In this document: one piece after another, positions 1-64,000 of the stretch | Position numbering within the stretch: the stretch's first letter is position 1 | Layout: each line of letters starts with the position of its first letter | IMG/VR virus record: IMGVR_UViG_2861079508_000001 | Direction: 5' to 3' (one strand) | Length of the DNA: 64,000 nucleotides | Origin: a virus | Taxonomy: Duplodnaviria; Heunggongvirae; Uroviricota; Caudoviricetes | Made by a program: the position numbers and the translations under genes | The notes under the pieces: generated by a model | The model's database searches: none | The model's input: the letters and a program-made list of their open reading frames with translations, nothing else | Told to the model about the DNA's origin: nothing

Positions 1-123
1 TAAATGTGATAGTACCTTCCCTGTACCACATGTTGAATATGCTCCTTGATTTGGTGGGCTATCCTTGCCCACCATTAAGTATGTACCTACTTATTTTTAC
101 CGATATAAATATTTTTTTCTACA

Positions 124-3100
124 TTACAGAAGGCCAATTCTTACTCGTAGGACGTTGTTATCGTCATAAACGTCAATCCGCTGACCATTTATGACCAGTC
201 GCCCATTACCCCCGCTATTACCGTTGATCTCAAGCGTTCCATTTTTGCCGAACCGCCATCCAGATCTACCGCTAACAAAATTGGTAGATTGCAGATCGCC
301 TACTTTTGCATTGGTGATTGTGCCATCCTTGATATACGCACCATTCATATAGGCGATACTGTTTTCGATAACAAATGGCGTGGTGATCTTCCCGTTAACA
401 GAGTTGACCAAACCAAACCTGTCAGCCTGCACCAAAAACTGAGAAAGGCCAGTGGTGTCGATACCAAGCGCAATACCAGCAACATACTTCTGCCCTCCGC
501 TCGTTGAAGTTTCCATTTTCAACGTCCACGCGGTTGACACTTTTTTGTTGGTATCAGCAATAGCTGTTGCCTGCTGTTGAATTGTCGCGGTATTTCCATC
601 CACCTCTGCTTTCAGAGTATCGATTCGCCCACTCAGAGCATTATCTGCCTGCGTTCTCGCTGTCGTTTCAGTTGTTACCGCCGCGGAAATGTTGGCTGCC
701 GTTTGAGACTCTAAGTTTGTGATTTGAGTCGCCAATGCAGCATCTTGCTCTGTACGCGTTTTCGTTTCGGTTGCTACAGCCGCTTTAATATCCTCTTTGT
801 ATTGAGAGGTCAGCTTGGTGATCTGAGACGACAACGCCGAGTCAGCATCAGTTCGAGCCTGCGTTTCAACTGCAACGGCCGCACTAATATCTTTCGCTGT
901 CTGTGCTTTTAAACTTGAAACCTCTTTTGTTAAAGCGGTATCACCATCAGCACGAGCCGTTGTTTCTCTGGCAAGAGATGCCTCGAGATCATTAGCTTTT
1001 GCTGTAAGAGACGAAATCTGAGTGGACAATGCACTATCGGCATCAGTCCTTGCCTTTGTCTCTACAGCAACCGCTGCGGCAATATCAGTTCCGGTTTGTG
1101 CTCGCAGGCTGTTAATTTCTCGTGAGAGCGCCTGGTCAGCACTTGCTCTGGCCTCCTGCTCCTGAGTGATGGCAGCGGATATATCACCGTCAACCTTTGA
1201 CTGAAGCTGGTTTATTTGTTTGGCTAACGCAGAGTCCCCGCTTGCTCGGGCCTCCTGCTCACTACGTATTGCAGCAGAAATATCATCATCAACCTTTGCC
1301 TGAAGTTGGGTGATCTGGCTTGCCAGAGCCGAATCTTCCGTTGCTCGGGCTTCTTGCTCTTCCTTAATAGCTGCGACGATATCGTTGCTTACTTTCGACT
1401 CAAGCTGAGTGATCTGTGTCGTCAGAGCTTCATCGGCAGATGTGCGAGCCTCCTGCTCTGTACTAATCGCCGCGCTGATATCTCCTTCAAACTTAGATTG
1501 CAGCTGAGTGACACGCTTTGCCAACGCTTCATCGCCATCGGCACGAGCGGTGGACTCTTCCAGAATACTGGCCTTAATGTCTTCGCCAATTTCTACGCGA
1601 ATTTCCTCAACCTTCGTGGCCATTGCAGACATATCATCAGCAAAGGTTTTCTGTGTTGTTGCGATCTTCGCGTTATTGACCATCTGCTTGTGCTGGTCTT
1701 CATCTTGACGAAGAGCTAGGTCAATATTTGTTTTGGCTAACGCCTCAATGTTCGTAGTCAGTTCTGCACTGGCACGATCGACCTCTGCAACCGTCTTTTT
1801 CATTTCTTCAACGGCAGCGGAGCTTTCCTCTACCGTTGACTGCAACACTTCCAGTTGTTTAGCGTTTGCAGCATCGCCTTCAACACGAGCCTCGCTTTCC
1901 TTAGCAATAAGAGCCGCCGCTTCATCTCTTGCAGCCTTTATTGCCTCGACTGTATTAGCGAGAGCTTTATCGTGTTCAGATACGGTGTTTTCGATTTCAA
2001 CAATTGCAGCATCAGTAGCATCAATTTTTTCAAACGCTTCATTGACCTTGTCGATCGTTGCCGAAACCTCACCTTTAAGCTCGGTTTGTGCGTTCTCCAA
2101 AGCATCGCTACGCTCGTTGAATTTTATTTCAAAACCCGCGAGGTTATCGCTGAACTGCTTATCTAATTCAGCTATATCTTCCTTAACGTCGTTTACCGAC
2201 CCCTCCAAAGATTCGACGCTCTGGTTGATATGCTCATTTAACTCGTCAACTGCTTCTTGAGAGGCTTTGCTGTTGATGTCCTCAAGCAGAGCCTGACCAA
2301 GCTCGGAAGATGTAATTTTGCCAGCCAGGAACGACAGTACATCGCGAGTTGTCGCCTCTGTACCCAAGTTTGAGTTCGGAGGGCTTAACATACCTCGCTT
2401 GTTCGATGCTCGAACCCAGTAATACCACGTTTCGCTATCCCCAAGACCAGCATGTGTAAAGGTGGTGCTTGCAGACTCTGCGATCAGTTTCGCCGTATCC
2501 AGATTGTTGGTCTGGGATGCGTAAACATTAATGTGATCAAGGTCTACCGAATCTGGATTAACCCAATTCAGTATCACATTACGATAGTCTCCAACGGCCG
2601 TTAATGACGTTGGTGCATCCGGCGGTGTCATTGTGCCCAGCACCTGATAAACGGTACTGATAATTTCTGTTTTTTTACCGTTGAATGAAACCGCATACAG
2701 TTGGAAGTCGTAGCGTCCATTCTCCGCGACATTAACGATTTCGTATTGTTCTTCGGTTACACGCGCCGATTGCCAGTTCGATACATTGTTTTCATCAGAA
2801 CGTCGCCAACTGATCCAATACTCTGGAGATTTCCCTTCCCATGTTGCAGTCAGTTTTACTGACAGGTTGCCCGGGCTTGAGAGGTAAGTCCCTTCAGTGA
2901 TTTGCAAATTAGACGGCTTGGAGTAAGTCGGGTCCAATACCGTCGTATTCTGCGGGATAAGCGTTGCACCATTGTCGATCGCCTCATATTTAGACGGATT
3001 GTTTTCAACAGCGGTGATGTCAAAGCTACCCGACGTTTCCCCCTGAGCGATGTTAACGATGCGAACGCGCATAGGTTCGAGATCTGGTTCTGTAATTGTC

Positions 3101-4842
3101 CAGACACCGTTCAAAACAGGCGTTTCCGCTGACGACAGAGCTTTTGAAAACGTAACCTTTGTTATGTTTTCGCCAGTTTCAAGAACATCGCGCTCAACGA
3201 TTTTGCCTTCCTGATTCAATATCCGAATAAAGCTGCCGCTTTTAGCTAACGACACAGGCGCATCGAGAGTGATGCTGTTTTTGGTAAACTCCACAATTCG
3301 ACCGGAGTTACGTTTACCTGCACGATATTTGTTCTGAATCAGAACGGTTTCACCGGGCATCAGAAATGAGGCGTCTAAGCCGGCAGTAAATGTAATTACA
3401 TCCGACTCCATTCTGGCGGTATACAAAAGCCACAAACCAACTCGGTGAGCCTGGCCTCGGCTTGTACATCCAAATGCTACGACTTCTGTTTTACGCTCAC
3501 CATAACGGCGCATTGCGTCCTGATCTTCAACGTACTCGATGTTTTGCTTATAACCGTCCTCCTTGTTGTTGTAGGTTACGAGCGCAACGGATGGGCGATC
3601 TTTACGCGCAGAACCTTTATAGGTAAACAGTCCATCTTTGACGTTGGAGTTGGTAAACATCATTACTGGATCTGATGGGCTATCCTGCATGATGTTAACC
3701 ATGCCACCAGCCCAAAACACCATGCCGCGGAATGCACCGGCAATATCCTGAATTAATCGGTATGCGTCTTGTCGACTGGTGATCTGCGTATTGATTGCAA
3801 AGCGTTTCTCTTTACCCCCAAAGCCATCATCGACCTCTTCGTCACAATATCGACCAATCTGGTAGAGCTGGCCGAGGTCAATCATGGATTCCGACACAAA
3901 TTGCCCAAGACCATACCGAGTATTGGTAAGCAAATCGTAGAGAATCCACGCAGGGTTTGAAGAAGACAACAGCTTAAAAGTACCGTCCCATACGCCGACA
4001 TAAGTATTGGTGTATTCGTTGTCTCGGATTTTGATACCGCGCACCAAATACGAACGGGAAGGCATTGTGCTACCAAACTGCTCTGAATTGACCTTCAAGC
4101 CAACAAGAGCAGAGTTAGGGTAGTTCATTGGCGTGTCGACAATCTCACCTATGGAATCAACCCATGTGTCGTTGTAGAGGTACTGGCTACTGTTATCATC
4201 TGTAAGACGAATCACCCTAACCTTGTATGCACGACCAGGCTTAGGTAGTTTCAGCTCATAGCTACGGTAATACACGCCGGTTTTCTTTGCCGTTAGCGTG
4301 ATATCAACGCTTTTCTCACCTTCTGCCACTACATCAGAAAATGTTGCGTCTCCGTTGGCGATCTGGAATTTGTACTTCACCGTAGTGCCATTTGTATCGC
4401 CAGAGCTTTTATCAACGCTACGTAAAGAGGGGAATTTCATGATGACACGAACGCGATCAGCTTCATCGTTATCGATTGAAACCGTAACGTCGTGTGTTTT
4501 TTTAAGCTGAATATTTACGGACTTAGGCGTTTCGACAAAATCAAAACCAGCCATTGGCGTCTGGTCTTGTGAGCCGTCACGAAAATCCCATGTAATACCG
4601 CTGAAGTTGGAAGAGCCATCTTCATTCAAGATCGGTAAATCGTCGATGAAGATCGACTTTGCGCCATTTACCAGGCCACCGATAACCCCCTCGCCAAGAA
4701 GGTCGAGGATGGCTGCCATAGCACGAGAATTGACAGTATCATCAGCTTCAACCGGGGTACGGCTGGAGCTTTTACTTTTCTTGCCACCAGCACCGGCAAT
4801 AAGAAGCGGTAATTTTTTCTTCTTGAACTGTTCCATGTCCAA
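124..4842 (-). CDS. central tail fibre / host specificity protein (lambda gpJ-like), 1572 aa, with tandem coiled-coil repeats
   Basis: Size and position at the distal end of the tail module after I/K/L/M-like genes; about 14 tandem ~25-aa repeats (DISAAI..EQEAR..ALA.QI.QLQSKV). Confidence 0.8.
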   Translation of the reverse strand: MDMEQFKKKKLPLLIAGAGGKKSKSSSRTPVEADDTVNSRAMAAILDLLGEGVIGGLVNGAKSIFIDDLPILNEDGSSNFSGITWDFRDGSQDQTPMAGFDFVETPKSVNIQLKKTHDVTVSIDNDEADRVRVIMKFPSLRSVDKSSGDTNGTTVKYKFQIANGDATFSDVVAEGEKSVDITLTAKKTGVYYRSYELKLPKPGRAYKVRVIRLTDDNSSQYLYNDTWVDSIGEIVDTPMNYPNSALVGLKVNSEQFGSTMPSRSYLVRGIKIRDNEYTNTYVGVWDGTFKLLSSSNPAWILYDLLTNTRYGLGQFVSESMIDLGQLYQIGRYCDEEVDDGFGGKEKRFAINTQITSRQDAYRLIQDIAGAFRGMVFWAGGMVNIMQDSPSDPVMMFTNSNVKDGLFTYKGSARKDRPSVALVTYNNKEDGYKQNIEYVEDQDAMRRYGERKTEVVAFGCTSRGQAHRVGLWLLYTARMESDVITFTAGLDASFLMPGETVLIQNKYRAGKRNSGRIVEFTKNSITLDAPVSLAKSGSFIRILNQEGKIVERDVLETGENITKVTFSKALSSAETPVLNGVWTITEPDLEPMRVRIVNIAQGETSGSFDITAVENNPSKYEAIDNGATLIPQNTTVLDPTYSKPSNLQITEGTYLSSPGNLSVKLTATWEGKSPEYWISWRRSDENNVSNWQSARVTEEQYEIVNVAENGRYDFQLYAVSFNGKKTEIISTVYQVLGTMTPPDAPTSLTAVGDYRNVILNWVNPDSVDLDHINVYASQTNNLDTAKLIAESASTTFTHAGLGDSETWYYWVRASNKRGMLSPPNSNLGTEATTRDVLSFLAGKITSSELGQALLEDINSKASQEAVDELNEHINQSVESLEGSVNDVKEDIAELDKQFSDNLAGFEIKFNERSDALENAQTELKGEVSATIDKVNEAFEKIDATDAAIVEIENTVSEHDKALANTVEAIKAARDEAAALIAKESEARVEGDAANAKQLEVLQSTVEESSAAVEEMKKTVAEVDRASAELTTNIEALAKTNIDLALRQDEDQHKQMVNNAKIATTQKTFADDMSAMATKVEEIRVEIGEDIKASILEESTARADGDEALAKRVTQLQSKFEGDISAAISTEQEARTSADEALTTQITQLESKVSNDIVAAIKEEQEARATEDSALASQITQLQAKVDDDISAAIRSEQEARASGDSALAKQINQLQSKVDGDISAAITQEQEARASADQALSREINSLRAQTGTDIAAAVAVETKARTDADSALSTQISSLTAKANDLEASLARETTARADGDTALTKEVSSLKAQTAKDISAAVAVETQARTDADSALSSQITKLTSQYKEDIKAAVATETKTRTEQDAALATQITNLESQTAANISAAVTTETTARTQADNALSGRIDTLKAEVDGNTATIQQQATAIADTNKKVSTAWTLKMETSTSGGQKYVAGIALGIDTTGLSQFLVQADRFGLVNSVNGKITTPFVIENSIAYMNGAYIKDGTITNAKVGDLQSTNFVSGRSGWRFGKNGTLEINGNSGGNGRLVINGQRIDVYDDNNVLRVRIGLL
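590..1700. repeat. tandem ~75-bp in-frame repeats inside the tail fibre gene
   Basis: Periodic nucleotide and amino-acid repeat visible in the ORF translation and the DNA. Confidence 0.7.
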
Positions 4843-4853
4843 AAAATCCTTGA

Positions 4854-5444
4854 TTACATAAGCTGGTCGATGGTGATAGAAGAACTCACGACCTGTGAGC
4901 CAACTAAAATTTCCTCGCCATAGATAAGCTGTACAGGGTTCCCCTGGTTTGTTGTGTTTTGAGGTCCATCAAAGTAATAAGAGTTCGAGTTATCCGCCTG
5001 CCTCACACTTTCGTTAGTGGCTTGCGGAGATATGATTTGCGCTATACCGCCCATCATCAGTGACAAACCGAGAGGCGCAAGAGCGGGCACCCATATCGAG
5101 GCAACCATTAATACTGCTCCAACAACCGTCTGAAACCATCCAAAAGCAGATCCACCACTTCCTCGCGGAACAGGGGTAATGCGGATTTTTGCAATATTGT
5201 CAGACTGCCCCATCATCTGATATTCACTCTCGTCCACAGACCACTTGTGGCCCTGTTTATTGGTGATCTGGATGTGGTATCTGTCATAGGTTTTGATATT
5301 GCGCTTCATCCATGCTTTAAACCCAGGCTTGTTGGCCTCAATTAAATCCAGAGCCTGTTTTGTATTACGCACCTTTAGATGCCAGTGGCGGCCAAAATGT
5401 TTGGCCATAGGGCCGCCAAGCTGCACATGAACTAACTCAGACAC
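4854..5444 (-). CDS. tail assembly protein (lambda gpI-like)
   Basis: 196 aa, hydrophobic C-terminal region, position between K-like and J-like genes. Confidence 0.6.
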   Translation of the reverse strand: MSELVHVQLGGPMAKHFGRHWHLKVRNTKQALDLIEANKPGFKAWMKRNIKTYDRYHIQITNKQGHKWSVDESEYQMMGQSDNIAKIRITPVPRGSGGSAFGWFQTVVGAVLMVASIWVPALAPLGLSLMMGGIAQIISPQATNESVRQADNSNSYYFDGPQNTTNQGNPVQLIYGEEILVGSQVVSSSITIDQLM

Positions 5445-6256
5445 GTCTCATCTCCCTTGAGCAAGTCTCTGTGACGCAAGTGATGCGTCGTATGTTTCTG
5501 ATACATTCCGCCGTAATAAGCACGACAACTTAGGCGGTCGATCTGGTGATGAAGAATCATTCCATCGCCGATATAAACCGCGCAGTGGTCAGGCATTTTC
5601 CCGTATTGGATAAAGAATACGTCCCCACGTTGAGGCTCTGTTCCGGGCGCAAGACGCACCAATCCCTCGTTACGGTAGTTCTGATCGAGAATGTCGTTAT
5701 CGCCGGTGTACCACGATGGAATATGCAGGTGTGCGTTCGGGTTTAGTTCGACGTTAAACTCACGCTTCAAATAGTCCCGACACAACATCCAGCAATCAAA
5801 TACGCCAAATACATACGGTCTGCCCAGGTATGGCATTTCGAAACCATCAGGTGTGATCACATTCATCTCGCTAAAATGGAAAGGGGCATCTCCCTCAACA
5901 TTCTTGCGAATAGCCAGAATCATCCACGGAACTTCCGTCGCTTCGCAGCCTGCACGATCGGCATCAGATGCTTCTGCTGATTCATCAGTATGTGAATGCC
6001 AGATTGCGATAACATCACCCGCATCCTCTGCCGCCATAATGTCGTCAACGTGCATTACAAAAGTGTTCTGCGGGTTCTCCGAAACATTCCGCGCTTCCAT
6101 AAAGCGATATTTGTCGCCATTAGTTCTAACCAGAAAGCCACACGCTTCATTAGGGTAGCGATTTATGGCGCAGAGATAGATTTGCTGCATAACGTCAGAG
6201 CCAAGCTCAGGGATTGCTTTATTACCCATACCGCGTAGCTCCAATAAATCCGCCAA
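5432..6256 (-). CDS. tail tip assembly protein (lambda gpK-like; JAB/MPN plus NlpC/P60 motifs)
   Basis: HSHTDESAEASD metalloprotease-like motif and DCWMLCRDY NlpC/P60-like Cys motif; synteny. Confidence 0.7.
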   Translation of the reverse strand: MADLLELRGMGNKAIPELGSDVMQQIYLCAINRYPNEACGFLVRTNGDKYRFMEARNVSENPQNTFVMHVDDIMAAEDAGDVIAIWHSHTDESAEASDADRAGCEATEVPWMILAIRKNVEGDAPFHFSEMNVITPDGFEMPYLGRPYVFGVFDCWMLCRDYLKREFNVELNPNAHLHIPSWYTGDNDILDQNYRNEGLVRLAPGTEPQRGDVFFIQYGKMPDHCAVYIGDGMILHHQIDRLSCRAYYGGMYQKHTTHHLRHRDLLKGDETCLS

Positions 6257-6953
6257 AATGGATCACACCGTCGGCAAAATAATTCCGACGCGCATTACAG
6301 GCGTCATAACGTTTTGTGCAGTAATCCGCACCAGACATAGACGTCTGCTGGTTATTTTTGTCGAAATATGGACCGGTATAGCCGCATTCTGGCCCTCGGT
6401 ATTTCCACGGGCAGGTGTTTTTAATGATCTGACGATACGGCAGTTGCACCCCCATCAAATCGAACACACTGGACAATTCAAACTCGACAACCTGATGAGT
6501 TTCGAGAGTTTTCTGTTCGATAAACCACATTTCATCCGGGAAATGTTGGTTTGGATCTGCTGTTGGGTTGCCGTCTTTAAAATTAACGGCATCGAGGAAG
6601 CGAGCCAGCGTCATCTTGCGAATAATGCGGCAGCCAACAAGATCGTCGTTCGCCTGAACTTCCGCAGAGACGGTTCCGGCAAAGTTCGATACCTGAATTT
6701 TTGGACGTGGCAACGTTCCCTGGCCCGTTTTGTCAAAGCCTGATGCTTTTATTGGCCACGGCTCGTATGTCACTCCTTGCCAGACGACCGGTTGCATCAG
6801 TTCGTTTGTTCCGGCGTGGAAGAATAGCTTCCCCCCTGAAGTTGTGTTCGACATATCCAGTACGAACAACTCAATGAGTGCAGAGGGAGATAAGCTCTGA
6901 ATATCAGCTTTAATTCCCATTGTTTCATCCTTGAAATAAGTAGGCGCTAACAT
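6222..6953 (-). CDS. minor tail protein (lambda gpL-like)
   Basis: C-terminal Cys motif CPWKYRGPECGYTG typical of gpL family; synteny. Confidence 0.7.
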   Translation of the reverse strand: MLAPTYFKDETMGIKADIQSLSPSALIELFVLDMSNTTSGGKLFFHAGTNELMQPVVWQGVTYEPWPIKASGFDKTGQGTLPRPKIQVSNFAGTVSAEVQANDDLVGCRIIRKMTLARFLDAVNFKDGNPTADPNQHFPDEMWFIEQKTLETHQVVEFELSSVFDLMGVQLPYRQIIKNTCPWKYRGPECGYTGPYFDKNNQQTSMSGADYCTKRYDACNARRNYFADGVIHFGGFIGATRYG

Positions 6954-7002
6954 CCTGTCAGCGCCACAATGATAGTAAATCAGTACTTACTTATCCAGAT
7001 GC

Positions 7003-7338
7003 TTAAGCCTCAAATACTTGTCTGAATGTAGCAGTTAAGACACAGTACCCCTGATATCGCTTGACCGTATGACTGTCACATACAACTACAATCTGCTTGC
7101 CTCTTGGATTAACCCAATAGAACGATTCAACGCCTGATCGCTCAGTCAGGAAGTCATCGATTGCATTAATTTCGTTGTATGATCTGGTAAAGGTTAACGA
7201 CCATTCTTCTTTAATACGATTAAGACCTTGAGCCTGTCGCTGCTCGTAGTCATCACCAAAATTAAGTACCGTTACATTCGGTTTTACGCTTTTTTCAGAT
7301 TCGTAATCTGGATACCAATTAAACGTTTGTCTTTCCAT
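7003..7338 (-). CDS. minor tail protein (lambda gpM-like)
   Basis: 111 aa ORF immediately downstream of tape measure gene; synteny. Confidence 0.6.
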   Translation of the reverse strand: MERQTFNWYPDYESEKSVKPNVTVLNFGDDYEQRQAQGLNRIKEEWSLTFTRSYNEINAIDDFLTERSGVESFYWVNPRGKQIVVVCDSHTVKRYQGYCVLTATFRQVFEA

Positions 7339-7380
7339 CTCACATCCTTGTGAGACTGCCCCGGTCGGGGCAGTCGATAG

Positions 7381-10300
7381 TTAGTTACGTTGAGTGTTTG
7401 GGTTGAGAGATCCGCCAGGGCGTTTCTCTTGAGCGATAGTCTCAAGCGCGATTGCTTTCATCCGTTGAGCGGCATTGTTCCATATGCTTTCTGTATCGCC
7501 GGATTCAGTTGTGCTACCGTCACTATGGACGTTGATCTCAATTGATACCGGAGAAAGAACATTTCCTCCTCCACTCATACCATCGGTACTGAGCGTTACA
7601 GGGATTGTTCGACCATCAGGCAATGGAACATACGCCTCATTCATATCGCCTTCCCCAAACAACGCCAATTGAGGTGAGTTGGCGATACCGCCTTTCTGGT
7701 ATGCCCGGAGCGGGATCACGCCGTCTTTTCCGAATATGCCACCATTTGCAAACTTCGGAATTGCAGGAATACCATTCGTGCCATCGGCAGCAGAACTGGT
7801 CAGATTGTTGAACCCGGAAGTTGAGCCAGAAGAACCGGACATCAATCCATCGAATCCACCACCAGCCCATACTGAAACCAAACCAGATGCAACTGTCGCG
7901 CCGAAATTCAACCACTTATTACCAGAGCCGGAAGCATTAGCTCCAAGCATTGCAAACGCGGCAGACAGAGCGCCGGTAACAGAGCTGAGGTTCTGCATCG
8001 AGAAGATGGAGTCCTTCACTGCTTTTGTCTCAGCATCTTTGGCTTCGGTGCTATCAAATAGCCCCGATACCCAGCTACCAATCGCATTTGTTGCTGTGCC
8101 AATTGCGCTGGTGGTCTGCTGTGTTGTTTGCCCCAATCCAGTTACCGAACTGGACGTCTCCTTCGTGGCTTCTCCTACCGACTTGTCGCCATTAACAGTG
8201 TTGCCCATTCGTACACCTTGATTGGCAACGGCAGAAGCAACTCCAGTGAGCAAATTGCCACTCTGTGAACTACCAGCTGCGGTGGTTCCCATCCCCAACA
8301 TGTTCATTAGAGGCAGCGTGATTTGCGACTTCACGACCATATTGGTGATATCTTTCAAAATGGACTGAGATAGGCTGGAGAAGCTCATCTTCCCGTTAAT
8401 AACGAAATCAGTCAGGACATCAGTTAAGCCACTAAACAAATCAGTCCAGGTGCTTTCGATCTGCTCTGCCAAGTTTTCGTATTCCAGTGCCAACTTCTGC
8501 GTCGCAGTCCCCGTCTCTTTAATAAGCGCGGTATTGCCAGCAGCAATCAGTTGATTGATTTTCTTTGTATAAAGCGCCACAACTTTAGGATCAGACGCCT
8601 TATCACGAAGTTCTATCAACGCTTTGAGATTGCGGTTGTAGGTGTCTTCGAAATCGGCAACTTTCTCTTCGCGAGACGGCGTATAGCCAGCACTAATAAT
8701 GGAATCCGCCTCCGGTGCCCAAGTGGAGATCATCTGCTCAACATTGCGGCGATTAAACATCTCACGATATTCAGGTGTCGCATTTTTGAGGTCTTCAAGA
8801 CGTTTTTTCGCCTTGTCGATCATCTCTTGAGTGATGAACTCGTTAGGAACCGCATTAGCCAAATCTGTCAGCGATTTCGTTGTATCGCGAAGAGACTGAT
8901 CAAACGATACCGTAGCCTTAGAGCTTTCACCCATTTGCCCCATAAGCTGATCGGCTTTGTCCAGAGCCTTCTGGTATCCGGCTGCCAGTTTCTGTTGCGC
9001 TGCCTGTTCCTTCTTGGCCGCACGCTGCGAGGCGTTAGCTGATCGTTGGGCTGCTTTCTCGGCAGCTGCTGCATCCTGTTCACGAGCTTTAGTTAGTGCA
9101 GCAATGGCTGCGGCACGCTCTTCATCGCTCATTTTCTCCAGAGAGCTGGCGCTGGATGCTTTCTGCAAATTAAGCTGCGTCTTGAGTTGTTTAGGCCCAA
9201 TAATCGGCTTACCTTCGAAGTCCATCATCGGAGTGCCGTCAGGCAAAGTACGCTGATAAGTCGCAGAATTCATCTGGTTTCGCATATATTGCGCCAACGC
9301 CTTCTGAGCAGCTTTATCAGTTGTACCTAACCCAAGAACAGTCCCCTGGTTTGACATTACGCCCTTACCAGTTTTGGCCGCGTTATCTCTCTCGAACTCT
9401 GCCTGAGTAAGTTCCTGAGCAACGGCTTCCAAATGCTCCTGATAACCACGAATACTGCCTTGCAGTTTCTGGATTTGCTCGGTATTGCCATCCTTTTTGG
9501 CTTTTTCAAGCTGATCATTAAGAGTCGCGATTTGCTTCTCGGTCGCATTCTTACGAGAAGAAAGTGAATCAACCAGTTTTTGCGCAGGCTCCAGATAGCT
9601 TTTGTTTACCGTTTCACGTAACGGTGCCAATAGCTTGTTCTTTTCGTCATCTGAAAGTGAACCGTCATCATTGATTTTCTGGATCTTATCCAGAGCCTCC
9701 TGCCGGGCTTTCACGAATGTTGCCGCGAAAATCTGGTTTTCCGCTCGAATTTTCTCAATCTGAGATTCGGCAGCCTCTTTAGCCAAACGCTTTGCTACAG
9801 CGCCGTCACCAAGAGCTATCGTGCCGGTTATCTTTTGATACTCTTCCTGATTTTTTTTCAGGCGTGCTTCGATGTCAGCCTTCGACTCTTTGTGAGTAAT
9901 AACACCGGCAGAGTTAGATACGTAATTAACACCCTCACCAGTTTTTAATGCTCGTTGATCAGCAAGAATCTGCTTTTCGAGCTTTTCTGCGCGGTCGGCC
10001 ATTTGTGCACGTTTGGCCGCCGTCATCGCCTCTGGTATTTTCCTAATCTCGTCAACGACCTTTGAAGTTTCGCTGCGGAGCATGGTCATGTACGTGATTA
10101 GGCCAGCAACAGCTACAGTGGCAACTGTAAATGCTGCCCCTATAGGGTTTGCTGCAATGAACGCCGTTAATCCAGCAAAAGCGCCTTTAAGCCCCGTAAT
10201 CGCCCCACGGATGGCGAAAATAAGAGAGGGGATCGGAGCCAGCCCCATACGTGCCGCACGATTGAATCGGGTTACTGCTGTAGCGCCGAGGTTAAATGGA

Positions 10301-11119
10301 GTCTGTATGGCGGTCGCCATCGTGGCAAAGGTGCTAACCATCTGGCTGCCTGCGCCAACTACCCCCATGATCCCTGCTCGCATCAGTTTGAACGCAACCA
10401 TCGCGGCCACGACCTTACCGAGATTAATTACCAGCTCTTGGTTCTTTGCTAACCATTGAGCAAGCTGACGCAACCCATCAATTGCCGTCGTTAACCCCGA
10501 GCCTAAAGAATTGGCAAACGAAATCCCTTCGGCGCTATTCATGATTGAAGCCAGTTCTTTCATCCCCTTCGATAGAGAATCCAGATATCCGGCCTGACCA
10601 ACCCGATCAGCAAATAACGTGAATGACGTCTGAAGTTGCGCCAGCGCACCTGTGTAGGTTTGCATCATGTCTTTCGCTGCGTTCTCATTCTCCGCACGCA
10701 GACCAACAAACATCAGAGACAACGCCTGTTTTGCCTCAACCGTACCGCTGGCAACGGCTTTAGTCAGTTCCCCCATAGTGATGCCTGCGGCGTCTGCCAT
10801 TGCCTGCATCGCGTTAGGAACGGCTTCACCTAATTGCTGACGTAGCTCTTCCATTGACACAACGCCCTTACCGGACATCTGCTGAACGGCCACAGCCGCA
10901 CGTTTCAACAGCTCACTATCACCACCAAAACGAGCAACGGAGTCCACCAGCGCCTTCAGAGAACCATCGGTTGGATCTAAGCCAGCAGAACGAAACTTCA
11001 CGAAGGAATCTGTTAACGCCTGCATCGCGAACGGCGCATTTTGCGCCATGTCTACGATGTACTTCATATCATCAGCGGCAGCCTGGCCAGGGTTGGACTT
11101 CTCCTTATTCAACCCTCGA
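7381..11119 (-). pseudogene. tape measure protein, C-terminal ~1245 codons, 5' part severed by IS insertion
   Basis: Long Ala/Gln/Lys-rich helical ORF ending with Gly-rich C-terminal region; ORF start abuts the IS left end; continues in the N-terminal fragment at 12430-13286. Confidence 0.8.
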
Positions 11120-11173
11120 TGAACCGCCCCGGGAATCCTGGAGACTAAACTCCCTGAGAAAGAGGTAAACAGG

Positions 11174-11500
11174 ATGACTAAAAATACTCGTTTTTCCCCC
11201 GAAGTCCGTCAGAGGGCGATTCGTATGGTTCTGGAAAGTCAGGGCGAATATGACTCACAGTGGGCGGCAATTTGTTCCATTGCCCCAAAGATTGGCTGTA
11301 CACCGGAGACTCTGCGTGTCTGGGTACGCCAGCATGAGCGGGATACCGGAGGCGGTGATGGCGGGCTCACCACCGCTGAACGTCAGCGTCTGAAAGAGCT
11401 GGAACGTGAAAATCGTGAACTGCGCCGCAGTAACGATATCCTTCGCCAGGCTTCCGCTTATTTTGCGAAGGCGGAGTTCGACCGCCTCTGGAAAAAATGA
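11174..11500 (+). CDS. IS3-family transposase OrfA (HTH)
   Basis: 108 aa protein [26 protein letters not shown]... recognised as IS629-type OrfA. Confidence 0.9.
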
Positions 11501-12387
11501 TGCCACTGCTGGATAAGCTGCGTGAGCAGTACGGGGTCGGACCGCTATGCAGCGAACTGCATATTGCCCCGTCAACGTATTACCACTGTCAGCAACAGCG
11601 ACATCATCCGGATAAACGCAGTGCCCGTGCGCAGCGCGATGACTGGCTGAAGAAAGAGATACAGCGCGTATACGATGAAAATCATCAGGTGTACGGTGTG
11701 CGTAAAGTCTGGCGTCAGTTGTTACGGGAAGGTATCAGAGTGGCCAGATGCACTGTGGCACGTCTCATGGCGGTTATGGGACTTGCCGGTGTTCTCCGGG
11801 GTAAAAAGGTCCGTACGACCATCAGCCGGAAAGCCGTTGCCGCAGGCGACCGCGTAAACCGTCAGTTCGTGGCAGAACGACCTGACCAGCTGTGGGTGGC
11901 TGATTTTACTTACGTCAGCACATGGCGGGGCTTCGTCTATGTGGCGTTCATCATTGATGTGTTTGCCGGATACATCGTGGGGTGGCGGGTCTCATCGTCT
12001 ATGGAAACGACATTCGTGCTGGATGCTCTGGAGCAGGCGTTATGGGCCCGTCAACCGTCCGGCACAGTCCATCACAGTGATAAAGGTTCTCAGTATGTAT
12101 CGCTGGCCTACACACAGCGGCTTAAGGAAGCCGGATTACTGGCATCAACAGGAAGTACTGGTGACTCGTATGACAACGCGATGGCGGAGAGCATCAATGG
12201 CCTTTACAAAGCGGAGGTAATACACCGTAAGAGCTGGAAAAACCGGACAGAAGTGGAGCTGGCCACACTCACGTGGGTGGACTGGTATAACAATCGACGA
12301 TTGCTGGAAAGGCTGGGCCATATCCCACCGGCAGAAGCAGAAAAAGCTTATTATGCTTCCATCGGAAACGATGATCTGGCAGCCTGA
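11497..12387 (+). CDS. IS3-family transposase OrfB (DDE integrase domain)
   Basis: 296 aa, DDE-type catalytic domain, overlaps orfA stop. Confidence 0.9.
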
Positions 12388-12429
12388 GTTCACAGATAAA
12401 ACACTCTCCAGGAAACCCGGGGCGGTTCA

Positions 12430-13286
12430 CGAAGCATCACCCGCATACGTTCCATTTCGGCCGCAGCTTCAACAATAGGCTTCTGCCACCCAAACATGAT
12501 GTCAGTAACCGTTCTGGCTGCATCTCCGATCTCGCCAAGCAGGAAAATGTTGCCACGAAGGCCAGAGAACATACCTCCTTCGTTACTTTTACCGCTATGG
12601 CCAGAAGCGCCGCTACGCCGCCCGCTACCACCATCGCCACTTCCAGATGTACGAACGCGTACCGGCTTGCTAATCAGTTGCTGACGTCCGATAACTTCGT
12701 CCATCTGCTCACGAACCTTTTTCAGTCCCTCGGCAGCCTGACTCGTTGTGACACCCCAATTACTGAGTCGCTTCGTCGTGGTATTAAGGCGCGTATTCAT
12801 GCCACTCACGGACGCAGAGGCTTCTTTGACCTCCGTACCAAAGCGGCTTGCGCTTTTGCTTGCATAGGTCGCCCAATCAGAGAAATCATTTAGCTCTGAT
12901 TGCACTTTACGTAATGACGCGGTGAGTTTATCTACTGAAGAAGTTGTCGTATCGACGCGCTCAATCAGGGCTTTAAGACCAGAATTGAGGCTGGTGATGT
13001 TGCCACGCATTTTACGCGTAGCATCTGAAGCAAGCTCAAAACCGGCAGCTACATCCTGTAGTTTATCTGCTGTAGAATCGAGCTTGCTTTCCAGAACGCC
13101 AATGATACGGGCGACCGAACCCAAAGAGCGTTCAAAGGTTTGGATTTTTTGAGCAGGCTTTGTTACCTGCTCACCAAATCGAGTAAGCAGTTTCCCCGCA
13201 CGATCGATTGACGCTGTAAACTGTTTGTCTTCCAGCGACAGGATAAACTCTACGTTTTGTGACATTCCCTTGTCATCCTCTGCCAA
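12430..13286 (-). pseudogene. tape measure protein, N-terminal ~285 codons, truncated by IS insertion
   Basis: ORF reads through into the IS right end and terminates there; frame is consistent with the C-terminal fragment once the IS and one CGA copy are removed. Confidence 0.75.
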
Positions 13287-13542
13287 ATATTTGCATCAGT
13301 TGCTCTTTGGCGTCAGGGTCTGCCTTATCCTGGCTTGGATCGTAGACTTTATCTGTTACGACTGGTCTTCCAATCCTGAGTTGCAAACCCTCCATGAACG
13401 CCTTCACAGCCTCGCCATCCGCCTGGGACGCACGAGCGACTTGTAAGTTGCGGACATCCTCTTCCGCACGCAGACGGTCTATATTGCGACTGAGCATCCA
13501 GAACATCGTGAGAGGAACGTTCAGTAGCTCTAATGGCGACAC
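13273..13542 (-). CDS. tail assembly chaperone extension (gpT-like, probably expressed by frameshift from the upstream chaperone)
   Basis: Small ORF between the G-like chaperone and the tape measure start, overlapping the latter; classic G/GT arrangement. Confidence 0.45.
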   Translation of the reverse strand: MSPLELLNVPLTMFWMLSRNIDRLRAEEDVRNLQVARASQADGEAVKAFMEGLQLRIGRPVVTDKVYDPSQDKADPDAKEQLMQIFGRG

Positions 13543-13622
13543 GGCGTAGTGAGCAACTACACGACTGAAATAGAATCCGAGATCTATTGAGACGGTCCTT
13601 GTCCCGGATTCATCGCGGGAAA

Positions 13623-13940
13623 TTACTTTGCCCCTTCGCCAGCCGCTTTTTCGTTTTCTTCATCAATCACTTCCATAGCGAAGGTGAAGATCTGCTGGAG
13701 TTGCGGAACAGTCAGTTTTTCAAGAACTTCATCAGGCACTGAAGGGATAACCTTACGAACCAGATCTGCATAAGCTGTCACTTGCTCAACAGGAGACATG
13801 TTCATGAGATCTTTGCCTTCCATCTGCTTGATGGAAACGAACAAACCTACCGTCATTTCAACGATGGGATATTCCTGACCGCCAAATTTGATGCTTTTCT
13901 TCGGAGGCAGAATGGAATCGAGATCGAGTAATTTGGTCAT
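13623..13940 (-). CDS. tail assembly chaperone (gpG-like)
   Basis: 105 aa acidic protein directly downstream of the major tail gene. Confidence 0.55.
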   Translation of the reverse strand: MTKLLDLDSILPPKKSIKFGGQEYPIVEMTVGLFVSIKQMEGKDLMNMSPVEQVTAYADLVRKVIPSVPDEVLEKLTVPQLQQIFTFAMEVIDEENEKAAGEGAK

Positions 13941-13995
13941 TGGTTTAAATCCTTTTAAAAGAGAGGCTCATCCTGAGCCTCTGCTTAGTTACTGA

Positions 13996-14742
13996 TTAAT
14001 CTGCGGAGTTAATCGTTACTGACTTAGTAGCCTTCTTAGAACCGCTATTGCTGGTGAAGGAGATGTTTGCAGTACCCTGCGCCACACCGCGCACAAGACC
14101 CGTTTGATCTACCGTGGCCTTTTCCTGGTCTTCGGATTCCCAAACACCGGTTTTGTCTGCGGCATCAGCTGGAGTGATTTCGGCTGTCAGTTGCACAGTT
14201 TCTCCAGCTTTTACGGTTGGAGATTCCGGTTTGATCGACACGGTTTTTACCGGTTTAGGGCCGCTCATTCTTCCCAGAACGCCTTCGTCATCAGGGTACG
14301 CACTGAACTGAACAGAGAACACACGAACATCATCAGACTGGTAAGTCATGGTGAAGTTACCTGCGGTCGCAGCTTTCGGGATGGTCAGAACGTAGTCGGT
14401 AGTGTCCTGCGGAGTCAGAACCAGCTCTTTGGCTACGTCGATCAGGTTGACACCCTGTGCGGAAGTGATGGTCACAGCGTTGTCGTCTTCGTTCAGAGTA
14501 GACCCCGGCATCAGATCGACCATATTTTTCAACACAGACTCGGCCAGCGGCGCAGTAATGGTAATGTTACGACCCTGCACCAGCTCGGACATAATTGTCT
14601 GCCCGTGCTGGTCGACAGTGACTTTCAGCGTTTCAGTGGCTACTTCAACCTGAACACCACCTTTGGTGTAACCCAAATCCACACCACCAAACGACACCTT
14701 ACAGGCACCAAGTTTGATGTTTTTTACATGGGTATTAGACAT
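13996..14742 (-). CDS. major tail protein with C-terminal Ig-like (Big_2) domain
   Basis: Start at ATG (MSNTHVK) preceded by AAAGGAG; C-terminal Ig-like segment similar to repeats in the 17402-18322 protein. Confidence 0.7.
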   Translation of the reverse strand: MSNTHVKNIKLGACKVSFGGVDLGYTKGGVQVEVATETLKVTVDQHGQTIMSELVQGRNITITAPLAESVLKNMVDLMPGSTLNEDDNAVTITSAQGVNLIDVAKELVLTPQDTTDYVLTIPKAATAGNFTMTYQSDDVRVFSVQFSAYPDDEGVLGRMSGPKPVKTVSIKPESPTVKAGETVQLTAEITPADAADKTGVWESEDQEKATVDQTGLVRGVAQGTANISFTSNSGSKKATKSVTINSAD

Positions 14743-14786
14743 TGATGGAAAACTCCTTTTTCCGTTAATTCTACGCATTCATTGCG

Positions 14787-14808
14787 CTAATAGTAAGTAT
14801 ATACTTAC
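14787..14808. promoter_or_regulatory. palindromic motif TAAGTA-N-TACTTA upstream of major tail gene
   Basis: One of about 14 copies of this palindrome found just upstream of minus-strand gene starts. Confidence 0.4.
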
Positions 14809-14816
14809 CGATTAAC

Positions 14817-15173
14817 TTAATTCAATAAATAGCCAGCAAATTCAACAGGAATGCCTGCTTCTATTAATGCTCCATCATTTTTGGGATAAATGATTGGCAT
14901 CGCAATCGGTCGTACCAGTCGAAAATAAACACCACCAGATTCCGTTTCCTCTACTGGAAACATCTCAATGATTTTATTGGCTTTCTCAACCGTCGTAGTA
15001 ATTGACGAACCACGCACAATGATTGTGAATGATTCGTGATAAAAGCCCTGTAGCTCATGATCGATGCTGATACCGGTATTTGGGTTAATAAGCAGGACGC
15101 CAGATTTCACATTGGCAGGCAAGTAGTGACAGAAAATGTCAGTCCCGACCGTGCCAATCTTTGCCTTCTGCAT
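14817..15173 (-). CDS. hypothetical tail/head-tail protein
   Basis: ORF in head-tail joining region; start placed at internal ATG to avoid a 120-nt overlap. Confidence 0.4.
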   Translation of the reverse strand: MQKAKIGTVGTDIFCHYLPANVKSGVLLINPNTGISIDHELQGFYHESFTIIVRGSSITTTVEKANKIIEMFPVEETESGGVYFRLVRPIAMPIIYPKNDGALIEAGIPVEFAGYLLN

Positions 15174-15201
15174 CAAACTTGCAAACGCTTCAATAAACAC
15201 A

Positions 15202-15675
15202 TTAACCTCTCGTAAATCCGGCTTTTCTGGCAGCCTCAAGAATCGCTTCTGAGAACTGCTTCTCGCTAATTTCCACCGCTCTTTCCAGAAAGTGTGGCCC
15301 AACACGGGGTTTAACACCGGCAATTGGTGGGTTTGTCACGTTCTTCATTCGAGAAAGATAACCGAGTCGGTATTTACCCAGCTCCATGTACTTAGCATAG
15401 TCACCTACTTCTACGCCCGGATGCCCCTGACGTGGTTTTGCTCCAGACACAGAAAGCTCAATACGCAGCCCTGAATAACCTTCTTTAATCACCCTGGCAA
15501 AGATGGCTGTCTCCAGAGATCCGGTTTCCAGCGGGGCCATTGCACGGCTGAGGCGCTCAACCAAACGCGCCAGCTTTTCCATGTCCCGAATAAGATATCG
15601 CTTAAATGCTTTCTGGCTGTTGTTGAGTCTATTCCCCGCACGTTTGAACTGATGCGCATCGTATTTCAGACCCAT
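15202..15675 (-). CDS. head-tail joining / tail completion protein (HK97 gp10-like)
   Basis: 157 aa, position and composition. Confidence 0.4.
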   Translation of the reverse strand: MGLKYDAHQFKRAGNRLNNSQKAFKRYLIRDMEKLARLVERLSRAMAPLETGSLETAIFARVIKEGYSGLRIELSVSGAKPRQGHPGVEVGDYAKYMELGKYRLGYLSRMKNVTNPPIAGVKPRVGPHFLERAVEISEKQFSEAILEAARKAGFTRG

Positions 15676-16106
15676 ATATTCGCCCCTACTTCAAGATGCC
15701 CAGGTCTTCCTCGTAGCCCCCAGCGGCGATGAACACTGGACACCTTTAATTTTTGACCTTCAAGGATCAGTACATCATCAAGTTGTACAGCCGCTTCTAA
15801 AGGGACAACTAACACAGCATCAAACAGCTCCAGACTCGCCTTACCACGACTACCAGAGCTATCAGCACGAACTGACGATTTCTCATTACTCTGTTCGAAC
15901 TTAACCACGCCGACATTCGTCTTCCTGACGAATTGTAATTGCGCCTCACCGTAAACGTTCTTTGCGCCAAAGCGGTAGATCGCAATTTCTGTTTGCCATG
16001 AAATATTCATGCTCTCTCCCTGTTGTTGTCGGTCGCTCTCATTACTGGCCAAAAAACCTTTCGACCAAAAGTAAATAATGCGACTGGCGTTACGCACGGC
16101 GAACAA
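15666..16106 (-). CDS. head-tail adaptor protein (putative)
   Basis: position between head and tail modules. Confidence 0.35.
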   Translation of the reverse strand: MFAVRNASRIIYFWSKGFLASNESDRQQQGESMNISWQTEIAIYRFGAKNVYGEAQLQFVRKTNVGVVKFEQSNEKSSVRADSSGSRGKASLELFDAVLVVPLEAAVQLDDVLILEGQKLKVSSVHRRWGLRGRPGHLEVGANIWV

Positions 16107-16923
16107 TCATACGGTTGTTGATGTAACTGACCAGCAAGCGCCAGGTACTACGAGCCACATGCACGTTTGCAGCTTTACCGGTACGGTACATGTTGGTTGT
16201 TTCACCGATGGACTCTGACAAAATGCCATCCTCTCGTGCTGCGGCTACATCATTGCCATTTGCGATCTCACACGCTTCGTTGACAACGGCAAGCATCAAC
16301 GCTTCTTTGAAGTAGTCAGGGAACTCTTCAAACTTCTCCTGCGTCATCTTTTCCCAATCGACTAAATCATGCCGGTACGCTCCATCTGCTTCCCACGGAA
16401 TGTCATACACATTCAGCATATTTTGAGGGCGATCGTATCGGTCAAAGTCGATACGTAGAATTTTGCGGATTGAGAACGGTAAAGTTTTAATTCGTCTGGT
16501 AGCCTCAATGAGACGCTTGCGCATTAAGCCTTCACCATCCGACAGCAAAGTGTCCCCATTCAGCATATCGATCGCCTGCATTTGAGCATCAGCGACAGTT
16601 GCAAACGACTGTTCTGGTATCGACAGTTCAAAACTATTCAGCAGAACATACATTTGCCGCTCTTCATGCGTCAGACCCGATGCAACAGCCTTCACAATGA
16701 CGTACCGCAGATCTCGCTCTTTCTCAGAGAGCTGGTTATATTCAGCCGACACGACAACCGGAATCGACATTTGACCGCTGGTAATTTCTAGCGGCTCGCC
16801 ATCAACGAGAATAGCCCCGGTGCTGTCCTTTACTGTGTAGGTGGCAGATTCGATATCCAGCACGTTGAAGGCAAATGAAAGAGAAACAGCTTCACCGCTA
16901 CGATACGAGTCGATCTGCGCCAT
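16090..16923 (-). CDS. hypothetical structural protein
   Basis: 277 aa ORF in structural module. Confidence 0.4.
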   Translation of the reverse strand: MAQIDSYRSGEAVSLSFAFNVLDIESATYTVKDSTGAILVDGEPLEITSGQMSIPVVVSAEYNQLSEKERDLRYVIVKAVASGLTHEERQMYVLLNSFELSIPEQSFATVADAQMQAIDMLNGDTLLSDGEGLMRKRLIEATRRIKTLPFSIRKILRIDFDRYDRPQNMLNVYDIPWEADGAYRHDLVDWEKMTQEKFEEFPDYFKEALMLAVVNEACEIANGNDVAAAREDGILSESIGETTNMYRTGKAANVHVARSTWRLLVSYINNRMIVRRA

Positions 16924-17357
16924 TACTCACCGCCTTGTGCTTTCAGGATGCCGTCAATCATTTCGACAATTCCTTTCGCTTTGACACCAACCTGATTACC
17001 AATAACTCGTAGACCGGCAATACCTTCGTTGTCTGCAATTGACTCCAGCTCTTCTCGTGTGAAAGTCTGGATCTGTTTGGCCGGTTCATCTGGTGTCCCA
17101 CGTTTCATTGGCACAATGTCAGGCGCTGCTGGCTCGGTAATCAGGTCTGCTGTCAATTCACCACGATCACTGTATGCGGCAGACGGAGAAACATTTTTGC
17201 CCTCTACTGTTGACGCTCGCATTGAAGCACAAATCCTCTGCTGATCGATAAAAGGCAACTCCGCTACGGATACCCCGTTCTCGAACTGAACGCCACACAG
17301 CATTCCCGAATAACCGGAAAATTGCGGTTCTAATAAAACAATTTTTGCTGGTTTCAT
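16923..17357 (-). CDS. hypothetical structural protein
   Basis: 144 aa ORF in structural module. Confidence 0.35.
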   Translation of the reverse strand: MKPAKIVLLEPQFSGYSGMLCGVQFENGVSVAELPFIDQQRICASMRASTVEGKNVSPSAAYSDRGELTADLITEPAAPDIVPMKRGTPDEPAKQIQTFTREELESIADNEGIAGLRVIGNQVGVKAKGIVEMIDGILKAQGGE

Positions 17358-17401
17358 AACGCTTTCTCTCCACTTGGGCGGCGAAAGCCGCCCAATATCG
17401 G

Positions 17402-18322
17402 TTATTCCTGTGCGGCAGTAACTTCTACAGTTGCTGTCGCTTTGTGGCTACCATCTTGGGTAGTAACCTCGATTGTGGCAGTACCAGCCGCAACACCAGT
17501 TACAACACCGGTTTCGCTGTCAACCGTTGCAAACTCGGTATTTTTGGATTCCCAAGTAACGGTTTTATTTGTGGCTCCTGCCGGCTCGACATTTGCTGTC
17601 AGCTGAACAGTTTTGTTTGCCTCAACGGTTGTGCTATTTGGGTCGATTTCGACGCCGGTAACAGCCACAACAGGCGCAGTTACTTCCACCGTTGCAGTTG
17701 CCTTTTTGCTGCCATCTTGGGAAACGATCTCAATCGTCGCAGTGCCAACTTCTACACCAGTAACGTTCCCGCTCTGGTCTACCGTTGCCTTATCTTCATT
17801 TTTGGAAGACCAGGTAACAGCCTTATTCGTCGCATTTGACGGCTGAACATTCGCTTTCAGACTGACTGATTTCCCTTTCTCAACAGACGTTGATTCTGGC
17901 GTTACCGTTACGGATTGAACGGCTACCGGATTTACGGTGACTTCCACTGAAGCGGAAAGCTGGGTTTCCTGATCAGTTGCAGTAATTTTTACTTTGCCTG
18001 GTGCTACGCCAGTTACTAATCCAGTGCCGTTAACGGTTGCAATTTGGTCATTGGCTGACTTCCAGGTGAATGAACTGGCACTCTTACCCATACTAATACC
18101 TGCACTAAGTTGAACAGTTTTCCCAACCAAAACTGACGGTGAAGCCGGGGTTATGTTTACGGATTGGGAGAGGGGAACCGCCTGCAAACAAGCAGATAGC
18201 TGACTTTGTTGCCGCTCGGTTAAAGGTTCATCGGAGATAGAATTGGTAAATCCGGCACGGCACATATGCCCCGTAAAATCCGAAAATGCCTCTTCCGTAA
18301 TCTTCATCTTTTGTTCTGGCAT
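17402..18322 (-). CDS. Ig-like (Big_2) repeat protein, candidate head decoration protein
   Basis: Three tandem Ig-like repeats (ATVDQ.G.VTGV..G.A.I); located right after the major capsid gene. Confidence 0.55.
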   Translation of the reverse strand: MPEQKMKITEEAFSDFTGHMCRAGFTNSISDEPLTERQQSQLSACLQAVPLSQSVNITPASPSVLVGKTVQLSAGISMGKSASSFTWKSANDQIATVNGTGLVTGVAPGKVKITATDQETQLSASVEVTVNPVAVQSVTVTPESTSVEKGKSVSLKANVQPSNATNKAVTWSSKNEDKATVDQSGNVTGVEVGTATIEIVSQDGSKKATATVEVTAPVVAVTGVEIDPNSTTVEANKTVQLTANVEPAGATNKTVTWESKNTEFATVDSETGVVTGVAAGTATIEVTTQDGSHKATATVEVTAAQE

Positions 18323-18340
18323 TTCTCGCTCCTACAAAAA

Positions 18341-18361
18341 GGGTGGGCGTATAGCCCACCC
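18341..18361 (-). terminator. intrinsic terminator after major capsid gene
   Basis: Hairpin GGGTGGGCGTATAGCCCACCC flanked by A-run and T-run. Confidence 0.6.
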
Positions 18362-18395
18362 TTTAACATAGATAACTACTTATCTACTACACTGA

Positions 18396-19271
18396 TTAAA
18401 TTTTTACATTGGTCAGTGCAGCGATAGCCTTATCGTGCTTATTCGCCAGAGAGCAGTACCACTTCACACGGGTACGTACTGCGTCTTTGTTCTGTACAGT
18501 ACCAATGTTTTCAACAACGATACCTGCGTTATCGCCGCCATACAGACCAGTAACGCCGTTCTCTTCTGACAGATGCAAGCAGTAGATGCTTGCTTTGCCA
18601 GAATCAGTCGGGATGAAGTCGTTGATGATGAACGGAACACCGTTATGACACAGCATCGGACGACCGAAGTTCTCCATCATGATTTCAGACGGACCTACGT
18701 TTACTGTACGCAGCAGCGCACGGTAAGCACGAAGGTGCTCTGAACGCATCATGATGCAGTCAGCACCAAGATCTTTCACCGCATCGACCAGTTCGTCGAA
18801 CATAGAGAAAGTCATAGATGCACCGGCGATATCGATCTTCTGATCTGCGTGCATCAGGCGTGGAATGCCGTCAAACGCTTTGTTGTTGGTGCTGGAGTCA
18901 CCCAAAATCAGATTGCGACGGAACGCACGAGCCAGACCTTTAACTTTCTGACGAACCTGAATAGCCAACTGGTTATTGGTGTCGGCCATAGTGGTTGCCA
19001 GGAATTTATCAACGTCTACGTCACCAGCCAGAATACGCAGTTTCGCAACGCATTCTTCGAAGGTTGCTGCACCTTCCGGGATGGTGTCGTTAACGTCGAT
19101 GAAGGTAGCCTCACTCAGCGTTTTTTCACGGTTGTACAGATATGCCTTTGAAGTAATTTTCATAAAAGGCAGGATGGCAAACAGGTCATCGCGATCGATG
19201 ATGGTTTCAATCACGCCCTGTTCAAGTTCGTTGTTAGACAGCTTTTCAGCTTCTTCACGCAGTAATGGCAT
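18396..19271 (-). CDS. major capsid protein (HK97-fold)
   Basis: 291 aa, position after scaffold gene, followed by strong terminator. Confidence 0.7.
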   Translation of the reverse strand: MPLLREEAEKLSNNELEQGVIETIIDRDDLFAILPFMKITSKAYLYNREKTLSEATFIDVNDTIPEGAATFEECVAKLRILAGDVDVDKFLATTMADTNNQLAIQVRQKVKGLARAFRRNLILGDSSTNNKAFDGIPRLMHADQKIDIAGASMTFSMFDELVDAVKDLGADCIMMRSEHLRAYRALLRTVNVGPSEIMMENFGRPMLCHNGVPFIINDFIPTDSGKASIYCLHLSEENGVTGLYGGDNAGIVVENIGTVQNKDAVRTRVKWYCSLANKHDKAIAALTNVKI

Positions 19272-19296
19272 CTATCAATTCCCTTTGATTTAGATG

Positions 19297-20184
19297 TTAC
19301 TTAAGTCCAATTTTCCCCAGACCGGAGGCCAACTTATCCATAGTCGACTTGTTCTTCGGTTGGGATATTGTGTAGGTCGATTTGGAATGTGAGCCTACAC
19401 CCTGCTTGGCTTCGCTACGCATCAATGCGTCAGCTTCCGGATCTGCCCGCACAATGCGTTCAATCGCGGATTCAAACGGCAACGGCTTACCTTCACCGTC
19501 AACCAGAACAGCTCGTTCTTTATGACCTGCCGGTTTGTCATAACCCACTACGCTACCGTCTTCACCCACTTCAAAATGAGAACCGTAGATCACGCGGGCT
19601 TTTGCCGGAGTCATCAGAACTTTGTCACGTAGGAAGAGAGAGTTACTGAAGGAAGCGCCCACGGTCATCTCGACTAATTGAGATTTCAGTGATGCGTTTT
19701 CACTTTCCAGTGCTGCATAACGTTCGTCACGCTGTGCCAGCTCTGCCTGGTGTGCTTCGATCATCTGTTTTTTAACAGCATCGAACTCACCACGACGCTC
19801 CAGTTCAGCTTGCTCCGCCTCACGACGTGCGTTTTCTGCGGCCTGTTCAGCTTCTAAAAGCTGGCGAGCACGCGCCGGGTCGATTTCACCGTACTGAGCA
19901 AGCTGATCGGCCAATGTGCGCTCTTTCTCTTTGCGCTTCATGTTCTCTTTCAGCAGTTCAGCACCAGCTTTCTTGGTTTTGCGAAGTTCGGCCAGTAACT
20001 CTTCATGAGTCATGCCAGCGTATTCGTCATCACCCTTCGGCTGCTCTTTTTGTTCACCCTGCTTGTCAGGATCTTGTGTACTCTGCTCATTATCAGCAGC
20101 TACACCGCCAGCGCCCCCACGCTCATGCGCTTCAGCAACATCCATCAGACCACGACGGGCCAAAAGCATTTGCCACAGTTTCAT
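19297..20184 (-). CDS. capsid scaffolding protein
   Basis: Charged helical protein rich in E/A/R/Q between portal and capsid genes. Confidence 0.6.
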   Translation of the reverse strand: MKLWQMLLARRGLMDVAEAHERGGAGGVAADNEQSTQDPDKQGEQKEQPKGDDEYAGMTHEELLAELRKTKKAGAELLKENMKRKEKERTLADQLAQYGEIDPARARQLLEAEQAAENARREAEQAELERRGEFDAVKKQMIEAHQAELAQRDERYAALESENASLKSQLVEMTVGASFSNSLFLRDKVLMTPAKARVIYGSHFEVGEDGSVVGYDKPAGHKERAVLVDGEGKPLPFESAIERIVRADPEADALMRSEAKQGVGSHSKSTYTISQPKNKSTMDKLASGLGKIGLK

Positions 20185-20205
20185 AAAAATTCCCTTTGTT
20201 ACTTA

Positions 20206-21780
20206 TCACTCGTTCTCTTGAGTAGATGAGTCCCCATTCCCTCGGGGTTGATCTTGCCCGCTTTCTTGGGCTGCACCACGATCATAAGTAAGTACTGACT
20301 TATTTTCAAGGGTATTTAGATCATTTTTTGGCGGAAAATTCAAGAGATCTTTATCAAATTCCTTTTTCATCGCCTCAGTAATGTTCGGGAAAATCTTCTC
20401 AATAAGCATTTCCATCTGGTGACGACGTACAGAGTCCGGTGCCTGAAGTAATGACAGTTTCTCGGCAACAGAAAATTCATCTGTAAGGCCACGAATATCG
20501 AAACTTTCTGGATACGCAATTAAAGAGTGGTCTTCGTCCAGATCTACCCCCATCCATTTCGCAACCAGTAGCATGATTTGGCGTTCAGCCCTTTCCAGAC
20601 GCTCTGCTTTTGTGACAAGCAAGCTATTTACACGCTGGAAGTCATACATTTTTGCGGCACCAGATGAGTTATCAATTCCCTGTGCGTTGTCCTGCTTCGT
20701 TCGCTCACCAGCGACACCAACTGAATGGTAGATTTCGTTAATCACCGTCTTAATCGTAGTGATGATCATCTGAGCTTGTTTCGGGTCTGGTGACAAATAA
20801 AACGGCTGGTTTCCACCTTCAGAATCGTAGGTGAAGACTCGCTTTGTGCCCATTTCAAGCACTTTAGTGTGGTTTTCATCACCAGGTAAAAGCGACTGTA
20901 CTGGTATAGCCAACTGGCTAAATGTCTGATCCTGAATAATGGCATCAAGGTTTGACAGATAGTTTGCAACCGCACGATCAAGATAAGCGATATCATCGAT
21001 CAACGATGGGCTGAAATACGGTGATTCACTTTCTCCAATACAATCAACAGGAAACACAGGAACTACGCTGAGATTATGCTCACCGCTATCCTCTAAAATA
21101 ACTTTTGCCTGACGGCGACCTGCTCCACCAGCGCCCTTCTTCACTTCCTCACGGAACAGATACCACTCGTTTTGTGTCCACAGACGATAACGTTGGTATT
21201 CCTGACCTGTAGAAGTAAAAGGATCTGCGTCATCACGAGCGACTTCCACAATTAACGCCCACAACATATTCCCGTCGTCGTCCCATGCCACATCCAGCAT
21301 TTGCTGAGGTGAAATCCAGTAGGCGTAGGCGCGAGCATCTTTCTTTTTCTCGTCAGCTACTGACTCAACATCACCACTCATCGTGCTATCGACAACAACC
21401 CATATGCGACCGTAAATAGACGACTGCAAATCAATAGCGGCCATAAATGAGTCAATAGAGGCATTCTGGCGAGTCGCACGTTTCCAGAAATTGCGGATCT
21501 GCTCTGGTGCCTCTTCGATATTTCTATGAATGTCTTCTTTAAAGAGATATTTGTTGATGAGGTTTACCACCTCACGAGTGTGGTTGAAGCGATAAGCACG
21601 CTCAACTCGCTCCTTAAACTCCTGATCTCCCTCTTTAAAGTAACGAAAGATATTGTCTGTAAACCAACCACGCCCGCCAGCGTAAGTGCTGGCGAGGAAG
21701 TCCCAATGTTCTTTTTTCTTTTCGTATTCCGGGTGGCGTCGCGCCACCAGATCCTTAATTTGTTTGTCGTTCAATTCCAT
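20206..21780 (-). CDS. portal protein
   Basis: 524 aa ORF between terminase large subunit and scaffold. Confidence 0.65.
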   Translation of the reverse strand: MELNDKQIKDLVARRHPEYEKKKEHWDFLASTYAGGRGWFTDNIFRYFKEGDQEFKERVERAYRFNHTREVVNLINKYLFKEDIHRNIEEAPEQIRNFWKRATRQNASIDSFMAAIDLQSSIYGRIWVVVDSTMSGDVESVADEKKKDARAYAYWISPQQMLDVAWDDDGNMLWALIVEVARDDADPFTSTGQEYQRYRLWTQNEWYLFREEVKKGAGGAGRRQAKVILEDSGEHNLSVVPVFPVDCIGESESPYFSPSLIDDIAYLDRAVANYLSNLDAIIQDQTFSQLAIPVQSLLPGDENHTKVLEMGTKRVFTYDSEGGNQPFYLSPDPKQAQMIITTIKTVINEIYHSVGVAGERTKQDNAQGIDNSSGAAKMYDFQRVNSLLVTKAERLERAERQIMLLVAKWMGVDLDEDHSLIAYPESFDIRGLTDEFSVAEKLSLLQAPDSVRRHQMEMLIEKIFPNITEAMKKEFDKDLLNFPPKNDLNTLENKSVLTYDRGAAQESGQDQPRGNGDSSTQENE

Positions 21781-21806
21781 TTGAATAACCTTAGATAATT
21801 ACCTAC

Positions 21807-23063
21807 CTATCGAGAACCACCAAGAATAACACGGTTTTTGACTGGATACCTACGATGTACTGGATAGCCCAATGCGTCTGCACTATGCTCAATGCCACCT
21901 GTCTTATCCATATCTCGTGTTCCAGGCTTGTAGATGACTTTTTCCAGTGAATCAATCAAATGCTTGCACTTCGGATCGATATACAACCGGATATCTCCAG
22001 ATGCGGTCATCAGCATTCGGTTAACAGCATTAACACGATCCGCAATTGGCGGGTGCTTTTTCGAATAATCGACACGTAAGAATCCCTTCTCTTTGAATAT
22101 GTCGACGTCAGACTCCCCGCGAGCATGTTGGCGATAAGCACCTGCCGGATCTGGAAATACCGTTATCTGTGATTTCCAGCGCCAGAAGCGTCTCTCAAGC
22201 TCATCACAAACCTCTGCCGTGTTAGAGGAAAAGAGCACCAATTCATCAATTGCCCATAGCTCACCATTTGGCTGAGGTTGCAAAATTACTGAAGACATCG
22301 GGTCAATGTTGAAGTCCTGCCCTACCCATATAGGCAACCGAGGGTTGAACTGAAGCGGTTTTACATGCACGTTACGATCGAACGGGTAGTAAACGCGCCC
22401 GGACATGTTCTCAAAGCTCGCCAGGTACTCCTGAGCGAACGATTTCGGGTCCATATCGTTCTTAGCAGCTTCAATTTCCGCCGTAGGCACAAACGGAGAA
22501 TCGGCAGTTACAAACTGCCAGCTCTTCCACTGTCCCTTTCTTTGCAGCTCTACGTTCTGGCCTATAGTCCACAGTTTGTGAAATTCCGAGAAACCTTTTG
22601 GCGTACCAATGATAAGTGCACCGCCGCGTGTCGATGAAAGAGTAGGTCGTAACACCTTGTACCAGGTGTCAGCCTTCATATCCTGAAATTCATCAAGCAC
22701 TACAAAATGCAACGCTACGCCGCGCAGAGTGTCAGGCTTATCAGCACCTTTGAGGGCGATCTCCGAACCGTTCTTCAACACGATTGTCATCGTGGTGTCG
22801 TTCTTTTTCCTAACCCACTTACGAGGCAGAACTTCCTGTAGATCGTCCCACAAAATCTGGCGAGCCATCTGGTAAGTAGGAGCGACATACCAGACCCTTT
22901 GCTTTTTTTCCTTTGCCGCCGCACGAATAATAGTGGAGATCGACAACCGGGATTTTCCCCAGCGTCGACCAGCACAAACAACTTTAAATCGATGCGGAGA
23001 CTGGAAGACTTTCATCTGTCCAGAATGCAGTTGCACAAGACTGAGCGAGGACGGGATTGCCAT
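21807..23063 (-). CDS. terminase large subunit
   Basis: Walker A CAGRRWGKS and Walker B VVLDEF ATPase motifs; C-terminal nuclease-like region. Confidence 0.75.
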   Translation of the reverse strand: MAIPSSLSLVQLHSGQMKVFQSPHRFKVVCAGRRWGKSRLSISTIIRAAAKEKKQRVWYVAPTYQMARQILWDDLQEVLPRKWVRKKNDTTMTIVLKNGSEIALKGADKPDTLRGVALHFVVLDEFQDMKADTWYKVLRPTLSSTRGGALIIGTPKGFSEFHKLWTIGQNVELQRKGQWKSWQFVTADSPFVPTAEIEAAKNDMDPKSFAQEYLASFENMSGRVYYPFDRNVHVKPLQFNPRLPIWVGQDFNIDPMSSVILQPQPNGELWAIDELVLFSSNTAEVCDELERRFWRWKSQITVFPDPAGAYRQHARGESDVDIFKEKGFLRVDYSKKHPPIADRVNAVNRMLMTASGDIRLYIDPKCKHLIDSLEKVIYKPGTRDMDKTGGIEHSADALGYPVHRRYPVKNRVILGGSR

Positions 23064-23695
23064 TATTCGTCCTCCCCTTCACTTCCATCATCTGTCGCAT
23101 CAAATTCGCTTAGAGCTTCTTCTTCCAACGTCTCAAGCAATTCGTCATCGATGATTTCAGGCTCGTCGTCTTCCTGACGTAATTTCGCCACCTGGGAAGG
23201 CGTAAGCTCACCAAATACCAGGTTCGGAATTTCTTCCTCGTCATTTTCCGCATGATCCATGCCCAATGCTTTGGACGAAACTTCAAAGCATTTTGCAAGG
23301 GTATTACTGGCTCTCTGTAAGCTCTTGAGAGAATCCTCAATCGCCCCTAAAGGCTTACCCTCACGTTTGGCCGTAGTGACTTCGACCATCACCATCTGCC
23401 CCAACGCATACGCCCAGCCGTCATAACGTGTACGACGTTCTTCTATCTTTTCCGCACGGGCTTTAGCGCGAAGCTCTGCGTCAGATTTAAGAGACTCACG
23501 AACCATCTTCCCAACAGAGTCCGCGCCTTTCTCTAATCCTCGCTTTTTGAAATGTCTGGAGAGTGTTTCACGACGAATGCCGTACTCTTCCTCCAGCTTT
23601 GAGAGTGTATATTCGCCTGACGTCCATTTGGCTTCAGCTTCGGCCCACTCCGCTGGTGTCAGGCGAGTTTTTACCTCGTCTTTTTCGACCGTCAT
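23063..23695 (-). CDS. terminase small subunit (putative)
   Basis: 210 aa, N-terminal HTH-like region, acidic C-terminus, directly upstream of terminase large subunit. Confidence 0.55.
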   Translation of the reverse strand: MTVEKDEVKTRLTPAEWAEAEAKWTSGEYTLSKLEEEYGIRRETLSRHFKKRGLEKGADSVGKMVRESLKSDAELRAKARAEKIEERRTRYDGWAYALGQMVMVEVTTAKREGKPLGAIEDSLKSLQRASNTLAKCFEVSSKALGMDHAENDEEEIPNLVFGELTPSQVAKLRQEDDEPEIIDDELLETLEEEALSEFDATDDGSEGEDE

Positions 23696-23744
23696 AGATC
23701 CCTCTAAAACACACAGAGCGCGTCCATGCGCTCTAAAACAACTT

Positions 23745-23776
23745 GTTTACTGCATTTTCTAACCAACTTGTTTTCT
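23745..23776. promoter_or_regulatory. two copies of palindromic motif AACAA-N-TTGTT(TTCT)
   Basis: AAAACAACTTGTTTAC and AACCAACTTGTTTTCT upstream of terminase small subunit. Confidence 0.45.
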
Positions 23777-23790
23777 GGGTTGTTTAATTA

Positions 23791-23889
23791 GGTCTGGGCA
23801 TGTCTTATTAAGCCTGCTTCCGTATATATTTAATAAGTTACTTATTATTTATATATACAGAAGCAGGTCTTTAAATAAGCTCCCAGACC
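23791..23889. repeat. long imperfect palindrome (arms GCCTGCTTCCGTATATAT / ATATATACAGAAGCAGG), copy 1
   Basis: Inverted repeat read from sequence; near-identical arms recur at 47965-48035. Confidence 0.6.
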
Positions 23890-23891
23890 GA

Positions 23892-24158
23892 TTACATCAC
23901 CAGTAACTTCGCTTTGGCTCGACCTAAAGTGGTTAACCCAAGAGTTCGGCGGTGATAGCGATTGTCACTGCGTTGGCGCGTATGCCCTTTCTCCACAAGC
24001 CCCTTTTTTATCAGAGCGCGAATTGAGAACTGGATACTTTGCTTGGTTGTCTTGTACGGCAAAACTTCAAGCAATTCGTCCAGATCAAGTAGATAACCTC
24101 GCTCATAACCGAGATTGAGCGTTTTGATGATGTCCTTTTGTTTATCGGTTAACGTCAT
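23892..24158 (-). CDS. small basic protein, possible winged-helix DNA-binding protein
   Basis: 88 aa ORF, composition. Confidence 0.35.
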   Translation of the reverse strand: MTLTDKQKDIIKTLNLGYERGYLLDLDELLEVLPYKTTKQSIQFSIRALIKKGLVEKGHTRQRSDNRYHRRTLGLTTLGRAKAKLLVM

Positions 24159-24167
24159 GGCAAATCC

Positions 24168-25058
24168 TTATGCCGGTAAAGCAATTTCTAACGGTTTATC
24201 CAAAGGTTGTTTGTCGAATGCCAGCAGTGGCAGCGTGTCAGGCAGTCGACGACCAAAGTCAGGGTTTCGATACACCCCATACAACGGAGACGTAAAGCTC
24301 AGGTTGTGAATGTCCTTGAGCAACTTCACAATGCAGGCCTCGTCCACCAGACTGTCGGCAATGTCCTGAATCGTCGTGCCACGATTCCGCCCAGCTTTTG
24401 CCAGGGAACTGTTCTTGTGGTAGTCCGCCACCAGATCACGCAGTGCACGGCGACGACGAGACTCGCTCATTGCGAACAACTCTTTGACGATCGCCTCGTT
24501 ATCACCCGGGTCGGAACGGAAATGGCGCTGGAATACACGCAGTGCACTTTCATAGCTCTTCGGTCGCTCAGGGCGGATGAACTTAAACCCTGCTTTCATG
24601 GCGAAGGGATTGTATTTGCTCATCGAGGACTGGATCTCAATGATTGGCCGGTCATGCATCCTGCTAACCAGGTTAATCATTCGATAAGAGACGCCTACGC
24701 CACGATACTGAGTATCCACAACTGAGCGACTGATCACCGCAAAGTTGTTATTCACGTACCGACCCCAGTACTGGTTAGCCACGGTGGTATTAGTGGTTGG
24801 TTTCAACTTAGGAAACATGCGGTGGCGAGGTGCCAACAGTAGTTTCGGGTAAGCCATAACCACGACGCCCACCAGACGGTCATCAAGTTCGCAGCGATAG
24901 TAAGTTGGCGCGAAAGGTTTGCCGTCTGTTTTGTAGTGAAGCGACTTAAGAGCGTGCCAGTCCTCTACAGTTCCCTTTGTAACAGTCATTCGCTCCAGAA
25001 AGTCCAGATGACGCGGAAACTCTTCAGGGCGGTAGCGTTTAATGATGATGTCCGTCAT
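24168..25058 (-). CDS. GNAT-like acetyltransferase-fold protein with C-terminal extension
   Basis: YRGVGVSYRMI and NPFAMKAGFKFI resemble GNAT motifs A and B. Confidence 0.45.
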   Translation of the reverse strand: MTDIIIKRYRPEEFPRHLDFLERMTVTKGTVEDWHALKSLHYKTDGKPFAPTYYRCELDDRLVGVVVMAYPKLLLAPRHRMFPKLKPTTNTTVANQYWGRYVNNNFAVISRSVVDTQYRGVGVSYRMINLVSRMHDRPIIEIQSSMSKYNPFAMKAGFKFIRPERPKSYESALRVFQRHFRSDPGDNEAIVKELFAMSESRRRRALRDLVADYHKNSSLAKAGRNRGTTIQDIADSLVDEACIVKLLKDIHNLSFTSPLYGVYRNPDFGRRLPDTLPLLAFDKQPLDKPLEIALPA

Positions 25059-25720
25059 GAATGGACCTCATCGTGACTACCATTGTGATATTCCACCTTC
25101 ACGCGTTCTTTGTAGTGCTTGGTGATCTGCATATCCGGGCGCAGCGCGTTCTTCAGGTCTTCGTGAGTCGTCGCCACCATTACCGTCGCACCAACCTTTC
25201 GAGCGGCACGCTGGAGGTTAGACGCCACAACCTGAGCGGTTACACGGTCGAGAACAGCGCCGAACTCGTCAGCAGCCCACACTTTAGCGCCTGACTCAAT
25301 CAGTTTGGCAATCTTGAGACGATATTTCTGGCCGTCTGACATTTCAGAAGGCTTGCGAACAAACAGATATGCATCGTTCAGACCAGCCATAGATAACAAC
25401 CCAAGCGCATCACTGGTCGTTTTGCCCAACTGATCGATGACGTTAACCTCATTATCGAAGGTAAAATCATCGATGGAGGCTACAGACAGCCCTTCATCCT
25501 TCATCTGTCGTTGCAACTCGCGCAGCACAACGGATTTGCCGGAACCGGATTGGCCGGTGATGTACACCACATCGCCCTGCTTCACTTCCAGCTCCAGATT
25601 GTCGTAAAGCGTCCACTCTTTTTCGTCCAGGCCAAGCCCGAACGACTCAGCGATTTCCAACGTGCGCGTGGTTTTATTTACGCGTGTCTGAAACGATACG
25701 TTGATGATGTATTTGCTCAT
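25055..25720 (-). CDS. stand-alone ABC-type ATPase
   Basis: Walker A GQSGSGKS, signature MSDGQKYRL, Walker B VWAADEFG, H-loop TTHED. Confidence 0.65.
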   Translation of the reverse strand: MSKYIINVSFQTRVNKTTRTLEIAESFGLGLDEKEWTLYDNLELEVKQGDVVYITGQSGSGKSVVLRELQRQMKDEGLSVASIDDFTFDNEVNVIDQLGKTTSDALGLLSMAGLNDAYLFVRKPSEMSDGQKYRLKIAKLIESGAKVWAADEFGAVLDRVTAQVVASNLQRAARKVGATVMVATTHEDLKNALRPDMQITKHYKERVKVEYHNGSHDEVHS

Positions 25721-26385
25721 GCAGCCATCTCCCCGGAAGAGATCTTCTCCGCATATGCCACAAATGCGTCTACCCCGCTTTCTCCCGTCATTTCTTCCAT
25801 GTGGGCAAGCAAATCACCAACAACAATGGCAGAGCCAGCAGGGAGCGTTTTAAAGCCCAATACGTCGACAACACGTACTTCTTCCGCTGCAACTTCACGA
25901 CTGATCTCGGTGTGTTCATCCTTCTGTCGTTTAGTTTCTTCGCCAAGATCGATAACTAGCGAGTCGGTGTCCATTTCTTCTGTCATACTGCCAACGAGAA
26001 CATTCAACTCACGCTCTTCAAAGCCGAAAACCTCGATATCGTCCAGAACAAGCGACTCAAGCTCTTTCTGTAGCTTAATTGCATCGTAATCAATGCTGGC
26101 AAGTCGGTTATCTTCAAGGCGCTTCGCACGAACCTCGTCATCACTGAGATCATCGCGAACAATAACCGGTACGCGCTCAAGTCCAGCAAAAATTGCAGCC
26201 TCACGGCGGCCGTGGCCAGTAATAATTACGTCGTTCTTATCGACCGTAATTGGCTGGTCAAATCCGCGCTTTTTAATGGCTGCGGCTAGATCTCGGATCT
26301 GCTGTTCATCATGCTTTTTGGCATTCATCTCATAGGGAATAAGATCTGCCGGGTCGCGATATACGATTTCAAACTTTTTGGTCAT
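25717..26385 (-). CDS. ParB-like N-terminal domain protein 1
   Basis: ParB/Srx motif ITGHGRREAA; start at ATG with AAGGAG; stop overlaps next gene. Confidence 0.6.
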   Translation of the reverse strand: MTKKFEIVYRDPADLIPYEMNAKKHDEQQIRDLAAAIKKRGFDQPITVDKNDVIITGHGRREAAIFAGLERVPVIVRDDLSDDEVRAKRLEDNRLASIDYDAIKLQKELESLVLDDIEVFGFEERELNVLVGSMTEEMDTDSLVIDLGEETKRQKDEHTEISREVAAEEVRVVDVLGFKTLPAGSAIVVGDLLAHMEEMTGESGVDAFVAYAEKISSGEMAA

Positions 26386-27083
26386 TACATACGCTCCTTG
26401 TAGTAGTCGACCAGCCACACCAGAGCCTCACCAGCGTTCTCCATTTCATTACCGGTGTTAATAGCCTGCTCTTTGATGATGTTTTTTATGGTTTCTGCAA
26501 CACGATCTGACGCATCGAAAGTTACTTTGAAGCGCATGGTCTGATGTTCCGCACCCACACGTTCGGTTTTCTCTCGTTTGTCGGTATCGACAGGCTCATC
26601 ACTACCACGAGACAACGCCTCCAGTGCTTCAAGGTCGATTGCCGCCTCTTTTGCTAAAACCATCGAGATTTCGTCGTCATACGGGGCGATTTCAGACAGT
26701 TGATAGTCAAGTTCTGACTGAATTTCTTCAATGAAGCGTTGCAATGCGATTTGGTCGTCTTCACCGTATCGCTCGTTGTCCACCAGTGACATCTGTTTAG
26801 CTACGACATCGCTAATTTTGCCCACAGAAAGCACCGGAACCGTTGAAATTCCTTGCTCAATAGCAGCACGCCAGCGATGTTCGCCGCCGAGGATTTCAAA
26901 AAATCCATCTTCAAGTTCACGAGCCAAAATTGGCTTAAAAAAGCCCAATTTTTCGATAGAACCTTTCAGTTTTTCAAAATTCTGCGCACCAACCGAATTG
27001 GTGTTCCAGGTATTCGGGCGAAGGTTGGCAACATCAACCTGCAAAATCGTGATTTTTACATCCATTTTATTGCTACAATACAC
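26385..27083 (-). CDS. ParB-like N-terminal domain protein 2
   Basis: ParB/Srx motif LGGEHRWRAA. Confidence 0.6.
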   Translation of the reverse strand: MYCSNKMDVKITILQVDVANLRPNTWNTNSVGAQNFEKLKGSIEKLGFFKPILARELEDGFFEILGGEHRWRAAIEQGISTVPVLSVGKISDVVAKQMSLVDNERYGEDDQIALQRFIEEIQSELDYQLSEIAPYDDEISMVLAKEAAIDLEALEALSRGSDEPVDTDKREKTERVGAEHQTMRFKVTFDASDRVAETIKNIIKEQAINTGNEMENAGEALVWLVDYYKERM

Positions 27084-27087
27084 TAAG

Positions 27088-27112
27088 TAACCACTTACTT
27101 ATTATAATAGCC
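27088..27112. promoter_or_regulatory. palindromic motif TAAGTA-N-TACTTA in divergent promoter region
   Basis: CTAAGTAACCACTTACTTATTATAAT between ParB-like gene and helicase gene. Confidence 0.4.
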
Positions 27113-27147
27113 AAATAACATACAAAAGGCACTAAGGAAAGAGGTTT

Positions 27148-28707
27148 ATGACTGTTCGGATTGTATCTAACGCAGTAAATGCGCTTATTTCTGGCGCAGA
27201 TGACAAGGTAAAGCAACTGGTGCAGCAAATGTTGAGCTACGAAGTCGAGACTGGCGACTGGAAGGGCACAAGCACGATGTTCAACTGGAGTAAAAACTCG
27301 TTCCCTGCTGGCTTTGCCAAGCCTGTAGCGGCGAACTTGAACAAGGCGGGCATCAAATGTGTTCATATCCGCAAAGACAAAGCCCCGGCGCTTGGTAAAC
27401 CAAATCCGGCGGTTAACCCATTCCCATACAATCCTGATTATGCGTATCAGGATCAGACTGTGGAAACACTGGTTCGAGAGGGAATGATGATTGCGCAGAT
27501 CGCTACTGGTGGCGGGAAATCTAACGTTGCCTGCAAAGCAGCTGCACGTATCGGTCGAATGACATTATTTTTAACAACCCGCTCTGTTCTGATGTTTCAA
27601 ATGGCCGAAAACTTCCAGAGATCCATCGACTACCGCGCCGAAAATGGCGAACCGTGGTTAAAAGACCAAAAGGTTGGAGTCATTGGCTCGGGTGAGTTCC
27701 AGGTATCACGACATATCAACGTCGCTACAGTTCAAACTCTTGCAAGTTTCCTCGAAGAACCACCACGCGATGCAACACCAGATAAGAAAAGCTACCACCT
27801 CAAACGTCGGGAGTTGGTGAAACGCTTCCTTTCAAGTGTCTCTCTTCTTATTCTGGAAGAGGCGCATGAGTCTTCAGGCTCAAATTTCTATGACATCGCC
27901 AGATTATGTGTGAACGCAGACTATCGTCTGGCGCTTACAGCCACGCCGTTCATGAAGGATTCGACGGAAGCCAACATGCGCCTGATGGCGGTGGCCGGGC
28001 GAATTGAAATTAAAGTCACAGAAAAGTACCTGATTGATCGAGGCATTCTGGCAAAGCCGTACTTCCTTTATCATAAAGTTGCCTACAAGCCAGACGAGGC
28101 CAGAATCAAGGCCGAACTTGCCAACAAACACCTCAATTTTAGAGTTGGTATGAGCACCGCCTACCAAAAGGCTTATCAGTTGGGGATCGTGTATAATTTG
28201 GGACGTAACGAGGCCATTGTTCGCGAAGCATTGCTCTATAAGCAACATTCTCTCAATTGTATGACTCTGGTTCGTCTTAAACGCCACGGGCAAATCCTGA
28301 TGGAAATGATGAAAGAGTCCGGCCTTAGAGTTGACTTCATCTATGGGGAATCTAACCAGGCGACAAGGCAAGCAAAGCTGAACAGTTTAGCGTCTGGAGA
28401 AATAGATGTTTTAATAGGCTCGACTATTCTGGATGTCGGTGTTGATGTGCCAAGCGTTGGTGCGGTCATTCTTGCTGGTGGTGGGAAAGCAGAAGTTGAA
28501 ATGAGGCAGCGTGTCGGTCGTGGCTTACGAGCCAAAAAAAATCAGGCAAACGTGTGTTTTATCACTGATTTCATTGACATTAGCAACAAATACCTGTTGT
28601 CTCACTCTTATGAGCGAAAACACATCATCGACACCACACCTGGCTTTGCAGAAGGTGTATTGCCTATTGATGGAGCATTCGATTTTGGAGTTCTGAAACG
28701 AGATTAG
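27148..28707 (+). CDS. SF2 DEAH-box helicase
   Basis: Walker A TGGGKS, DEAH-like LEEAHE, motif III LTATP, motif VI QRVGRGLR. Confidence 0.75.
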   Translation: MTVRIVSNAVNALISGADDKVKQLVQQMLSYEVETGDWKGTSTMFNWSKNSFPAGFAKPVAANLNKAGIKCVHIRKDKAPALGKPNPAVNPFPYNPDYAYQDQTVETLVREGMMIAQIATGGGKSNVACKAAARIGRMTLFLTTRSVLMFQMAENFQRSIDYRAENGEPWLKDQKVGVIGSGEFQVSRHINVATVQTLASFLEEPPRDATPDKKSYHLKRRELVKRFLSSVSLLILEEAHESSGSNFYDIARLCVNADYRLALTATPFMKDSTEANMRLMAVAGRIEIKVTEKYLIDRGILAKPYFLYHKVAYKPDEARIKAELANKHLNFRVGMSTAYQKAYQLGIVYNLGRNEAIVREALLYKQHSLNCMTLVRLKRHGQILMEMMKESGLRVDFIYGESNQATRQAKLNSLASGEIDVLIGSTILDVGVDVPSVGAVILAGGGKAEVEMRQRVGRGLRAKKNQANVCFITDFIDISNKYLLSHSYERKHIIDTTPGFAEGVLPIDGAFDFGVLKRD

Positions 28708-28709
28708 TT

Positions 28710-28988
28710 ATGAGCGAAAAGAAAACAACTTATTGTCAGGTAGCATTGTCTGATAAGGCCAATGACAAACTTGGAAAGTTTCAAGTGAAACTAAAAGAAA
28801 AAAATATCAAAATGTCTAAGGCTGAAGTCATAAATACCATTCTGGAACAATTGACAATGGCCGACTTTGACAAGGTTATATCTTCTGTCGGGGCTTCCGC
28901 TAAGACTCGTGAGAAAATCATGCGTATCTATGAGAACTCTAATATGACAAAGGAAGATCTCGAAACGCTATTAAGCAGATTAAAATAA
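28710..28988 (+). CDS. hypothetical protein
   Basis: 92 aa ORF, translationally coupled to helicase. Confidence 0.4.
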   Translation: MSEKKTTYCQVALSDKANDKLGKFQVKLKEKNIKMSKAEVINTILEQLTMADFDKVISSVGASAKTREKIMRIYENSNMTKEDLETLLSRLK

Positions 28989-29014
28989 TCACGCTATCAA
29001 TTAGGGAGACAAAG

Positions 29015-29479
29015 ATGAAGTCTCCCATACTGTTCACTTTCTGTTCTAAAACTATCATGAAATACTCGCTTCTCCCTCTACTAACGTTACCAGTGTTGAT
29101 GCTTACCGCGTGCCAATCACGCCCAATATCAATCCATGACGCCAAACCAGCACCGCAGGCCAAAGTGTTCAAGTATCAAAGCGCAGCGCCAGCTACGTTG
29201 GTGGTAATGAGAGACACAGGTTTTGTAGGAGCTGGATGTGATGCTTCCATTTTCATCAACGGCGAAACTGTCGCAAAACTGGCTACAGGCGAAAAAGCGA
29301 CTTTCCATTTAAATGCCGGAGAATTAATTGTGGGTGCATCTCTTGAAGGTGCAGGTTTATGTGCTCTAAACCCCGCTCGTCAAGAGCGAGAAACGACTCT
29401 GAAGAATGGAGACACAAAAGCGTTCAGGGTGTTCACCAGCAATTCTGGTGACATCGACATTCTGCCAACAACTCTGTGA
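29015..29479 (+). CDS. lipoprotein (candidate superinfection exclusion protein)
   Basis: Signal peptide with lipobox LTAC; start may be internal Met (MKYSLL). Confidence 0.5.
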   Translation: MKSPILFTFCSKTIMKYSLLPLLTLPVLMLTACQSRPISIHDAKPAPQAKVFKYQSAAPATLVVMRDTGFVGAGCDASIFINGETVAKLATGEKATFHLNAGELIVGASLEGAGLCALNPARQERETTLKNGDTKAFRVFTSNSGDIDILPTTL

Positions 29480-29483
29480 TGAC

Positions 29484-30008
29484 ATGACAACCAAAGATAT
29501 TACCTACGGTATCCAAGCTGAACTCTGGCCGCGAGATTACACTAACGTTGAAAAACTACTGATGTTCTGGCGCAGAGAACAAATTCCTGTAAGGGTCACT
29601 CTCGAAGATGGCCAGGCGTTTTGCATGTACGTTTATGGCCTCATGCCATCTCGTAACAAAGTTGACCTTTGCCCAGCCCCTTTTGACAAAGAAAATCGTA
29701 TAAGGCTCCCACTTGAACGCATTAGTACAATTGAATCAGGTGTGGTTGACAGTATCGCTCACGATTTCAAAGGTCGACTAACAGTTCACCCTGATTATGT
29801 CGATAATCGGCCATCACGCCGCGATTTTTTTGCAATTTGCAACCAAGCCTACAAAGCAAACAAATCTATAAGGGTGTACATGGCGGATGGCCGTGAAATT
29901 GAGGGGGTGTCAGCAGGCGCAGATGCTTGTCAGGTTACACTACGTGTCGAGAACGGTAGAAAAATAGTTGTTTTGTTCGATTGGGTTGAACGAATTTTGC
30001 CTTTTTGA
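29484..30008 (+). CDS. hypothetical protein
   Basis: ORF 29406-30008 trimmed to first non-overlapping ATG (MTTKDITYG). Confidence 0.4.
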   Translation: MTTKDITYGIQAELWPRDYTNVEKLLMFWRREQIPVRVTLEDGQAFCMYVYGLMPSRNKVDLCPAPFDKENRIRLPLERISTIESGVVDSIAHDFKGRLTVHPDYVDNRPSRRDFFAICNQAYKANKSIRVYMADGREIEGVSAGADACQVTLRVENGRKIVVLFDWVERILPF

Positions 30009-30011
30009 GTT

Positions 30012-30320
30012 ATGAAATCGATATTGTTACCACCATTATTTTTACTTTGCTCAGTTACGGCAAATGCAATGGACTATAAGCCTGTCATTCAGTCGCTGAT
30101 GAATGACGTGTGCTCAACGTCTCAGAATGTATCAGTTTGCATGTATCAATTTTCGGCAGCCGTAAAAGCAGGAAAAGCGATAGGTGAGAATGTGGAACTG
30201 TGTAAGAAAGTGGCAAATGAAGAAAGGGCAATGTTGGATTGCGAATCTAGCGAGTCATCGGCACAGTTCGTTGATGCGCTATTTGACACCAATCGTAAGG
30301 CTGTAGAGTCTGTTCAATAA
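30012..30320 (+). CDS. secreted Cys-containing small protein
   Basis: N-terminal signal peptide ending ANA; 6 Cys. Confidence 0.45.
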   Translation: MKSILLPPLFLLCSVTANAMDYKPVIQSLMNDVCSTSQNVSVCMYQFSAAVKAGKAIGENVELCKKVANEERAMLDCESSESSAQFVDALFDTNRKAVESVQ

Positions 30321-30333
30321 ATCTATAAGGTTA

Positions 30334-30362
30334 ATAACCGGCTAAGTCCGGTTATTATTTTT
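30334..30362 (+). terminator. intrinsic terminator
   Basis: Hairpin ATAACCGG-CTAAGT-CCGGTTAT followed by T-run. Confidence 0.6.
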
Positions 30363-30509
30363 CACATCACTTCTTTATATCTACAAATCAAATAACCTAA
30401 ATATATATAAGGTCTAAAGCCGCAATCGATTATTTATTTAGGGAACACCTTCGACGATCTCGCTTTTATTTCTAGGACTTTCATCCCTGCAAAAAATTTT
30501 AAAAAACAC

Positions 30510-30538
30510 TTGCAATCTATTTTCGCGTATCGATAATT
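30510..30538 (+). promoter_or_regulatory. sigma70-like promoter (TTGCAA - 17 bp - GATAAT)
   Basis: Hexamers and spacing read from sequence, about 65 bp upstream of the 30603 ORF. Confidence 0.5.
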
Positions 30539-30602
30539 GAGCTCGTCGAAAGCGAAGACGCTAACGACAATAAATTTTAAATTTACATAAGGAAAAATTA
30601 TC

Positions 30603-31253
30603 ATGGCTAACATTATCATTTCTAAAAAATCCATCATTGAAGCTGCTTCCATTGTATCCGATGAACTGCGCGAAAAAGCAGATCTGGCAACTCAAACATA
30701 TAACGAACATTATAAAAATGGTACGCACACTAAAGCAGACAAAGCAAATATGCAAGCTGCGACCACTAAACTTGCTTACTTCATCAACAACGTCGTAAAC
30801 GCAGTAGAAGACGAAAAATTATGCTCTGTTTTCTACTATGCGATTAAAGCAAGCAAACAAGCGCCAGAAGTATTTTTCCGTGATGCAATGACTAATAGTT
30901 ATTCTCTGGAAAAACTGGTTTATCTGGTTAAATCAATTAAATCTGGTAAATGCGTTTATTCCATCGCTGATATGTCAGGATCTCGTGTATTCGCTTTAAT
31001 CGATATGATTAACGACGAGATCGACACGTTCACCAATGGCGCTGTTTTCGATTTAATGAATGAAGCTAAAAAAGCGTGCGAAATTAAATTGGACGCTGGC
31101 TATACTCAAGCCAACCAGTTGATCAATCTTTGCGAACGTCTTGGACTTGTTGAGAAAGTCAAAGGAATGGGAAGCGCAAAAGCTGGTACACAGCAATATC
31201 GCTTTATCAAGAATGATTTCTACAATTATTTAGCTGATGCTTTTAAAGCGTAA
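30603..31253 (+). CDS. hypothetical protein, AT-rich codon usage
   Basis: 216 aa ORF with RBS; composition differs from flanking phage genes. Confidence 0.5.
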   Translation: MANIIISKKSIIEAASIVSDELREKADLATQTYNEHYKNGTHTKADKANMQAATTKLAYFINNVVNAVEDEKLCSVFYYAIKASKQAPEVFFRDAMTNSYSLEKLVYLVKSIKSGKCVYSIADMSGSRVFALIDMINDEIDTFTNGAVFDLMNEAKKACEIKLDAGYTQANQLINLCERLGLVEKVKGMGSAKAGTQQYRFIKNDFYNYLADAFKA

Positions 31254-31265
31254 TTAATGGAATCA

Positions 31266-31283
31266 AGCGCCCACTATGGGCGC
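31266..31283 (+). terminator. hairpin AGCGCCCACTATGGGCGCT (copy 1, weak T-run)
   Basis: Inverted repeat; identical hairpin recurs at 31764-31782. Confidence 0.35.
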
Positions 31284-31303
31284 TTTAAAGGAGCTTTAAA
31301 AAA

Positions 31304-31507
31304 ATGGTCAGCTATGACAAGATCCGCGCAAAGTATCGCGCAAAGTATCGCGCTTATAAACTGGAATTAATCGATGATTTGATCGCGCAACGCGACCAAT
31401 TAAATTTTACGTTTTCTGATTTGCTTAACAGCAAGCGAGATTGCAAGCGCAAACGTGAATACTTACGTTTAAGCGCATTAATCGGAAAACTTCAAAATTC
31501 TATTTAA
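31304..31507 (+). CDS. hypothetical small protein (low-complexity N-terminus)
   Basis: 67 aa ORF containing a 12-bp tandem repeat. Confidence 0.3.
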   Translation: MVSYDKIRAKYRAKYRAYKLELIDDLIAQRDQLNFTFSDLLNSKRDCKRKREYLRLSALIGKLQNSI

Positions 31508-31528
31508 TTTTTTTTAAGGAGCTTAATC

Positions 31529-31759
31529 ATGTTTGTTCTTATCGCTGGCGTTAACGTCCATAATGAATATTATGTTAATCGCATCGCTGGGATCGCTGGT
31601 TACGCTGGGCGCGCAGTCGAGCTTATAGATGAAACGACGCGCAAAATTGACTTATTGAGCGACCAGGAGCGAAAAAAAGCAGACGTGAACGACGCTGATA
31701 TATTTTTAATGTTAAAAGCGTTTGTAGAAATGGGATTTAAAATCAGTTTACACAAATAA
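31529..31759 (+). CDS. hypothetical small protein
   Basis: 76 aa ORF with RBS AAGGAG. Confidence 0.35.
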   Translation: MFVLIAGVNVHNEYYVNRIAGIAGYAGRAVELIDETTRKIDLLSDQERKKADVNDADIFLMLKAFVEMGFKISLHK

Positions 31760-31763
31760 AATC

Positions 31764-31789
31764 GAGCGCCCACTATGGGCGCTTTTTTT
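31764..31789 (+). terminator. intrinsic terminator (hairpin AGCGCCCACTATGGGCGCT plus T7 run)
   Basis: hairpin followed by TTTTTTT. Confidence 0.65.
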
Positions 31790-31810
31790 CGTTTCCAATA
31801 CACCTACCAT

Positions 31811-31838
31811 AACGCGCCATCATTGGCGCGTTTTTATT
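31811..31838 (+). terminator. intrinsic terminator (AACGCGCCA-TCAT-TGGCGCGTT plus T-run)
   Basis: hairpin and T-run read from sequence. Confidence 0.55.
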
Positions 31839-32244
31839 GTCTTTAACTCACTCCAACAACATAAAAATAAGCGCCAAAATAACGCCATAGACGCGCTTTT
31901 ATATCCTTACCAGTACATGCCCATTACTTAACACATTAACGCGCTTAAAACGCATTATATTGCGCTATAGAGTATGGTTAATCATTGGCTTTTAGTCTTG
32001 CTATGTGATCCGCGTTTATTTGTCGGTGCGGATCGGCATTTTGTTTTGTTCTGTATCCGCTCGCGTATTATGTGCGCGTAATTTTTCACATAATCACACC
32101 ACTTAATCACGTATGTGATTATGCTACGAAAGAAATCTGGATGTCTCAGGCGACGAAAGTCATCATAATTTCCCCCGCTCACCTGTCCGACAACCGCTGG
32201 TTGGATTCCACCAGCTTCCCGATGTTTTTTCTACACAAAGGCGA

Positions 32245-32340
32245 ATGCAGCCGTTTCCCGAAAAAATCCTGGCCGTTCCCCGTCGGCTCATGAATACGTT
32301 CCTCGCCGTTTCTGAAAATTTCCCTGCGGCAGCTGGTGGC
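32245..32340. repeat. array of GCCGTTTCC(C/T)GAAAA-like repeats ending at a Chi octamer
   Basis: Three degenerate copies plus GCTGGTGG at about 32332-32339; related array at 35380-35520. Confidence 0.5.
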
Positions 32341-32375
32341 TATAGAGAAAGGGCCGTTTCTGGCCCTCTTCTCAG

Positions 32376-32858
32376 TTACACGCCATCAAGGATGTGGATG
32401 CGGTTGCTTGCGTATACATTCAGCATAAAGTTAGCGCAAAACAGTTTCCATGTATCAACGCCAGCGGTATACGTAATGTTTTTGCATTTAATTGCATTGT
32501 TGGCGATCCGCATCCCCTGCGATACTGCTTCATCGTCGGAAAATTTGAACGACGATTGAGTTTTAATCCAGACAGAAATCTGCGTAGCGAACTCAATCAG
32601 CTTGGACTGGCAGAATCGCCCGGAGCGCACCGGAAGGACGAACGTTCCGAATCCAGAATTTACCACATATGCTTTCTCAAATACCCGCGAGTAACGACGA
32701 TTGCCAATGATGTCGCGTGCAATAATGCATTTTTCTTGTGCTGACAGTTCTACCGTCTCATTGTCGCGCCATGCACCAAGTACTCGTTTTTCAATGTCAG
32801 AGAACGTTACAGCGATATTGCCATGTGCGGGTGCGTTTACAGTAGCGATAAAATTCAT
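32376..32858 (-). CDS. hypothetical protein
   Basis: 160 aa ORF preceded by promoter and motif. Confidence 0.5.
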   Translation of the reverse strand: MNFIATVNAPAHGNIAVTFSDIEKRVLGAWRDNETVELSAQEKCIIARDIIGNRRYSRVFEKAYVVNSGFGTFVLPVRSGRFCQSKLIEFATQISVWIKTQSSFKFSDDEAVSQGMRIANNAIKCKNITYTAGVDTWKLFCANFMLNVYASNRIHILDGV

Positions 32859-32876
32859 GATTAATTCCTTATCGTA

Positions 32877-32933
32877 AATAACAAATTGTTTTCTTGTTGG
32901 TGTTAATTATCGTTGTACGAATAAGGCGTCAAA
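32877..32933 (-). promoter_or_regulatory. sigma70-like promoter (TTGACG - 16 bp - GATAAT) with downstream AACAA-N-TTGTT motif
   Basis: Hexamers on minus strand; palindrome between -10 and RBS. Confidence 0.5.
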
Positions 32934-33208
32934 GTGGAAAGTTGCGGTAGCCGGACGGGAACAGGTGGGTTTGTCGGTTGCCTGGAGGTAAGAGGTTGGT
33001 GTTATTAGCCTGAGGGAAACAGGATGGTCATTTAAGACCACCAATGCTGGTGGCCTTAATAATTATCGCCCGATTACGCTAAGGATCTTTTCCTCAACTG
33101 ATTTGTTGTTGCGACTAAACTGCCTTGCGTATCTGATGACAGAAGAGGCGTTTTGCTTTCTGACCATCTCGGCTCTTTCCTTCAGGCGTTTCTTGAAATC
33201 GCCCATAT

Positions 33209-33625
33209 TTACCACCAGGCGCAGAAGGTCAGTCTGTTATTGTGAAAGTCGTGGTTCTTAATCAGATCTTCCACAAGCTCTTTCAACTGCCCCACATCAT
33301 GCCAGTAACCTTCGTCGTACTCCTGACTGCCGAAGAAAAAACCTTCCCGAGTAGGCAAGTACTCTTCGCAATTGCTTTCGTTTATGTGCATCAAATGAGC
33401 TTTCAGAAGACAAATGTCATTCATCGTTAATTCTAAAAGCTCACAATTTTCGACTTCACCTACGTTGCGCTCCATCCACCCAACGAGCGCATTGAACTTA
33501 CGGAAGTAAGCAACCTGCTTTCTGGATGCCTCGTTATTCAGATCGTTTTTAGGCTGTGTCTCGATATAGATATCAAGTCCCATGATGGTTTCCTTATTAA
33601 CTTGCTTCAGTAAAATCATTTTCAC
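33209..33625 (-). CDS. hypothetical protein
   Basis: 138 aa ORF; likely true start a few codons inside. Confidence 0.45.
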   Translation of the reverse strand: MKMILLKQVNKETIMGLDIYIETQPKNDLNNEASRKQVAYFRKFNALVGWMERNVGEVENCELLELTMNDICLLKAHLMHINESNCEEYLPTREGFFFGSQEYDEGYWHDVGQLKELVEDLIKNHDFHNNRLTFCAWW

Positions 33626-33666
33626 AAATCAGATAAGGCAGAAAACAAATTGTTATCTGGCTTAAT

Positions 33667-33692
33667 AAAATGGCGCGGTTTACGCGCCATTT
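33667..33692. terminator. intrinsic terminator hairpin (AATGGCGCG-GTTTA-CGCGCCATT)
   Basis: Hairpin flanked by A/T runs, immediately after a TAA at about 33701. Confidence 0.5.
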
Positions 33693-33856
33693 AAAGAGGA
33701 TTAAGCGAATACGCTTTCAGGGATTAAGGTGTCGGCAGGAATGCCAGAGGTAATGCGCAGGCCGTACTGACCAATCCAGGTAGTGTTGGTATTCAGGCTG
33801 GAGGCGAATACGGTGTTAACCATATTCATCATGGTTTCAAACACCTCTTCATCAAC

Positions 33857-34096
33857 CTAGCGGAAGTAGTTCTCGATTTTCAGCAGCAGCGGGTCAGTTG
33901 CATCGAGAATGGACTGGTATTGAGTCGCGTACTCGCCGCCGGAGGCATCACCTTTACGCACGATCGTACTGGCCTGGACTTCGGCACCAGTTTCGGTGTT
34001 GTACGTAACAACGGTAATTTTTGCCACATTCTTACCTTCGGCGGTTTCAGAGGCATAGTAAACATCAACTGTCAGTTTTTCGCGTTTAACGGTCAT
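33857..34096 (-). CDS. hypothetical protein, apparently truncated (79 aa) by a premature TAG
   Basis: ORF ends at TAG; protein-like reading frame continues about 49 codons to a TAA at about 33701 followed by a terminator. Confidence 0.45.
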   Translation of the reverse strand: MTVKREKLTVDVYYASETAEGKNVAKITVVTYNTETGAEVQASTIVRKGDASGGEYATQYQSILDATDPLLLKIENYFR

Positions 34097-34221
34097 TTCA
34101 CTCTCCGTAGTGTATTGGTTATTTTTATATTCTATAATCGTAAGTATTTACTTACAATACAAAAAGCCCCGTAAGGATGGCGGGGCTGTCGTACTGTCGA
34201 CTAATTGCCACTTGCACATTA

Positions 34222-34533
34222 TCAGGCTATTGCCATCACTGATGCTCTCTGAATTTCTTGCTGGGCCACGCGGTTAACTTCCATCAAGGCCAGTTCGAGC
34301 TGATGTTCCGGCCACATTCTTTGAAACGCCATCCAGCCTTTTCCACGCTGGCGACGAACATTCATTACATAACGAGTAAAGGTGTTTTTATCGAAAGACA
34401 CCGCTGTTTCACGGAACAGACGAATAGAGGTTCCATTGGCAACGATGTCCAGCAAAGTTAATTGAGCAACCAGCGCAGGCTTCTCTTTTCTCTTCTGGTC
34501 TTTGTCCAGACCAAGAACCAATGATTTTTTCAT
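34222..34533 (-). CDS. hypothetical protein
   Basis: Start at MKKSLVLG with RBS GGAG; motif AAACAACTTGTTTTCT immediately upstream. Confidence 0.5.
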   Translation of the reverse strand: MKKSLVLGLDKDQKRKEKPALVAQLTLLDIVANGTSIRLFRETAVSFDKNTFTRYVMNVRRQRGKGWMAFQRMWPEHQLELALMEVNRVAQQEIQRASVMAIA

Positions 34534-34544
34534 CACAACTCCGT

Positions 34545-34560
34545 AAACAACTTGTTTTCT
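34545..34560. promoter_or_regulatory. palindromic motif AAACAACTTGTTTTCT
   Basis: between -10-like TATTAT and RBS of downstream gene. Confidence 0.45.
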
Positions 34561-34687
34561 CAATGGCGTAAATAATACCAATAAGAAAACGGCTACAAAG
34601 CATAATGATCAGGTGCATGAGCGATATGCAGGTTCTTCCCTGCGGCTACAGATTAAGTTAAGCCAGCAATGCTGGCTTTGGTTGGGA

Positions 34688-35017
34688 TTACGCGAATACC
34701 TCAAGAAACTCCTGAACGTCCCAATGCTGGACGAGGTGAAGATAGACCTTAGAAATCACGTCATTTTCGCTATCGCATGTGAAGTAGTACTTCTGGCTGC
34801 GGTTGTATGTGTCCACACAAAATTCGCTCATATCCATAAAGTCAGCATCATCACCCAGGTCGCTAATCATCAAAGCAGGTGCATCATCACGAGTCATCAG
34901 CTCCAGCACCCATCTTGAATTAATCAGAGTGGAAGACCAACCTTCCAGCTCATAAAACTGGTCAAACTCTTTTTGAGTCAATTTCTTAATTTGGTTGATG
35001 TCGATATTTGCAAACAT
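34688..35017 (-). CDS. hypothetical acidic protein
   Basis: Start at MFANIDINQ with RBS AAGGA. Confidence 0.5.
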   Translation of the reverse strand: MFANIDINQIKKLTQKEFDQFYELEGWSSTLINSRWVLELMTRDDAPALMISDLGDDADFMDMSEFCVDTYNRSQKYYFTCDSENDVISKVYLHLVQHWDVQEFLEVFA

Positions 35018-35029
35018 AAAGCAATCCTT

Positions 35030-35045
35030 AAACAAGATGTTTTCT
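35030..35045. promoter_or_regulatory. palindromic motif AAACAAGATGTTTTCT
   Basis: between -10-like GATAAT and RBS. Confidence 0.45.
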
Positions 35046-35379
35046 TAATGGTGTTATTATCGCAATAACGCACAGGCGAAAAAGGATTTTATTCCGGTGA
35101 ATGTGGTTTTGGCAGTGAGTTTTCAGGTTCAGTACAGAGTACACTTTTTACATTATTCTGATTTAGTGGCCGAAGATGGCTGGTGGGCAGAATAATCATC
35201 TCCCCGAAAACCTACTGAAATCGATTGTGACCCGTTGGCTGTCTGGCACAATTACGCTGTAACTGGGCATTCAGAGGGAATCCAGCGGTAAGTAGGTTCG
35301 CCTTCACGTGAGCGCCTCTCTTCTTCCCGCACATTACAGGTGGGTAGCCGCAACTCTCCCTCTCGCTATGCCGGTACGC

Positions 35380-35520
35380 CGCCGTTCCTGAACCGGCATC
35401 GAGCCTTTTCCCGAAATCCACACAGGCAACTCGACCGTTTCCCTGAAAACCTCCAGCCGTTCCCCGAAGGCAACCCAGCCGTTTCTGTAGCGGGATGCAA
35501 CCTTTTCCCTGTATGGACCG
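35380..35520. repeat. array of about 6 degenerate (G)CCGTTTCCC(T)GAA-like repeats
   Basis: Units at about 22-bp spacing read from sequence; Chi octamer at about 35179-35186 nearby. Confidence 0.5.
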
Positions 35521-35619
35521 AAGGCTGACCGTAGGGGTGTTACGGGGGATAAAATCAGGAGTTGAATAAATACGAAAAAGGAGGCGACACCCCTCCTTCC
35601 CTCCCCACTTATACATACC

Positions 35620-36580
35620 TGGCTTCTTCGCTATACATGTTGTGTTTTATCTGTCTCAACCTCTCTATAGGCGTTAATGCTCACTCCTTCCAGAATGTTC
35701 TATACGGCAACTATTTCTGTTGGTGAATTGGGTGTGTTGTTCTCTCTGTCGGTGTATGTGGTTTCGTTCGTTTTGCGGTGGTTCTTCTATGGGGTGTTCT
35801 CGTCGTTTTGGTGATTGTTCTTCTCCGTGTATGGAGTAATGGCAGGTGGGCGATTCCTTTCGTTGTTGTGTTTGAGTTGTTTGTCTGGAGTGTGTGAAAG
35901 GCTTTTGCAGTTATTCGTGTATTGGGTAATGGCATTTCCCGTGATTGTTGTGTTTCGTGTCTTTTGGGATTGAGAGAAACCTTGCGGTTACAGGCTTCGT
36001 TGGGGTTTCAGTGATTCTGGTGTTCTTCGCTGTTTGGGGAATGGCGTGTCGTGGGTATCGCGCGTATGAATGTTTTCGGATTGCCTGTGAAAGTTAGGTT
36101 GGTTGTCCGGTAGCCTGGGGAGAAGAGGTGGGTCTTTTCGGTAGCCTGCCATAAAGAGGTTGGTTGTTTTTGGAAATGGCATTTGTGTTATTTAGTTGTT
36201 TTGTTATGCCTGAAAATAAGTTGTTTATATGGTTGTGTAACGCAACGGGAGCGATTTTGAGCGTGTGTTTTTGTTGGTAGTGTGTTGGGTCGTCTGTGGT
36301 GAAAATTGGACGCTGTGGCGCTGTCTGCTGCGTAGAGTTACGGGTATAAGCAGTGATGTGTGAAAACGTCAATTTTTTAGACCAAATCGGGTGAAAGCGT
36401 TGATGTTTCGTTGATCTGTTATTCAGTTGTTTTCTTGATTGTATAAACAACTATAACTTATTGATATTTAAGGATGTGATTGCGGGTATGGAAGAAGAGT
36501 AGTGGCGATCAACGGATTCTTATAGAAAAGAATCAAATTGTGACCGCCATTATCAACTGATTGATTTGTTTACTTGTGTA
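35620..36580. repeat. ORF-free GT-rich, C-depleted region with degenerate repeats
   Basis: No ORF of 60 aa or more on plus strand; strong G+T skew; repeated GGNAATGGC and GGTAGCCTG...AGAGGTNGGT units. Confidence 0.6.
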
Positions 36581-36581
36581 G

Positions 36582-36980
36582 TCAGTTCTCGAAATGAATA
36601 GGGTCAACGTAATGCCGCTCACCGCTTTTACCATTACACAGCACTGTAACTTTCGCCTTTTCACTCCAGGCTGAGTATAGAAAGTTCCCATCAGGTTGAA
36701 CATGGTAACGAGAGAAGTAAACATCGCCGACTGAGGCGTCGAACATGTTCCTATCTTTTTCACTTTGGGCAAGCGAGATGGATATCACCGAATTCCCATT
36801 TGGGGAAACGATTTTAAATTTATTCCCTATATCCATAACAATATTGTAACCAGGTAATTGCTTGTGTGTTTCCGGATCTATTTTCATGCATCGTGGGTAC
36901 ACGATAGTGTTAGGCTCTTCAACTGGCGTGGCATTAGCAGAAAGCACAAAAAATATTAGTGCCAATGGTGCATATTTCAT
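36582..36980 (-). CDS. secreted/periplasmic hypothetical protein
   Basis: N-terminal signal peptide MKYAPLALIFFVLSANA. Confidence 0.5.
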   Translation of the reverse strand: MKYAPLALIFFVLSANATPVEEPNTIVYPRCMKIDPETHKQLPGYNIVMDIGNKFKIVSPNGNSVISISLAQSEKDRNMFDASVGDVYFSRYHVQPDGNFLYSAWSEKAKVTVLCNGKSGERHYVDPIHFEN

Positions 36981-37274
36981 TTATCCCTCACAATTTCCAA
37001 TTTTCCAGACCATCGTCTATTTCAGCGTCAGGGTGGAATTGTACCGCATCAAATCCTACATCGAGCACCTTTCGAATGTTCTTGATGGTTTGCTATGTGA
37101 CACCGTAATCACGCAGCTTTTCTTCCCTCCCCTGACTCCCCCATACTCCGTTTCTGTACCCAATTGAGTCCGAGATTGTATGGTGCTCGAAACAGATATT
37201 TGGTAGACACTCAGAGTCATGCTGTGTAACGAGGGTAGGGCTACTAACTGTCGTCTTATACAATTTGGTGAGTT

Positions 37275-37523
37275 TCAGCATTTTACCACCCCGTTCGGAA
37301 ACAACTCATTCGCCGTAGTTGATATAACCTCCCAATTAACGCCGACATCAGCGTTATGGCATTGTCTGATTTTTTGCATCACCTGTACGCATTGTTCATC
37401 AGTGAGATCTGTCCTTACTTCAGCAATATCTTCTTTGTGCCACATAACCATGAGTAAGGGTTCGTCTTCTGGATAGTTTTTCAGTTTCTCGATGATTTCT
37501 TTTGCTGTTCCAAACATCTTCAT
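37275..37523 (-). CDS. hypothetical protein
   Basis: 82 aa ORF with motif upstream. Confidence 0.45.
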   Translation of the reverse strand: MKMFGTAKEIIEKLKNYPEDEPLLMVMWHKEDIAEVRTDLTDEQCVQVMQKIRQCHNADVGVNWEVISTTANELFPNGVVKC

Positions 37524-37528
37524 CTCCT

Positions 37529-37593
37529 AAACAATTTGTTTTCTTATATGACTTATTATCTCAATCAACAAAAGGTAGAAAACAAATTGTTTT
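37529..37593. promoter_or_regulatory. two inverted copies of AACAA-N-TTGTT motif; the second is split by the host-segment junction
   Basis: AAACAATTTGTTTTCT and AGAAAACAAATTGTTTT; the latter is completed by TTGTTTTCTAG at about 41159. Confidence 0.5.
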
Positions 37594-37633
37594 AGAGTTT
37601 GTTAAAGTCAGAAGGGGTTGTGTCTATATGAAA

Positions 37634-37656
37634 ATGCCCGGCGTGTTGCCGGGCAT
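37634..37656 (-). terminator. intrinsic terminator downstream of metG
   Basis: Hairpin ATGCCCGGC-GTGTT-GCCGGGCAT followed by T-run on minus strand. Confidence 0.6.
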
Positions 37657-37676
37657 TGCGAAGAGAGGTTGTTTAA

Positions 37677-39710
37677 TTACTTAACCTGGTGGCCAGGTTT
37701 AGCACCAGCATCCGGGCTTAACAGGAAGATATCTTTCCCGCCGGGGCCAGCAGCCATCACCATGCCTTCAGAGATACCGAAGCGCATTTTACGTGGTGCC
37801 AGGTTAGCCACCATAATGGTGTGACGACCAATCAGTGCCTGTGGATCTGGATAAGCGGAACGGATGCCTGAGAAGACATTACGCTTTTCACCACCGAGAT
37901 CCAGCGTCAGGCGAAGCAGTTTGTCAGAACCTTCTACAAACTCTGCGTTTTCAATCAGCGCCACGCGCAGGTCAACTTTGGCGAAGTCGTCAAAGGTGAT
38001 AGTTTCCTGAATCGGGTCGTCAGCCAGTGGGCCAGTTACCGGTGCGGCTGTGGCTTTCACTTCTTCTTTGGATGCTTCCACCAGTGCTTCAACCTGCTTC
38101 ATATCGATGCGGTTATACAGTGCCTTGAACGGATTCACTTTATGGCCCAGCAGCGGTTGCTGGATACCATCCCAGGTCAGTTCTGTATTCAGGAATGCTT
38201 CTGCACGTTCAGTCAGTTTCGGCAGTACCGGTTTCAGGTACGTCATCAGCACGCGGAACAGGTTAATGCCCATAGAGCAAATCGCCTGCAGATCGGCATC
38301 GCGTCCTTCCTGCTTTGCCACCACCCACGGAGCCTGTTCATCAACATAGCGGTTAGCCAGGTCAGCCAGTGCCATGATTTCACGGATAGCTTTGCCAAAT
38401 TCGCGGCTTTCCCATGCTTCGCCAATCACTTCAGCGGCATCAGTAAAGGTTTTGTACAGTTGCGGGTCAGCCAGTTCGCTTGCCAGCACGCCGTCAAAAC
38501 GCTTGTTGATAAAGCCTGCATTACGGGAGGCCAGGTTAACCACTTTGTTAACGATATCGGCATTCACACGCTGAACGAAATCTTCCAGGTTGAGATCGAT
38601 ATCATCAATGCGCGAAGAGAGTTTCGCAGTGTAGTAGTAACGCAGGCTGTCGGCGTCAAAATGATTCAGCCAGGTGCTGGCTTTAATAAAGGTGCCGCGA
38701 GACTTGGACATCTTCGCGCCGTTCACCGTCACATAGCCGTGAACAAACAGGTTGGTCGGCTTGCGGAAGTTGCTGCCTTCCAGCATGGCAGGCCAGAACA
38801 GGCTGTGGAAGTAAACGATATCTTTGCCGATGAAGTGGTACAGCTCGGCGGTGGAGTCTTTCTTCCAGTATTCGTCGAAGCTGGTAGTGTCGCCGCGTTT
38901 GTCGCACAGATTCTTGAAGGAACCCATGTAGCCAATCGGCGCGTCCAGCCAGACGTAGAAGTATTTGCCCGGTGCGTTCGGAATTTCAAAACCGAAGTAA
39001 GGTGCGTCACGGGAGATATCCCACTGTTGCAGGCCAGATTCAAACCACTCCTGCATTTTGTTTGCCACCTGCTCCTGCAACGCACCGCTGCGGGTCCATG
39101 CCTGCAACATTTCGCTGAAAGAAGGCAGATCAAAGAAGAAGTGTTCGGAATCACGCATTACCGGTGTAGCGCCAGAAACCACTGATTTCGGCTCGATCAG
39201 TTCCGTCGGGCTGTATGTCGCGCCGCAGACTTCACAGTTATCGCCGTATTGATCCGGCGCTTTACATTTCGGGCATGTGCCTTTTACAAAACGGTCCGGC
39301 AGGAACATGCCTTTTTCCGGGTCGTACAGCTGAGAGATGGTGCGGTTTTTAATAAAACCGTTCTCTTTCAGGCGAGTATAGATAAGCTCGGACAACTGAC
39401 GGTTCTCTTCGCTGTGCGTCGAGTGATAGTTGTCATAGCTGATGTTAAAGCCTGCGAAATCAGTCTGATGTTCCTGACTCATTTCGCCAATCATCTGTTC
39501 CGGTGTGATACCAAGCTGCTGTGCTTTCAGCATGATTGGCGTACCGTGGGCATCGTCGGCACAGATGAAATTAACCTCGTGGCCGCGCATTCGCTGGTAA
39601 CGAACCCAGACATCAGCCTGGATGTGCTCCAGCATATGGCCGAGGTGGATTGAGCCGTTAGCGTACGGCAGCGCGCACGTCACCAGAATTTTCTTCGCGA
39701 CTTGGGTCAT
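37677..39710 (-). CDS. metG: methionine--tRNA ligase (enterobacterial host-type)
   Basis: 677 aa from [25 protein letters not shown] (HIGH motif), KMSKS motif, C-terminal tRNA-binding domain; near-identical to Escherichia MetG by recall. Confidence 0.95.
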
Positions 39711-39867
39711 AGTAGGCATTACTTCTTTGTAGTGAAAAGGGGCTTGATAGTAACAAAATGGCCTTATGTCTGCCATGTGATAACAGCATTTCTCATAAAT
39801 GATTAAATGTCGTAGCTGGAGTACACTACAAGGCGACAATTGCGCAAATTAAAATAAAGGAGACGGG

Positions 39868-40968
39868 ATGAGCGAGTCCAAATCGCCGGATGCCCTGAGA
39901 GCAATGGTAGCCGGTACGCTGGCTAATTTTCAGCACCCAACCCTGAAACACAACCTGACTACGCTTAAAGCGTTACACCATGTTGCGTTGATGGATGACA
40001 CACTGCATGTCGAACTAATCATGCCTTTCGTGTGGAATAAGCCTTTTGAAGACCTGAAAGAGCAATGTAGTGGTGATCTGCTCCGTATCACTGGCGCAAA
40101 GGCTATTGACTGGAAGCTGTCGTACAACATTGCCACGCTTAAGCGCGTCAAAAACCAACCAGGCATTAATGGCGTTAAGAACATTATCGCCGTCAGCTCA
40201 GGCAAGGGCGGCGTGGGTAAATCCTCCACGGCGGTAAACCTGGCACTGGCGTTGGCTGCTGAAGGTGCGAAAGTTGGTATTTTGGATGCCGATATCTATG
40301 GTCCATCAATTCCAACCATGCTGGGCGCGGAAAACCAACGTCCAACCTCACCGGACGGTACTCACATGGCACCTATCATGTCTCATGGCCTGGCAACCAA
40401 CTCTATTGGTTATCTGGTCACCGACGACAATGCAATGGTGTGGCGTGGACCGATGGCCAGCAAGGCGCTGATGCAGATGTTGCAGGAAACACTGTGGCCT
40501 GATCTGGACTATCTCGTTCTCGATATGCCACCGGGCACTGGTGATATTCAATTGACGCTGGCGCAGAACATTCCTGTAACTGGTGCGGTTGTGGTAACTA
40601 CGCCGCAAGACATCGCGCTGATCGATGCGAAGAAAGGCATTGTGATGTTCGAAAAAGTCGAAGTGCCGGTACTGGGTATCGTTGAAAACATGAGTGTGCA
40701 TATTTGCAGTAACTGCGGTCATCACGAGCCAATTTTTGGCACCGGTGGCGCACAGAAACTGGCCGAGAAATACAACACGCAGTTGTTAGGCCAAATGCCA
40801 CTTCATATCTCTCTTCGTGAAGATCTGGATAACGGAACACCAACCGTTATTAGTCGTCCAGATAGTGAATTTACGGCTATTTATCGTGACCTCGCAGATC
40901 GCGTTGCTGCCCAAATGTATTGGCAAGGTGAAGTAATACCTGGCGAAATCGCATTCCGCGCAGTGTGA
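39868..40968 (+). CDS. apbC: Fe-S cluster carrier ATPase ApbC/Mrp
   Basis: Walker [11 protein letters not shown] and CxxC motif CSNCGH; divergent from metG as in enterobacterial chromosomes. Confidence 0.95.
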
Positions 40969-41266
40969 TAAAAAGGTGGTGCTTTTGCCGTTACGCACCA
41001 CCCCGTCAGTAGCTGAACAGGAGGGACAGCTGATAGAAACAGAAGCCACTGGAGCACCTCAAAAACACCATCATACACTAAATCAGTAAGTTGGCAGCAT
41101 CACCGAGCGCCAGCGGCGAACATATGAGCTTCGGAAATACTAGACATTCTTAACTCCGTTGTTTTCTAGTTGTGGTTATTTTCACAAATAAGAAAAGATA
41201 GAAAACAATTTATTTAAGGCCACAACTTATGGCCTTTATTTATTCATGCCGAAGGATTTGTAGCGT

Positions 41267-41647
41267 CTAATTGCCGGATAAAATGGGGTGAGGTGCTTGC
41301 CAGTAGGCTCCACCGTTCCATGTGAACCCCATGCGAATAAGAGTGTTTATTGCGGCTTTGGTAGACTCCGATTCGACACTGGCTTTACGAAACTCTTGAA
41401 CCTCTTTCGCCAACTTGTATGTAATTGTGCAGGGGACGATTGCAGCCCAGCCTTTCTCATGACTGTTAATGACCATCTGGATGTGACCATCCAGAATAGG
41501 TTGATTAGGCATGTTATTGAAAATGTCTGCCTGTTTTTGAATGTGAAGAAAAAGCCTTGCCAGCGCCATTTGCTCACTACGAGACAAGGGATTATCAAGA
41601 GGGCTTTTTGCAAAAGCTGCTATACGCTGTGCATCAATGCCAAACAT
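41267..41647 (-). CDS. hypothetical protein
   Basis: 126 aa ORF. Confidence 0.45.
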   Translation of the reverse strand: MFGIDAQRIAAFAKSPLDNPLSRSEQMALARLFLHIQKQADIFNNMPNQPILDGHIQMVINSHEKGWAAIVPCTITYKLAKEVQEFRKASVESESTKAAINTLIRMGFTWNGGAYWQAPHPILSGN

Positions 41648-42351
41648 CAGCGCACCTCACCATCTTTATGGCTGGAGTTAACTTCCGTCATTAAATGTCT
41701 GACGTAATCGACAAGAGAGCCGCCTGGTGGAATCTGGCATTCCTCAACTAACTGGAAGTAGATATCCGCTGCATTACGTGTATTGCTACCCGCGCATATT
41801 CTTTCTTCCCGAAGTGCATGAAGCTCGTTGATCAAACGGTCACACTCTCCGTTACGCTGATCCACAACGGCCTCAAGCTCTGCGACGCGTTCACCTGGCG
41901 TCTTACCTTCTTTGCGTTGGATGGTAACGACGAAATCGCCAATTGCAGGGACGTTGTAATCCAGCTCAAGGTAGTTTTTGGCACCGCTGCGGACGAACTC
42001 ACCCGCGAACATGGTGGCGAACATCGCAGAGGCCACTTCTCCGTTGAAAAGTGACTCCAGATCTAACGGAGTCCCGGCAGCAAGAGCCTCTTTTGCTGTA
42101 TCCATTGCATCCATGAACCGATCAAACTCACTAGCGCGCTTTTCCAGGTCTTTCCATTGCTCGCTCCAACGTTTGGCAACGAAGTCTATGAATGTTTTCG
42201 CGGATTCATCAAAATTCCCCTCAAACTTAACGATGCCTTTATCAATAATGATCTGGCCTACCGCATCCTCTGCATAACCTTTCAATGTAAACTTGAAAGG
42301 AAAATCGGAATGGCCTGTGACGTTAAAATGCTCTAACTGGAGGTTGCTCAT
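41647..42351 (-). CDS. hypothetical protein
   Basis: 234 aa ORF. Confidence 0.45.
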   Translation of the reverse strand: MSNLQLEHFNVTGHSDFPFKFTLKGYAEDAVGQIIIDKGIVKFEGNFDESAKTFIDFVAKRWSEQWKDLEKRASEFDRFMDAMDTAKEALAAGTPLDLESLFNGEVASAMFATMFAGEFVRSGAKNYLELDYNVPAIGDFVVTIQRKEGKTPGERVAELEAVVDQRNGECDRLINELHALREERICAGSNTRNAADIYFQLVEECQIPPGGSLVDYVRHLMTEVNSSHKDGEVR

Positions 42352-42412
42352 GTGTTTTTCTCTTATCGTTTAGTAACTACATTCTTACATAAATTAAGTA
42401 AGCATTTACCTA

Positions 42413-44098
42413 TCATTTAACGCGTTTGAAAACGTATACGCTGACTGTGATCCCTGTGTCTTCAAACTCGTTGGTAAACGACTTCCCTCTGGCATAAACG
42501 TAATTATCCATCGTCATCCAGTCCAGTATTGGCGCAGTGCCCGGCAATACTGCTACAAGACGCCCGCCGACTTTCAGATGCCCCAGCGCAGCCAGCGTGT
42601 GCTCTCTATGACGACCAAGCGAGTACGGCGGGTTCATAACGATTTTGTCGAACTGATAACCTGCGTTGTCCTCAGACCACTTTATGAAGTCGCAGCAAAT
42701 CGTGTTCGTATACCCTTTTCCACGCAGGATATCAGCGAAGAGAGGTGCGATTTCTATGCAGGTAACATCTTCCAGATCGGCGTCAATATAGGCCAGAAGA
42801 TCCCCACGTCCGGCTTGAGGCTCCAACAGCTTCTCACCAGGCTTCAATTCAGTGGCTCTTGCAACGTACTCAGCAATCAAGCGTGGGGTAGGGTAGAACT
42901 GGTGTGATTTTGTATCCGGTATTAAACCGGTAGCCACAATCGTATTTAGCGTATGGCCGATGTCATACGGGAACTGCCAGTGCTTTTTCTCCTGCACGCC
43001 GCCAATGAAGCTCAGTGTGCGCTCAAGCTCTTCCACCTGCGACTTCTGGAGAGCTGAATCAGAGAAGTACCATACACCTTTGTCTTTGCTCAATCGCCCG
43101 TCACGAAGCGCAGTGCGAACCGGCACGGAGATCGTCTTCTGGATTAAACCGAACTGCTTTGGTGCCCGTGTTTTTGGCGCAGTTCGGCATGGCGCGGGGA
43201 TTGCAGCAGGCATACTGTAAGCCAGCACCTCATTCAACTTCCAGGCCACGTCAGGATGTATTTCAAAGTGAACGTTGCCGTTCTTGAACATCTTCACGCG
43301 CATCAGATTTCCATCGACGTTCATCCAGTCACCGGTCTGGCAGTCGTTTGCCCGATACGCAGCTGATAGCACCTCAGCAGTGCGGTTGATGGTAATAAAT
43401 TCTTTGTGCGCGAAGAAATGAAGCAAGACACGCAGATCGTCGATGTAGTCCTCTTTGCGATAGTTCACGCTAACGCTGTCCCGCCAGAAATCAGAAATGC
43501 AGTCAGCGATTATCAGCCGCTCGCTGAAACCATTTGTCTTATTTGTCTTGTGCACAGGACTCAGCGCCTTAAACAAGCCATACACGCGCTCAGAGAGATA
43601 TTTGTGCCTGTCATTCAGCAAATTAAGCATCGTGGGTATGACCGTTTCTGCTTTGAACTCCGGTACACCAACGAACTCTTTAACCTTCATCTGGTAGCCG
43701 GTTCTGTCAGTTTTGATGACTTCCTGTTTGCCCTCTATAAACTGCTCGCGCCACTCATCTCGACGGGAAGCTGGCATGATCAGCAAAACGTTAGTCATGT
43801 CCGTGACCTTCCTCCAGTACTCGGCCCAAATATTCTGTTTCACCCATTCCAGATCGACTTTATCCAACCAACCTCGATTTAAACGCGAGCGATCTTCATC
43901 TGGTCGATGGTTTAGTTTCAGCAGGCGATTAATCATGTTGTGGCGTTCGTCGCCATAAACGAAGTTGTGAACCTGATACATGAAGGCGATCTCTTTCTCG
44001 CACTCGGCCACAATTTCGTGGATAACGTTCATTTCCTGACGATAATCGATAGCAGTGTTTGAGCTGGCATCGTCGATGATGGAAAGGGCTGTATTCAT
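42413..44098 (-). CDS. N6-adenine DNA methyltransferase with large N-terminal domain of unknown function
   Basis: C-terminal motifs FYPTP, EPQAGRGD (AdoMet binding) and NPPY (catalytic). Confidence 0.65.
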   Translation of the reverse strand: MNTALSIIDDASSNTAIDYRQEMNVIHEIVAECEKEIAFMYQVHNFVYGDERHNMINRLLKLNHRPDEDRSRLNRGWLDKVDLEWVKQNIWAEYWRKVTDMTNVLLIMPASRRDEWREQFIEGKQEVIKTDRTGYQMKVKEFVGVPEFKAETVIPTMLNLLNDRHKYLSERVYGLFKALSPVHKTNKTNGFSERLIIADCISDFWRDSVSVNYRKEDYIDDLRVLLHFFAHKEFITINRTAEVLSAAYRANDCQTGDWMNVDGNLMRVKMFKNGNVHFEIHPDVAWKLNEVLAYSMPAAIPAPCRTAPKTRAPKQFGLIQKTISVPVRTALRDGRLSKDKGVWYFSDSALQKSQVEELERTLSFIGGVQEKKHWQFPYDIGHTLNTIVATGLIPDTKSHQFYPTPRLIAEYVARATELKPGEKLLEPQAGRGDLLAYIDADLEDVTCIEIAPLFADILRGKGYTNTICCDFIKWSEDNAGYQFDKIVMNPPYSLGRHREHTLAALGHLKVGGRLVAVLPGTAPILDWMTMDNYVYARGKSFTNEFEDTGITVSVYVFKRVK

Positions 44099-44110
44099 AA
44101 TTACACCATT

Positions 44111-44126
44111 AAATAATTTGTTTTCT
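44111..44126. promoter_or_regulatory. palindromic motif AAATAATTTGTTTTCT
   Basis: immediately upstream of methyltransferase gene. Confidence 0.45.
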
Positions 44127-44239
44127 GATTGGTGTAATTATCGCAAACTTGAAAAGGCATAAAAGCTGCATTCATAGGCGTTACAGCAGATTTAAGGCGT
44201 AAAAATGGGGGCTGTCGCCCCCTGTCGACTGGTGCTGTA

Positions 44240-44806
44240 TTAGAGTGCGTATTGCGTTTTGTGCGGCTGCTTATTCAAGTCATGGCGATGCGTGAGCTCC
44301 CGCATCATGTCTTCAAGGCGACTCTTTGTGTCGTCGAGCTGGTCGGCCATTGCACCTAAAAGCTGGCGAACGGCCATCGGATCGTCGCTGTTTAGTGATG
44401 GCATTTTAGAACCTGCTTTAGAAGACATAAGGTTGATTGCAGACATCAACATCGTTAGAGAGGATTTAAGCCCGGCAATTTCACGATCTTTGCTGGCAAT
44501 AATCGTCTCACTTTTGTTACCGTCATCAGTTTCTTGAGTCTCGCTCACCATATCCAAAGTCGCTTGCAACTTATCAGCTCTCTCTTTTTCAGCAAGGTAA
44601 TGAACACCGAAATGGTGTGCCAAAGCTACAATCTGAGTTGGCTCTTCAAAGGTGGAATTAAAATTAAGTATTGTAAACAGTCTCTCAAATATGGAAACGT
44701 CTTCTATTCCTCGAAGAATGGCTAACATTTTGACCAGTTCATTAGCATCCATTTCTTCGAATAAGGCGTTTTGTTCATCAGCTATCGCTTTGCATTTCTT
44801 GCACAT
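44240..44806 (-). CDS. hypothetical protein
   Basis: 188 aa ORF with motif upstream. Confidence 0.45.
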   Translation of the reverse strand: MCKKCKAIADEQNALFEEMDANELVKMLAILRGIEDVSIFERLFTILNFNSTFEEPTQIVALAHHFGVHYLAEKERADKLQATLDMVSETQETDDGNKSETIIASKDREIAGLKSSLTMLMSAINLMSSKAGSKMPSLNSDDPMAVRQLLGAMADQLDDTKSRLEDMMRELTHRHDLNKQPHKTQYAL

Positions 44807-44824
44807 GTGTTTTTCCTAATGCTT

Positions 44825-44840
44825 AAACAAGTTGTTTTCT
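44825..44840. promoter_or_regulatory. palindromic motif AAACAAGTTGTTTTCT
   Basis: upstream of 44240-44806. Confidence 0.45.
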
Positions 44841-45103
44841 TATTGTCTTTATTGTGATGTGGCATAAAAGGGGAGCAAGCTAAACGTAAAGGTGCAAACT
44901 CTCTATTTCGGTCAACGAAACACAAGGGCCATTTGGCCCTTGTCATTAACACTTTGCTTTACGAACTAACGGATAAGCGAAGTAGATCGCCAAACCAATG
45001 AGGACGCCATCAGAAATGACAGACATCATCTTTCCCGTAAAATCCACCAACACCGCCATCACCAGAAGAGCAATGACGATCACAAGCCGGAATCTCTCAA
45101 GCA

Positions 45104-45529
45104 TTAGAGATAAGCATCCAGTGACAACTGAAGCGCCTGGGCGATCTTTTTCAGTGCCTGCTCTTCTTGTTCACCAATGCCGTCCTGATCGGCAATATCA
45201 AGGCACAGACACAGAACATCGACCGCCTCTGGAGTACCCGCAATATCAGACAGCTCACGAATAGCCTGTGCATTAGCAGAACGAGGGGACGCTTCGTAAC
45301 GAGCACGGATATTGGCGCTCATTTGGGCAATTTCACCAGCAAACGGAGAAAACGCAGGCAGAGCTGCAATTGTCTTCTCAAGAATGGCAATTTCTTTTGC
45401 GTCACATGTGCCGTCGGCATAGGAGATCATGTACGCGCCCCACACGGTGGCCTCAACCGCATCACGGTTCTCCATTTTTTTGACTTCGATAACAGCTTTA
45501 CGAGTTTTCTTTTTGAAGAAACCTAACAT
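45104..45529 (-). CDS. TerB-like domain protein (putative)
   Basis: 141 aa, weak resemblance to TerB/DUF533 helical fold. Confidence 0.35.
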   Translation of the reverse strand: MLGFFKKKTRKAVIEVKKMENRDAVEATVWGAYMISYADGTCDAKEIAILEKTIAALPAFSPFAGEIAQMSANIRARYEASPRSANAQAIRELSDIAGTPEAVDVLCLCLDIADQDGIGEQEEQALKKIAQALQLSLDAYL

Positions 45530-45552
45530 GTGCTTTCCTTTTATTATTTGTC

Positions 45553-45569
45553 AAAACAAGTTGTTTTCT
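45553..45569. promoter_or_regulatory. palindromic motif AAAACAAGTTGTTTTCT
   Basis: upstream of 45104-45529. Confidence 0.45.
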
Positions 45570-45622
45570 AATTACATAAATTGCTTACGCAGAGATGGTC
45601 AATGCATATGCACTAACAGCCG

Positions 45623-45811
45623 TCAGAAATAACCAAGTACCGAACCAACTGGAAAAACAAAAATCCCAACTACACGAGCCAAGGTCATGCCAGCCTGAAA
45701 CTGGAGATCGCCAGAGCAAACAAGTTTTATAATGTTCGATACCCAACCGGCGGCCATAAGGGCAAGAATTGCCAGCCAAATTTTTCCAAAGTGATTTGAA
45801 AACCAGTTCAT
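45623..45811 (-). CDS. small membrane protein (two predicted TM helices)
   Basis: 62 aa hydrophobic ORF. Confidence 0.4.
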   Translation of the reverse strand: MNWFSNHFGKIWLAILALMAAGWVSNIIKLVCSGDLQFQAGMTLARVVGIFVFPVGSVLGYF

Positions 45812-45820
45812 ACAACCGCC

Positions 45821-46315
45821 TTAGTCACAGCATGATCCTGAGTAACTGGATGAACTTGAGGTATCGCATCCACCGCCATCCCATCCAGAGTGACAGGACG
45901 CTCCACTGGAGTGGTGGTAATTGTCGTCGACGAAGGTGTGGTGATGGATGAATCCGGCATCAAAAGGCTCTGACCGGCTGGAACGGCTACCGTCGCCAGT
46001 GAAACTATAATGAGAACGTAGGCCATTGGTTTCAGCCTCTTTCTTTGAAAATTTTCCATTCGAACTGTCCTTGTTGTTTTTCTCCTTCACTAAAGGCCGT
46101 GCATTTTTCGCTTCGCGTGAAGAACCAGAGGCAACAATCGCCCCCACGTTCGCAACAACTGACGCTTGATTATCTAAACGTTCATTCAGCAACCGAACGG
46201 TAGTCTCTAGTTCATCAAGGCGTGACATAACACGACCGCTAAATAATTCGGCCAAAATTTGACGTAAAGAACGAGGACGTTTAGTTACAGAAGTGAAATA
46301 GGTTTGACGTGCCAT
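45821..46315 (-). CDS. hypothetical protein (C-terminal part low-complexity; overlapping 83-aa signal-anchor ORF 45808-46059 in another frame)
   Basis: ORF track; overlapping frames. Confidence 0.3.
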   Translation of the reverse strand: MARQTYFTSVTKRPRSLRQILAELFSGRVMSRLDELETTVRLLNERLDNQASVVANVGAIVASGSSREAKNARPLVKEKNNKDSSNGKFSKKEAETNGLRSHYSFTGDGSRSSRSEPFDAGFIHHHTFVDDNYHHSSGASCHSGWDGGGCDTSSSSSYSGSCCD

Positions 46316-46463
46316 GTGGACTCCATCCAGTGTCAGAAAGAGTTGCGGCTGGCGATTGCCAGCCGCCTTTCTCGTTCCATCCTGGAACTGTGTCTTACCG
46401 ACACATTGTCATCCTGACGCCGATAAGATACATGATTTAAAATGATAGGTAAAAACTTACTTA

Positions 46464-47054
46464 CTATTTATTATAAACAAAACCAATATCTTTCTTGTGA
46501 GGCATATCTGCTGCTGAAAAAGCTGCGATCTTCGCGAGTCGATCACATATTTCATTTTCACGATGCCCGGCGTGACCTTTAACCCACTTCCAGCGAACAT
46601 TATGTCGACTTGCGGCCTCATCCAGACGCTTCCACAGATCAACATTCTTTACCGGTTTTTTGTCAGAAGTCATCCATCCATTGCGTTTCCACCATTTCAT
46701 CCACTGTGTCATGCCGTTTTTCAGATACTGGCTATCAGAGTGCAAAATAACGTTGCATGGATATTTCAAACGCTCCAGCCCGATAAGTGCCCCCATCATC
46801 TCCATGCGGTTATTGGTGGTGCTATGAAAACCATCTGAGAACTCGCGTTCCTCACCACGATACTGGAGAACGATACCGTAACCGCCCGGGCCACCCGGAT
46901 TTTTAAGGCAAGAGCCATCACTAAAGATTTTCACGGTTTTAAGCTGGGGATTGAACTCTACGACAGGCGTTGTGGGATTGGTGCGGGGGGAATTTTTGTT
47001 TTTGGCTTTTTTGCGAGTTTTTGCTTGCGATCGGGCTGGTGTCTTCGTCGTCAT
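46464..47054 (-). CDS. rnh: ribonuclease H (RnhA-like)
   Basis: Conserved RNase H motifs (SDGSCL, HSDSQY, KGHAGH); start at MTTKTP with AGGAG RBS. Confidence 0.8.
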
Positions 47055-47138
47055 ATAAACTCCTGAATCAAGCGCCGCGCCGATTTTTCCTCGCGCGTGC
47101 GCACACGCGTGCGTGTTAATAATTATTAAAATAAACAA

Positions 47139-47636
47139 ATTACTTCCCAGAACAGGTTTTTATAAACCTGAACTGAACGAACGAAGTGAGTGAAGTTCAC
47201 CTCGAACGAAGTGAGAGGTTGTCTTTTCAGGTAATACTCTCCCAGGGAGGTGAGTATAAAAATCTCTCACCAACCTGGTCGTTTCATAACCTGAAAAGTT
47301 ATGGTCTAAGTCTACTGCCAGCTTAGACTTGGGAAGTTATGGATGACAGCACCCCAGAACCGAGATCTTCCCACACTTTATGAAGGGGAGTACTGGATTC
47401 AACCTCTCGAAACACCCCAGACTCGACAATCATAAAGTGACCCTTGTCTCTGCTCACTTTGGTTCCCCCTTCCCCGACACCTAAACGGCACCAGTTCTAC
47501 GCTGGTAGTGAGCTTTTTTAAACCTGACGCCAGTGACGCTTACCCCCACCCATCAGGTCGAGTCTCCAGTCTACGACTGGAAACTATCAGATCTTAGCAC
47601 TTACAATTCACTTTATGAATAGTTTGTACTTATCTA
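47139..47636. repeat. ORF-free ~500-bp region rich in hairpins and short direct repeats
   Basis: No ORF of 60 aa or more on either strand; repeats CGAACGAAGTGAG x2, AAGTTATGG x2, several inverted repeats. Confidence 0.5.
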
Positions 47637-47891
47637 TCATTGTGATTGATTATTTTCTCTACCATGTAGTTGAACATTCAAGGCAAACACCTCATTGATC
47701 AACTCACCTAAAAGCTGTTCAACAAGTTCGCGATGCTCGCCAAGATGCAAGCACTTAATTGCCCATTCGTACAAGTTGAAAGCCTGCTCACGATCTTTCA
47801 TCATTTCACGAGCCTGGGCCAGAAAATCGCTCTCTACGAGCGCAACGACATTAGTCGGGTATGACATGTTGGTTTCCTTAAAGTGGTTCAT
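47637..47891 (-). CDS. hypothetical small protein
   Basis: 84 aa ORF. Confidence 0.4.
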   Translation of the reverse strand: MNHFKETNMSYPTNVVALVESDFLAQAREMMKDREQAFNLYEWAIKCLHLGEHRELVEQLLGELINEVFALNVQLHGRENNQSQ

Positions 47892-47964
47892 AAAATCGAT
47901 TTTAAAGCGTCTGGGAAGGGGTTCTAGTGGATTCTGTTGTGATGTTCAGGTCTGGAGTCTCTGA

Positions 47965-48035
47965 TACAAAACAGCCTGCTTCCGTATATTAATAATTAAT
48001 ATGTAGTTATTTATATATACAGAAGCAGGCTAATT
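47965..48035. repeat. long imperfect palindrome, copy 2 (arms AGCCTGCTTCCGTATAT / ATATATACAGAAGCAGGCT)
   Basis: Same arms as element at 23791-23889. Confidence 0.6.
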
Positions 48036-48052
48036 ACAGACGCCAGAACAAA

Positions 48053-48646
48053 CTAAGCAGCCTTCTTTGATGGTCTTTTTTTCCTGATCACATTCGCAGG
48101 ATCATACCCTCCCAGACTTTTCATGACGTCCAAAGGGATCTTGCTTATAGAGTGCCCAGCGTCCTGACAGAATCCTCGAAAAACAACGAGCATACTGCCA
48201 CCTGGGTTGATGTTTACTTCTACCTGACCCAGATTTACGTCAGGCTCGACAAACGCTACGCGGCCACCAGACAGAATAATCGTCTCATTCGCACACTCTG
48301 TTGCACGCTCATACCACTTTGTATCTAGGGATTGAGGAATTAGCATCACTGTTGTAACTCCGCGAGCCTGCTCACGTATAGCCGCATCAATCCAGGGGTA
48401 GATTTTGGAGTAGGGTGGATTGAGGAAGGCAATTGTACCTGGCTGTCCCCATTCAGATTTCAAAGCATCACGCTCAACGCCTATGAAATTAGGCAGCTTT
48501 GCATTGTCCTTGTTGCAGGCAACGTCAACATCAAATGTCACTCCAAGATAACGTTGAATGGCAGAAAACAGCCAGTCAGGTGTTCTCCAGAGGTCACGAA
48601 GAGAGTTGTCACGCTTTCGCTGTTTGATTTTTTCGGCTGCAATCAT
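48053..48646 (-). CDS. dam: phage Dam-type N6-adenine DNA methyltransferase
   Basis: Small MTase with NPPYS catalytic motif. Confidence 0.8.
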   Translation of the reverse strand: MIAAEKIKQRKRDNSLRDLWRTPDWLFSAIQRYLGVTFDVDVACNKDNAKLPNFIGVERDALKSEWGQPGTIAFLNPPYSKIYPWIDAAIREQARGVTTVMLIPQSLDTKWYERATECANETIILSGGRVAFVEPDVNLGQVEVNINPGGSMLVVFRGFCQDAGHSISKIPLDVMKSLGGYDPANVIRKKRPSKKAA

Positions 48647-48712
48647 CTTCTTTCTCGATAGGTAAGTAAATACCTATTTTTGCATTTGATTTTATGTCTG
48701 GCAATCAAATAA

Positions 48713-48755
48713 AACGCGCCAGAAATGCAAACGAGAAGCTCTCTGGCGCGTTTTT
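48713..48755. terminator. intrinsic terminator hairpin (ACGCGCCAGA...TCTGGCGCGT plus T-run)
   Basis: long stem with T-run; intergenic. Confidence 0.5.
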
Positions 48756-48829
48756 GTGGTGCTGGGTATGTGATTGGCTTACCCAGTACTATAAAGCTCT
48801 CTATGGGCTTTATTTTAAGTAGGGGAACG

Positions 48830-49639
48830 TCATCCAATAGTGTACTCCGCGACAAACTTCTTAACGATCGGTGATTCTTCGTTCAATGTTAGATTTCCAC
48901 CGTCTCTAACGGCAATTCCTGTCGCTGGAAATACAGCCATCATTTGCCCAGCCTGAGTTGACGCAGTGTTAAGCGGATACGGTTTTTCTGGATTGCTCAT
49001 TAAAGCAATCTTAATACTATTACTTGTAGCCTTCTTTTCTGTGAGAAGGTGTCTCATGGAAATTACCGTGTAAACACTAATATCTGGACCTCCGCTAAAC
49101 CAATTAAGAAGGTTTAATATCTTATCCTTTGCTTTGACAGGCGCGTTATCGTAAGCGTCTAAGAAAATATCTTTTTCTAAGCCCGCTTTATTGAAAAACG
49201 AATCATCTTTATCACTTAAAGTAAAACGAGGACCTCTTGCAGTACGAGCTTTTTTATTTGTATTGCTATCATTTGACTGTTGAACTTTTAATTCATCATT
49301 AACCTCAACACACTCTTCAACCTCAATAAATCCCAATTGTTCTGGCTCGTTTTCGGCAGCTTCAACACTTTCAGCGTTAATTACGTTTATAGGCTCATGC
49401 GCTAACTCCAACTCATTTAAAGCAGAGCTGAAATCACCTGCTTTTTCTTCATTGAAAAGTTCTTCGGCAACATCATCAGAACTCATGGCTACGCCAGCAT
49501 CTAGGCCGAGCAGCAGATCGTCAATATCATCAGTATTTTCAACCTGTGCAGCTTTTTTTACTGGTTCATCAAGTGATTGCAACATGGCTGTCAGCTCGTC
49601 CAGATCATCATTTGTCATTACATTTTCAACCGAACTCAT
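48830..49639 (-). CDS. acidic hypothetical protein
   Basis: 269 aa ORF with highly acidic N-terminal half. Confidence 0.45.
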   Translation of the reverse strand: MSSVENVMTNDDLDELTAMLQSLDEPVKKAAQVENTDDIDDLLLGLDAGVAMSSDDVAEELFNEEKAGDFSSALNELELAHEPINVINAESVEAAENEPEQLGFIEVEECVEVNDELKVQQSNDSNTNKKARTARGPRFTLSDKDDSFFNKAGLEKDIFLDAYDNAPVKAKDKILNLLNWFSGGPDISVYTVISMRHLLTEKKATSNSIKIALMSNPEKPYPLNTASTQAGQMMAVFPATGIAVRDGGNLTLNEESPIVKKFVAEYTIG

Positions 49640-49797
49640 GTAAGTCTCCTTCTGTTTGGTTACATTTGCGTTTCGATGGCTGCATTTTGACTAAACCTAT
49701 CAGGCGGAAAAGTATTAAATACAGGCAGAAAATGATTGAAAGGCGACTGTTCTTTAAAAAAAAGCCTACTTTAAACTTTTTAAAGTAGGCTTTTGTT

Positions 49798-50355
49798 TTA
49801 CACAATTTCAGAGGGTAATTTAAAAAATCCGTACTTATTACGTGCCTTAAAGAAGCATTGCATCATTAAGTTTGTGTCATATAAGGCACTATGTGCTTTG
49901 GCATGATCGTATATAAAGCCAAGAGAGAAGGCCAACTCTTCAAGGCGGGGACGTTTACCGTCTTCTGTGGCCCACAATCCCGATAACATAGTATCTATAA
50001 CAGGAACTTCTGGCAGTCTTACTCCATACCCTGAAAACTCGTGTCGAATAAATGGTATATCAAATGCTTCGCCGTTATGAGCAACCCACACACTACATGC
50101 CCCCATATAAGCGCCAATTTCGCTGGCATGATTTGACAACAAAGGTTCAGCTGCGAGCTGTTCCAATGAAATGCCATGAACGGCTTGAGCTTTCGGATCT
50201 ATGTTTCTGCGAGGGTTAAAACGCATCTCCAGACTATCAATATGTCTCTGTGTCTCCAGTTCATAGCGGGTAATTGCGATTTCAATAATTTTATGACCAG
50301 CAAGGAAATCCAGTCCCGTAGACTCGATATCGATGCCTGCAACAATCGTTGTCAT
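49798..50355 (-). CDS. DEDD-family 3'-5' exonuclease (DnaQ-like)
   Basis: Exo motifs GIDIESTG, HNGEAFD, HSALYD. Confidence 0.7.
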   Translation of the reverse strand: MTTIVAGIDIESTGLDFLAGHKIIEIAITRYELETQRHIDSLEMRFNPRRNIDPKAQAVHGISLEQLAAEPLLSNHASEIGAYMGACSVWVAHNGEAFDIPFIRHEFSGYGVRLPEVPVIDTMLSGLWATEDGKRPRLEELAFSLGFIYDHAKAHSALYDTNLMMQCFFKARNKYGFFKLPSEIV

Positions 50356-50364
50356 CAGAACTCC

Positions 50365-50784
50365 TTACAACTTCTTAGCGCCCTTAAGTAGTGCGCTACG
50401 TACAAATTGAGCCGCTTTTTTCAAAGTTTCTTCACTGGTTTCACAGACAATCGGATCTTTCCACTTACCTGACACAGTGTTGAGAATATTGATTTGGTTG
50501 CTATCCAGACAAACAGAGATATAAAGCACTGTGCCACCAGCCAGCATCAAATGCATAGGAAACAGAGGCTTTTTACTGCCTTCACTGAACTGAGACATGG
50601 CGATGTTAATGGCTTCACCCACTTGTGTACCAACAAGCCCCTGCGCAGTTTCGAATATGGCACGAATAGCCAGACGAGCCTCTCGATCGCTCATAAGCGA
50701 CCGGGAATGTTCGTCCGCTACACGAATCAAAGCCTCTGTTGTTTTCCGATCCAGTTCATCTTCAAGCAACATTTCACTAAACAT
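50365..50784 (-). CDS. hypothetical protein
   Basis: 139 aa ORF. Confidence 0.4.
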   Translation of the reverse strand: MFSEMLLEDELDRKTTEALIRVADEHSRSLMSDREARLAIRAIFETAQGLVGTQVGEAINIAMSQFSEGSKKPLFPMHLMLAGGTVLYISVCLDSNQINILNTVSGKWKDPIVCETSEETLKKAAQFVRSALLKGAKKL

Positions 50785-50845
50785 TTTTTATCCTTAACCC
50801 ATTTTGAGAGTTTTATTGTCGCAATGTCGAAGAGGCGAACAATTT

Positions 50846-51490
50846 CTAATGAACGGTCACTCGGCCACAGAACCGGTTTTCTATCTTTTCTACAGCGTTA
50901 TCTAGCATTCTCATCACTGATCGGGCTCTTGCTTCAACCGTGCGATATCGGTTGGAAACGACGAAGGTTTGCAGATCTCCCCTTTGCGGATGCAGGTGAA
51001 TTTTTGTCAGTTCCCCGCACATCAACGCATCAATACGAGCGACATACAGACGGTCTAATGATGCTCGTTGTGATCGCAAGTAATCTCGCTCTGAGAGAGC
51101 GACTCCCGGGCGTAAGCCAGCAATGGCGTTAAAGTTTGAAATAGCAGTTTTGTGGCAAAACTTTTCGATATCGAGGGCTAACTCAATACACCGATCTTCA
51201 TTTGTATGGCCGACCAAATCCAACGTGTAGGCCATAACATCAGCAGGTGTGCGATCGATAACAAAGCCTTCAACACCACGCGTAAGTAGCTCTATATGCT
51301 TTGCTATTTCCATTTGAATCTGAAGCCGCTCATATAGAGGCATAGAATCACCTACTCGAACACCGAGGCGGCTCATCAAACTTCCGACACCAGCATCCAC
51401 GTAAGGGATTCCGTAATGTTTGTCGATATATTTAGCCAGGGTTGTTTTCCCACTGCCCTGAGCACCAGTGATCCCAATCCGGTAATCCAT
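50846..51490 (-). CDS. P-loop nucleotide kinase (dNMP kinase-like)
   Basis: Walker A GAQGSGKTT; context among nucleotide-metabolism genes. Confidence 0.5.
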   Translation of the reverse strand: MDYRIGITGAQGSGKTTLAKYIDKHYGIPYVDAGVGSLMSRLGVRVGDSMPLYERLQIQMEIAKHIELLTRGVEGFVIDRTPADVMAYTLDLVGHTNEDRCIELALDIEKFCHKTAISNFNAIAGLRPGVALSERDYLRSQRASLDRLYVARIDALMCGELTKIHLHPQRGDLQTFVVSNRYRTVEARARSVMRMLDNAVEKIENRFCGRVTVH

Positions 51491-51966
51491 TACGACCTTC
51501 TGTATACGATCTGCGAAAAGCCAGGCTCTTCCTCGCTGGCTCGTTGGGTATAAGCTGTTTCAACAGGCACAAAGCCTAAGTTACGCATCATGCTTGCCGG
51601 GAAGAATGCATCGGCGTTTGGTACATCAATGCCGATGTGGGAGAGCCAAATCTCTTCAACATGCGGCATGAATAGCGAGTAAATTTGTTCCCCGCCAATC
51701 ACCCACACAGGCTCTGGTAATCGCAACACATCATCCACACCAGCAGGGTAGAATCCATTTGGTACAAAGCCATGAGAGCGCGTCAAAACGAGGTTATGAC
51801 GCTCTGGAAGAGGGCGTTTGAGACTTTCCATCGTTTTACGCCCCATAACGACAGTGGCGTTTTTGGTGAGTCTCTTAAATAGCTTCAGATCGGTAGAACA
51901 ACGCCAGGGGAGTTCATTCGCTATGCCGATCTCATAGTTACGGCCAACAGCAGCGATCATCTTCAT
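51490..51966 (-). CDS. frd: dihydrofolate reductase
   Basis: DHFR family pattern (ELPWR, VVMGRKT, VWVIGG). Confidence 0.8.
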   Translation of the reverse strand: MKMIAAVGRNYEIGIANELPWRCSTDLKLFKRLTKNATVVMGRKTMESLKRPLPERHNLVLTRSHGFVPNGFYPAGVDDVLRLPEPVWVIGGEQIYSLFMPHVEEIWLSHIGIDVPNADAFFPASMMRNLGFVPVETAYTQRASEEEPGFSQIVYRRS

Positions 51967-52376
51967 TTGCTCACCTCATAGATGACCGGTCGATGGTGAG
52001 AGTCGGCTAAAGCGGCACGGAGTCGAGGATCGTGCACCAGCGCAGCGATAAGCAGATCGCCTTTATGCTCCGCTAATGTGCGCTTAATATGCTTCTCATA
52101 ACTGGTGCCATTCGGTACGAGATGAAGCCAGTCATAATCAACGCCAAAATCTTTCAGCCATCGTTTAGTTGGCGCTTCAAGAGTTTCAGAGCGGCTACTG
52201 ATAAGCACCACTTCAGCCCCTGAGCGAGCAAAACCACGCAACATACGGCTGGTGGGGAAAATGAGTTCATCACCGGCAATGAATTGGCCTGCATCCGAGT
52301 CAGATACAGATTTACGATGGCTGGTATTTGCCAGCACACCTTCAATTTCGCATAAGACATACATACCTCTTGCCAT
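51963..52376 (-). CDS. hypothetical protein (possible HAD-like nucleotidase)
   Basis: ORF 51963-52472 trimmed to internal Met to remove overlap with thymidylate synthase gene. Confidence 0.3.
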   Translation of the reverse strand: MARGMYVLCEIEGVLANTSHRKSVSDSDAGQFIAGDELIFPTSRMLRGFARSGAEVVLISSRSETLEAPTKRWLKDFGVDYDWLHLVPNGTSYEKHIKRTLAEHKGDLLIAALVHDPRLRAALADSHHRPVIYEVSK

Positions 52377-52377
52377 A

Positions 52378-53508
52378 TCACACCGCCACTGGAACCTTGA
52401 TCCACGGTAGAGGGGCATAGCCAAGAATAAGAATCTCGTCCCATTTGAAATCATCCAGCTCAGACCATTCATTAGGGAATATAACGACCGGATCTGAATG
52501 CTCTGGAGCCTGTCGTTGCATTAGCTCACACACACCTTCCATGTGGTTGTTGTACAAATGCACGTCAAAGCCAAAATGCACAAATGCACCGGCCATGTGA
52601 CCCGTAATCTTCGCGAGAAAATGAGTGAGAATGCCATAGCCAGCAATATTGAATGGCATACCAACAAAAGTGTCTACGCTACGCTGTACGAGGCAGGAGT
52701 TGAGGATGCGTTTGGGGATTCCAAGTTCATCCAGTTCAGTTTCAGTAACACTGCCGTCCATCTCCAGATCGTATAGCATCTTGGTGTAGATAGACTCATA
52801 ACCGAGGCGACTGTGTTGAAGACCAATGTCAGTTGCCATCGTTAAACGGGTTTCAAAATCCAGTTCACGACTCCACAAAGAGAAGACAAAGTGGCAAGGT
52901 GGCAGTTTCATATCCTCAAGCTCGCCTACGTTCCATGCGTTAAGCATGATGCGACGATCGGTAGGGTTCGTGCGCAGTGTATCGACAATACGCTGTAGCT
53001 GATCGATTTCACGGGACAGCACTACGCGATCTTCACTGATACCCAGGTATCCCTCGACTTTGTACCCGCGTTCACGGAAAGTAGCGATCTTGCTCAGATA
53101 TTCACTATGGCTCACGATGCGGGTATCTTCCCATCGACGCCACTGCTTACCGTAAACCGGCCCCAAATCGCCATTCTCATCGGCCCATGCATCCCAAATC
53201 TTAACGCCGTTATCCTTGAGAAATTGGATGTTGCCCGTGCCTTTCAGATACCACTCAAGTTCGACAAGCAGTGGCTTAAGATTTACCGCCTTTCCAGAAA
53301 TAAGCGGCACAGTCCCACCAGTAAGCATGTAGTAAGAGGGAACGTAGCAGGTGCTTAAAGTACCAGTGCCTGTGCGATCATCAGCCTGCACGCCGCTTTT
53401 AAGCACCGTCTCAATAACTTTTGCATACGATGCGTTTGTTACCTGACCGTTCGTATGCTCACGATTCAAAAGGAGTGACACAAAAACCTCACAAAGATAA
53501 GTAACCAC
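52378..53508 (-). CDS. thyA: thymidylate synthase family protein with ~50-aa insertion and N-terminal extension
   Basis: DRTGTGT, IWDAWADENGDLGPVYGKQWR, catalytic PPCH, dUMP-specific PFNIAGY; start codon uncertain. Confidence 0.8.
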   Translation of the reverse strand: MVTYLCEVFVSLLLNREHTNGQVTNASYAKVIETVLKSGVQADDRTGTGTLSTCYVPSYYMLTGGTVPLISGKAVNLKPLLVELEWYLKGTGNIQFLKDNGVKIWDAWADENGDLGPVYGKQWRRWEDTRIVSHSEYLSKIATFRERGYKVEGYLGISEDRVVLSREIDQLQRIVDTLRTNPTDRRIMLNAWNVGELEDMKLPPCHFVFSLWSRELDFETRLTMATDIGLQHSRLGYESIYTKMLYDLEMDGSVTETELDELGIPKRILNSCLVQRSVDTFVGMPFNIAGYGILTHFLAKITGHMAGAFVHFGFDVHLYNNHMEGVCELMQRQAPEHSDPVVIFPNEWSELDDFKWDEILILGYAPLPWIKVPVAV

Positions 53509-53555
53509 TTATTCATTAAGTGAGTTTACATTTATTGAGGGAACAAGGCCAGATA

Positions 53556-53574
53556 GATAAAAAAATGGTGGCCA
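53556..53574 (-). terminator. intrinsic terminator
   Basis: Hairpin TGGTGGCC-ATA-GGCCACCA followed by T-run on minus strand. Confidence 0.6.
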
Positions 53575-53652
53575 TAGGCCACCAAAAACGAATAGTTGTT
53601 TCAGAAATTTAACGCGCCAGCGCAATATACACAGATAGATAACTACCTACAA

Positions 53653-54522
53653 TTATTTTTTGATCATTCCGTACATTGCTGAGGCTTTAGCTTGCTCAAC
53701 AAAGGAGGATAAATCGACATCACTATAGGTTGGAGACTTCAGAATCTTTCCATCGGAAATTCGAAAACCGATCATCTTATCGGTGCCATCAGCATGGCGA
53801 AATCCCAGGTCAGAAGAGTCGTATTTGCAGTTGGCCACAGCATGGCGACGCTCTTCGGCATCTGCAGGCCATAATTTTGTCATGTTGGACCGATGAATTT
53901 CGCCAACCAGCTCGACGACATTGATACCGAGAAAATCAGCCAGTCGATAAGTCATCATGCACGCCACATAGATTTTGTTCATTACACGGCGCAGTTCCTG
54001 AATCAGCTCAGAATCCTTAACAGTCTTCTTCTCAAGTTTATCTGCCAGCTCTTCGAGCATACATGACGCCTCACGAGCTTCCTGAAATGGCATTGCCATA
54101 TCATCGAAAACAGTGTTACCAGGCACAAAAATTGTCTGCATAAAGCGATCAATGCTCTGTTCCTGCGTGTAATAAGTCATGCCGGTAGAAATACCACCTT
54201 TGATGGCGACCATCGTACCAACACCAACGTATAAAAAGTCGGCCATTGCATCCAGCAGTTGCTCAATATCCCCATTCATTGCGGCTGGAATACCTTCCAC
54301 TACAGCTTCTTCATGAATCAGGCTTGCACGGAGACGAAGCAGCTCTGGTGTCGGCATAACGCGTCTCGGATGCTGGAAGAGTTCATGAAACTGATCGACC
54401 ATCTTGTAAATACTTTCAGTGGCTACACCATGGCCTTCATGCAATTCATATGGTTCTGGCTTAAATCCAATGAGTCGATCGGTGGCAAGTTTCAGGTGGT
54501 CAGTCAGTTTGGTAAAGTTCAT
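53653..54522 (-). CDS. MazG-like nucleotide pyrophosphohydrolase (putative, tandem domain)
   Basis: EE..E...D helical NTP-PPase-like motif (HEEAVVEG ... DIEQLLDAMAD). Confidence 0.45.
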   Translation of the reverse strand: MNFTKLTDHLKLATDRLIGFKPEPYELHEGHGVATESIYKMVDQFHELFQHPRRVMPTPELLRLRASLIHEEAVVEGIPAAMNGDIEQLLDAMADFLYVGVGTMVAIKGGISTGMTYYTQEQSIDRFMQTIFVPGNTVFDDMAMPFQEAREASCMLEELADKLEKKTVKDSELIQELRRVMNKIYVACMMTYRLADFLGINVVELVGEIHRSNMTKLWPADAEERRHAVANCKYDSSDLGFRHADGTDKMIGFRISDGKILKSPTYSDVDLSSFVEQAKASAMYGMIKK

Positions 54523-54599
54523 GCTAGTTTTGTTCCTTCTTAATTCTTGTGATCCATTGTGGCCCAGCGTTGCCAGGCCACATAATGCTTTGTATCGGT

Positions 54600-55742
54600 T
54601 TACAGGTCTGCAAACTGGCTTAGAGAAGCCTTATCCACGGTAGAATCGATCTGACCTACCAGATATGTGCTTTGCTCTGCCTCTTGTGGTGCAATTTGCA
54701 GTGTGTCGGTTAACAACCACTTGTTCATCCAGACCAGCGGGTCAGTGGTAACTTCTGGAAATAAAGCCTTCAGGCCAAGACGATTCATAGCCAGATTGGT
54801 GCGGTATTTTACATAGGTTTTGAGAATATCCGCGTTTAAACCAATCATCGAACCGTCTTTGAAGAGATAGTCTGCCCAGTTCATTTCTTGTTCGGCGACT
54901 GATTTCATGGTGTCGTAAATGACGTTTTCTTCATCAGCAGCAATCTCTTTCCACAATAAACCTTCGCGACCGGTACGCATGAAGCGGATCATGCGTTCAG
55001 TTCCTTCGCAATGCAGAGCTTCATCACGGGCAATAAAGCGCATAATTTTGGTGTTACCCTCAAGCAACTTCCGTTCACCAAAGGCAAACGTACATGCAAA
55101 ACTTACGTAGAAACGGATCGCCTCAAGCGCATTAATGGACACCAACGTGCGGAAAAGCTGACGATGCAAAGGGTATGGCTCCCAGCCATATTCATTTACG
55201 TACAGACGCTCAAATTCCTTCTCACCTAACGACTGGCGCTCGCAGGTCATCCCATAAAGCCTGTCATATTCAGCAGAGATACTGATCGCTCGGTTGATGA
55301 TTTCTTCATCCGTAACAATACCGTCAAAAACAATGCTCGGATCGTCCACCATGCCACGAATAATGTGGGTGTAGCTGCGGCTATGGATAGTCTCAGAGAA
55401 AGACCACGTTTCAACCCACGTTTCCAGTTCAGGAATAGAGATAAGCGGCAGCAGCGTTGCATTTGGGCTACGTCCCTGAACTGAATCGAGTAACGTTTGA
55501 TAACGGAGATTGCTCAGAAAAATGTGACGTTCGTGGTCCCGCAGCTTCGTGTTGAAGTCGATACGATCGCTCGAAATATCAACTTCTTCCGGCCGCCAGA
55601 AGAAAGACAATTGACGTTCAATCAACTTTTCAAAATCACGGTATTTTTGCTGATCGTAACGTGCCACGTTGACAGATTGTCCGAGGAACATAGGCTCTTT
55701 GGTTGCATCATTAGCACCCAAACGGAACGTTGAATATGACAT
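54600..55742 (-). CDS. nrdB: ribonucleotide reductase class Ia beta subunit
   Basis: About 70 percent identity by recall to E. coli NrdB over full length; start at MSYSTF. Confidence 0.9.
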
Positions 55743-55772
55743 GTGTTTTTCCTTTTTCTTTTTTATGTGTTT

Positions 55773-55804
55773 AAACAAGTTGTTATCTTATTTGTTTAAA
55801 CAAG
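55773..55804. promoter_or_regulatory. palindromic motif AAACAAGTTGTTATCT plus GTTTAAACAAGG
   Basis: between nrdA and nrdB. Confidence 0.4.
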
Positions 55805-55847
55805 GCTTACAAATCAAAGAGAAGGTGGGGATACACCCCACCATATG

Positions 55848-58163
55848 TCAGATTTTGCAGGCTCCGTCGCACTCATCTTCTGGCTCGACGGCTACAGCTT
55901 GCGTCAGTGGATTCTGCGGTTCGTCGTCATCACGCTTTCCTGCCCCATCTCTGGTGTTGTGGTAGTAAAGCGTTTTAACTCCCATCTTGTAGGCGAGAAG
56001 CACATCTGACAGTAGCGTCATCATTGGGACTTTATCGCCTTCAAAGCGAGAAGGGTCATAGTTGGTATTGGCTGAAATAGCCTGGTCAAAGAACTTCTGG
56101 ATGATCGCCACCTTTGTCAGATAGCCGCGGTTGTCCGGCATATCCCACAGGTATTCATACTGTTCCTTCAGTTTTTCAAACTCAGGCACGACCATCTTGA
56201 CGATGCCGTCCTTAGAAGATTTCACTGACACCGGGCCACGAGGCGGTTCGATGCCGTTGGTGGAATTAGTGATCTGGCTGGAAGTCTCGCATGGCATTTG
56301 TGCCGTCAGTGTGGAGTTGCGAAGGCCGTATTTTGCAATACGTTCACGCAGTTCTTCCCACGGCATCTTTAACTCAAAGTTGGTTTCGCCACTTTCGTCT
56401 AATGAAGAACGGTAATGGTCGATCGGCAACTGACCAATTGCGTACTTGGTCTGCTCAAACCAGTCACACTCACCTTTTGCTTCAGCAAGTCGGCAGCTGG
56501 CATCAAGAAGGTAATACTGGATAGCTTCGAACGTTTCATGCACCAGTTTATTGCCAGCGGTATCAGAATAACGAACGCCATTTTTTGCCAGGTAATAAGC
56601 AAAGTTGGTTACACCAATTCCCAAGCTACGACGAGCTTTGGCAGGCACTTCGGCTGCCTCCATCGGATAGTCTTGATAATCCAGTAACGAATCCAGTGCA
56701 GCAACGGCATAGAACGCCACCTCTTTAAGAGACTCCAGTGAACGGATGGCTCCGAGGTTAAAAGCGGATAAAGTGCATAGCGCGATCTCACCGTTCGGGT
56801 CGTCGGTAAATGCCAGTGGACGGGTGGGTAGGGTGATCTCCATACACAGGTTTGACTGGCGGACAGGTGCAAGAGCAGGAATGAAAGCGCCATGCTCATT
56901 AATATGATCGACGTTCGCAATATAAATTCGGCCCGTGGACGCTCGTTCCTGCATCAGAGATGAGAACAGCTCAATGGCAGGTACTGACTTCTTGCGAATT
57001 GAATCATCGGCTTCGTATTTATGGTACAGCTTTTCAAACAGATCCTGGTCTGTGAAGAAGGCTTCGTACATATCAGGCACATCATGCGGGCTGAACAGAG
57101 TGATGTTCTCGCTTCTGACGAGTCGACGGTACATCAGACGGTTACTCATGACACCGTAATCAAGATGGCGAACGCGGTTTTCATCGATACCACGGTTATT
57201 TTTCACCACCAGCAGACTTTCAACTTCAAGATGCCAAATCGGGTAAAACGCTGTTGCTGCGCCACCACGGACACCACCTTGCGAGCAAGATTTAACAGCA
57301 GTCTGGAAATGCTTCAGGAATGGAATAACTCCGGTATGGGTGGCTTCACCATTGCGGATCTCGCTGCCCAGCGCACGGATACGGCCAAAACCAATACCAA
57401 TTCCAGCACGACGTGAAACGTAGTCGATAATTGCGGCTGAAGCTGCACTAATCCCTTTCAGACTATCGCCAGACTCAATCAGCACACAACTGGAGAACTG
57501 ACGGGTTGGAGTACGGACGCCGGCCATGATTGGTGTGGGCAGAGACAGTTTGAACGTACTTGTAACGTCATAGAAACCTTTGACCATCTCCATACGTGTT
57601 TTGCCAGCGCAGTCGTCTTCCCAATTCTGGAACAGACACATGCCCACCAGCATATAGATATGTTGCGGCCCCTCATGAATCTCACCAGTAACACGGTTTT
57701 GAACGAGGTATTTGCTTTGCAATTGCACCGTAGCCGCATAGCCAAAAAGATCGTCACGTTTAGGCTTAATGTAATTGCCGAGTTCTTCGATCTCTTCAAA
57801 TGAATAATGTGTCAGCAAATCCTTGTCATAAACGCCCTTGCTAACGTTCTTGATAATGTGTTGGTAGAAGTTCGGATAGTCGTAACGACCGAAGGCATCT
57901 TTGCGGATTTTAAAAATGTTCAGGCGGGCAGCCACCTGCGAGTAATTTGGTGCATCTGGTGAGATCAAATCAGCGGCAGATTTAACCAAAGCCTCATGCA
58001 ACTGGCTGGTGGTAATCCCATCAAAAATGCTGGCCGCAGCTCCCATTGCTACAGCGGATGCGCTTACACCACGAATGCCTTCTACGCCATACATTACGAC
58101 GCGGTTGTATTTTTCTTCGGATAACGGCTCTGTTTGGCCGTTACGTTTTACGATGCTTATCAT
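55848..58163 (-). CDS. nrdA: ribonucleotide reductase class Ia alpha subunit
   Basis: Full-length similarity to E. coli NrdA including C-terminal CxxC tail. Confidence 0.9.
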   Translation of the reverse strand: MISIVKRNGQTEPLSEEKYNRVVMYGVEGIRGVSASAVAMGAAASIFDGITTSQLHEALVKSAADLISPDAPNYSQVAARLNIFKIRKDAFGRYDYPNFYQHIIKNVSKGVYDKDLLTHYSFEEIEELGNYIKPKRDDLFGYAATVQLQSKYLVQNRVTGEIHEGPQHIYMLVGMCLFQNWEDDCAGKTRMEMVKGFYDVTSTFKLSLPTPIMAGVRTPTRQFSSCVLIESGDSLKGISAASAAIIDYVSRRAGIGIGFGRIRALGSEIRNGEATHTGVIPFLKHFQTAVKSCSQGGVRGGAATAFYPIWHLEVESLLVVKNNRGIDENRVRHLDYGVMSNRLMYRRLVRSENITLFSPHDVPDMYEAFFTDQDLFEKLYHKYEADDSIRKKSVPAIELFSSLMQERASTGRIYIANVDHINEHGAFIPALAPVRQSNLCMEITLPTRPLAFTDDPNGEIALCTLSAFNLGAIRSLESLKEVAFYAVAALDSLLDYQDYPMEAAEVPAKARRSLGIGVTNFAYYLAKNGVRYSDTAGNKLVHETFEAIQYYLLDASCRLAEAKGECDWFEQTKYAIGQLPIDHYRSSLDESGETNFELKMPWEELRERIAKYGLRNSTLTAQMPCETSSQITNSTNGIEPPRGPVSVKSSKDGIVKMVVPEFEKLKEQYEYLWDMPDNRGYLTKVAIIQKFFDQAISANTNYDPSRFEGDKVPMMTLLSDVLLAYKMGVKTLYYHNTRDGAGKRDDDEPQNPLTQAVAVEPEDECDGACKI

Positions 58164-58196
58164 GTATCACCAAATAAAGAGGGCCACTATATTTAG

Positions 58197-58222
58197 TGGC
58201 CCATGTTAATAGATAAGCACTT
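58197..58222. promoter_or_regulatory. palindromic motif GATAAG-CACTTACCTATC upstream of nrdA
   Basis: member of TAAGTA-N-TACTTA family. Confidence 0.4.
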
Positions 58223-58236
58223 ACCTATCAATGAGA

Positions 58237-58806
58237 TCAAATGAGAGACTTGAGAACATCGCGCACCTGGCGAAACTGATCTGTTTGCATACCGGTATGG
58301 ATGGCAGCCACCGCATCAGCCAAATGTTCGTTTTTGTTCACGAGAACATCCTGTCCAGATTGCTTACGACGCAGCCACGGTGCTTTAGGGTGTTTTTTCG
58401 TAGCCCACTGGATAATCTCTTCTTTCGATGTAGTAAGTTTATTGCCAACAAAATGCTTGATTTCGTTTGGAGTGACCTGGATCAATGGCTTATCCACACA
58501 CGCAAGTACACCGATACAAATACCGTAAGACGTCTGCGAACGAGAGTTTTGGCTCCCAACCGGTAGTTCACAAAAAACCATATTCGCCTTATCAATGATT
58601 GGCTTCGCAACACGCCATATTTCACTGGCACGGCGCAGATCGTCACTGTTCACACGAACGGTCTTTTTGTTACTCCCCGCTTTAGTCTCAACAAGAGTAA
58701 GGCCGTGAATCTCAAGTTCGTCCGTTTCAAGGTCTAAAGTGCCCACAGCAAGCCCAAAGTTGCTCATAGAGGGATCAACACCAACTACGCTGATTTTTTT
58801 ACTCAT
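58237..58806 (-). CDS. RuvC-like Holliday junction resolvase (putative)
   Basis: N-terminal VVGVDPS and C-terminal ADAVAAIHTG resemble RuvC-family motifs. Confidence 0.55.
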   Translation of the reverse strand: MSKKISVVGVDPSMSNFGLAVGTLDLETDELEIHGLTLVETKAGSNKKTVRVNSDDLRRASEIWRVAKPIIDKANMVFCELPVGSQNSRSQTSYGICIGVLACVDKPLIQVTPNEIKHFVGNKLTTSKEEIIQWATKKHPKAPWLRRKQSGQDVLVNKNEHLADAVAAIHTGMQTDQFRQVRDVLKSLI

Positions 58807-58815
58807 ATAGTCTCC

Positions 58816-59559
58816 TTACCATGTTCCCCATAGAGGGTTTTCCAATAATCTCGCCTCCAACGAATTGGCTACTATTGCCGTTTGCAACGTTGGTTGGGGA
58901 TAGTTTGCAAAGTCTGAATACTCATTTTCCTGCGTGACACGTTTATCTACGGCATGTTTAACGCCACTTGCTATGAAATGACGCATGATGCCCAACAGCC
59001 TCCGACTGTCTGCACTATCGTTTGCTAAAACATGAGGGAGCTGAAGTTCGATTTCTACCATTTCTCCATACTTACCAACAAACTGTAGTTTGTCCGCACT
59101 GTACTTTTTATCCCTCCTTTGGATAAGGAAACCAGTAAAAGCATCACCTGGCGATGCCAAACTATCCACCCGCTTATTGGCAAGTCGAATAAGGTTCGTG
59201 AAAGCCATACAGTGATGCGCACCCATTCCCCCAAAGAACCCTTCGCTATTAATGTTAAGATCTTCAGTTTCATGGGATGCAATAAACCCAGGCCCGACGT
59301 TGGGAAGATATCCCCCCTCAACAAAAGGATTAATCAGGATCGGCGCAATACATCCAGGTGGTAGTGATTTCAAACTTTGCATCAATGGTGTCTCGGATAT
59401 TAGACCAAGCAACGCGGCGAATTGTACTCCGTCAATATTGTTGCTGCCCCATAGAATACGTGGAGCCGCACCATTGGAAGTATGCCCATTGATCAGTTTT
59501 ATCGACTGCATCACTGCAAATACCTGCAAAAACTGCGAGCGGCTTAATTTAAACGACAT
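58816..59559 (-). CDS. hypothetical protein
   Basis: 247 aa ORF. Confidence 0.45.
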   Translation of the reverse strand: MSFKLSRSQFLQVFAVMQSIKLINGHTSNGAAPRILWGSNNIDGVQFAALLGLISETPLMQSLKSLPPGCIAPILINPFVEGGYLPNVGPGFIASHETEDLNINSEGFFGGMGAHHCMAFTNLIRLANKRVDSLASPGDAFTGFLIQRRDKKYSADKLQFVGKYGEMVEIELQLPHVLANDSADSRRLLGIMRHFIASGVKHAVDKRVTQENEYSDFANYPQPTLQTAIVANSLEARLLENPLWGTW

Positions 59560-61465
59560 AGCTGCGCCCCTCTTTAACTTCCAGCGTAATAGTTTCCCGG
59601 AACCATGACTTCATCTCTTTATGGGAGATAATCAGCACAGTACCTCGCTCGCGAGCTTTGGACTCCAGAATACCCATGAGGCGTTCAAGACCGGCTGTAT
59701 CGAGTGCATCGTCAATTTCGTCGCCGATAAACAAATCGATGTTTTTACTCGCCCGGTTACTAACCAGATCCTGCAATGCCAAAGAACACGCAATGCGAAC
59801 CTTCCGCTTCTCACCACCAGAGAGGGTTTGGAACGACTTACTTGAACCTTTCTTCTGCACACTAATGTTGAATTTGTCGCGATACTCACCTTTTTTAGTG
59901 ACATCCATCGTCGACCACTCAGCAGTAATATTCCCGTCAGACAACGTATTGAGATACTCGGCAGTGCGTGTATTCAGGAAAGGCGTAACAGACGTCAAAA
60001 TATGAGAACGCACCCCGGCAGGAGAGTAGACCTGACGAGCTTTTTCCAATAGCAACGTTTGTTCCTGAATAGCCTTCAACTCATCTTTTAAGGACTTGAA
60101 GGTAGACTTACTGGATACCAGGTTATCTTCGTGTCTGGCGATAAGAGCAATAAACGGATTAATCTCTTTTGATATACGATCGACCTCAGTACGAGCACGA
60201 GTCACAAGAGACTCAATAGCAACAACCTCCTTCTCACGATGACGCAAAGATGAGAGTTGTTTCGTAAGCTCTTCAATCCGGGCAATGATAGCCGTTACAT
60301 CAGGTGTCGTTTTAACAAGGGCAGACTCAATGCTTAACGCTTTCTCAAGATTCGTTTTGTGTTTAGCCATTGCCTCTGCAAGTGTCTTCGCCTGACCAAT
60401 TTCCTGACGTGCTTGTTCAATGAAATTCTCCTTCACCGTTGATAGATCTTCTTCGCAGTAGGCTTTGCCACAAGTAGGGCATGGTGATCCCACTTTAGTA
60501 CCAACCTCTTCTGCTTTGGTCTTAAAATTACGCGCGCGGCTCATTGCATCAGCCTGACTATTTTCTGTAGCTTTGATGCTTGCCCGAATATCAGTTATCG
60601 CACCACGAACTTTGAGCAACTTGGCGTCATGTTCTTCTTTTGAGGCTAACTTTTTGCGCTCACTTTCGATTGCCTTCTCGGTATCACGGCTCTGTTCGGG
60701 AAGAGTGCGGATCTCAAGTTCAACTTCCGTTAACTCAACTTCGGCACTGGCCAGCCCAGCCAGGGCATCGTCATAACGTTTAGAACGCTCTTGCTCCCAT
60801 GATTCAGAGGAGGCTTTCGCTGACTCAATTTCTGACTGTGTTGCCTCAATGGTCGAGATTGTCGACTCCAATTTGGTTTTAACCACATCCATACGTGCGG
60901 CAGCTGCATTAGCTCGCTCACGAGCAATAGCGTAGGCGCGTGTCAGTCTGTCAACGCCAGCGGCTTCTTCTACGATGGTTTTGAGGTTTTTGTCGGACAT
61001 TCCAGGTAAATCTGGCATAGCTTCTTGGCTCGCATAGATGGAAGCCATGAAAACCTCTTTAGATGCACCGATCAGACGCTCGACGAACTCTTGCGTCAGC
61101 GCATCTTTGCCTTTCGTCATATCGCCGTCTTCACCACGAACGATAAGCCGATTTTTGAACTCTTTGTGTTTACGGTGACGAATGATCGCATATCTCTTGC
61201 CTTCATCCTCGATGGTTACTGCAACACGACAGTTCTTTTCATGGTCGGTAGACAACACATCGTCCCCCTTCACACCATGAGCTGTTTCGCCATAAAGACA
61301 CCACATCAGGCTATTCATTAGCGTTGACTTTCCAGAGCCATTACTTGATGCGGAACTATCATCACTATTAACACCCTGAATGAGCACTAAACCACGCTGA
61401 TCTAACTCGACCTCCGCGCTGGCGATAGCCATAAAATTCTCAACCTGGAGCTTTAAAAACTTCAT
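59549..61465 (-). CDS. SbcC/Rad50-like ATPase
   Basis: Walker A NGSGKST, long coiled coil with zinc-hook CPTC, signature LSGGEKRK, Walker B FIGDEID. Confidence 0.75.
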   Translation of the reverse strand: MKFLKLQVENFMAIASAEVELDQRGLVLIQGVNSDDSSASSNGSGKSTLMNSLMWCLYGETAHGVKGDDVLSTDHEKNCRVAVTIEDEGKRYAIIRHRKHKEFKNRLIVRGEDGDMTKGKDALTQEFVERLIGASKEVFMASIYASQEAMPDLPGMSDKNLKTIVEEAAGVDRLTRAYAIARERANAAAARMDVVKTKLESTISTIEATQSEIESAKASSESWEQERSKRYDDALAGLASAEVELTEVELEIRTLPEQSRDTEKAIESERKKLASKEEHDAKLLKVRGAITDIRASIKATENSQADAMSRARNFKTKAEEVGTKVGSPCPTCGKAYCEEDLSTVKENFIEQARQEIGQAKTLAEAMAKHKTNLEKALSIESALVKTTPDVTAIIARIEELTKQLSSLRHREKEVVAIESLVTRARTEVDRISKEINPFIALIARHEDNLVSSKSTFKSLKDELKAIQEQTLLLEKARQVYSPAGVRSHILTSVTPFLNTRTAEYLNTLSDGNITAEWSTMDVTKKGEYRDKFNISVQKKGSSKSFQTLSGGEKRKVRIACSLALQDLVSNRASKNIDLFIGDEIDDALDTAGLERLMGILESKARERGTVLIISHKEMKSWFRETITLEVKEGRSYVV

Positions 61466-61740
61466 ATAACACCTTTGATACCGTGTGTTAGCTTTTGACC
61501 TTCTTTCAATCTGAACTCCGTATGCGCCGGGAAGGATCTGCGCCTCAATACGCCTTTTCTGGTTAACCTTCCAAGATAAAACGCTACGGGATTTCCTTGT
61601 GGCGGGTAGGGCTTGTGAAACATCACCGTCTGGCCTCGTTCAAGTCTTTTCATCGTGATGGCAAAGTCTCGAAAGCTCCCATAACGACTTTGCCTCACAC
61701 AGCCTCCGAACTCTCCGCTTCGGTGAGGATTTCCTGACAC
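61462..61740 (-). CDS. hypothetical small basic protein in the SbcD-SbcC gap
   Basis: ORF track only; overlaps both neighbours. Confidence 0.2.
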   Translation of the reverse strand: MSGNPHRSGEFGGCVRQSRYGSFRDFAITMKRLERGQTVMFHKPYPPQGNPVAFYLGRLTRKGVLRRRSFPAHTEFRLKEGQKLTHGIKGVI

Positions 61741-62780
61741 AAAATATCCAACTTGCTCAGATCAAATCCGCCGTCAGTATCGTGGACAATCTTGCAATAA
61801 GCAGATACCGACTCTCCCAGGCTATCGATTTTGCTGGTTTCCGTTGTGCTTGCTGTCCCTTCCATCATTGATGACTTACGGATGAAGTTGCACACGACAC
61901 CTTTTGCACCCATTGTTTTGAGGATGTTCTGGTACTTAATGCCTTCTTCATCGTTCTCAATTACGGCGCGGAAACGCACGTAGTTGCCGCGAATTTGGTC
62001 ATCGGCAACATAATCTTCCAGGTTAATGAATTTAGGCGCACTGGTTTCGTAGTGACTGAAACTGCCGTCCGGGTTTACGATCATGTAACCAGCCAGAGAT
62101 CCAACATCTCCCCAATTTTGATGGGTCAGCGCACCGACACTGATAACTCCAGGAATGACCTCTTTGTGGTTGTGGTAATGCCCACTAAGCACGAGACGAA
62201 AGCCGATATCCTTTAACTCCTGCGCATCGATACCGACGTCAGGCATTGTTGGAATGGCTTTGTTAATGGATGTATGGATAACAACGTCATGGTTATCACC
62301 TTCTACGCTCTTACGTAATGCTTTCAGATCGCTGATAAGCTCCGCATGATTGTTACGCCAGCTAATCAGGTGGACAGTCACATCACCAATTTTTATTGAG
62401 TGTGGGCGCTTGCCACATACGATTACCACGCCGATAGAACTCAGCGATGCTGCTGCGTTGGCGCTATATACTGAATCGTTGGTTTCAAGATCGTGATTAC
62501 CGGCCAGCATTACTACTGTCAGATCAAGCTCGTTGATAATCCACTTGTACGTTTCAGTTACGTAATGCAAAACAGAAGGGGACACAGTTCCTCGGACGTG
62601 AAATGTATCACCGGCAACCAACATGTACTTACAACCGGCCTTCTTCATGGCGATGGCTGCTTCTTTCGTTGCTTCCAACTGTATTTCAAGTCTGGAGTTA
62701 AGCCCCTCTGCGTTCGTCGTGGAGAACGCATCCCATTTGTGGTAGTGGCAGTCAGAAATGACGCCGTATGGCAAAGTCAT
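61695..62780 (-). CDS. SbcD/Mre11-like nuclease
   Basis: Phosphoesterase motifs DCHYH, GDTFH, GNHD. Confidence 0.75.
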   Translation of the reverse strand: MTLPYGVISDCHYHKWDAFSTTNAEGLNSRLEIQLEATKEAAIAMKKAGCKYMLVAGDTFHVRGTVSPSVLHYVTETYKWIINELDLTVVMLAGNHDLETNDSVYSANAAASLSSIGVVIVCGKRPHSIKIGDVTVHLISWRNNHAELISDLKALRKSVEGDNHDVVIHTSINKAIPTMPDVGIDAQELKDIGFRLVLSGHYHNHKEVIPGVISVGALTHQNWGDVGSLAGYMIVNPDGSFSHYETSAPKFINLEDYVADDQIRGNYVRFRAVIENDEEGIKYQNILKTMGAKGVVCNFIRKSSMMEGTASTTETSKIDSLGESVSAYCKIVHDTDGGFDLSKLDILCQEILTEAESSEAV

Positions 62781-62882
62781 GTGTTTTTCCTTTGTGGTTA
62801 TTTTGATACAAATTTTAAGAGCAATGAGAAGGTAAACAACTATGCATAACGGTATGTTAGGAATGAAACGAGCGTCTTAATA

Positions 62883-62912
62883 TACAAAACTTATAAGTAA
62901 GTATATACCTAT
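62883..62912. promoter_or_regulatory. palindromic motif ATAAGTAAGTATATACCTAT upstream of SbcD-like gene
   Basis: member of TAAGTA-N-TACTTA family. Confidence 0.4.
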
Positions 62913-63034
62913 TTATTGTGGCGCAACTTTGCTTGTCTGTATGACTAAAAATAAGACAGGATCACTGTAGAACGCTATGAGAGCTATTTTGAGGAGGCGT
63001 AGATTCTATCTACGCCAATATACGATCTGGAGGG

Positions 63035-63679
63035 TTACAGCGCGTCAGTGGGCTTTTTACGCGCTGCGTTTATGCTTATGACGCCAGCTTTTGGACGTGG
63101 GTCAACAAGGTTAAGCTCTTCTTCGCTGTGGTATTCGAGGTCGAACTCACGTTTTACATGTCTGATGTAGATTGCGGTGAGCAGGCTATCTTTGGTCAGA
63201 AAGTGTCCGTAGGATTTGCGGATCACTTCTTCTACCTTCTCGATTTTCTCACCACCCATACAGAGATGATTAAACCGGCTGTGTTTCCGCAACATTTCGT
63301 CTACTGGGCCTGAGTAAACCTTGTCTACTTTCCCAAAACGGATGATTTTCCCTGTGTCTGCGGATACGAGGCAAATCAGCTTGTCTGGTGATAAACGATC
63401 TCGCCACGTCACACCTGAACGGAGTGTGTTGAAGTAGGGAGCATCCAATCCGATGATCGGTTTACGAAATGCGAGTAATGGAACGTACCTGATGCAACTG
63501 TTTAAATGAAAATTCACACCAGCCTTATCAAGTTTAATTCTGGTTTCGTAGATCGGGCACTTCGCCGCTATACCGCAGATGTCACAAAGCAACTTCTGCT
63601 TATTCAGGTTGGAATTTGATTCGATAGTGTAGGAGCCGTCTTCAAGACGACGAACCCAGCGCGTGCGTTTTAGATCCAT
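63035..63679 (-). CDS. hypothetical protein with Cys cluster (CDICGIAAKC)
   Basis: 214 aa ORF adjacent to candidate origin repeats. Confidence 0.45.
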   Translation of the reverse strand: MDLKRTRWVRRLEDGSYTIESNSNLNKQKLLCDICGIAAKCPIYETRIKLDKAGVNFHLNSCIRYVPLLAFRKPIIGLDAPYFNTLRSGVTWRDRLSPDKLICLVSADTGKIIRFGKVDKVYSGPVDEMLRKHSRFNHLCMGGEKIEKVEEVIRKSYGHFLTKDSLLTAIYIRHVKREFDLEYHSEEELNLVDPRPKAGVISINAARKKPTDAL

Positions 63680-63776
63680 ATGTCATTTTTCTGTGATTGT
63701 TAGCCGAGGCAACGATAACCCACCAGGTGCGCCGAAGGTAGTAAATGCCTGTTTTAATTATTCACATATCCACAGG

Positions 63777-63833
63777 ATAGATCCTAATAAAGAGATCCAT
63801 AGATAGATCCTTATATAGATCAAATAAGATCCC
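63777..63833. repeat. five (T/G)AGATC(C/A) heptamers at about 11-12 bp spacing (GATC cluster)
   Basis: Direct repeats read from sequence. Confidence 0.6.
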
Positions 63834-63879
63834 CGATCGCTGTAAGCCGCGCCACGACTGGTCTGAAGTCATGTTCATG

Positions 63880-63980
63880 TATGCTGTCAGCGGTAATTGA
63901 TAGTCTGTCAGCGGTTCACCGTATGCTGCCAACTGTTTTTGGTATTCTGTCAGCGGCAAATCAAGTATGCTGTCAGCGGT
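63880..63980. repeat. four to five TGCTGTCAGCGG-like iterons at about 20-bp spacing
   Basis: Direct repeats read from sequence at the window end. Confidence 0.6.
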
Positions 63981-64000
63981 TGAATGACAAAGGTGTCCAC

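Follow-up and report, generated by a model that had tools for sequence, protein, structure and literature searches.

A ParB-like, ABC ATPase and GNAT gene cassette beside the packaging genes of an E. coli phage-plasmid: part of a widespread viral module that may acylate DNA

In TmcA/NAT10, a P-loop ATPase and a GNAT domain use acetyl-CoA and ATP to produce N4-acetylcytidine in RNA (tRNA or rRNA), and the ATPase is a RecD-like helicase module, unlike the ABC domain described below. In phage Mu, mom is a late gene at the genome's right end. Its product Mom, a GNAT-fold DNA adenine carbamoylmethyl-transferase (PDB 8bv8), modifies phage DNA and acts alone. Phage thymine dioxygenases need a ParB-like activator without a DNA-binding domain (5mYOX clade E; PMC13229309). 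In that system and in DpdB-DpdA, a small orphan ParB fold with no obvious DNA-binding domain lies beside a DNA-modifying enzyme that depends on it for activity. Orphan ParB folds related to the two studied here bind ATP or GTP, and ParB-acetyltransferase and ParB-methyltransferase fusions are on record (PMC12704722). The pairing of an ABC ATPase with a GNAT domain carries the label COG2401, which is computational and without known function.

We analysed a window of 64,000 nucleotides from an E. coli phage-plasmid, in which a five-gene minus-strand cassette (23892-27083) adjoins the DNA-packaging genes. Each of the 247 E. coli genomes with this element has it as a plasmid. The cassette encodes two ParB-like proteins, an ABC ATPase, a GNAT acyltransferase subunit and a small basic protein; these five linked genes are a real, widespread viral module, and the terminase genes (21807..23695) are context outside it. 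The features are as follows.

21807-23063, minus strand: terminase large subunit, annotated as terminase in Cyrano; the portal gene also lies downstream of the cassette
23063-23695, minus strand: terminase small subunit candidate (terS), directly downstream of the cassette; phrog_867, annotated as such in Cyrano
23696..23891, no strand: intergenic region between cassette and terS, with an imperfect palindrome of ~99 nt and a GC-rich hairpin
23892..24158, minus strand: small basic protein, 88 aa, pI 10.1; last cassette gene
24168..25058, minus strand: predicted GNAT acyltransferase subunit, 296 aa, pI 9.8; core at about residues 24-165
25055..25720, minus strand: stand-alone ABC ATPase, 221 aa, with a full catalytic motif set
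25717..26385, minus strand: ParB-like 2, 222 aa, pI 4.5, ATG start; paralogue of ParB-like 1
26385..27065, minus strand: ParB-like 1, 226 aa, pI 4.6; ParB/Srx N-terminal NTP-binding fold and an acidic C-terminal half
27148..28707, plus strand: SF2 (UvsW/XPB-like) helicase; Pfam ResIII, DEAD and Helicase_C

All five minus-strand reading frames described in an earlier note on this DNA were present, and the translational coupling that it proposed is plausible from their junctions: TAATG between ParB-like 1 and ParB-like 2 (1-nt overlap), ATGA both between ParB-like 2 and the ABC ATPase and between the ABC ATPase and the GNAT subunit (4-nt overlaps), and a 9-nt gap before the small basic protein, whose AAGGA Shine-Dalgarno sequence overlaps the preceding stop codon. 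The longest reading frame of ParB-like 1 spans 26385-27083, with a GTG start at 27083; the likely start is the ATG at 27065, the one chosen in the annotation of phage Cyrano. The divergent SF2 helicase gene is as close as had been noted, starting at 27148, 64 nt from the longest-frame start and 82 nt from the likely one. Helicase and cassette were syntenic in all five ~110-kb clade members inspected, and a functional link between them is possible. On the other side, the neighbour had been taken for the terminase small subunit, in agreement with its PHROG family and its Cyrano annotation, and the terminase pair matched Pfam Terminase_6N (3e-9). The intergenic palindrome has arms at 23791-23829 and 23851-23889 around an AT-rich centre, and a palindrome likewise occupies this site in both a Klebsiella relative and Rhizobium phage RHEph10; the hairpin, with a T tail, lies at 23735-23714 on the minus strand. 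A promoter and terminator scan of the region gave nothing above chance. The region may be a terminator, operator or packaging-site region and is a candidate part of the module.

Both ParB-like proteins exceeded the Pfam ParB_N (PF02195) gathering cut-off of 26.3 bits, ParB-like 1 with 49.9 bits (3.3e-13) and ParB-like 2 with 35.0 bits (1.5e-8), and they are indeed paralogues, as had been claimed (33% identity over 116 residues, E 5e-10). Each keeps the GxxRxxA NTP-binding arginine motif and an E/D-N-x-R box (GGEHRWRAA at 26862-26888 and VDNER at 26769-26783 in ParB-like 1; GHGRREAA at 26194-26217 and EDNR in ParB-like 2), the C-terminal halves are acidic (pI 4.1-4.3), and no HTH or other DNA-binding domain was detected in either protein. 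The CTPase activity that the earlier note implied for them is putative. GenBank and RefSeq label both genes ParB/RepB/Spo0J partition proteins; against the ParB partition model TIGR00180, only the N-domain aligned, and the scores of 43.3 and 43.0 bits were below the curated cut-off of 58.45 bits. ParB-like 1 belonged to phrog_723 (1.5e-79) and matched the structures of Spo0J, ParB and Noc at 1e-9 to 1e-5; its AF2 model was of low confidence (pLDDT 38). ParB-like 2 belonged to phrog_930 (1e-112) and also matched phrog_498, 'DNA methyltransferase' (5e-32), and the N-terminal region of the PADLOC family MTase_II (2.7e-17); judged by these profile matches, its N-domain most resembles ParB domains fused to phage DNA methyltransferases.

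The ABC ATPase scored 50.1 bits against Pfam ABC_tran (PF00005; 5.8e-13; cut-off 25), and the complete motif set ascribed to it could be located: Walker A GQSGSGKS (residues 56-63), a Q-loop region, the signature MSDGQ (127-131), Walker B and catalytic Glu in VWAADEF (147-153), a D-loop and the H-loop His in TTHED. Walker A, signature, Walker B D-E and H-loop His were invariant across 30 fused ABC-GNAT homologues, and the ABC ATPase is 52-59% identical in nickie, RHEph10 and BUCTxx99. The nucleotide-binding domains nearest to it are of the transporter type; the DNA-binding SMC, Rad50 and UvrA classes are more distant. PHROGs and GenBank label it an ABC transporter. No transmembrane permease or substrate-binding gene was found in any cassette or ABC-GNAT neighbourhood inspected, the partner of the ABC domain being a soluble GNAT domain. 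No cassette component significantly matched a catalogued defence or anti-defence system in PADLOC; the weak, partial matches were those of the ABC ATPase to mad3/mad8 of the MADS defence system and the MTase_II match above.

The GNAT subunit has the alpha/beta fold of that family, with an acyl-CoA motif (motif A, QYRGVGVS at 24687-24710; R119 and G122 invariant), motif B (YNPFAMKAGF) and a conserved family-specific insert, PKLLLAPRHRMFPKLKP; the long C-terminal extension that had been remarked on is helical and covers residues 165-296. The subunit itself had no Pfam match, and fused relatives exceeded the Pfam Acetyltransf_1 cut-off of 20.7 (Jace, 35.9 bits; Nonlabens, 37.4 bits). From its motifs, we predict an acyl-CoA-type transferase. 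No PADLOC or anti-defence family matched it. The last protein had been described as small, basic and HTH-containing; the basic character holds, and the HTH is weakly supported, by sub-threshold matches to the Sta1/Lrs14 winged helix-turn-helix (wHTH) families and a MarR-like sequence pattern, which suggest that it is probably a DNA-binding wHTH protein. It belongs to phrog_900 (2e-44), phmmer found homologues in the corresponding place in BUCTxx99, JGB6 and nickie (3e-10 to 5e-7), and it is conserved as the last cassette gene across the ~110-kb phage clade.

Together with its flanks, the cassette was syntenic, at 41-58% protein identity, in ~110-kb siphophages of Pseudomonas, Rhizobium, Stenotrophomonas and Xanthomonas, indicating that it is not a plasmid partition system; this strong conservation is the opposite of the absence from related phages that the earlier note had named as evidence against its reading. 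In many other phages and in archaeal viruses, ABC and GNAT form one fused protein of the COG2401 type. A profile search gave 918 cluster representatives with E<=0.001, and many of the 150 matches listed from these were fused ABC-GNAT proteins of ~450-500 aa. The family signatures are FG-L/I-G-x-D-E near the N-terminus, FHY, R-V-V-x-P-K-Y-R-G-x-G and Y-N-P-F-x-E-K-A-G. The cassette ABC ATPase is the counterpart of the N-terminal half of these proteins, and the ABC and GNAT proteins together align along them, which makes the pair a COG2401-type protein divided between two genes. Single ABC-GNAT polypeptides, in the gene order seen here, occur in Leptospira LE4, Gordonia Axumite, Rhodococcus Jace and Nonlabens P12024S, and likewise in Arthrobacter EastWest, Pasteurella Pmp13 and Porphyromonas phages. 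They usually lie beside terminase genes and are usually preceded by a ParB-like gene, directly so in LE4, Axumite, Jace, EastWest, Pmp13 and S. pyogenes 315.4. ParB+ABC+GNAT triple fusions (P0314 and P0341; ParB HMM E ~1e-8) and fusions of 1260-1310 aa with family B DNA polymerase (PolB+ABC+GNAT) were also found. Among the best 80 IMG/VR loci, TerL lay directly upstream of ABC-GNAT in 52, and none had a ParB gene within 7 kb; ParB is therefore not obligatory. At the core of the module, an ABC ATPase is linked to a GNAT acyltransferase, in most cases with one or two ParB/Srx-fold partners, and the cassette is best explained as a split, five-gene version of this widespread tailed-virus accessory module. 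The earlier note did not recognise the combination, and we found no paper that describes the system; its parts, however, are catalogued, ABC plus GNAT as COG2401 and each of the five genes in a PHROG family.

The most probable role of the cassette is the acylation of phage DNA or of a target bound to it. ABC-GNAT single polypeptides, the triple fusions and the ParB-like gene directly upstream argue that the components are functionally linked, and four observations connect the module with DNA: the PolB fusions, the gene order of Enterococcus phage 9184 (polymerase, ABC, GNAT), the frequent TerL gene upstream and the basic pI of the GNAT subunit. The intact catalytic motifs and the likeness of ParB-like 2 to ParB domains of phage methyltransferases also count in favour. 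The view that the cassette is a DNA-targeting machine has indirect support only, from the ParB and PolB fusions and the terminase-side position in unrelated phages. The repeat arrays on which it was suggested to act (35.4-36.5 kb and 63.77-64.0 kb) are real, but no test run linked them to the cassette. In Jace, gp87 is an aspartate decarboxylase (PanD; 2e-33) and gp88 a CoA-transferase III, and a formyltransferase gene lies 3' of ABC-GNAT in Axumite and the Porphyromonas phages, as does an ASCH-domain gene in S. pyogenes 315.4. These neighbours suggest acyl-donor chemistry, although PanD and CoA-transferase could simply raise the CoA supply. The Cyrano genes listed as active in LF82 lysogens do not include those of the cassette, and carriers include Leptospira phages LE3 and LE4, described as lytic (PMC6078989), which argues against a lysogeny function.

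The reading that we favour, with confidence somewhat short of even, is an ATP-driven, ParB-assisted acyltransferase that would modify phage DNA late in infection, by analogy with Mom and the ParB-dependent modifiers. Expression of the cassette genes would belong to the lytic cycle and would not serve plasmid maintenance. The acidic ParB-like paralogues would activate or load the enzyme in a nucleotide-dependent way, much as DpdB does for DpdA or the ParB-like activator for phage thymine dioxygenases, and the small wHTH protein would serve in DNA anchoring or autoregulation. The ABC subunit would dimerise on ATP and place the basic GNAT subunit on DNA, and the latter would move an acyl group from acyl-CoA to a DNA base, most likely to an exocyclic amine. 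The donor here is presumably acetyl-CoA, and another acyl-CoA is possible in relatives with donor-making genes. The genome would be marked just before the neighbouring terminase packages it, which could protect it in the next host. The analysis establishes which genes are present, their folds and intact catalytic motifs, and the conservation, fusions and neighbourhoods of the module; substrate, timing and benefit are what we infer, the timing from gene position. The papers searched report no modified base in SSU5-like phages, Nickievirus or other carriers and no activity for the cassette proteins, and we found no paper assigning the module a function. Counting against DNA acylation, the terminase-side position fits a packaging role equally well, the ABC domain is transporter-like, and the ParB-like proteins are acidic and without a DNA-binding domain. 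A broader and more tentative proposal, which we consider doubtful, is that ABC-GNAT with ParB-like partners constitutes an unrecognised class of ATP-dependent DNA N-acyltransferase that acts on the genomes of many bacterial and archaeal tailed viruses. The marks would mostly be acetyl; carriers with PanD, CoA-transferase or formyltransferase genes might instead add groups containing beta-alanyl or formyl. If true, it would add a new family of natural DNA modifications and new enzymology.

We also considered that the ParB-like, wHTH and ABC-GNAT proteins work with the terminase as packaging accessories, which we judge rather unlikely. They might mark or prepare an initiation region, such as the conserved palindrome upstream of terS, remove or acetylate proteins on the DNA in front of the motor, or enter the capsid with the DNA. 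At least six unrelated phage lineages (SSU5-like, LE3/LE4, Gordonia Sourvirus, S. pyogenes 315.4-like, Pasteurella Pmp13 and Jace) have the module 0-5 genes from terS/terL, it comes directly after TerL in the 52 loci above, and in Pmp13 it follows the Q antiterminator and lysis genes, a late operon; late DNA-modification genes, however, commonly sit upstream of terS, so that location by itself cannot separate the two readings. Mass spectrometry of CsCl-purified virions detected the LE4 ParB-like protein, although the authors allow for contamination (PMC6078989). Outside the clade, the closest relatives by TerL (45% and 35% identity) lack the module and still package their DNA, and every carrier inspected keeps its own terS candidate. 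The module is also found beside or fused to DNA polymerase and in replication modules, is an isolated gene away from the terminase genes in T4-like and jumbo phages, and lies at the extreme right end of Mu-like Porphyromonas phages, the position of mom on the Mu map. The TerL relatives and the carriers with the module elsewhere argue for an accessory and not a part of the packaging motor.

An acyltransferase directed at a protein or small molecule for host takeover or anti-defence, with the ABC and ParB-like parts as regulators, is likewise improbable in our estimate. Its target might be a host or phage protein (anti-CRISPR AcrVA5 acetylates Cas12a), a nucleoid protein, or a metabolite, for example a polyamine or a signalling nucleotide. 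The spread across phages is patchy and accessory-like, the module adjoins an 'acr candidate' gene in Porphyromonas phages, relatives' cassettes contain anti-defence-type insertions such as DUF2829 in RHEph10, and the mad3/mad8 matches point the same way. However, the fusions to family B DNA polymerase and ParB and the linkage to terminase point to DNA and not to a soluble target, the GNAT subunit matched no PADLOC or anti-defence family, and a late-operon position is ill suited to early takeover. The 41-58% identity at a fixed core position, in phages of Alpha- to Gammaproteobacteria, is unusual for fast-evolving counter-defence. Plasmid-prophage partition or maintenance, with the ParB-like proteins as centromere binders and the ABC protein as motor on the repeat arrays (35-36.5 kb and 63.8-64.0 kb), would fit the database labels, the plasmid state of the E. 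coli carriers and the existence of the repeats, but is highly improbable, as the cassette is syntenic in Nickievirus, RHEph10-like, Stenotrophomonas and Xanthomonas phages with its core in lytic LE3/LE4, has no ParA-type ATPase but an ABC-type one that is elsewhere fused to an acyltransferase, encodes ParB-like proteins below the TIGR00180 cut-off (43 versus 58.45 bits) and without a detectable HTH, and is not among the Cyrano genes expressed in lysogens.

Set against the described systems, the cassette shares with ParABS and ParB-SMC the ParB/Srx N-terminal NTP-binding fold with GxxRxxA, and with ParB-SMC loading the pairing of ParB with an ABC-class ATPase. Unlike ParABS, it has no ParA, detected HTH or parS, its ParB scores are under the family cut-off, and the module also occurs in non-plasmid lytic phages; unlike SMC, its ABC protein lacks a coiled coil and belongs to the transporter nucleotide-binding-domain type. 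The likeness to TmcA/NAT10, a P-loop ATPase coupled to a GNAT domain, is one of architectural logic, and no homology to the cassette proteins was detected. Mom, which has the GNAT fold in common with the cassette, was among the top structural matches of the GNAT subunit, at a level no better than generic GNATs, with no detectable sequence relationship; the cassette GNAT differs in having ABC ATPase and ParB partners, the family-specific insert and a 130-residue C-terminal extension. The thymine dioxygenase/ParB and DpdB-DpdA clusters are alike in often co-occurring with terminase genes and in retaining conserved NTP-binding residues, whereas the cassette has two ParB paralogues in place of one, and its predicted enzyme pairs an ABC ATPase with a GNAT domain where those clusters have a dioxygenase or transglycosylase. 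The viral nature of COG2401 and its ParB, terminase and PolB context are described in no paper that we found. JGI gives homologues of both the ABC and the GNAT genes the name 'ABC-type ATPase fused to a predicted acetyltransferase domain'. By profile matches that span the ABC, GNAT and C-terminal regions, the cassette pair falls in the same family as COG2401/MK0520-type proteins, from which it differs in being divided between two translationally coupled genes.

Across 23000-28800, identity is 98.4-98.7% with Escherichia phages PhiR41_1, CMS-2020a and Cyrano (pLF82), about 83% with Salmonella phage SSU5 and about 80% with Klebsiella SSU5-like phage-plasmids. The cassette was found in 247 of 5,426 complete E. 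coli genomes (4.6%), on plasmids every time, and we therefore regard the window as part of an SSU5-type phage-plasmid; in the protein database, such elements also turn up widely in sequences from Klebsiella and other enterobacteria. Because these phages are already known, the sequence itself is ordinary. The five minus-strand reading frames described in the earlier note (23892-27083) are present, and their close spacing was confirmed: with the starts annotated in Cyrano, the junctions overlap or are spaced by 9 nt.

ParB1/ParB2 junction, minus strand: TAATG, 1-nt overlap
ParB2/ABC junction, minus strand: ATGA
ABC/GNAT junction, minus strand: ATGA
GNAT/small gene junction, minus strand: 9-nt spacer with AAGGA

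Both ParB-like proteins passed Pfam ParB_N and are paralogues, as proposed (33% identity over 116 residues), and the ABC ATPase passed Pfam ABC_tran with all catalytic motifs present. The small protein is basic (88 aa, pI 10.1), as the earlier note said, and its HTH assignment received weak support, from a faint likeness to winged-helix regulators. The GNAT-like protein had no match by sequence search in Pfam, NCBIfam, PADLOC or PDB sequences, and its GNAT assignment comes from fold comparison alone. The AF2 model of ParB1 reached a pLDDT of 38, from a shallow alignment of 12 sequences 85-88% identical to the query, and two of three large homologue searches (ABC protein and ParB1) gave, among the best 120 listed for each, nothing but near-identical sequences from enterobacteria. 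The neighbourhood is also as described, with a divergent SF2 helicase gene upstream and a terS candidate (phrog_867), TerL and portal downstream. The window encodes one more ABC-class ATPase, a coiled-coil SbcC-like protein (638 aa), which forms a nuclease pair with an SbcD-like protein (361 aa) on the minus strand at 59549-62780.

Lack of conservation in related phages was one of the outcomes that the earlier note would have counted against its reading; the cassette is instead syntenic across siphophages of about 105-120 kb. GNAT-like homologues in Pseudomonas (nickie and relatives), Rhizobium (RHEph10 and relatives) and Stenotrophomonas phages are 41-43% identical, that of Xanthomonas phage JGB6 is 34% identical, the ABC protein shows 52-59% identity across the clade, and the small basic protein is conserved there too. 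The common order is divergent helicase, ParB, ParB, ABC, GNAT, small gene, gap, terS candidate, TerL and portal. Small genes are occasionally inserted, with the overall order kept; the split subunits therefore tolerate intervening insertions.

L002:6047-6598, Klebsiella ST13-OXA48phi12.3: 183-aa ORF with no Pfam match, found in Klebsiella phages
L004:5393-5695, RHEph10: DUF2829 gene
L003:4168-4329 and 5646-5981, nickie: small ORFs

Much of the gap between the small gene and terS (23696-23891) is taken up by an imperfect palindrome of about 99 nt, which is kept in a Klebsiella relative; RHEph10 has a different palindrome with 34-nt arms at the same position. The GenBank records of SSU5 and Cyrano are linearised 9 bp from the palindrome centre. 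The gap could serve as terminator, operator or packaging site, and a promoter and terminator scan gave nothing above chance.

23791-23829 and 23851-23889: arms of the palindrome, with an AT-rich centre
23735-23714, minus strand: GC-rich hairpin ending in a T tail, some 20 nt ahead of the start of terS

Nothing was found in favour of the suggestion that the cassette acts on the repeats at 35-36.5 kb and 63.8-64.0 kb. The region 35000-36500 is gene-poor and has several families of dispersed direct repeats of 15-37 nt (for example TGTATKGRGTAATGGCA, three copies), with no tandem array detected, and nothing ties it to the cassette. The window edge (63768-63980) has two short tandem arrays, one of 26 nt x 2 and one of 42 nt x 2.5; both are upstream of a phrog_2105 gene with no assigned function (63035-63679, minus strand).

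Tblastn searches with the window ABC protein and one fused homologue as queries, together with Pfam, found single proteins of about 365-400 aa in which ABC_tran is followed by Pfam GNAT domains. Pfam-supported carriers were Leptospira LE3 and LE4, Gordonia (Sourvirus), Rhodococcus Jace, Arthrobacter EastWest, Nonlabens P12024S, Pasteurella Pmp13 and Porphyromonas phages; S. pyogenes prophages, Tenacibaculum pT24 and a T4-like Vibrio phage were matched by tblastn alone. When a profile of the GNAT-like family was run against 1.84 billion representative proteins, 918 matches were obtained (E<=0.001); in IMG/VR, the family occurs at no fewer than 565 loci. Many of the 150 matches listed are about 450-500 aa long, with the match beginning near residue 200-230, behind the ABC domain, and often continuing through the C-terminal extension. 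The gene order of the window, ABC then GNAT, is the domain order of the fused proteins, homologues of both genes bear the JGI name 'ABC-type ATPase with predicted acetyltransferase domain' (COG2401), and across 30 diverse fused proteins neither half varies at its catalytic residues. The top genome matches were Bathyarchaeia and Nitrososphaeria MAGs, Planctomycetota and Alcaligenaceae, which places the family in viruses of both archaea and bacteria. In one ABC-GNAT protein (P0284, 847 aa), a LAGLIDADG/Hint intein splits the ABC domain just after the Walker B DEF motif.

A ParB-like gene lies immediately 5' of ABC-GNAT in LE4, Axumite, Jace, EastWest, Pmp13 and S. pyogenes 315.4, and two proteins (P0314 and P0341) are ParB, Zn-ribbon, ABC and GNAT fusions, as confirmed by an HMM made from ParBs that accompany the cassette (E about 1e-8). 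Fusions of PolB, ABC and GNAT, 1260-1310 aa long, were found in P0326 and P0300 and at IMG/VR loci L021, L043, L090 and L091, and Enterococcus phage 9184 has the gene order polymerase, ABC, GNAT. In three further proteins (P0312, P0322 and P0359), the part N-terminal to the ABC domain has a P-loop region and then a putative PD-(D/E)xK-like nuclease motif, read by eye and backed by no profile search. Jace gp87 is an aspartate 1-decarboxylase (PanD; 2e-33) and gp88 has a CoA-transferase III domain, a PF00551 formyltransferase gene lies 3' of ABC-GNAT in Gordonia Axumite and Porphyromonas phages, and an ASCH-domain gene comes next after ABC-GNAT in 315.4. The PanD, CoA-transferase and formyltransferase neighbours suggest heavy use of acyl donors, with unusual donors in some phages.

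DNA is indicated as the site of action by the PolB and ParB fusions, the basic GNAT subunit, a cassette ParB domain that is closest to ParB domains fused to phage DNA methyltransferases, and the position of the genes, from which the module would act late, before packaging. The DNA-linked fusions, the acyl-donor neighbours and the precedents among known systems therefore lead us to favour, tentatively and from context, an ATP-driven, ParB-assisted DNA acyltransferase. The literature searched holds no report of a modified base in any carrier phage.

An accessory role in packaging, or co-packaging of the protein, seems unlikely to us, even though the module is linked to terminase genes and the LE4 ParB-like protein was detected in purified virions by mass spectrometry (PMC6078989). 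TerS or terL follows the module at a distance of 0-5 genes in the SSU5 clade, LE4, Axumite, 315.4, Pmp13 and Jace, and of the best 80 among the at least 565 IMG/VR loci, 52 have a Terminase_6N TerL as the gene directly upstream. However, its patchy, accessory distribution counts against a structural packaging role, and TerL relatives with 45% and 35% identity lack the module, which is thus dispensable for this terminase family; on this ground, an essential terminase subunit was rejected. In T4-like and jumbo phages the module is distant from the terminase genes. Porphyromonas phages (L014:4893-6496 and L180, phage008a_KCOM2797) resemble Mu: their left end carries repressor, transposase and MuB-like genes, and ABC-GNAT and the formyltransferase are the last genes at the extreme right end, the place of mom on the Mu map. 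Contigs ending within 1.5 kb downstream of ABC-GNAT make up 43 of the best 80 IMG/VR loci (about 10 expected), and 13 contigs (L023, L024, L026, L029, L046-L048, L052, L054, L056, L059, L086 and L093) stop exactly at its stop codon; the pattern suggests that proviruses were trimmed at gene boundaries, so we no longer read these ends as physical genome ends, and contig ends in general call for caution when used as evidence.

A protein or small-molecule acyltransferase, serving takeover or anti-defence, is about as improbable as the packaging role. Plasmid partition was rejected because there is no ParA, both ParB-like proteins score below the curated ParB partition model and the cassette is not on the list of Cyrano genes expressed in LF82 lysogens (PMC9928086); the module is also present in lytic phages, and the cassette is a conserved phage-clade block, not a plasmid function. 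An ABC transporter or auxiliary metabolic gene was rejected, as there is no permease.

The earlier note did not recognise this combination; its five genes are already in PHROGs (723, 930, 293, 886 and 900) and ABC-GNAT is COG2401, but the literature searched holds no functional study of COG2401, the gene combination or the carrier phages. What appears undescribed in that literature is the module as a unit: the ParB-ABC-GNAT linkage seen in fusions, the viral distribution over bacteria and archaea, and the terminase and polymerase context with accompanying acyl-donor genes. The module is routinely labelled 'ABC transporter' or 'partition protein' in databases, and several entries need correction; the last two below are homologues of ParB2 and are too short for a methyltransferase domain.

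L011:5043-5873, 9184 ORF024: 'DNA polymerase', a GNAT domain protein
L008:1805-2452, Axumite gp3: 'tRNA-methyltransferase', a PF00551 formyltransferase
phrog_886: 'ABC transporter ATP-binding subunit', the GNAT subunit
nickie gp158 (L003) and RHEph10 gp83 (L004): 'DNA methyltransferase', ParB-like proteins of about 220-230 aa

Even with a protein or packaging target, the module would merit study, since it is widespread, misannotated and cheap to test in a tractable E. coli or Salmonella phage (Cyrano, SSU5). If it modifies DNA, it would extend the known ParB-assisted modification of phage DNA to a new enzyme architecture; if the modification is acylation, it would add a new chemical class and architecture (ABC ATPase and GNAT with ParB-fold help) to phage genome modifications and explain a conserved core block of SSU5-like phage-plasmids.

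Each element has an experimentally supported precedent among known systems. Mom, a DNA modifier with a GNAT fold, ranks among the top structural matches of the GNAT subunit, although it matches no better than generic GNATs. ParB-acetyltransferase and ParB-methyltransferase fusions have been catalogued, and orphan ParB folds bind ATP, GTP or CTP (PMC12704722). Phage thymine dioxygenases need a ParB-like activator that has no DNA-binding domain, and terminases are found together with their gene clusters (PMC13229309 and its preprint). DNA acylation by the cassette would provide a second, independent case of ParB-fold activators of DNA-modifying enzymes.

Follow-up and report, generated by a model that had tools for sequence, protein, structure and literature searches.

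Four copies of the Chi octamer GCTGGTGG lie on the plus strand of the window, the whole 64-kb stretch of DNA analyzed here, at positions 28474, 32332, 33046, and 35179, and an exact search places all of them where a sequence-only reading had reported them. That reading suggested either a genome terminus protected by oriented Chi or a strong selective constraint in the accessory region, which raises the question of whether the sites belong to such a device or to the genome at large. The window is an SSU5-like phage-plasmid, with 99.9% identity to the E. coli plasmid pSJC33-2 by sequence comparison, and its nearest relatives are without exception plasmids or phages from E. coli, Shigella, Salmonella, and Klebsiella, hosts in which RecBCD recognizes the same Chi octamer (PMC12315714). 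Judged from these enterobacterial hosts, GCTGGTGG is the sequence that the host RecBCD of this element recognizes. The complete genomes used for comparison are pSJC33-2 (113 kb), SSU5, and pJN2-26. Seen against these sequences, the four sites are probably an ordinary part of a Chi excess spanning the genome and the family of SSU5-like phage-plasmids, the cause of which would be selection for a productive interaction with RecBCD.

Searched on both strands, the window contains 16 exact matches, seven on the plus and nine on the minus strand, against 1.4 expected. The estimate of about one site per strand by chance was fair, since dinucleotide shuffles return 1.40 ± 1.26 for both strands summed, and 16 sites were attained in none of 100 shuffles. 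The excess over chance is real and strong, although it belongs to the whole window and not to one part of it. Overlooked at first were a minus-strand site at 32208, inside the presumed cluster, and 11 others elsewhere. The 11 sites outside are located in the tail tip fiber gene (3704..3711 and 4784..4791, both minus), the tape measure gene (7859..7866 and 10944..10951, minus, both also Chi in SSU5, and 8107..8114, plus), the portal gene (21125..21132, minus), a hypothetical gene (50534..50541, minus), a hypothetical gene adjoining dfrA51 (52248..52255, plus, also Chi in SSU5 and pJN2-26), and nrdA (57206..57213 and 57644..57651, minus, the latter also Chi in pJN2-26, and 58005..58012, plus). 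All the minus-strand sites of this set are on the coding strand of their gene, and all the plus-strand ones on the template strand. Chi ranks third among the 24,923 octamers of the window and third in pSJC33-2, an operator-like motif ranking ahead of it in both, and is the most frequent octamer of SSU5 (31 sites) and of pJN2-26 (27 sites). The whole plasmid pSJC33-2 carries 24 Chi, 12 on each strand, or one per 4.7 kb.

At the window's own density, the grouping of four plus-strand sites within about 7 kb is not significant: the probability that four of the seven plus-strand sites fall within 6.7 kb is 0.10, and that of five of the 16 sites doing so is 0.50. Their shared orientation is equally unremarkable, at least four plus-strand sites among five consecutive ones having a probability of 0.50, and exact counts reveal no orientation bias, either in the window (7+/9-, P = 0.80) or in pSJC33-2 (12+/12-). 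Local clustering is non-significant in both of these sequences (P = 0.10-0.8) and significant in pJN2-26 (P = 0.002). When a homologous 5.5-kb region was fixed before counting, the three complete genomes returned four Chi against 1.16 expected (P = 0.03), four against 1.64 (P = 0.085), and seven against 1.35 (P = 0.0005); the local enrichment of the accessory region is visible only once relatives are included. The Chi excess extends to the relatives and is family-wide, but the co-orientation does not, the homologous region of SSU5 and pJN2-26 being of mixed orientation. The best two-arc partitions of the genomes accommodate 18 of 24, 24 of 31, and 22 of 27 sites, with P = 0.38, 0.22, and 0.13, respectively. 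The sole hint of polarity is a run of four to five like-oriented Chi adjoining repB.

The genome-wide excess could be a neutral by-product of long residence in enterobacteria, host oligonucleotide, codon, and repair biases (e.g. the CTGG/CCAG excess) having shaped the sequence with no selection on Chi itself. Chi is as dense in the plasmid as in the E. coli chromosome (1/4.7 kb vs 1/4.6 kb, PMC12315714), strand polarity is absent, the 24 one-mismatch neighbors of Chi are themselves enriched about twofold, and the number of Chi expected in pSJC33-2 climbs steeply with Markov order, from 2.6 (order 1) through 8.0 (order 4) and 10.6 (order 5) to 19.1 (order 6), as compared with the 24 observed. 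The strictest compositional model thus leaves little excess, although the order-6 model is over-conditioned for a 113-kb genome because its heptamer counts derive mostly from the Chi sites themselves. Against drift toward host composition, the observed-to-expected ratio of the exact octamer is 9.3-10.4 and that of its neighbors about 2 on average and 4.7 at most, so that Chi is about five times more enriched than they are. Synonymous-codon shuffling of 115 genes predicts 6.0 ± 2.1 genic Chi where 19 are observed, a number reached in none of 500 shuffles, and this roughly threefold excess over codon usage affects both strands (coding, 12 vs 3.7; template, 7 vs 2.3). Over-representation therefore goes beyond composition and codon usage; moreover, lambda and phage LLS do not differ in codon usage, and yet lambda is devoid of Chi (PMC12315714). 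Between genera, 44-54% of aligned Chi are retained; the corresponding figures are 14-20% for all octamers and 16-30% for those of the same composition. Retention is also higher than for octamers lying up to 150 bp to either side (P = 0.006, 0.001, and 3e-5). Finally, intergenic Chi persist though their position and context change. With these results, amelioration is an unlikely explanation of the excess.

In the accessory region, pooling 75 distinct loci (400 kb) yields 352 Chi, one per 1.1 kb, split 174+/178- with no orientation bias; these loci, like the related genomes, share ancestry, and counts across them are not independent. The strong selective constraint that had been proposed for this region is supported, intergenic Chi being kept in relatives of 66-99% identity despite positional turnover and in four unrelated flanking contexts. 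The loci can be anchored on a conserved gene of 160 residues (32376..32858, minus strand; phrog_1641, function not known) that contains no Chi in any of the 75. A Chi oriented as the minus-strand site 32208..32215 is found 150-230 nt beyond the stop codon of this gene in 69 of 75 loci, in four different flanking contexts, and one matching the plus-strand site 32332..32339, which lies 37 nt past the stop, occurs at +30 to +60 in 60 of them. Both sites are intergenic and together form a convergent pair, present in 59 of 75 loci, of which 32208 is the member that acts on right-end entry in the lambda convention. The equivalent of 32332 is Chi in pJN2-26 and is off by one mismatch in SSU5. The intergenic site 35179..35186 (plus) borders 2.2 kb that are poor in genes; many E. 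coli-type loci have its equivalent at about -2328 relative to the anchor gene, and some relatives possess a second Chi on the opposite strand about 50 nt from it. The site 28474..28481 (plus) differs in being genic, since it is located on the coding strand of a DEAD/DEAH helicase gene (27148-28707, plus) in frame 0 (GCT GGT GG, Ala-Gly-Gly), and it is not kept as Chi: SSU5 has CCACCACC and pJN2-26 has CCTCCGGC at this position.

The octamers at 32208, 32332, 33046, and 35179 might instead belong to other cis elements (hairpins resembling terminators, inverted repeats, or sites where proteins bind beside the 22-bp repeats), the match to Chi being incidental. Several features point that way. The intergenic site 33046..33053 (plus) is spelled by stem and loop together in a conserved hairpin at 33036-33055 (GaCCACCA-ATGC-TGGTGGcC). 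Relatives either have this loop in reverse complement, with Chi then on the other strand, or have no Chi. The site at 32208 occupies an arm of an imperfect hairpin (32196-32215), that at 32332 is embedded in an invariant block of 18 nt (CCACCAGCTSCCGCAGGG on the minus strand), 33046 and 35179 share 26 nt of context at 81% (repeat family D16), and the divergent Chi pairs of relatives are 11-nt inverted repeats. The conservation of some intergenic Chi could accordingly serve another function, as the 18-nt block, the hairpin at 33046, and the inverted repeats of relatives illustrate. However, at least four independent elements each spelling GCTGGTGG exactly are improbable, and the downstream Chi is retained at shifted positions in its four unrelated contexts. 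None of the hairpins at intergenic Chi sites scores as an intrinsic terminator, a helix joining the convergent pair has no signal in fold energy (z = -0.13, -0.25) or covariation (covariation term +0.64), and no octamer of the pooled region is more frequent than Chi, which stands above the terminator, operator, and repeat octamers there. An incidental match is thus quite unlikely.

The convergent pair, its two sites facing outward, encloses a non-coding block (32216..32331) with three copies of the motif GCCGTTYCY, at 32250, at 32272 (22 bp further on), and at 32305, and a fourth copy follows just outside at 32353. A second cluster (35381..35486, plus) has copies at 35381, 35456, and 35478, the last two also 22 bp apart; the window contains eight matches against 1.95 expected, seven of them confined to these two loci. 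Folding tests did not point to any structured RNA or DNA in the block. The 22-bp-repeat element could act in replication, as a lytic or secondary origin, or else in copy control or partition, and the pair 32208/32332 may conceivably be a purpose-built two-way RecBCD gate around it, although we consider this doubtful, an outside chance. RecBCD would then be Chi-activated just before the block from either side, and the block would be spared and become the RecA-loaded invading strand. The polarity of Chi around the block matches that around a chromosomal origin. If such a gate existed, a mobile element would be positioning Chi so that one particular site is protected or primed for recombination, rather than simply raising its genome-wide density.

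Regarding the DNA end itself, the large terminase gene (21807-23063, minus) and the gene of a TerS-like DNA-binding protein (23063-23695, minus) serve as landmarks for the putative packaging start. The only candidate end would lie at ~23.8 kb, just upstream of the terS-like gene, and is placed there because of the gene order and because the SSU5 and Cyrano records start just upstream of their terminase genes. The mode of packaging is not assignable from TerL, which is about 25% similar to T5-like, Jersey-like, and P74-26 terminases, and mapping of virion DNA ends in SSU5-like phages was neither found in the literature nor computable. On a lambda-type map, top-strand GCTGGTGG is active when RecBCD enters at the right end (PMC12315714). 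RecBCD entering at ~23.8 kb would move to higher coordinates and read minus-strand Chi, and the four plus-strand sites therefore face the wrong way; of the sites in the region, only 32208 would be active for such an entry. That the four sites stop RecBCD near a virion end or packaging site, as the right-end cluster of LLS does, is highly improbable: they lie 4.6-11.3 kb from the putative packaging start in a region that is Chi-dense throughout the family, and inhibitor-less lambdoids do concentrate Chi just before the terminase gene, with 20 of 23 co-oriented in LLS (PMC3784561, PMC12315714), but the orientation is opposite to that needed, neither clustering nor co-orientation is significant in the window (P = 0.10-0.5), the arrangement is absent from relatives, where orientations are mixed and balanced over the 75 loci, and a cut between 32208 and 32332 would leave both sites unreadable by RecBCD entering there.

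Inhibitor-less phages are enriched in Chi, with the sites gathered in the stretch that separates the replication genes from the terminase gene (PMC3784561). Among 20 proteins encoded at 21.8-37.5 kb, no member of a RecBCD inhibitor family was found, and no such inhibitor is annotated in the three complete records, many genes there being hypothetical; an inhibitor may be hidden among them. DefenseFinder reports nothing but Rad, an anti-retron system, for 1,227 SSU5-group contigs (10.1101/2025.09.12.675607). Recombination genes are present, however: annotations of the SSU5 family list genes for a RecA-like recombinase, for an SbcCD-like nuclease pair, and for a 5'-3' exonuclease (PMC7969092). 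In the scheme of Bobay et al., the family corresponds to 'Rec+ Inh-' phages and not to Rec- ones, because it encodes its own recombination genes, and its RecA-like and SbcCD-like genes depart from the rule of lambdoid phages in which the lack of a Rec module accompanies high Chi.

Documented Chi-rich phages include P1, in which Chi is the top octamer, and LLS (PMC12315714). P1 is likewise a plasmid prophage of E. coli, with Chi as top or near-top octamer on both strands genome-wide (PMC12315714, PMC3784561), although with more sites, 50 (1/1.9 kb), than the 24-31 (1/3.3-4.7 kb) of SSU5-like elements. P1 has no general recombinase, depends on host RecA and RecBCD, and needs RecBCD to cyclize its terminally redundant DNA, whereas SSU5-like elements carry their own RecA-like recombinase and SbcCD-like nucleases, and the genomes are otherwise unrelated. 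LLS and the Rec-less lambdoids (Zheng et al. 2025), as well as the inhibitor-less lambdoids (Bobay et al. 2013), share with SSU5-like elements a Chi excess beyond codon usage, no known RecBCD inhibitor found, and denser Chi in the region preceding the terminase genes. In contrast, the SSU5 family is Rec+, the strands of pSJC33-2 and of the hot region are balanced where the Chi of LLS are co-oriented for right-end entry, and the four plus-strand sites of the window face opposite to the LLS arrangement. The E. coli chromosome has the same octamer at about the same spacing (one per 4.6-4.7 kb) and the same preference for the coding strand (12 coding vs 7 template in pSJC33-2), but a strong replichore polarity, whereas SSU5-like genomes have no significant two-arc polarity.

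Plasmids offer a further parallel. According to Dabert, Ehrlich and Gruss in 1992, Chi reportedly shields plasmid DNA in rolling-circle or linear multimer form from RecBCD, an effect said to depend on its orientation relative to the direction of replication. Protection of this type is a plausible benefit for an SSU5-like element in sigma-mode lytic replication, with the end of a double-strand tail exposed, although its Chi lie equally in both orientations.

The sequences themselves show that Chi is enriched, that this concerns the exact octamer and goes beyond codon usage, and that sites are conserved or kept while their positions turn over; we infer from this that RecBCD is the selective agent behind the family-wide Chi excess, and likewise what the benefit is. 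An SSU5-like element exists mostly as a low-copy plasmid, and it must also survive as linear or concatemeric DNA during infection and lytic growth. With Chi on both strands roughly every 4 kb, RecBCD arriving from either direction would switch from degradation to RecA loading, which could allow the repair of broken forks, the protection of ends, or their recombinational processing. Upstream of the terminase genes, the accessory region would be a local hot spot of intergenic Chi serving both directions of approach, and its conserved convergent pair would meet RecBCD just short of the 22-bp-repeat block. On the best reading of these sequences, SSU5-like phage-plasmids would thus join the known Chi-rich phage genomes of the P1, T5, and LLS kind that exploit RecBCD.

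The window is ~99.8-99.9% identical to the E. coli plasmid pSJC33-2 (NZ_CP080257.1; 113,446 bp, circular, non-mobilizable), 95-98% identical to the Escherichia phages CMS-2020a, PhiR41_1, and Cyrano, and about 80% identical to the Salmonella phage SSU5; judging from these matches, it is an SSU5-like phage-plasmid. SSU5-like elements form the largest phage-plasmid supergroup of Enterobacteriaceae, and multidrug-resistant lineages of Salmonella Typhi and Shigella sonnei carry them along. An origin by import from the leading region of a conjugative plasmid, an idea raised by a DUF1380 gene, was rejected, 620 of the 638 matching plasmids being themselves non-mobilizable SSU5-like elements. Nearly every gene lies on the minus strand, in the order tail, head, portal, and terminase (21.8-23.7 kb), followed by ParB-like genes and then by nucleotide-metabolism and replication genes. 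A short block of plus-strand genes occupies 27.1-31.8 kb, small minus-strand genes of unassigned function occupy 32.4-37.5 kb, a captured metG-apbC segment comes after this set, and RepB is encoded at the right edge of the window.

Several features of this layout deserve mention. Within the tape-measure gene, ~1.3 kb (11120-12429) of locally high G+C (0.54) has no pSJC33-2 counterpart, appearing as a gap between blast segments, and is likely a tape-measure length variant. The product of 29484-30008(+) returns a strong Pfam match with Flag1_repress (E = 1.5e-84), the FljA-like phase-1 flagellin repressor, which is unexpected in an E. coli phage-plasmid. The phrog_2473 gene at 33857-34096(-) is shortened to 79 residues by a TAG at 33857-33859, where pSJC33-2 is annotated with a 131-residue product; the TAG reflects a genuine nonsense mutation or else an error in sequencing. 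The segment at ~37675-41050 contains full-length metG (methionine-tRNA ligase) and apbC/mrp, adjoins an IS1 remnant, and is devoid of Chi; it shares 90-95% identity with >5,200 E. coli chromosomes and was therefore captured from a chromosome. Lastly, dfrA51, encoding a trimethoprim-resistant dihydrofolate reductase and already described on phage-plasmids (PMC12217456), lies at ~51490-51965(-) inside the phage nucleotide-metabolism cluster.

Exact search places Chi, the RecBCD recognition octamer GCTGGTGG, on the plus strand at 28474, 32332, 33046, and 35179, the four positions claimed by the sequence-only reading, and identifies a fifth Chi on the minus strand at 32208, within the interval that they span. 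The "oriented cluster" reported there arose from incomplete counting: when both strands are searched, the whole window contains 16 Chi (seven plus, nine minus). The claimed enrichment over chance is confirmed, as 100 dinucleotide-preserving shuffles of the window yield 1.40 +/- 1.26 Chi, always fewer than 16. Given this true density, four of the seven plus-strand sites falling inside 6.7 kb has P = 0.10, five of the 16 sites doing so has P = 0.50, and four plus sites among five consecutive ones also has P = 0.50. Both the grouping and the shared orientation are therefore within chance in the window; an oriented local cluster is not supported there, and the four sites are indeed co-oriented but with 32208(-) among them. 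Examined by circular scan statistics, pSJC33-2 and SSU5 likewise display no remarkable Chi clustering. The entire pSJC33-2 contains 24 Chi, 12 per strand, or one per 4.7 kb, which equals the density of the E. coli chromosome (one per 4.6 kb; PMC12315714).

Chi ranks third in frequency among the 24,923 octamers of the window, and third also in pSJC33-2, behind an operator-like motif; in SSU5 (31 sites) and pJN2-26 (27 sites), no octamer is commoner than Chi. In the window, the only octamers that exceed or equal it, AAACAACT (18 copies), GAAAACAA (17), and AGAAAACA (16), belong to the palindromic motif AGAAAACAAnTTGTTTTCT. This motif is found upstream of small minus-strand genes, at 32878-32894, 33640-33656, 34545-34560, 35029-35045, 36424-36444, 37528-37544, 37577-37592, and elsewhere, and probably serves one regulator as operator or promoter.

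Neutral amelioration could be invoked to account for the abundance of Chi. Markov models of pSJC33-2 predict 2.6 (order 1), 8.0 (order 4), 10.6 (order 5), and 19.1 (order 6) Chi against the 24 observed, the order-6 model being over-conditioned for so small a genome. However, three tests weaken this explanation, which we consider rather unlikely. First, synonymous-codon shuffling within each of 115 genes yields 6.0 +/- 2.1 genic Chi against 19 observed, a number reached in none of 500 shuffles, and each strand contributes to the excess (coding, 12 against 3.7 expected; template, 7 against 2.3). Second, the observed/expected ratio is 9.3-10.4 for exact Chi, but averages about 2 for the 24 octamers differing from it at one position, all of which are at 4.7 or below. 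Third, pairwise genome alignments indicate that 44-54% of aligned Chi are still Chi in the other genus, against 14-20% retention for all octamers and 16-30% for those of the same composition; when the surrounding octamers (+/-150 bp) serve as reference, P for the excess is 0.006, 0.001, and 3e-5. These findings speak for selection acting on Chi as an exact sequence and against its being a side effect of codon usage or composition.

Four of the 16 Chi of the window are intergenic, all between 32.2 and 35.2 kb. A search of viral contigs with the conserved 160-residue gene located there (32376-32858(-), phrog_1641), hereafter the anchor gene, returned 77 loci, 75 of them distinct, with 66-99% protein identity. 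The distinct loci contain 352 Chi in 400 kb, one per 1.1 kb, making Chi the commonest octamer of the pool, and none lies in the interior of the anchor gene. The region is thus special at the family level as had been proposed, but has no strand bias (174 plus, 178 minus). In a pre-specified 5.5-kb region of the three complete genomes (pSJC33-2, SSU5, and pJN2-26), 4, 4, and 7 Chi were counted against 1.2, 1.6, and 1.4 expected (P = 0.03, 0.085, and 0.0005). No credible match with known RNA families was obtained in 23-42 kb. Nearby, 2.2 kb (35036-37275) are without annotated gene and comprise GT-rich direct repeats at 35.7-36.1 kb, as well as 31-nt repeats also present at 32945-33033. The 35.7-36.4 kb portion is 77-83% conserved in Enterobacter and Salmonella relatives, where it is likewise without annotation. 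Rfam returned no match over this gene-free stretch, a candidate cis-acting region or non-coding RNA.

In 59 of the 75 loci, a Chi of one orientation lies 30-60 nt beyond the anchor-gene stop and a Chi of the opposite orientation 150-230 nt beyond it; in the window, these are 32332(+) (proximal) and 32208(-) (distal). Both face outward, so that, whichever side RecBCD arrives from, the Chi that it can read is the one encountered first. The block between them contains GCCGTTYCY repeats, two of which are 22 bp apart. Seven of the eight matches of this motif in the window (1.95 expected) are at 32250-32361 and 35381-35486, partly with 22-bp spacing; they are kept in SSU5 and pJN2-26, absent near repB, and look like iterons or putative protein-binding sites. 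A second replicon behind the 22-bp repeats was rejected, since rep_cluster_488 is the sole typed replicon and the motif is absent near repB. The distal Chi occupies shifted positions in four unrelated flanking contexts across loci, which looks like turnover with retention, and some relatives carry the pair twice, in tandem. That its arms form the helix closing a structured RNA or DNA was rejected: the sequence folds no differently in energy from its shuffles (z = -0.13 and -0.25), the arms exhibit no covariation, and the consensus fold leaves the two arms unpaired. No intrinsic terminator was called at the Chi hairpins.

Some intergenic octamers may also belong to other cis elements, as the proximal Chi of the pair lies within an 18-nt invariant block, the 33046 Chi forms the stem plus loop of a conserved hairpin, and 26 nt of context are common to the 33046 and 35179 sites. 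The loop of the 33046 hairpin is reverse-complemented in many relatives, which places Chi on the opposite strand. Such elements may account for individual intergenic sites, but why so many different ones should spell exactly Chi is left unexplained, and this alternative to selection on Chi itself seems unlikely. It is quite improbable that the pair is a dedicated gate for RecBCD from both directions, built around a cis element that bears the repeats and might be an origin.

Chi is read on the strand that ends 3' at the RecBCD entry point, and, on a lambda-type map (terminase genes on the left, rightward transcription), top-strand GCTGGTGG is active for entry from the right end (PMC12315714). 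Gene order, together with the SSU5 and Cyrano records, which begin just upstream of the terS-like gene, points to ~23.8 kb, just upstream of this gene, as the sole candidate end. RecBCD proceeding from there into 24-36 kb would read the minus strand, leaving the four plus-strand sites in the inactive orientation; only 32208(-), missed by the sequence-only reading, would suit such entry. A cut between 32208 and 32332 would serve no better as an entry point, both Chi being directed away from it. Protection of a genome terminus by a co-oriented Chi cluster is therefore highly improbable, failing on orientation and on the significance of both clustering and co-orientation.

TerL shares about 25% similarity with T5-like, Jersey-like, and P74-26 terminases, relatives too distant to decide the packaging mode, and we found no published account of virion ends or end mapping for SSU5-like phages. 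A replichore-like or packaging-related Chi polarity was not significant, and GC skew, everywhere positive on the strand that encodes the genes, bears no relation to the orientation of Chi. In all three genomes, the dnaE-to-repB segment carries a run of 4-5 template-strand Chi ending at the RepB gene (86202-105610 of the pSJC33-2 record, outside the window; SSU5 47348-58722; pJN2-26, rotated to a terS start, 56988-66853), and most Chi on the other side of repB are oppositely oriented. The pattern is suggestive of Chi polarity reversing at the plasmid origin; taken singly, the runs fall short of significance (P = 0.07-0.28), and the pattern is not accounted for by GC skew.

Phages that do not inhibit RecBCD, namely P1, the T5-like phages, and the lambdoids without a Rec module (LLS), accumulate Chi, an established strategy that turns the enzyme from degrading their DNA to repairing or recombining it (PMC3784561, PMC12315714). 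The best-supported explanation of the SSU5-like excess, by analogy with these phages, is the same, RecBCD being the inferred selective agent. Consistent with it, Pfam and PHROG report no RecBCD inhibitor family among 20 proteins from 21.8-37.5 kb, the annotations of the three complete genomes list no such inhibitor, and in a published DefenseFinder screen of 1,227 SSU5-group contigs, Rad, an anti-retron system, was the sole system reported (10.1101/2025.09.12.675607). An even distribution of Chi over the two strands would suit a plasmid element, present at about 5 copies per cell (PMC9928086), that may expose ends at many positions. Unlike the lambdoids devoid of a Rec module, the SSU5-like family encodes its own RecA-like recombinase and SbcCD-like nucleases (genome annotations; PMC7969092), and is therefore "Rec+ Inh-", not Rec-; it also lacks the one-way terminal Chi polarity of LLS. 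We found no paper on Chi enrichment in SSU5-like elements. The Chi signal of interest is genome-wide and bidirectional. Being specific and conserved, it would bring a Rec+ family of phage-plasmids into the small group of Chi-dependent phages, so far P1, the T5-like phages, and the LLS-type lambdoids, and it suggests RecBCD as a host factor in the maintenance or infection of SSU5-like elements.

Follow-up and report, generated by a model that had tools for sequence, protein, structure and literature searches.

At the locus analysed, four open reading frames (28710-30320 of the 64,000-nucleotide window, by which we mean the whole stretch of DNA under study) lie on the plus strand directly 3' of a DEAD/DEAH-box helicase gene (27148-28707, plus strand), which is the first gene of a plus-strand operon, is preceded by an AGGA Shine-Dalgarno sequence, and is annotated as a helicase in identical plasmids, in SSU5 and in phage Cyrano. 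The four frames encode, in this order and all on the plus strand, a 92-aa protein (28710-28988), a 154-aa lipoprotein (29015-29479), a 174-aa protein of the FljA family (29484-30008) and a 102-aa exported protein (30012-30320), and an intrinsic terminator (30332-30363, plus strand) closes the operon. The original prediction had described this anatomy, a small protein, a lipoprotein, a 174-aa protein and a secreted protein ending at a terminator, and the frames were indeed found with their coordinates. The genes are tightly packed, with gaps of 2, 26, 4 and 3 nt from the helicase onward, these separating, respectively, the 92-aa gene from the helicase stop, the lipoprotein gene from the 92-aa gene, the fljA-like gene from the lipoprotein stop and the 102-aa gene from the fljA-like stop. 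Among the four, only the lipoprotein gene has a Shine-Dalgarno sequence of its own (GGAG), and the other three look translationally coupled. Two minus-strand genes for proteins with a ParB N domain are divergent from the helicase gene, and genes for tail, capsid, portal and terminase are found upstream of the cluster. In nucleotide comparison the element matches E. coli plasmids of 112-113 kb at 99.9% identity, Escherichia phage CMS-2020a at 98% and SSU5 at 80%. The locus forms the 3'-terminal portion of this helicase operon, and the element is a phage-plasmid of the SSU5/pHCM2 type from E. coli.

The terminator, as recovered by a terminator scan, consists of a 10-bp stem (TAATAACCGG/CCGGTTATTA) with a 6-nt loop (hairpin 30332-30357), followed by a T-run. 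Its hairpin folds at -12.6 kcal/mol (z = -4.1), with one of 200 shuffled sequences folding equally well, and the terminator noted earlier is confirmed. No Rfam match was found within 26900-32400, and PADLOC gave zero matches among the four cluster proteins; the helicase matches PbeA models in part. The core genes (for the 92-aa and the FljA-like proteins) and the accessory genes for exported proteins would be read through to this single terminator, with the accessory genes likely representing insertions at both sides of the fljA-like gene.

The 92-aa protein belongs to phrog_1466 (E 5e-46) and has no assignment in Pfam, NCBIfam or the PDB, the PDB sequence search giving nothing meaningful; a ribbon-helix-helix reading was considered from its sequence pattern. 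In each of the seven main-lineage SSU5 elements that were inspected in full it occupies this position, and a 116-aa protein is found at that position in a divergent lineage (L016/L027).

The export signals of the lipoprotein and of the 102-aa protein were judged by hydropathy, motif rules and conservation. The lipoprotein start, at the ATG at 29015 with its GGAG Shine-Dalgarno sequence, results in 154 aa, while most homologues begin at the equivalent of the alternative ATG at 29057, which would give 140 aa. The precursor signal ends in LPVLMLTAC, with a Kyte-Doolittle value of 2.27 in the hydrophobic core. The codons for the lipobox proposed earlier, Leu-Thr-Ala-Cys, are read directly off the plus strand at 29102-29113; the motif conforms to the pattern [LVI][ASTVI][GAS]C, its form L-x-[AG]-C is present in all aligned relatives, and the lipobox Cys is maintained in 35 of 35, with two more Cys also conserved. 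The mature protein, from Cys33, has about 121 aa. Its +2 residue is Gln, not Asp, which by the default Lol rule indicates the outer membrane, and the lipoprotein is probably routed there. The protein matches phrog_890, annotated as 'lipoprotein' (E 9e-52). In Pfam, DUF2846 (PF11008) reaches 18.1 bits over 48 residues, below the cut-off of 34.3, and 12 of 35 distant relatives also match it weakly (best E 2e-5), suggesting a family that is distantly related to DUF2846 but separate. A PDB search with the family gave nothing meaningful, and the AlphaFold (AF2) model is all-beta and, at a pLDDT of 48, unreliable. The gene is present in 420 PLSDB plasmids versus approximately 823 with the helicase.

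The 102-aa protein belongs to phrog_9536. Its signal peptide, encoded by 30012-30068, reads MKSILLPPLFLLCSVTANA and is followed by MDYKP; it has n-, h- and c-regions, a Kyte-Doolittle value of 2.25 and an AxA site, with cleavage after A-N-A. In homologues (64-88% identity) the hydrophobic N-terminus varies in sequence, and ANA, VSA or ASA precedes the conserved MDYKP, so that the character of the predicted signal peptide is kept. The PGAP start at 30069 was rejected for this gene, as it would delete the signal peptide, which is conserved as a feature. The protein had been counted as having six Cys; the actual count is five, of which the signal peptide holds one and the 83-aa mature part four, three of the latter invariant, and it appears to be a small periplasmic 4-Cys protein. 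A PDB search with its family gave nothing meaningful. Its homologues form only 12 clusters, all on phage-plasmid-like contigs. The gene, present in 258 plasmids, is directly 3' of the fljA-like gene in every neighbourhood inspected, and it and the lipoprotein gene each occur without the other.

As to the role of these exported proteins, it had been proposed that lipoproteins so placed often block the receptor of their own phage. T5 Llp and phi80/N15 Cor mask FhuA, and the lipoprotein or the 102-aa protein, or both, could be superinfection-exclusion factors of this kind, an explanation that we consider improbable. In its favor are the genuine export signals on both proteins and the location of their accessory genes, at a site of a temperate element where gene content varies, as is typical of phage cargo; other lineages carry different small genes there (e.g., a 'membrane lipoprotein' in phage Cyrano). 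A further point is that the chromosomal Citrobacter homologue of the lipoprotein is located in an islet adjoining a degraded integrase. Like Llp and Cor, the lipoprotein is small, phage-encoded, has a lipobox and is carried by an element able to reside in the cell; it is, however, larger, belongs to a broad bacterial family and has no detectable homology to either. Pfam returned only DUF2846 (E ≤ 1), PHROGs only phrog_890 (E ≤ 0.01) and PADLOC nothing, the presence of Llp and Cor models in Pfam and PHROGs not being confirmed, and in a PDB profile search T5 Llp (8a60_B) aligned over signal-peptide residues 1-21 only (E 0.62). In these databases neither protein resembles other exclusion or defence families, and, judged by sequence, the exported proteins fall outside the Llp and Cor families. 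The breadth of the lipoprotein family also speaks against exclusion, as it comprises 1142 representative clusters, with many on the chromosomes of Pseudomonas, Citrobacter and other bacteria, whereas the known receptor-masking lipoproteins form narrow, phage-specific families. So does its retention on pMT1 of Y. pestis, and modelling yielded no usable structure. Moreover, the type phage SSU5 adsorbs to the core oligosaccharide of LPS and not to a protein (PMC4138488).

Alternatively, the two proteins may be host-adaptation cargo, acting in envelope stress, colonisation, or serum or immune interactions, and having nothing to do with adsorption. The wide distribution of the lipoprotein family in bacteria and its conserved Cys pair, suggestive of a folded periplasmic or outer-membrane domain, are consistent with such a role, as are the patchy presence of the genes on phage-plasmids and their co-transcription with a probable flagellin repressor, which would itself be an agent of cell-surface remodelling. 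Given that neither family carries a functional annotation, that the neighbours are uninformative and that no structural clue was found, we regard this role as unlikely, and, taken alone, the two genes are unexplained cargo of an ordinary kind.

The conserved and most informative gene of the cluster is the one between them. Its product, previously left unassigned, matches the Pfam family of the repressor of phase-1 flagellin, FljA (PF03614), with an E-value of 1.5e-84 (282.4 bits, cut-off 24), the match spanning residues 5-171 and profile positions 1-170 of 170, and it matches phrog_1444, 'transcriptional repressor' (E 2e-100). By sequence, it is a full-length relative of Salmonella FljA. A scan of the genome contigs with the FljA alignment, using exact peptide patterns, recovered eight loci; as Salmonella fljA was not among them, the chromosomal FljA of Atlantibacter (contig L010, 6004-6534), encoded directly 3' of a gene for a 498-aa flagellin, served as the canonical comparator. 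Overall identity to this protein is 38-39%; the N-terminal motif reaches 68%, the N-terminal Sm domain only 24% and the C-terminal one 50%, and the motifs DITYGxxAExWPRDY (N-terminal) and FDWVxRI (C-terminal) are common to both.

The predicted structure of the 174-aa protein can be superposed on Hfq and has the Hfq/Sm fold, a five-stranded bent sheet preceded by a helix at the N-terminus, and the protein is predicted to consist of two tandem Hfq-like Sm domains. In this it differs from Hfq, which has one such domain per chain; it also has an extra conserved N-terminal peptide, and where the Sm2 motif of Hfq reads YKHAI the alignment places FDWVERI. Sequence similarity to Hfq is marginal, the Pfam Hfq match reaching 19.6 bits (E 7e-4) versus a cut-off of 27. 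A Foldseek search against BFVD yielded nothing beyond Sm-like phage proteins with a single domain and long alignments that were spurious, and a PDB sequence search with the FljA family gave nothing meaningful. At the level of the modelled fold, RNA binding by this protein is suggested, and the predicted tandem arrangement offers a concrete structural hypothesis for RNA binding by FljA proteins in general.

Among the closest known systems, FljA of Salmonella enterica belongs to the same Pfam family, as do its relatives encoded on pBSSB1, a linear plasmid, and in flagellar phase-variation islets of E. coli; it has about 175 aa and possesses the same N- and C-terminal motifs. Unlike the canonical genes, the gene described here has no flagellin gene upstream and no invertase nearby, and it sits at the end of a helicase operon; its product, whose function is predicted from similarity, is a phage-plasmid protein kept also in elements of hosts without flagella. 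Orthologues are SSU5_121 of Salmonella phage SSU5, the pHCM2 homologue (annotated as 'repressor of fliC') and the pMT1 gene, found at the same locus with 61-83% identity; an annotation of the FljA type is already present in SSU5 and pHCM2. The annotated start of SSU5_121 (148 aa) was rejected as too late. SSU5 also has the lipoprotein (SSU5_122), while SSU5 and pMT1 both lack the 102-aa secreted protein. A functional parallel is presented by the flagellin-remodelling prophages that carry TldR, likewise temperate phages with a dedicated regulator of host flagellin expression, for which gains beyond phage exclusion have been found (bioRxiv 10.1101/2025.07.22.666180). TldR, however, is an RNA-guided transcriptional repressor accompanied by a phage flagellin gene, whereas the FljA-like protein is presumably post-transcriptional and is accompanied by no replacement flagellin.

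Canonical FljA proteins keep fliC mRNA from being translated, and motile E. coli becomes non-motile when given a plasmid with fljA(z66) (PMC2652032). The reading that we favor, and consider reasonably probable, is that the FljA-like protein binds RNA and represses post-transcriptionally, its probable target being the fliC mRNA of the E. coli host, and that it is encoded together with independent envelope cargo genes. The analysis shows the family, the fold, which genes are core and which accessory, the synteny, the purifying selection, the export signals and the terminator; we infer that RNA is bound, which RNA it is, when the genes are expressed and what the exported proteins do. The protein would bind the leader of its target mRNA through the two Hfq-like Sm domains, block translation and promote decay of the message, as FljA does. 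With fliC mRNA as the likeliest target in this host, less flagellin would be made when the element is carried or induced, with consequences for motility, the display of H antigen, cost, and how susceptible the cells are to flagellotropic phages. The 24% identity of the N-terminal Sm domain to that of canonical FljA and the lack of linkage to a flagellin gene count against this reading. Resemblance to the E. coli fliC promoter or leader within the window amounts to chance-level matches of 9-12 nt, a weak test as the FljA binding motif is not defined, and no functional study of a phage-plasmid FljA was found in the literature searched (fljA in combination with phage-plasmid, SSU5, pHCM2 or Sm/Hfq).

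The distribution of the gene can also be read differently. By tblastn, it is present in 830 plasmids, versus approximately 823 with the helicase (at least 60% identity), with near-equal counts per genus, although the plasmid records are clonally redundant. SSU5-like plasmids possess it in essentially every case regardless of the host: 341 of 346 in Klebsiella, 62 of 62 in Yersinia pestis and six of seven in Shigella. Its position is constant in Klebsiella and Salmonella elements, pMT1, SSU5 and Cyrano, and in a distant lineage, at 35% identity, it is still found at the end of the helicase operon. It never adjoins a flagellin gene, its neighbours in eight related elements being the helicase, small cargo genes and the 92-aa gene, or in the divergent lineage the 116-aa one; in the window itself tblastn detected no flagellin gene (best E 0.055, confined to a stretch of variable domain). 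Among phage records the gene is restricted to SSU5-like phages, bar two short partial matches on fragment records. The dN/dS between lineages is 0.09-0.12 and the uncorrected pN/pS within Klebsiella lineages is 0.11-0.48, and all seven Klebsiella-borne copies examined are intact. The fljA-like gene is a core gene of the SSU5-like phage-plasmids and is under purifying selection.

Such persistence at a fixed position, away from flagellin genes, would suit a core post-transcriptional regulator of the phage-plasmid itself or of some non-fliC mRNA of the host, for example one controlling a transcript of the phage or plasmid while the element is maintained or induced, with flagellin repression absent or secondary. 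Klebsiella pneumoniae, Y. pestis and Shigella are not known to make flagellin, and since the gene is kept intact in their elements, fliC cannot be the target everywhere. In addition, S. Typhi CT18 carries pHCM2 with its FljA homologue, yet it expresses H:d flagella, which suggests that fliC is not repressed constitutively or that expression is conditional. Kept as it is in hosts without flagella, the gene may have another RNA target, in place of fliC or beside it. A non-flagellin primary target would explain the purifying selection in the elements of Klebsiella and Y. pestis, and Salmonella fljA would then be a domesticated offshoot, for which Hin, being related to phage invertases, offers a parallel. 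Several observations, however, weigh against this explanation. The analysis yielded no candidate target, most of the host genera are flagellated (Escherichia, Salmonella, Enterobacter, Citrobacter, Cronobacter), and the counts that support near-universal presence include the redundant records mentioned above. Main lineages strongly keep the N-terminal DITYG..AE.WPRDY motif and the C-terminal Sm domain in common with the flagellin-linked FljA, which fits a shared type of target, and the loss of WPRDY, missing from two divergent Klebsiella lineages, could equally mean relaxed targeting of fliC. We thus hold this explanation to be possible but somewhat unlikely, and would put no higher the broader view that the protein is an ancient core tandem-Sm RNA-binding regulator with a primary target other than flagellin, of which the FljA of Salmonella and E. 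coli is a domesticated copy.

Overall, phage-plasmids of the SSU5/pHCM2/pMT1 type are very common in clinical Enterobacteriaceae, and the locus is found in about 800 complete plasmid records. If, as we favor, the FljA-like protein silences host flagellin, then carriage or induction of these elements in E. coli, Salmonella and Enterobacter would alter motility and H-antigen expression, how the cells are recognised by innate immunity, and how sensitive they are to flagellotropic phages. If its target is another RNA, as conservation in non-flagellate Klebsiella and in Y. pestis hints, the protein would represent a new kind of phage-encoded post-transcriptional regulator, and it would also be a pointer to the origin of the phase-variation repressor of Salmonella.

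The element is a phage-plasmid of the SSU5/pHCM2/pMT1 type, as follows from its plasmid and phage identities and its gene order. Over the 4.5 kb around the cluster, identity is 99.9% to Escherichia coli plasmids of 112-113 kb, typed as non-mobilizable, and 98% to Escherichia phage CMS-2020a, with Salmonella phage SSU5 at about 80%. A near-identical plasmid, pSJC33-2, is annotated with minus-strand tail, tape-measure, capsid, portal and terminase genes upstream; next come genes for ABC-ATPase and ParB-N-domain proteins, and beyond them, in divergent orientation, the plus-strand helicase operon with the cluster. The helicase gene (27148-28707), which points away from two ParB-N-domain genes and an ABC-type ATPase gene, gives partial matches to PADLOC PbeA models (E 7e-23), in the helicase core only; the module may serve in replication, recombination or defence. 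According to the pSJC33-2 annotation, the element also carries a chromosomal-type housekeeping pair, metG (37702-39735, minus strand; a full methionine-tRNA ligase) and the adjoining apbC/mrp (39893-40993, plus strand).

Behind the helicase gene, ORF calls place four plus-strand genes exactly where they had been predicted, encoding a 92-aa protein (28710-28988), a lipoprotein of 154 aa (29015-29479; 140 aa if the second ATG, at 29057, is used), a 174-aa FljA-like protein (29484-30008) and a 102-aa secreted protein (30012-30320), with gaps, from the helicase onward, of 2, 26, 4 and 3 nt. Among the four, the lipoprotein gene alone comes with its own Shine-Dalgarno sequence (GGAG, 7 nt ahead of the ATG at 29015); the other three starts stand close behind the preceding stop codons, suggesting that their translation is coupled to that of the helicase gene and of each other. 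The strong terminator expected at the cluster end is indeed found, as a plus-strand intrinsic terminator at 30332-30357 (10-bp stem and T-run; -12.6 kcal/mol, z = -4.1 versus shuffles), inside a 282-nt AT-rich intergenic region (30321-30602) before the conserved phrog_1513 gene. As two sigma-70-like promoter matches (30510-30537 and 30576-30604) precede that gene, a new transcription unit probably starts in this region. An AT-rich gene (36% GC versus 47% for the window) encodes the 92-aa core protein (phrog_1466), and a strand-helix-helix pattern seen by eye near the N-terminus of the protein could be a ribbon-helix-helix DNA-binding motif, for which database searches gave no support. In the SSU5 locus, a GC-rich hairpin with a T-run (4497-4522) separates the 92-aa and lipoprotein genes; its absence from the window hints at different transcriptional coupling.

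The 174-aa protein, originally considered unassigned, matches the whole Pfam profile PF03614 (Flag1_repress, repressor of phase-1 flagellin, FljA; E 1.5e-84), as well as phrog_1444, and its SSU5 and pHCM2 orthologues are already annotated as FljA-type. A scan of species genomes revealed a chromosomal relative in Atlantibacter, directly downstream of a 498-aa flagellin gene, the canonical fljB-fljA arrangement. Overall identity to this Atlantibacter FljA is 38-39%: the N-terminal peptide DITYGxxAExWPRDY is kept best (68%), ahead of the C-terminal domain with its FDWVxRI motif (50%) and of the N-terminal domain (just 24%). These two motifs (residues 1-19 and 165-171, the latter occupying Sm2 in the second domain) are the best-conserved parts of the family; for the N-terminal one, the prediction is disorder (pLDDT below 50). 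WPRDY has been lost in two divergent Klebsiella lineages (loci L016, L027 and L028), which keep D[IF]TYGI and [FY]DWV[ED]RI. In SSU5, the orthologue SSU5_121 (4968-5504 of the locus) is annotated with 148 aa, while the conserved start MTNITDIT, 4 nt beyond the end of the lipoprotein gene, gives 178 aa. The protein is predicted to consist of tandem Hfq-like RNA-binding (Sm) domains, through which it would act in post-transcriptional repression, and such an architecture is in keeping with how FljA is reported to act, by preventing translation of fliC mRNA (PMC2652032). A plasmid carrying fljA(z66) turns motile E. coli non-motile (PMC2652032). Given the family it belongs to, its conserved motifs and this known cross-species activity of FljA proteins, fliC mRNA would be the most likely target in E. 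coli.

The distribution of the gene bears on its target. By tblastn against PLSDB, the FljA-like gene is found in 830 plasmid records and the helicase in about 823 (at least 60% identity), with respective counts of 341 and 346 for Klebsiella, 228 and 228 for Escherichia, 92 and 92 for Enterobacter, 62 and 62 for Yersinia, 60 and 49 for Salmonella, 27 and 25 for Citrobacter, 10 and 10 for Cronobacter, and 6 and 7 for Shigella; as plasmid records are clonally redundant, genus counts do not represent independent events. With these near-equal counts, the FljA-like gene belongs to the core of the SSU5-type group. Among phage records it is restricted to SSU5-like phages, barring two short partial matches on fragment records. 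Synteny is constant in Klebsiella elements (three lineages), Yersinia pestis pMT1, SSU5, phage Cyrano and a Salmonella element: after the ParB-like genes and the divergent helicase come the gene of the 92-aa protein, up to three variable genes, the FljA-like gene, in some elements a gene for a secreted protein of about 100 aa, and finally the terminator and the phrog_1513 gene. Neither the window nor the surroundings of any FljA-like copy inspected hold a flagellin gene. The dN/dS values among the E. coli, Klebsiella, Y. pestis and SSU5 versions are 0.09-0.12, all seven Klebsiella-borne copies are intact, and pN/pS for within-Klebsiella pairs is 0.11, 0.36 and 0.48. Klebsiella pneumoniae, Y. 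pestis and Shigella are not known to make flagellin, and retention of the gene in elements of such hosts argues that fliC mRNA is not the sole target, and perhaps not the original one. The same conservation favors the main rival explanation, that the protein primarily regulates another RNA, of the phage-plasmid or of the host, and that the flagellar FljA proteins are derived from it.

The two exported proteins present a different pattern. The lipoprotein is found in 420 PLSDB plasmids and the 102-aa protein in 258; pMT1 and SSU5 possess the former without the latter, many Klebsiella elements the latter without the former, and in other lineages unrelated small genes occupy the slot. Both are therefore accessory cargo. 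The predicted lipobox of the lipoprotein (LTAC) is borne out, its Cys being invariant across 35 relatives, down to about 30% identity, and with Gln at +2 the default Lol rule would place the protein in the outer membrane. An exhaustive profile search returned 1142 representative clusters, nearly all of about 135-150 aa and marked by the motif RD.G..G..C, the invariant Cys of the lipobox and one more conserved Cys; weak DUF2846 matches occur in 12 of the 35 relatives, the window protein falling below threshold. Chromosomal members are encoded by Pseudomonas fulva, P. parafulva, Ewingella and Citrobacter amalonaticus. The C. amalonaticus homologue (61% identity) has a PIN7-domain gene on one side and a fragmented phage-type integrase on the other, in a small islet (4982-7873 of loci L017-L020) integrated between cob/ldt genes and a MatE transporter gene.

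The lipoprotein had been proposed as an exclusion factor of the Llp/Cor type, a reading neither supported nor refuted here. Sequence and profile comparison does not place it in the Llp or Cor families, and profile and family searches including PADLOC and PDB detected no similarity to these or to defence or exclusion families; alignment with the T5 Llp structure is confined to the signal peptide, and the AlphaFold model is too poor for use. As SSU5 uses the LPS core oligosaccharide for adsorption (PMC4138488), not necessarily the receptor of this phage, an Llp/Cor-style block of a protein receptor is less obvious for the group.

The 102-aa protein is probably secreted, as predicted, with the signal peptide MKSILLPPLFLLCSVTANA followed by a mature start at MDYKP: homologues of 64-88% identity vary in residues while keeping the hydrophobic N-terminus and the AxA site, a pattern typical of signal peptides, favoring the start at 30012 over the RefSeq/PGAP start at 30069 in identical plasmids, which drops the signal peptide (30012-30068) and leaves an 83-aa 'cytoplasmic' hypothetical protein. 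Instead of the six Cys originally counted it has five, four in the mature part, of which three are invariant. The family is narrow (12 clusters, all on contigs resembling phage-plasmids), with no relatives detectable in Pfam, NCBIfam or PDB, and its gene directly follows the FljA-like gene in every neighbourhood inspected.

The putative flagellin repressor and the lipoprotein are already annotated in SSU5 and pHCM2. The literature searched on fljA with phage-plasmid, SSU5, pHCM2, Sm or Hfq apparently discusses neither the core status of the FljA-like gene, nor its conservation in non-flagellate hosts, nor the predicted tandem Sm fold, and it is these features that lend the locus moderate interest. 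In conclusion, the evidence best supports a reading in which the distal helicase operon combines a core post-transcriptional repressor of the FljA family with two independent accessory envelope proteins.

Follow-up and report, generated by a model that had tools for sequence, protein, structure and literature searches.

On balance, and with moderate confidence, we read the locus described here as an autonomous operon of the conserved SSU5/pHCM2-type backbone, which is silent in the one lysogen with expression data and carries a putative regulator gene, ORF1, followed by a swappable slot for small genes. The window, i.e. the whole 64-kb stretch of DNA that was analysed, is an SSU5/pHCM2-like phage-plasmid. 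The three plus-strand ORFs reported in an earlier note on this DNA do exist, and the locus is composed of the following features:

30332-30362, plus strand: intrinsic terminator of the upstream operon (helicase to FljA-like to orf102), with a 10-bp stem and a T-run (dG -12.6).
30399-30413, unstranded: conserved box AAATATATATAAGGT (TATATAAGG motif, usually 2 copies per locus), with an invariant core in alignment A2.
30430-30454, unstranded: conserved block TTATTTATTTAGGGAACACCTTCGA, a short inverted repeat AGG-N5-CCT, near-invariant in 10 lineages, to ~33% ORF1 identity.
30464-30483, unstranded: conserved block TTTTATTTCTAGGACTTTCA with the core TCTAAGACTTTGA, present in all lineages including L135 (~30% identity) and unique in the window.
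30491-30537, plus strand: A/T tract (UP-element-like), then a sigma70-type promoter TTGCAA-16-GATAAT (30510-30537), a 9/12 match with a conserved A-tract.
30544-30567, plus strand: conserved 5'-UTR block CGTCGAAAGCGAAGACGCTAACGA (alignments A2 and A6).
30603-31253, plus strand: ORF1, 216 aa, SSU5-supergroup core protein and putative DNA-binding regulator, with a helical N-domain and a C-terminal winged helix.
31266-31284, plus strand: hairpin 1 (AGCGCCCA-CTA-TGGGCGCT), left boundary of the slot, 13 nt past the ORF1 stop (dG -15.5) and followed by TTT only.
31304-31507, plus strand: ORF2, 67 aa, basic (pI 9.9) and likely helical, accessory partner gene (phrog_6145).
31529-31759, plus strand: ORF3, 76 aa, accessory gene with a predicted ferredoxin/ACT-like b-a-b-b-a-b fold.
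31765-31790, plus strand: hairpin 2 (identical stem) and T7, right boundary of the slot, a strong intrinsic terminator with 7/8 T past the stem.
31811-31837, plus strand: hairpin 3 (AACGCGCCA-TCAT-TGGCGCGTT and a T-run), a variant and back-up terminator (dG -15.7; 6/8 T past the stem).

The terminator at 30332-30362 insulates the cassette from the upstream operon and is kept in the SSU5-clade relatives. A 171-aa protein of the deep lineage L134 is at most a candidate FljA homologue (E 0.44). No Rfam family was detected between 27000 and 35000 (E up to 1). Iteron-like CCGTTTCCCG arrays were also seen nearby, at 32251-32361 and 35382-35486.

ORF1 is carried by 814 sequenced plasmids, and its position (ParB–helicase–…–ORF1) is constant in at least 14 loci ranging from 97% to ~30% identity. 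The dN/dS of 0.06-0.12 at dS 0.9-2.4 indicates strong purifying selection. The low GC content pointed out earlier is real for all three genes, ORF1 having the lowest value (0.378) of the 60 genes that encode 100 aa or more (mean 0.472, sd 0.034); ORF2 has 0.387 and ORF3 0.403. The GC3 of ORF1 (0.350) lies at the 2nd percentile in the window, and that of ORF2 and ORF3 is unremarkable (18th-22nd percentile). All the homologues of ORF1 have a GC content of 0.38-0.42, local GC of 0.42-0.54 notwithstanding. Since the low GC is common to every lineage examined, it appears to be ancestral and is not evidence of recent transfer.

The comparison of relatives, which the earlier note had proposed as a check of mobility, separated a fixed backbone gene, ORF1, from a variable slot. 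Across a catalogue of 42 loci the slot is empty in some and in others holds an ORF2-type gene, an ORF3-type gene, one of each, or two of the ORF3 type, and the small ORFs show divergent alleles and repeat-length polymorphism among relatives. A clean deletion between the hairpins was found in L117, and L120 has one hairpin per gene. ORF2 is present in 516 plasmids and the ORF3 family in 373, and homologue searches placed both within SSU5-like elements only. Homologues of ORF2 lie directly 3' of ORF1 down to 31% identity, with a dN/dS of 0.04-0.06 at long range. ORF1 occurs without the small ORFs in L117, L019, L041, L112, L116, L134 and L141, which indicates that it is more than a regulator of them. 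The small genes lack a separate promoter, and on the plus strand neither hairpin 1 nor hairpin 2 adjoins a promoter-like site. The earlier description of a cassette with its own promoter is supported for the unit, which has conserved terminators as well. A ribosome-binding site lies directly 3' of hairpin 1, and the ribosome-binding sequence TTAAGGAGCTT is repeated in the locus.

The short tandem repeats noticed previously in the small genes are present, a 12-nt unit x2.4 in ORF2 (31325-31353) and a 9-nt unit x3 in ORF3 (31583-31609; read by eye and unreported by TRF). Both are in frame, and natural homologues differ in their number of units without a shift of frame, those of ORF2 being 63 and 67 aa long. 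Units of 9 and 12 nt always preserve the frame, and the repeats were therefore rejected as phase-variation switches. As the earlier note held, none of the three proteins has an assigned function. The label "metal transporter" of phrog_6145 is a mislabel, the assignment of ORF2 to DUF6899 (E 0.01-0.03) was rejected as it stayed under the family cut-off and recurred in close relatives only, and the matches of ORF3 to ISG65-75 and acetolactate synthase were regarded as noise or generic ACT-like similarity.

Expression data come from one relative, Cyrano (97% ORF1 identity, without ORF2), in one study (PMC9928086, S1 table). In its lysogen neither CYRAN_113 nor CYRAN_112, the counterparts of ORF1 and ORF3, rises above the detection floor, and the capsid and terminase genes behave likewise (PMC9928086). 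In LB they amount to ~5-6 normalised counts versus 96 for the repressor, under the moron cut-off of that study, and they reach ~40-46 FPKM at 6 h in macrophages, alongside the capsid gene (PMC9928086). On this indirect evidence from a relative, the operon would not be a moron in the expression sense.

The earlier note had taken the cassette for a horizontally acquired moron of unknown function, in a typical location for exclusion, defence or anti-defence genes. If its products acted in superinfection exclusion, defence or anti-defence, one version would be an Acr-Aca-like arrangement in which ORF1 regulates variable small effectors from a strong promoter. The unit does have its own promoter and terminators, the encoded proteins are ORFans, ORF1 has the lowest GC content in the window, and the small genes are variable in allele and repeat length. 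A conserved HTH-type gene beside variable small genes also resembles acr-aca loci. On the other hand, ORF1 is core and syntenic to ~30% identity, its low GC appears ancestral, several lineages carry it alone, the operon is silent in the Cyrano lysogen, and the small genes were not found beyond SSU5-like elements. The PADLOC defence models gave 0 matches to ORF1, ORF2 and ORF3 at E up to 0.1, and nothing was found in support of such a role. We regard this explanation as unlikely, and prefer a conserved backbone operon with an exchangeable slot.

The remote homology and structure prediction suggested earlier yielded a winged-helix fold, with no sequence match in Pfam, NCBIfam, PADLOC or PDB. The predicted C-domain has the canonical H1-S1-H2-H3-S2-wing-S3 topology, and the N-terminal domain of ~120 aa is predicted to be all-helical and novel. 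The putative recognition helix YTQxNQL and basic wing residues are invariant in alignment A1 (54-87% identity), the winged-helix half being acidic overall (pI 5.3). Pfam and NCBIfam gave no family at E up to 0.1, the ORF1 profile had no match among PDB sequences, and a deep profile search of 1.84 billion representatives returned the same narrow family and nothing else. Comparison with BFVD structures gave winged-helix domain matches only, all with E above 0.009. Many winged helices serve protein contacts. The model suggests that ORF1 is probably a DNA-binding protein of a new family, most likely a sequence-specific regulator that would be active after induction or infection. The upstream blocks, the hairpin palindromes and the CCGTTTCCCG repeats are candidate sites for it.

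The -35 TTG and the -10 ATAAT of the promoter are invariant in 11 lineages, and we infer from this promoter the probable position of the transcription start. The sigma70 promoter claimed previously is thus present and conserved, though "near-consensus" is generous for a 9/12 match. Promoter-like matches are not enriched in the window (12 versus 10.7 expected from shuffled sequence). The TATATAAGG box is retained in the deep lineages L134, L139 and L141, and its copies are local only in the 64-kb window and in the 100-kb genome of a relative. The TTATTTATTTAGGGAACACCTTCGA block appears to be conserved as DNA sequence, as it shows no RNA covariation. A structured RNA leader was rejected for the upstream blocks (consensus energy -0.75 kcal/mol, zero covariation), and no consensus RNA structure was predicted for the 5'-UTR block CGTCGAAAGCGAAGACGCTAACGA. 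The upstream blocks were likewise rejected as a genome-wide regulon motif, since neither the window nor 100 kb of PhiR41_1 contains further copies, and no ORF1 target sites turned up elsewhere in the genome. The conservation of the promoter and of the three upstream blocks, which extends to ~33% ORF1 identity, is deeper than that of the protein and suggests that the operon is tightly regulated, and judging by sequence conservation the three blocks are probably candidate repressor or activator sites. A minus-strand promoter-like site (31981->31954) might have served an antisense transcript or a small RNA, but it is kept in close relatives only, and the idea of a conserved promoter was dropped.

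There are exactly two copies of the hairpin AGCGCCCACTATGGGCGCT in the whole window, one at 31266-31284 and the other at 31765-31783, against 0.01 expected by chance. Two identical hairpins had been described correctly, except that the second starts at 31765 and not at 31764, but they bracket only ORF2 and ORF3 rather than all three genes. Hairpins 2 and 3 have stems of 8-9 bp (dG -15.7) and qualify as intrinsic terminators. Hairpin 1 fits partially, the stem being present with just TTT behind it, and it may act as a leaky terminator or attenuator. Its versions differ (TTTAAAGG in the window, TATTTTTAAGG in SSU5), as does the T-tract after it between lineages, and in induced Cyrano the gene past hairpin 1 is at ~0.46x the level of ORF1. 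A third consensus copy is found at the position of hairpin 3 in L008, L009 and L013. Every lineage has a hairpin past the ORF1 stop, with an unrelated sequence in the deep lineages L134, L135, L139 and L141, from which it appears to be conserved as a structure. Within the SSU5 clade none of ~27 copies, retrieved independently of the hairpin, carries a G-U or compensatory variant in the stem. Such invariance goes beyond the need of a structural terminator and hints at an additional sequence-specific constraint. The idea of an SSU5-private hairpin was rejected, since it also forms the terminator of unrelated genes in other groups of phages. A public scan of the hairpin with an N3 loop gave, for the most part, single chance matches in GC-rich contigs.

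This constraint could mean that the GCGCCCA-N3-TGGGCGC palindromes are primarily sites of a protein (ORF1, a ParB-like protein or another), serving as operators, roadblocks or centromere-like elements and only secondarily as terminators. The stem of hairpin 2 varies at 0/14 positions across nine independent lineages, despite dS above 0.9 and diverged flanks (25/25 positions vary upstream, 18/25 downstream), the 3 nt at the centre are free to vary, as in an operator spacer, and the palindrome is limited to the locus in the window and in the 100 kb of PhiR41_1. The remotest homologue, L140, has both 8-mers in swapped order and no T-run, and the recognition helix of ORF1 is likewise invariant in the clade. 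However, the palindromes are always located at gene ends with T-runs after the terminal copies, the same hairpin ends those unrelated genes elsewhere, and the sequence might also be kept uniform by recombination between elements. Binding of ORF1 itself is weakened as a candidate, because the four deep lineages with unrelated hairpins retain a similar or nearly identical recognition helix. Taken together, a primary role as protein sites seems improbable.

In the account of an autonomous operon, the terminator at 30332-30362 would shield the unit from the upstream operon, and the sigma70-type promoter at 30510-30537, together with the A-tract and the three upstream blocks that probably bind a repressor or activator, would drive ORF1, which would most likely act as a DNA-binding regulator after induction or infection. 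The transcript would reach hairpin 1 thirteen bases past ORF1, where a strong stem with a poor U-tract would let a fraction of polymerases pass into the short slot, and transcription would end at the two strong terminators, hairpins 2 and 3. The identical hairpins and the TTAAGGAGCTT repeats could be the substrates of the recombination by which small genes are gained and lost.

A more far-reaching version is that ORF1 is a switch protein of SSU5/pHCM2/pMT1-type elements. It would be kept off in the plasmid state via the upstream blocks, perhaps by the adjacent FljA-like regulator (gene at 29406-30008), and would then bind the palindromes and/or the iteron-like arrays and so set off lytic development or lytic replication, with the slot as a landing pad for exchanged small modulators, ORF2 and ORF3 among them; we offer this as a speculation with a small chance of being correct. 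It is quite doubtful that ORF1 is an origin- or partition-type protein acting on the CCGTTTCCCG arrays, e.g. a lytic-replication initiator or adaptor beside the helicase and ParB-like genes, since its fold matches a generic winged helix, its N-domain is all-helical and not the second winged helix of an iteron-binding Rep, neither Rep_3 nor any other Pfam family matched, the repeats may be part of the convergent operon, and in L010 an inversion of the ORF1 unit has left the repeats beside the neighbouring 160-aa gene.

SSU5/pHCM2-like phage-plasmids, which carry resistance genes and are related to pMT1 of Yersinia pestis, occur widely in clinical Klebsiella, E. coli, Enterobacter and Salmonella. 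The operon with its conserved putative regulator gene offers a concrete handle on the choice between plasmid maintenance and lytic growth in these elements; if ORF1 is just another regulator, the interest would be routine.

As compared to known winged-helix regulators such as ArsR/SmtB, MarR, PadR and TubR, ORF1 has no Pfam or NCBIfam membership, its helical N-domain is novel, and its winged-helix domain is acidic overall with no evident metal or ligand site. Attenuating or stabilising stem-loops between cistrons (REP, malE-malF) combine a strong stem with a weak U-tract and would be expected to set the ratio of upstream to downstream expression. Hairpin 1 is similar in its stem, U-tract and place between cistrons, the ~2-fold RNA-seq drop in Cyrano being the only hint of attenuation, but it is identical to the terminal terminator of the operon and invariant across species. 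In acr-aca operons a conserved HTH-type gene and variable small ORFans share one promoter, which is expected to be on early in infection and off in lysogeny. ORF1 is likewise an HTH-type gene linked to variable small ORFans under one promoter; unlike in acr-aca, the regulator comes first, is far larger and occurs without the small genes in several lineages, and no similarity to known Aca or Acr families was detected in the libraries used.

The moron is said to have been described by Juhala and Hendrix in 2000 as a promoter-gene-terminator unit in temperate phages. We use the term as in PMC9928086 and PMC7067206. The unit studied here shares with morons its own promoter and terminator and the lack of an assigned function. 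Its composition is atypical, though apparently ancestral. Unlike a sporadic moron, ORF1 is found throughout the group in a constant syntenic position, variation being limited to ORF2 and ORF3, and in the lysogen of the close relative Cyrano expression of the unit stays at the floor. In the PeSL cassettes of T4-type phages, repeated near-identical stem-loop terminators flank small non-essential ORFan genes, and insertions, deletions and replacements between close relatives map to the repeats, which implies recombination between them (PMC2839356, PMC4122927). The hairpins here differ from PeSLs in that they lack a promoter of their own, the slot using that of the conserved upstream gene, and in that they are found at one locus in 2-3 copies instead of being spread over hyperplastic regions. 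As in PeSL cassettes, repeated and conserved stem-loops flank the variable ORFs and the indels of relatives map there. On the evidence of loci compared by sequence, the slot resembles PeSL-mediated gene shuffling.

DNA comparison assigned the region to the SSU5/pHCM2-like phage-plasmid type, with identities to the window of 97.6% for Escherichia phage CMS-2020a, 94% for PhiR41_1, 91% for Cyrano and about 81-85% for SSU5 and several Klebsiella phage-plasmids, and the gene order of the neighbourhood was identical in all of these. We consider it somewhat probable that the locus is an operon of the backbone, switched off in lysogeny, in which an insulating terminator would separate the cassette from the upstream operon, a regulated sigma70 promoter would drive ORF1, a putative winged-helix DNA-binding regulator of a new family, a leaky hairpin after ORF1 would lead into an exchangeable small-gene slot, and tandem terminators would close the unit after the slot. 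The three open reading frames proposed in the earlier note were all confirmed, and the features of the locus are as follows.

Features of the locus
One strand, opposite the helicase-to-cassette genes: two ParB-like genes and an ABC-type ATPase
27148-28707, strand of the cassette, opposite the ParB-like genes: UvsW-like helicase
Between the helicase and the FljA-like gene: 92-aa gene, then lipoprotein gene
29406-30008: FljA-like regulator (PF03614, E 2.5e-84)
30332-30357: conserved terminator, predicted to insulate the cassette from the upstream operon
30399-30413: upstream block 1, AAATATATAAGG, conserved to about 33% ORF1 identity
30430-30454: upstream block 2, TTTATTTAGGGAACACCTTCGA, conserved to about 33% ORF1 identity
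30464-30483: upstream block 3, TTTCTAGGACTTTCA, persisting at about 30% ORF1 identity
30510-30537, plus: candidate ORF1 promoter
30544-30567: 5'-UTR block, kept in most SSU5-clade lineages, weak in the deepest ones
30603-31253, plus: ORF1 (216 aa)
31266-31284: hairpin 1
31304-31507, plus: ORF2 (67 aa)
31529-31759, plus: ORF3 (76 aa)
31765-31783: hairpin 2
31811-31832: hairpin 3, variant GCGCCA...TGGCGC
32376-32858, minus: first gene (160 aa) of a convergent small-gene operon after the cassette

The earlier note took the cassette for a horizontally acquired moron with lower GC and different codon usage. The GC of ORF1 (0.378, GC3 0.350) is indeed the lowest of the 60 window genes of at least 100 aa (0.472 ± 0.034), and that of ORF2 and ORF3 is low too, but the GC3 of these two is ordinary. 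The ORF1 GC is 0.38-0.42 in all lineages, whatever the local GC (0.42-0.54); the low value is thus long-standing in this gene and no trace of recent transfer. A search of 5.8 billion proteins gave 102 ORF1 homologues at 53-97% identity, those on long contigs lying mostly on Enterobacterales elements of about 105-112 kb, and searching 1.84 billion representatives exhaustively with a profile brought in only a few more distant members (23 representatives in all). In contexts fetched at 74, 70, 63, 62, 53, ~40, ~35, ~33 and ~30% identity, the order ParB-ParB / helicase ... ORF1 / convergent small genes was kept in almost every sufficiently long contig. Purifying selection on ORF1 is strong (dN/dS 0.06-0.12), with synonymous sites saturated between lineages (dS 0.9-2.4). 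Acquisition is contradicted by synteny down to about 30% identity, by this selection and by the low GC in every lineage; ORF1 is a backbone gene. One locus (L010, 3400-4700; ORF1 63% identity) has the ORF1 unit in its usual place but reversed with respect to the helicase and the 160-aa gene; the unit there lacks a small ORF, and its hairpin is one base shorter, GAGCGCCA-GAAA-TGGCGCTC. Among PLSDB plasmids, ORF1 was found in 814, ORF2 in 516 and the ORF3 family in 373, and the carriers of ORF1 include Yersinia pestis pMT1-type plasmids. Three such hits (H22, H38, H39) have ORF1 at 86% and a divergent ORF3-like gene at 51%, and ORF2 is absent from them. The unit thus persists in a plasmid lineage that is not known to produce phage.

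The remote homology and structure checks that had been recommended gave no sequence match for ORF1 in Pfam, NCBIfam, PADLOC or PDB, and PHROGs assigned it to phrog_1513, of unknown function. The AlphaFold model (pLDDT 78.8) has two parts, an N-terminal part (residues 8-114) with a long helical hairpin and further helices, and a C-terminal domain (127-213) of canonical winged-helix topology. Sequences in an alignment covering 54-87% identity all share the putative recognition helix Y167-T-Q-x-N-Q-L as well as the wing's basic and glycine residues. DNA binding is likely on this model but not assured, because the winged-helix domain is acidic overall (pI 5.3).

The LF82 study gives per-gene expression values for phage Cyrano (PMC9928086), in which CYRAN_113 is the homologue of ORF1 (97% identity) and CYRAN_112 that of ORF3. 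In overnight LB the normalised counts were 5.9 for CYRAN_113, 5.0 for CYRAN_112, which is the floor, 7-8 for terminase and capsid, 96 for the putative repressor and 18 for the FljA-like gene just upstream (PMC9928086). In macrophages at 6 h, CYRAN_113 rose to about 40-46 FPKM, with the capsid gene rising alongside, and CYRAN_112 stood at about 0.46 of its level (PMC9928086; FPKM converted by us from log2(FPKM+5)). The floor values in LB and the rise beside capsid are indirect evidence, from this one relative, that the ORF1 unit is off in the plasmid state and on with the lytic genes, and the fall of about two-fold across hairpin 1 is consistent with a leaky terminator. That the cassette is a moron or anti-defence unit, as the earlier note had proposed, is unlikely: in Cyrano both homologues are near the LB floor and are absent from the moron list of that study (PMC9928086), and neither ORF2 nor ORF3 matched a defence model.

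The promoter had been called near-consensus. TTGCAA-16-GATAAT matches at 9 of 12 positions, and such matches are equally common in shuffled sequence; it is credible because TTG, ATAAT and the upstream A-tract are kept amid diverged surroundings in an alignment of 11 lineages. The three upstream blocks are conserved more deeply than most of the ORF1 protein. With RNAalifold, the upstream region gave neither an RNA structure nor covariation (-0.75 kcal/mol). Conservation of the blocks is therefore at the level of DNA sequence and suggests that proteins bind them. A search of the window and of a 100-kb relative genome found no further copies, and the blocks are thus private to the ORF1 promoter. 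They might be bound by the prophage repressor, by a host factor, by ORF1 or by the FljA-like regulator. Since the FljA-like gene is expressed in Cyrano lysogeny and ORF1 is not, it is a candidate for controlling the ORF1 promoter or 5'-UTR. The FljA-like gene is annotated 'repressor of phase-1 flagellin', also has a weak Hfq-like match, and adjoins the cassette upstream in nearly every SSU5-clade locus examined. A 102-aa ORF with a hydrophobic, signal-peptide-like N-terminus (30012-30320 in the window), which only some relatives share, is inserted between it and the terminator, flanked by AAATCTATAAGG at 29862 and 30318.

Two identical hairpins had been said to bracket the cassette; they are present, at 31266 and 31765, but enclose ORF2 and ORF3 only. 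AGCGCCCACTATGGGCGCT occurs exactly twice in 64 kb (0.01 expected by chance), both copies within a 31-nt direct repeat. Outside this locus, the hairpin was found neither in the window nor in 100 kb of PhiR41_1. About 27 copies with the exact stem GCGCCCA/TGGGCGC come from 13 loci that had been selected without reference to the hairpin; their loops vary (CTA, TAG, CAA, ATA, CAG) and are often inverted. In a comparison of nine lineages, none of the 14 stem positions varies, against all 25 positions upstream and 18 of 25 downstream. The 3-nt loop is often reverse-complemented in relatives (CTA to TAG or back), even between the two copies of one genome (L001, L006, L008 and others), which suggests inversion of the whole hairpin or template switching at the palindrome. 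The distance from the ORF1 stop to hairpin 1 is always 9-13 nt, the ribosome-binding site of the next gene comes directly after this hairpin, and a T-run follows the last hairpin. About 46 nt downstream of the last is a further one, a consensus copy in L008, L009 and L013 and the variant hairpin 3 in the window. The deepest lineages still have a stable hairpin 3' of ORF1 (-10.6 to -16 kcal/mol) of unrelated sequence, namely ACGCGCC..GGCGCGT in L134, AGATCCGCA..TGCGGATCT in L135, AAAGCCCACT..AGTGGGCTTT in L139 and AAATCCGCT..AGCGGATTT in L141; structure kept at the gene end without the sequence argues for a terminator. In L140 (2323-2345), a hairpin 8 nt past the stop of the remotest ORF1 homologue (P0122, 249 aa) is made of the same two 8-mers with their order exchanged, TGTGGGCGCT-cac-AGCGCCCACA, without a T-run, and an unrelated 76-aa ORF follows. 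In two further phage groups (IMG/VR contigs L016, L021, L064, L074, L110; L029, L034, L084), unrelated genes likewise end in the hairpin (A)AGCGCCCA-NNN-TGGGCGCTTT with a T-rich tail, which seems to be a terminator type that recurs in these phages. The one feature that a terminator role leaves partly unaccounted for is that the stems do not vary at all within the SSU5 clade. That the palindromes are specific protein sites is improbable. A promoter-like site on the minus strand (31954-31981, TTAACC-16-TATAAT, 10/12) is aimed at hairpins 3 and 2, which could be minus-strand terminators too, and might give a transcript of ~190 nt; its conservation was not found beyond the closest relatives.

Across 42 loci all combinations are seen: the slot is empty (L117, L019, L041, L112, L116), has a single gene of ORF2 type or of ORF3 type, has both types, or, in L120, has two ORF3-type genes with one hairpin per gene. 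L117 joins the left flank of hairpin 1 to the right flank of hairpin 2, the expected outcome of recombination between them, and the ORF3-only layout matches what would be left by a deletion between the two TTAAGGAGCTT ribosome-binding repeats. The reported tandem repeats exist, at 12 nt in ORF2 (TRF) and 9 nt in ORF3 (read from the sequence, without a TRF report). In natural homologues the copy number of both varies, always in frame: with (IAG)1-4, ORF3 proteins are 70, 73, 76 or 79 aa long, and with the RAxY unit, ORF2 proteins are 63 or 67 aa long. ORF1 is usually accompanied by ORF2, down to 31% identity. ORF2 is basic (pI 9.9) and helical by the look of its sequence, and purifying selection on it is strong (dN/dS 0.04-0.06). 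The label 'MIT family metal ion transporter' (CorA) was rejected for this 67-aa protein without a hydrophobic segment (GRAVY -0.66); the mis-annotation has spread to SSU5_119, some plasmid records and PHROGs phrog_6145. Neither ORF2 nor ORF3 was found outside SSU5-like elements.

Iteron-like direct repeats (c)AGCCGTTTCCCgAAAA form two clusters of four copies each (32251-32361 and 35382-35486), three copies of the second being phased at 22 bp. The motif is invariant across lineages in the intergenic alignment, with many copies in the distant locus L134 and variant forms in L141 and L135, and the clusters could be an origin, centromere or operator array. A non-coding tract of ~600 bp (35700-36320), G+T-rich on the plus strand, has extreme strand asymmetry (GC skew up to +0.52, AT skew down to -0.56), and no tandem array was detected in it. 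That ORF1 is a replication or partition factor acting on the neighbouring arrays is the least likely of the readings weighed.

The locus offers a way into the lysis-lysogeny control of a phage-plasmid group that is widespread in clinical settings. The closest known analogue of its hairpin-bounded slot is the PeSL cassette of T4-type phages (PMC2839356); unlike those cassettes, the hairpin repeats here carry no promoters and are confined to one locus.
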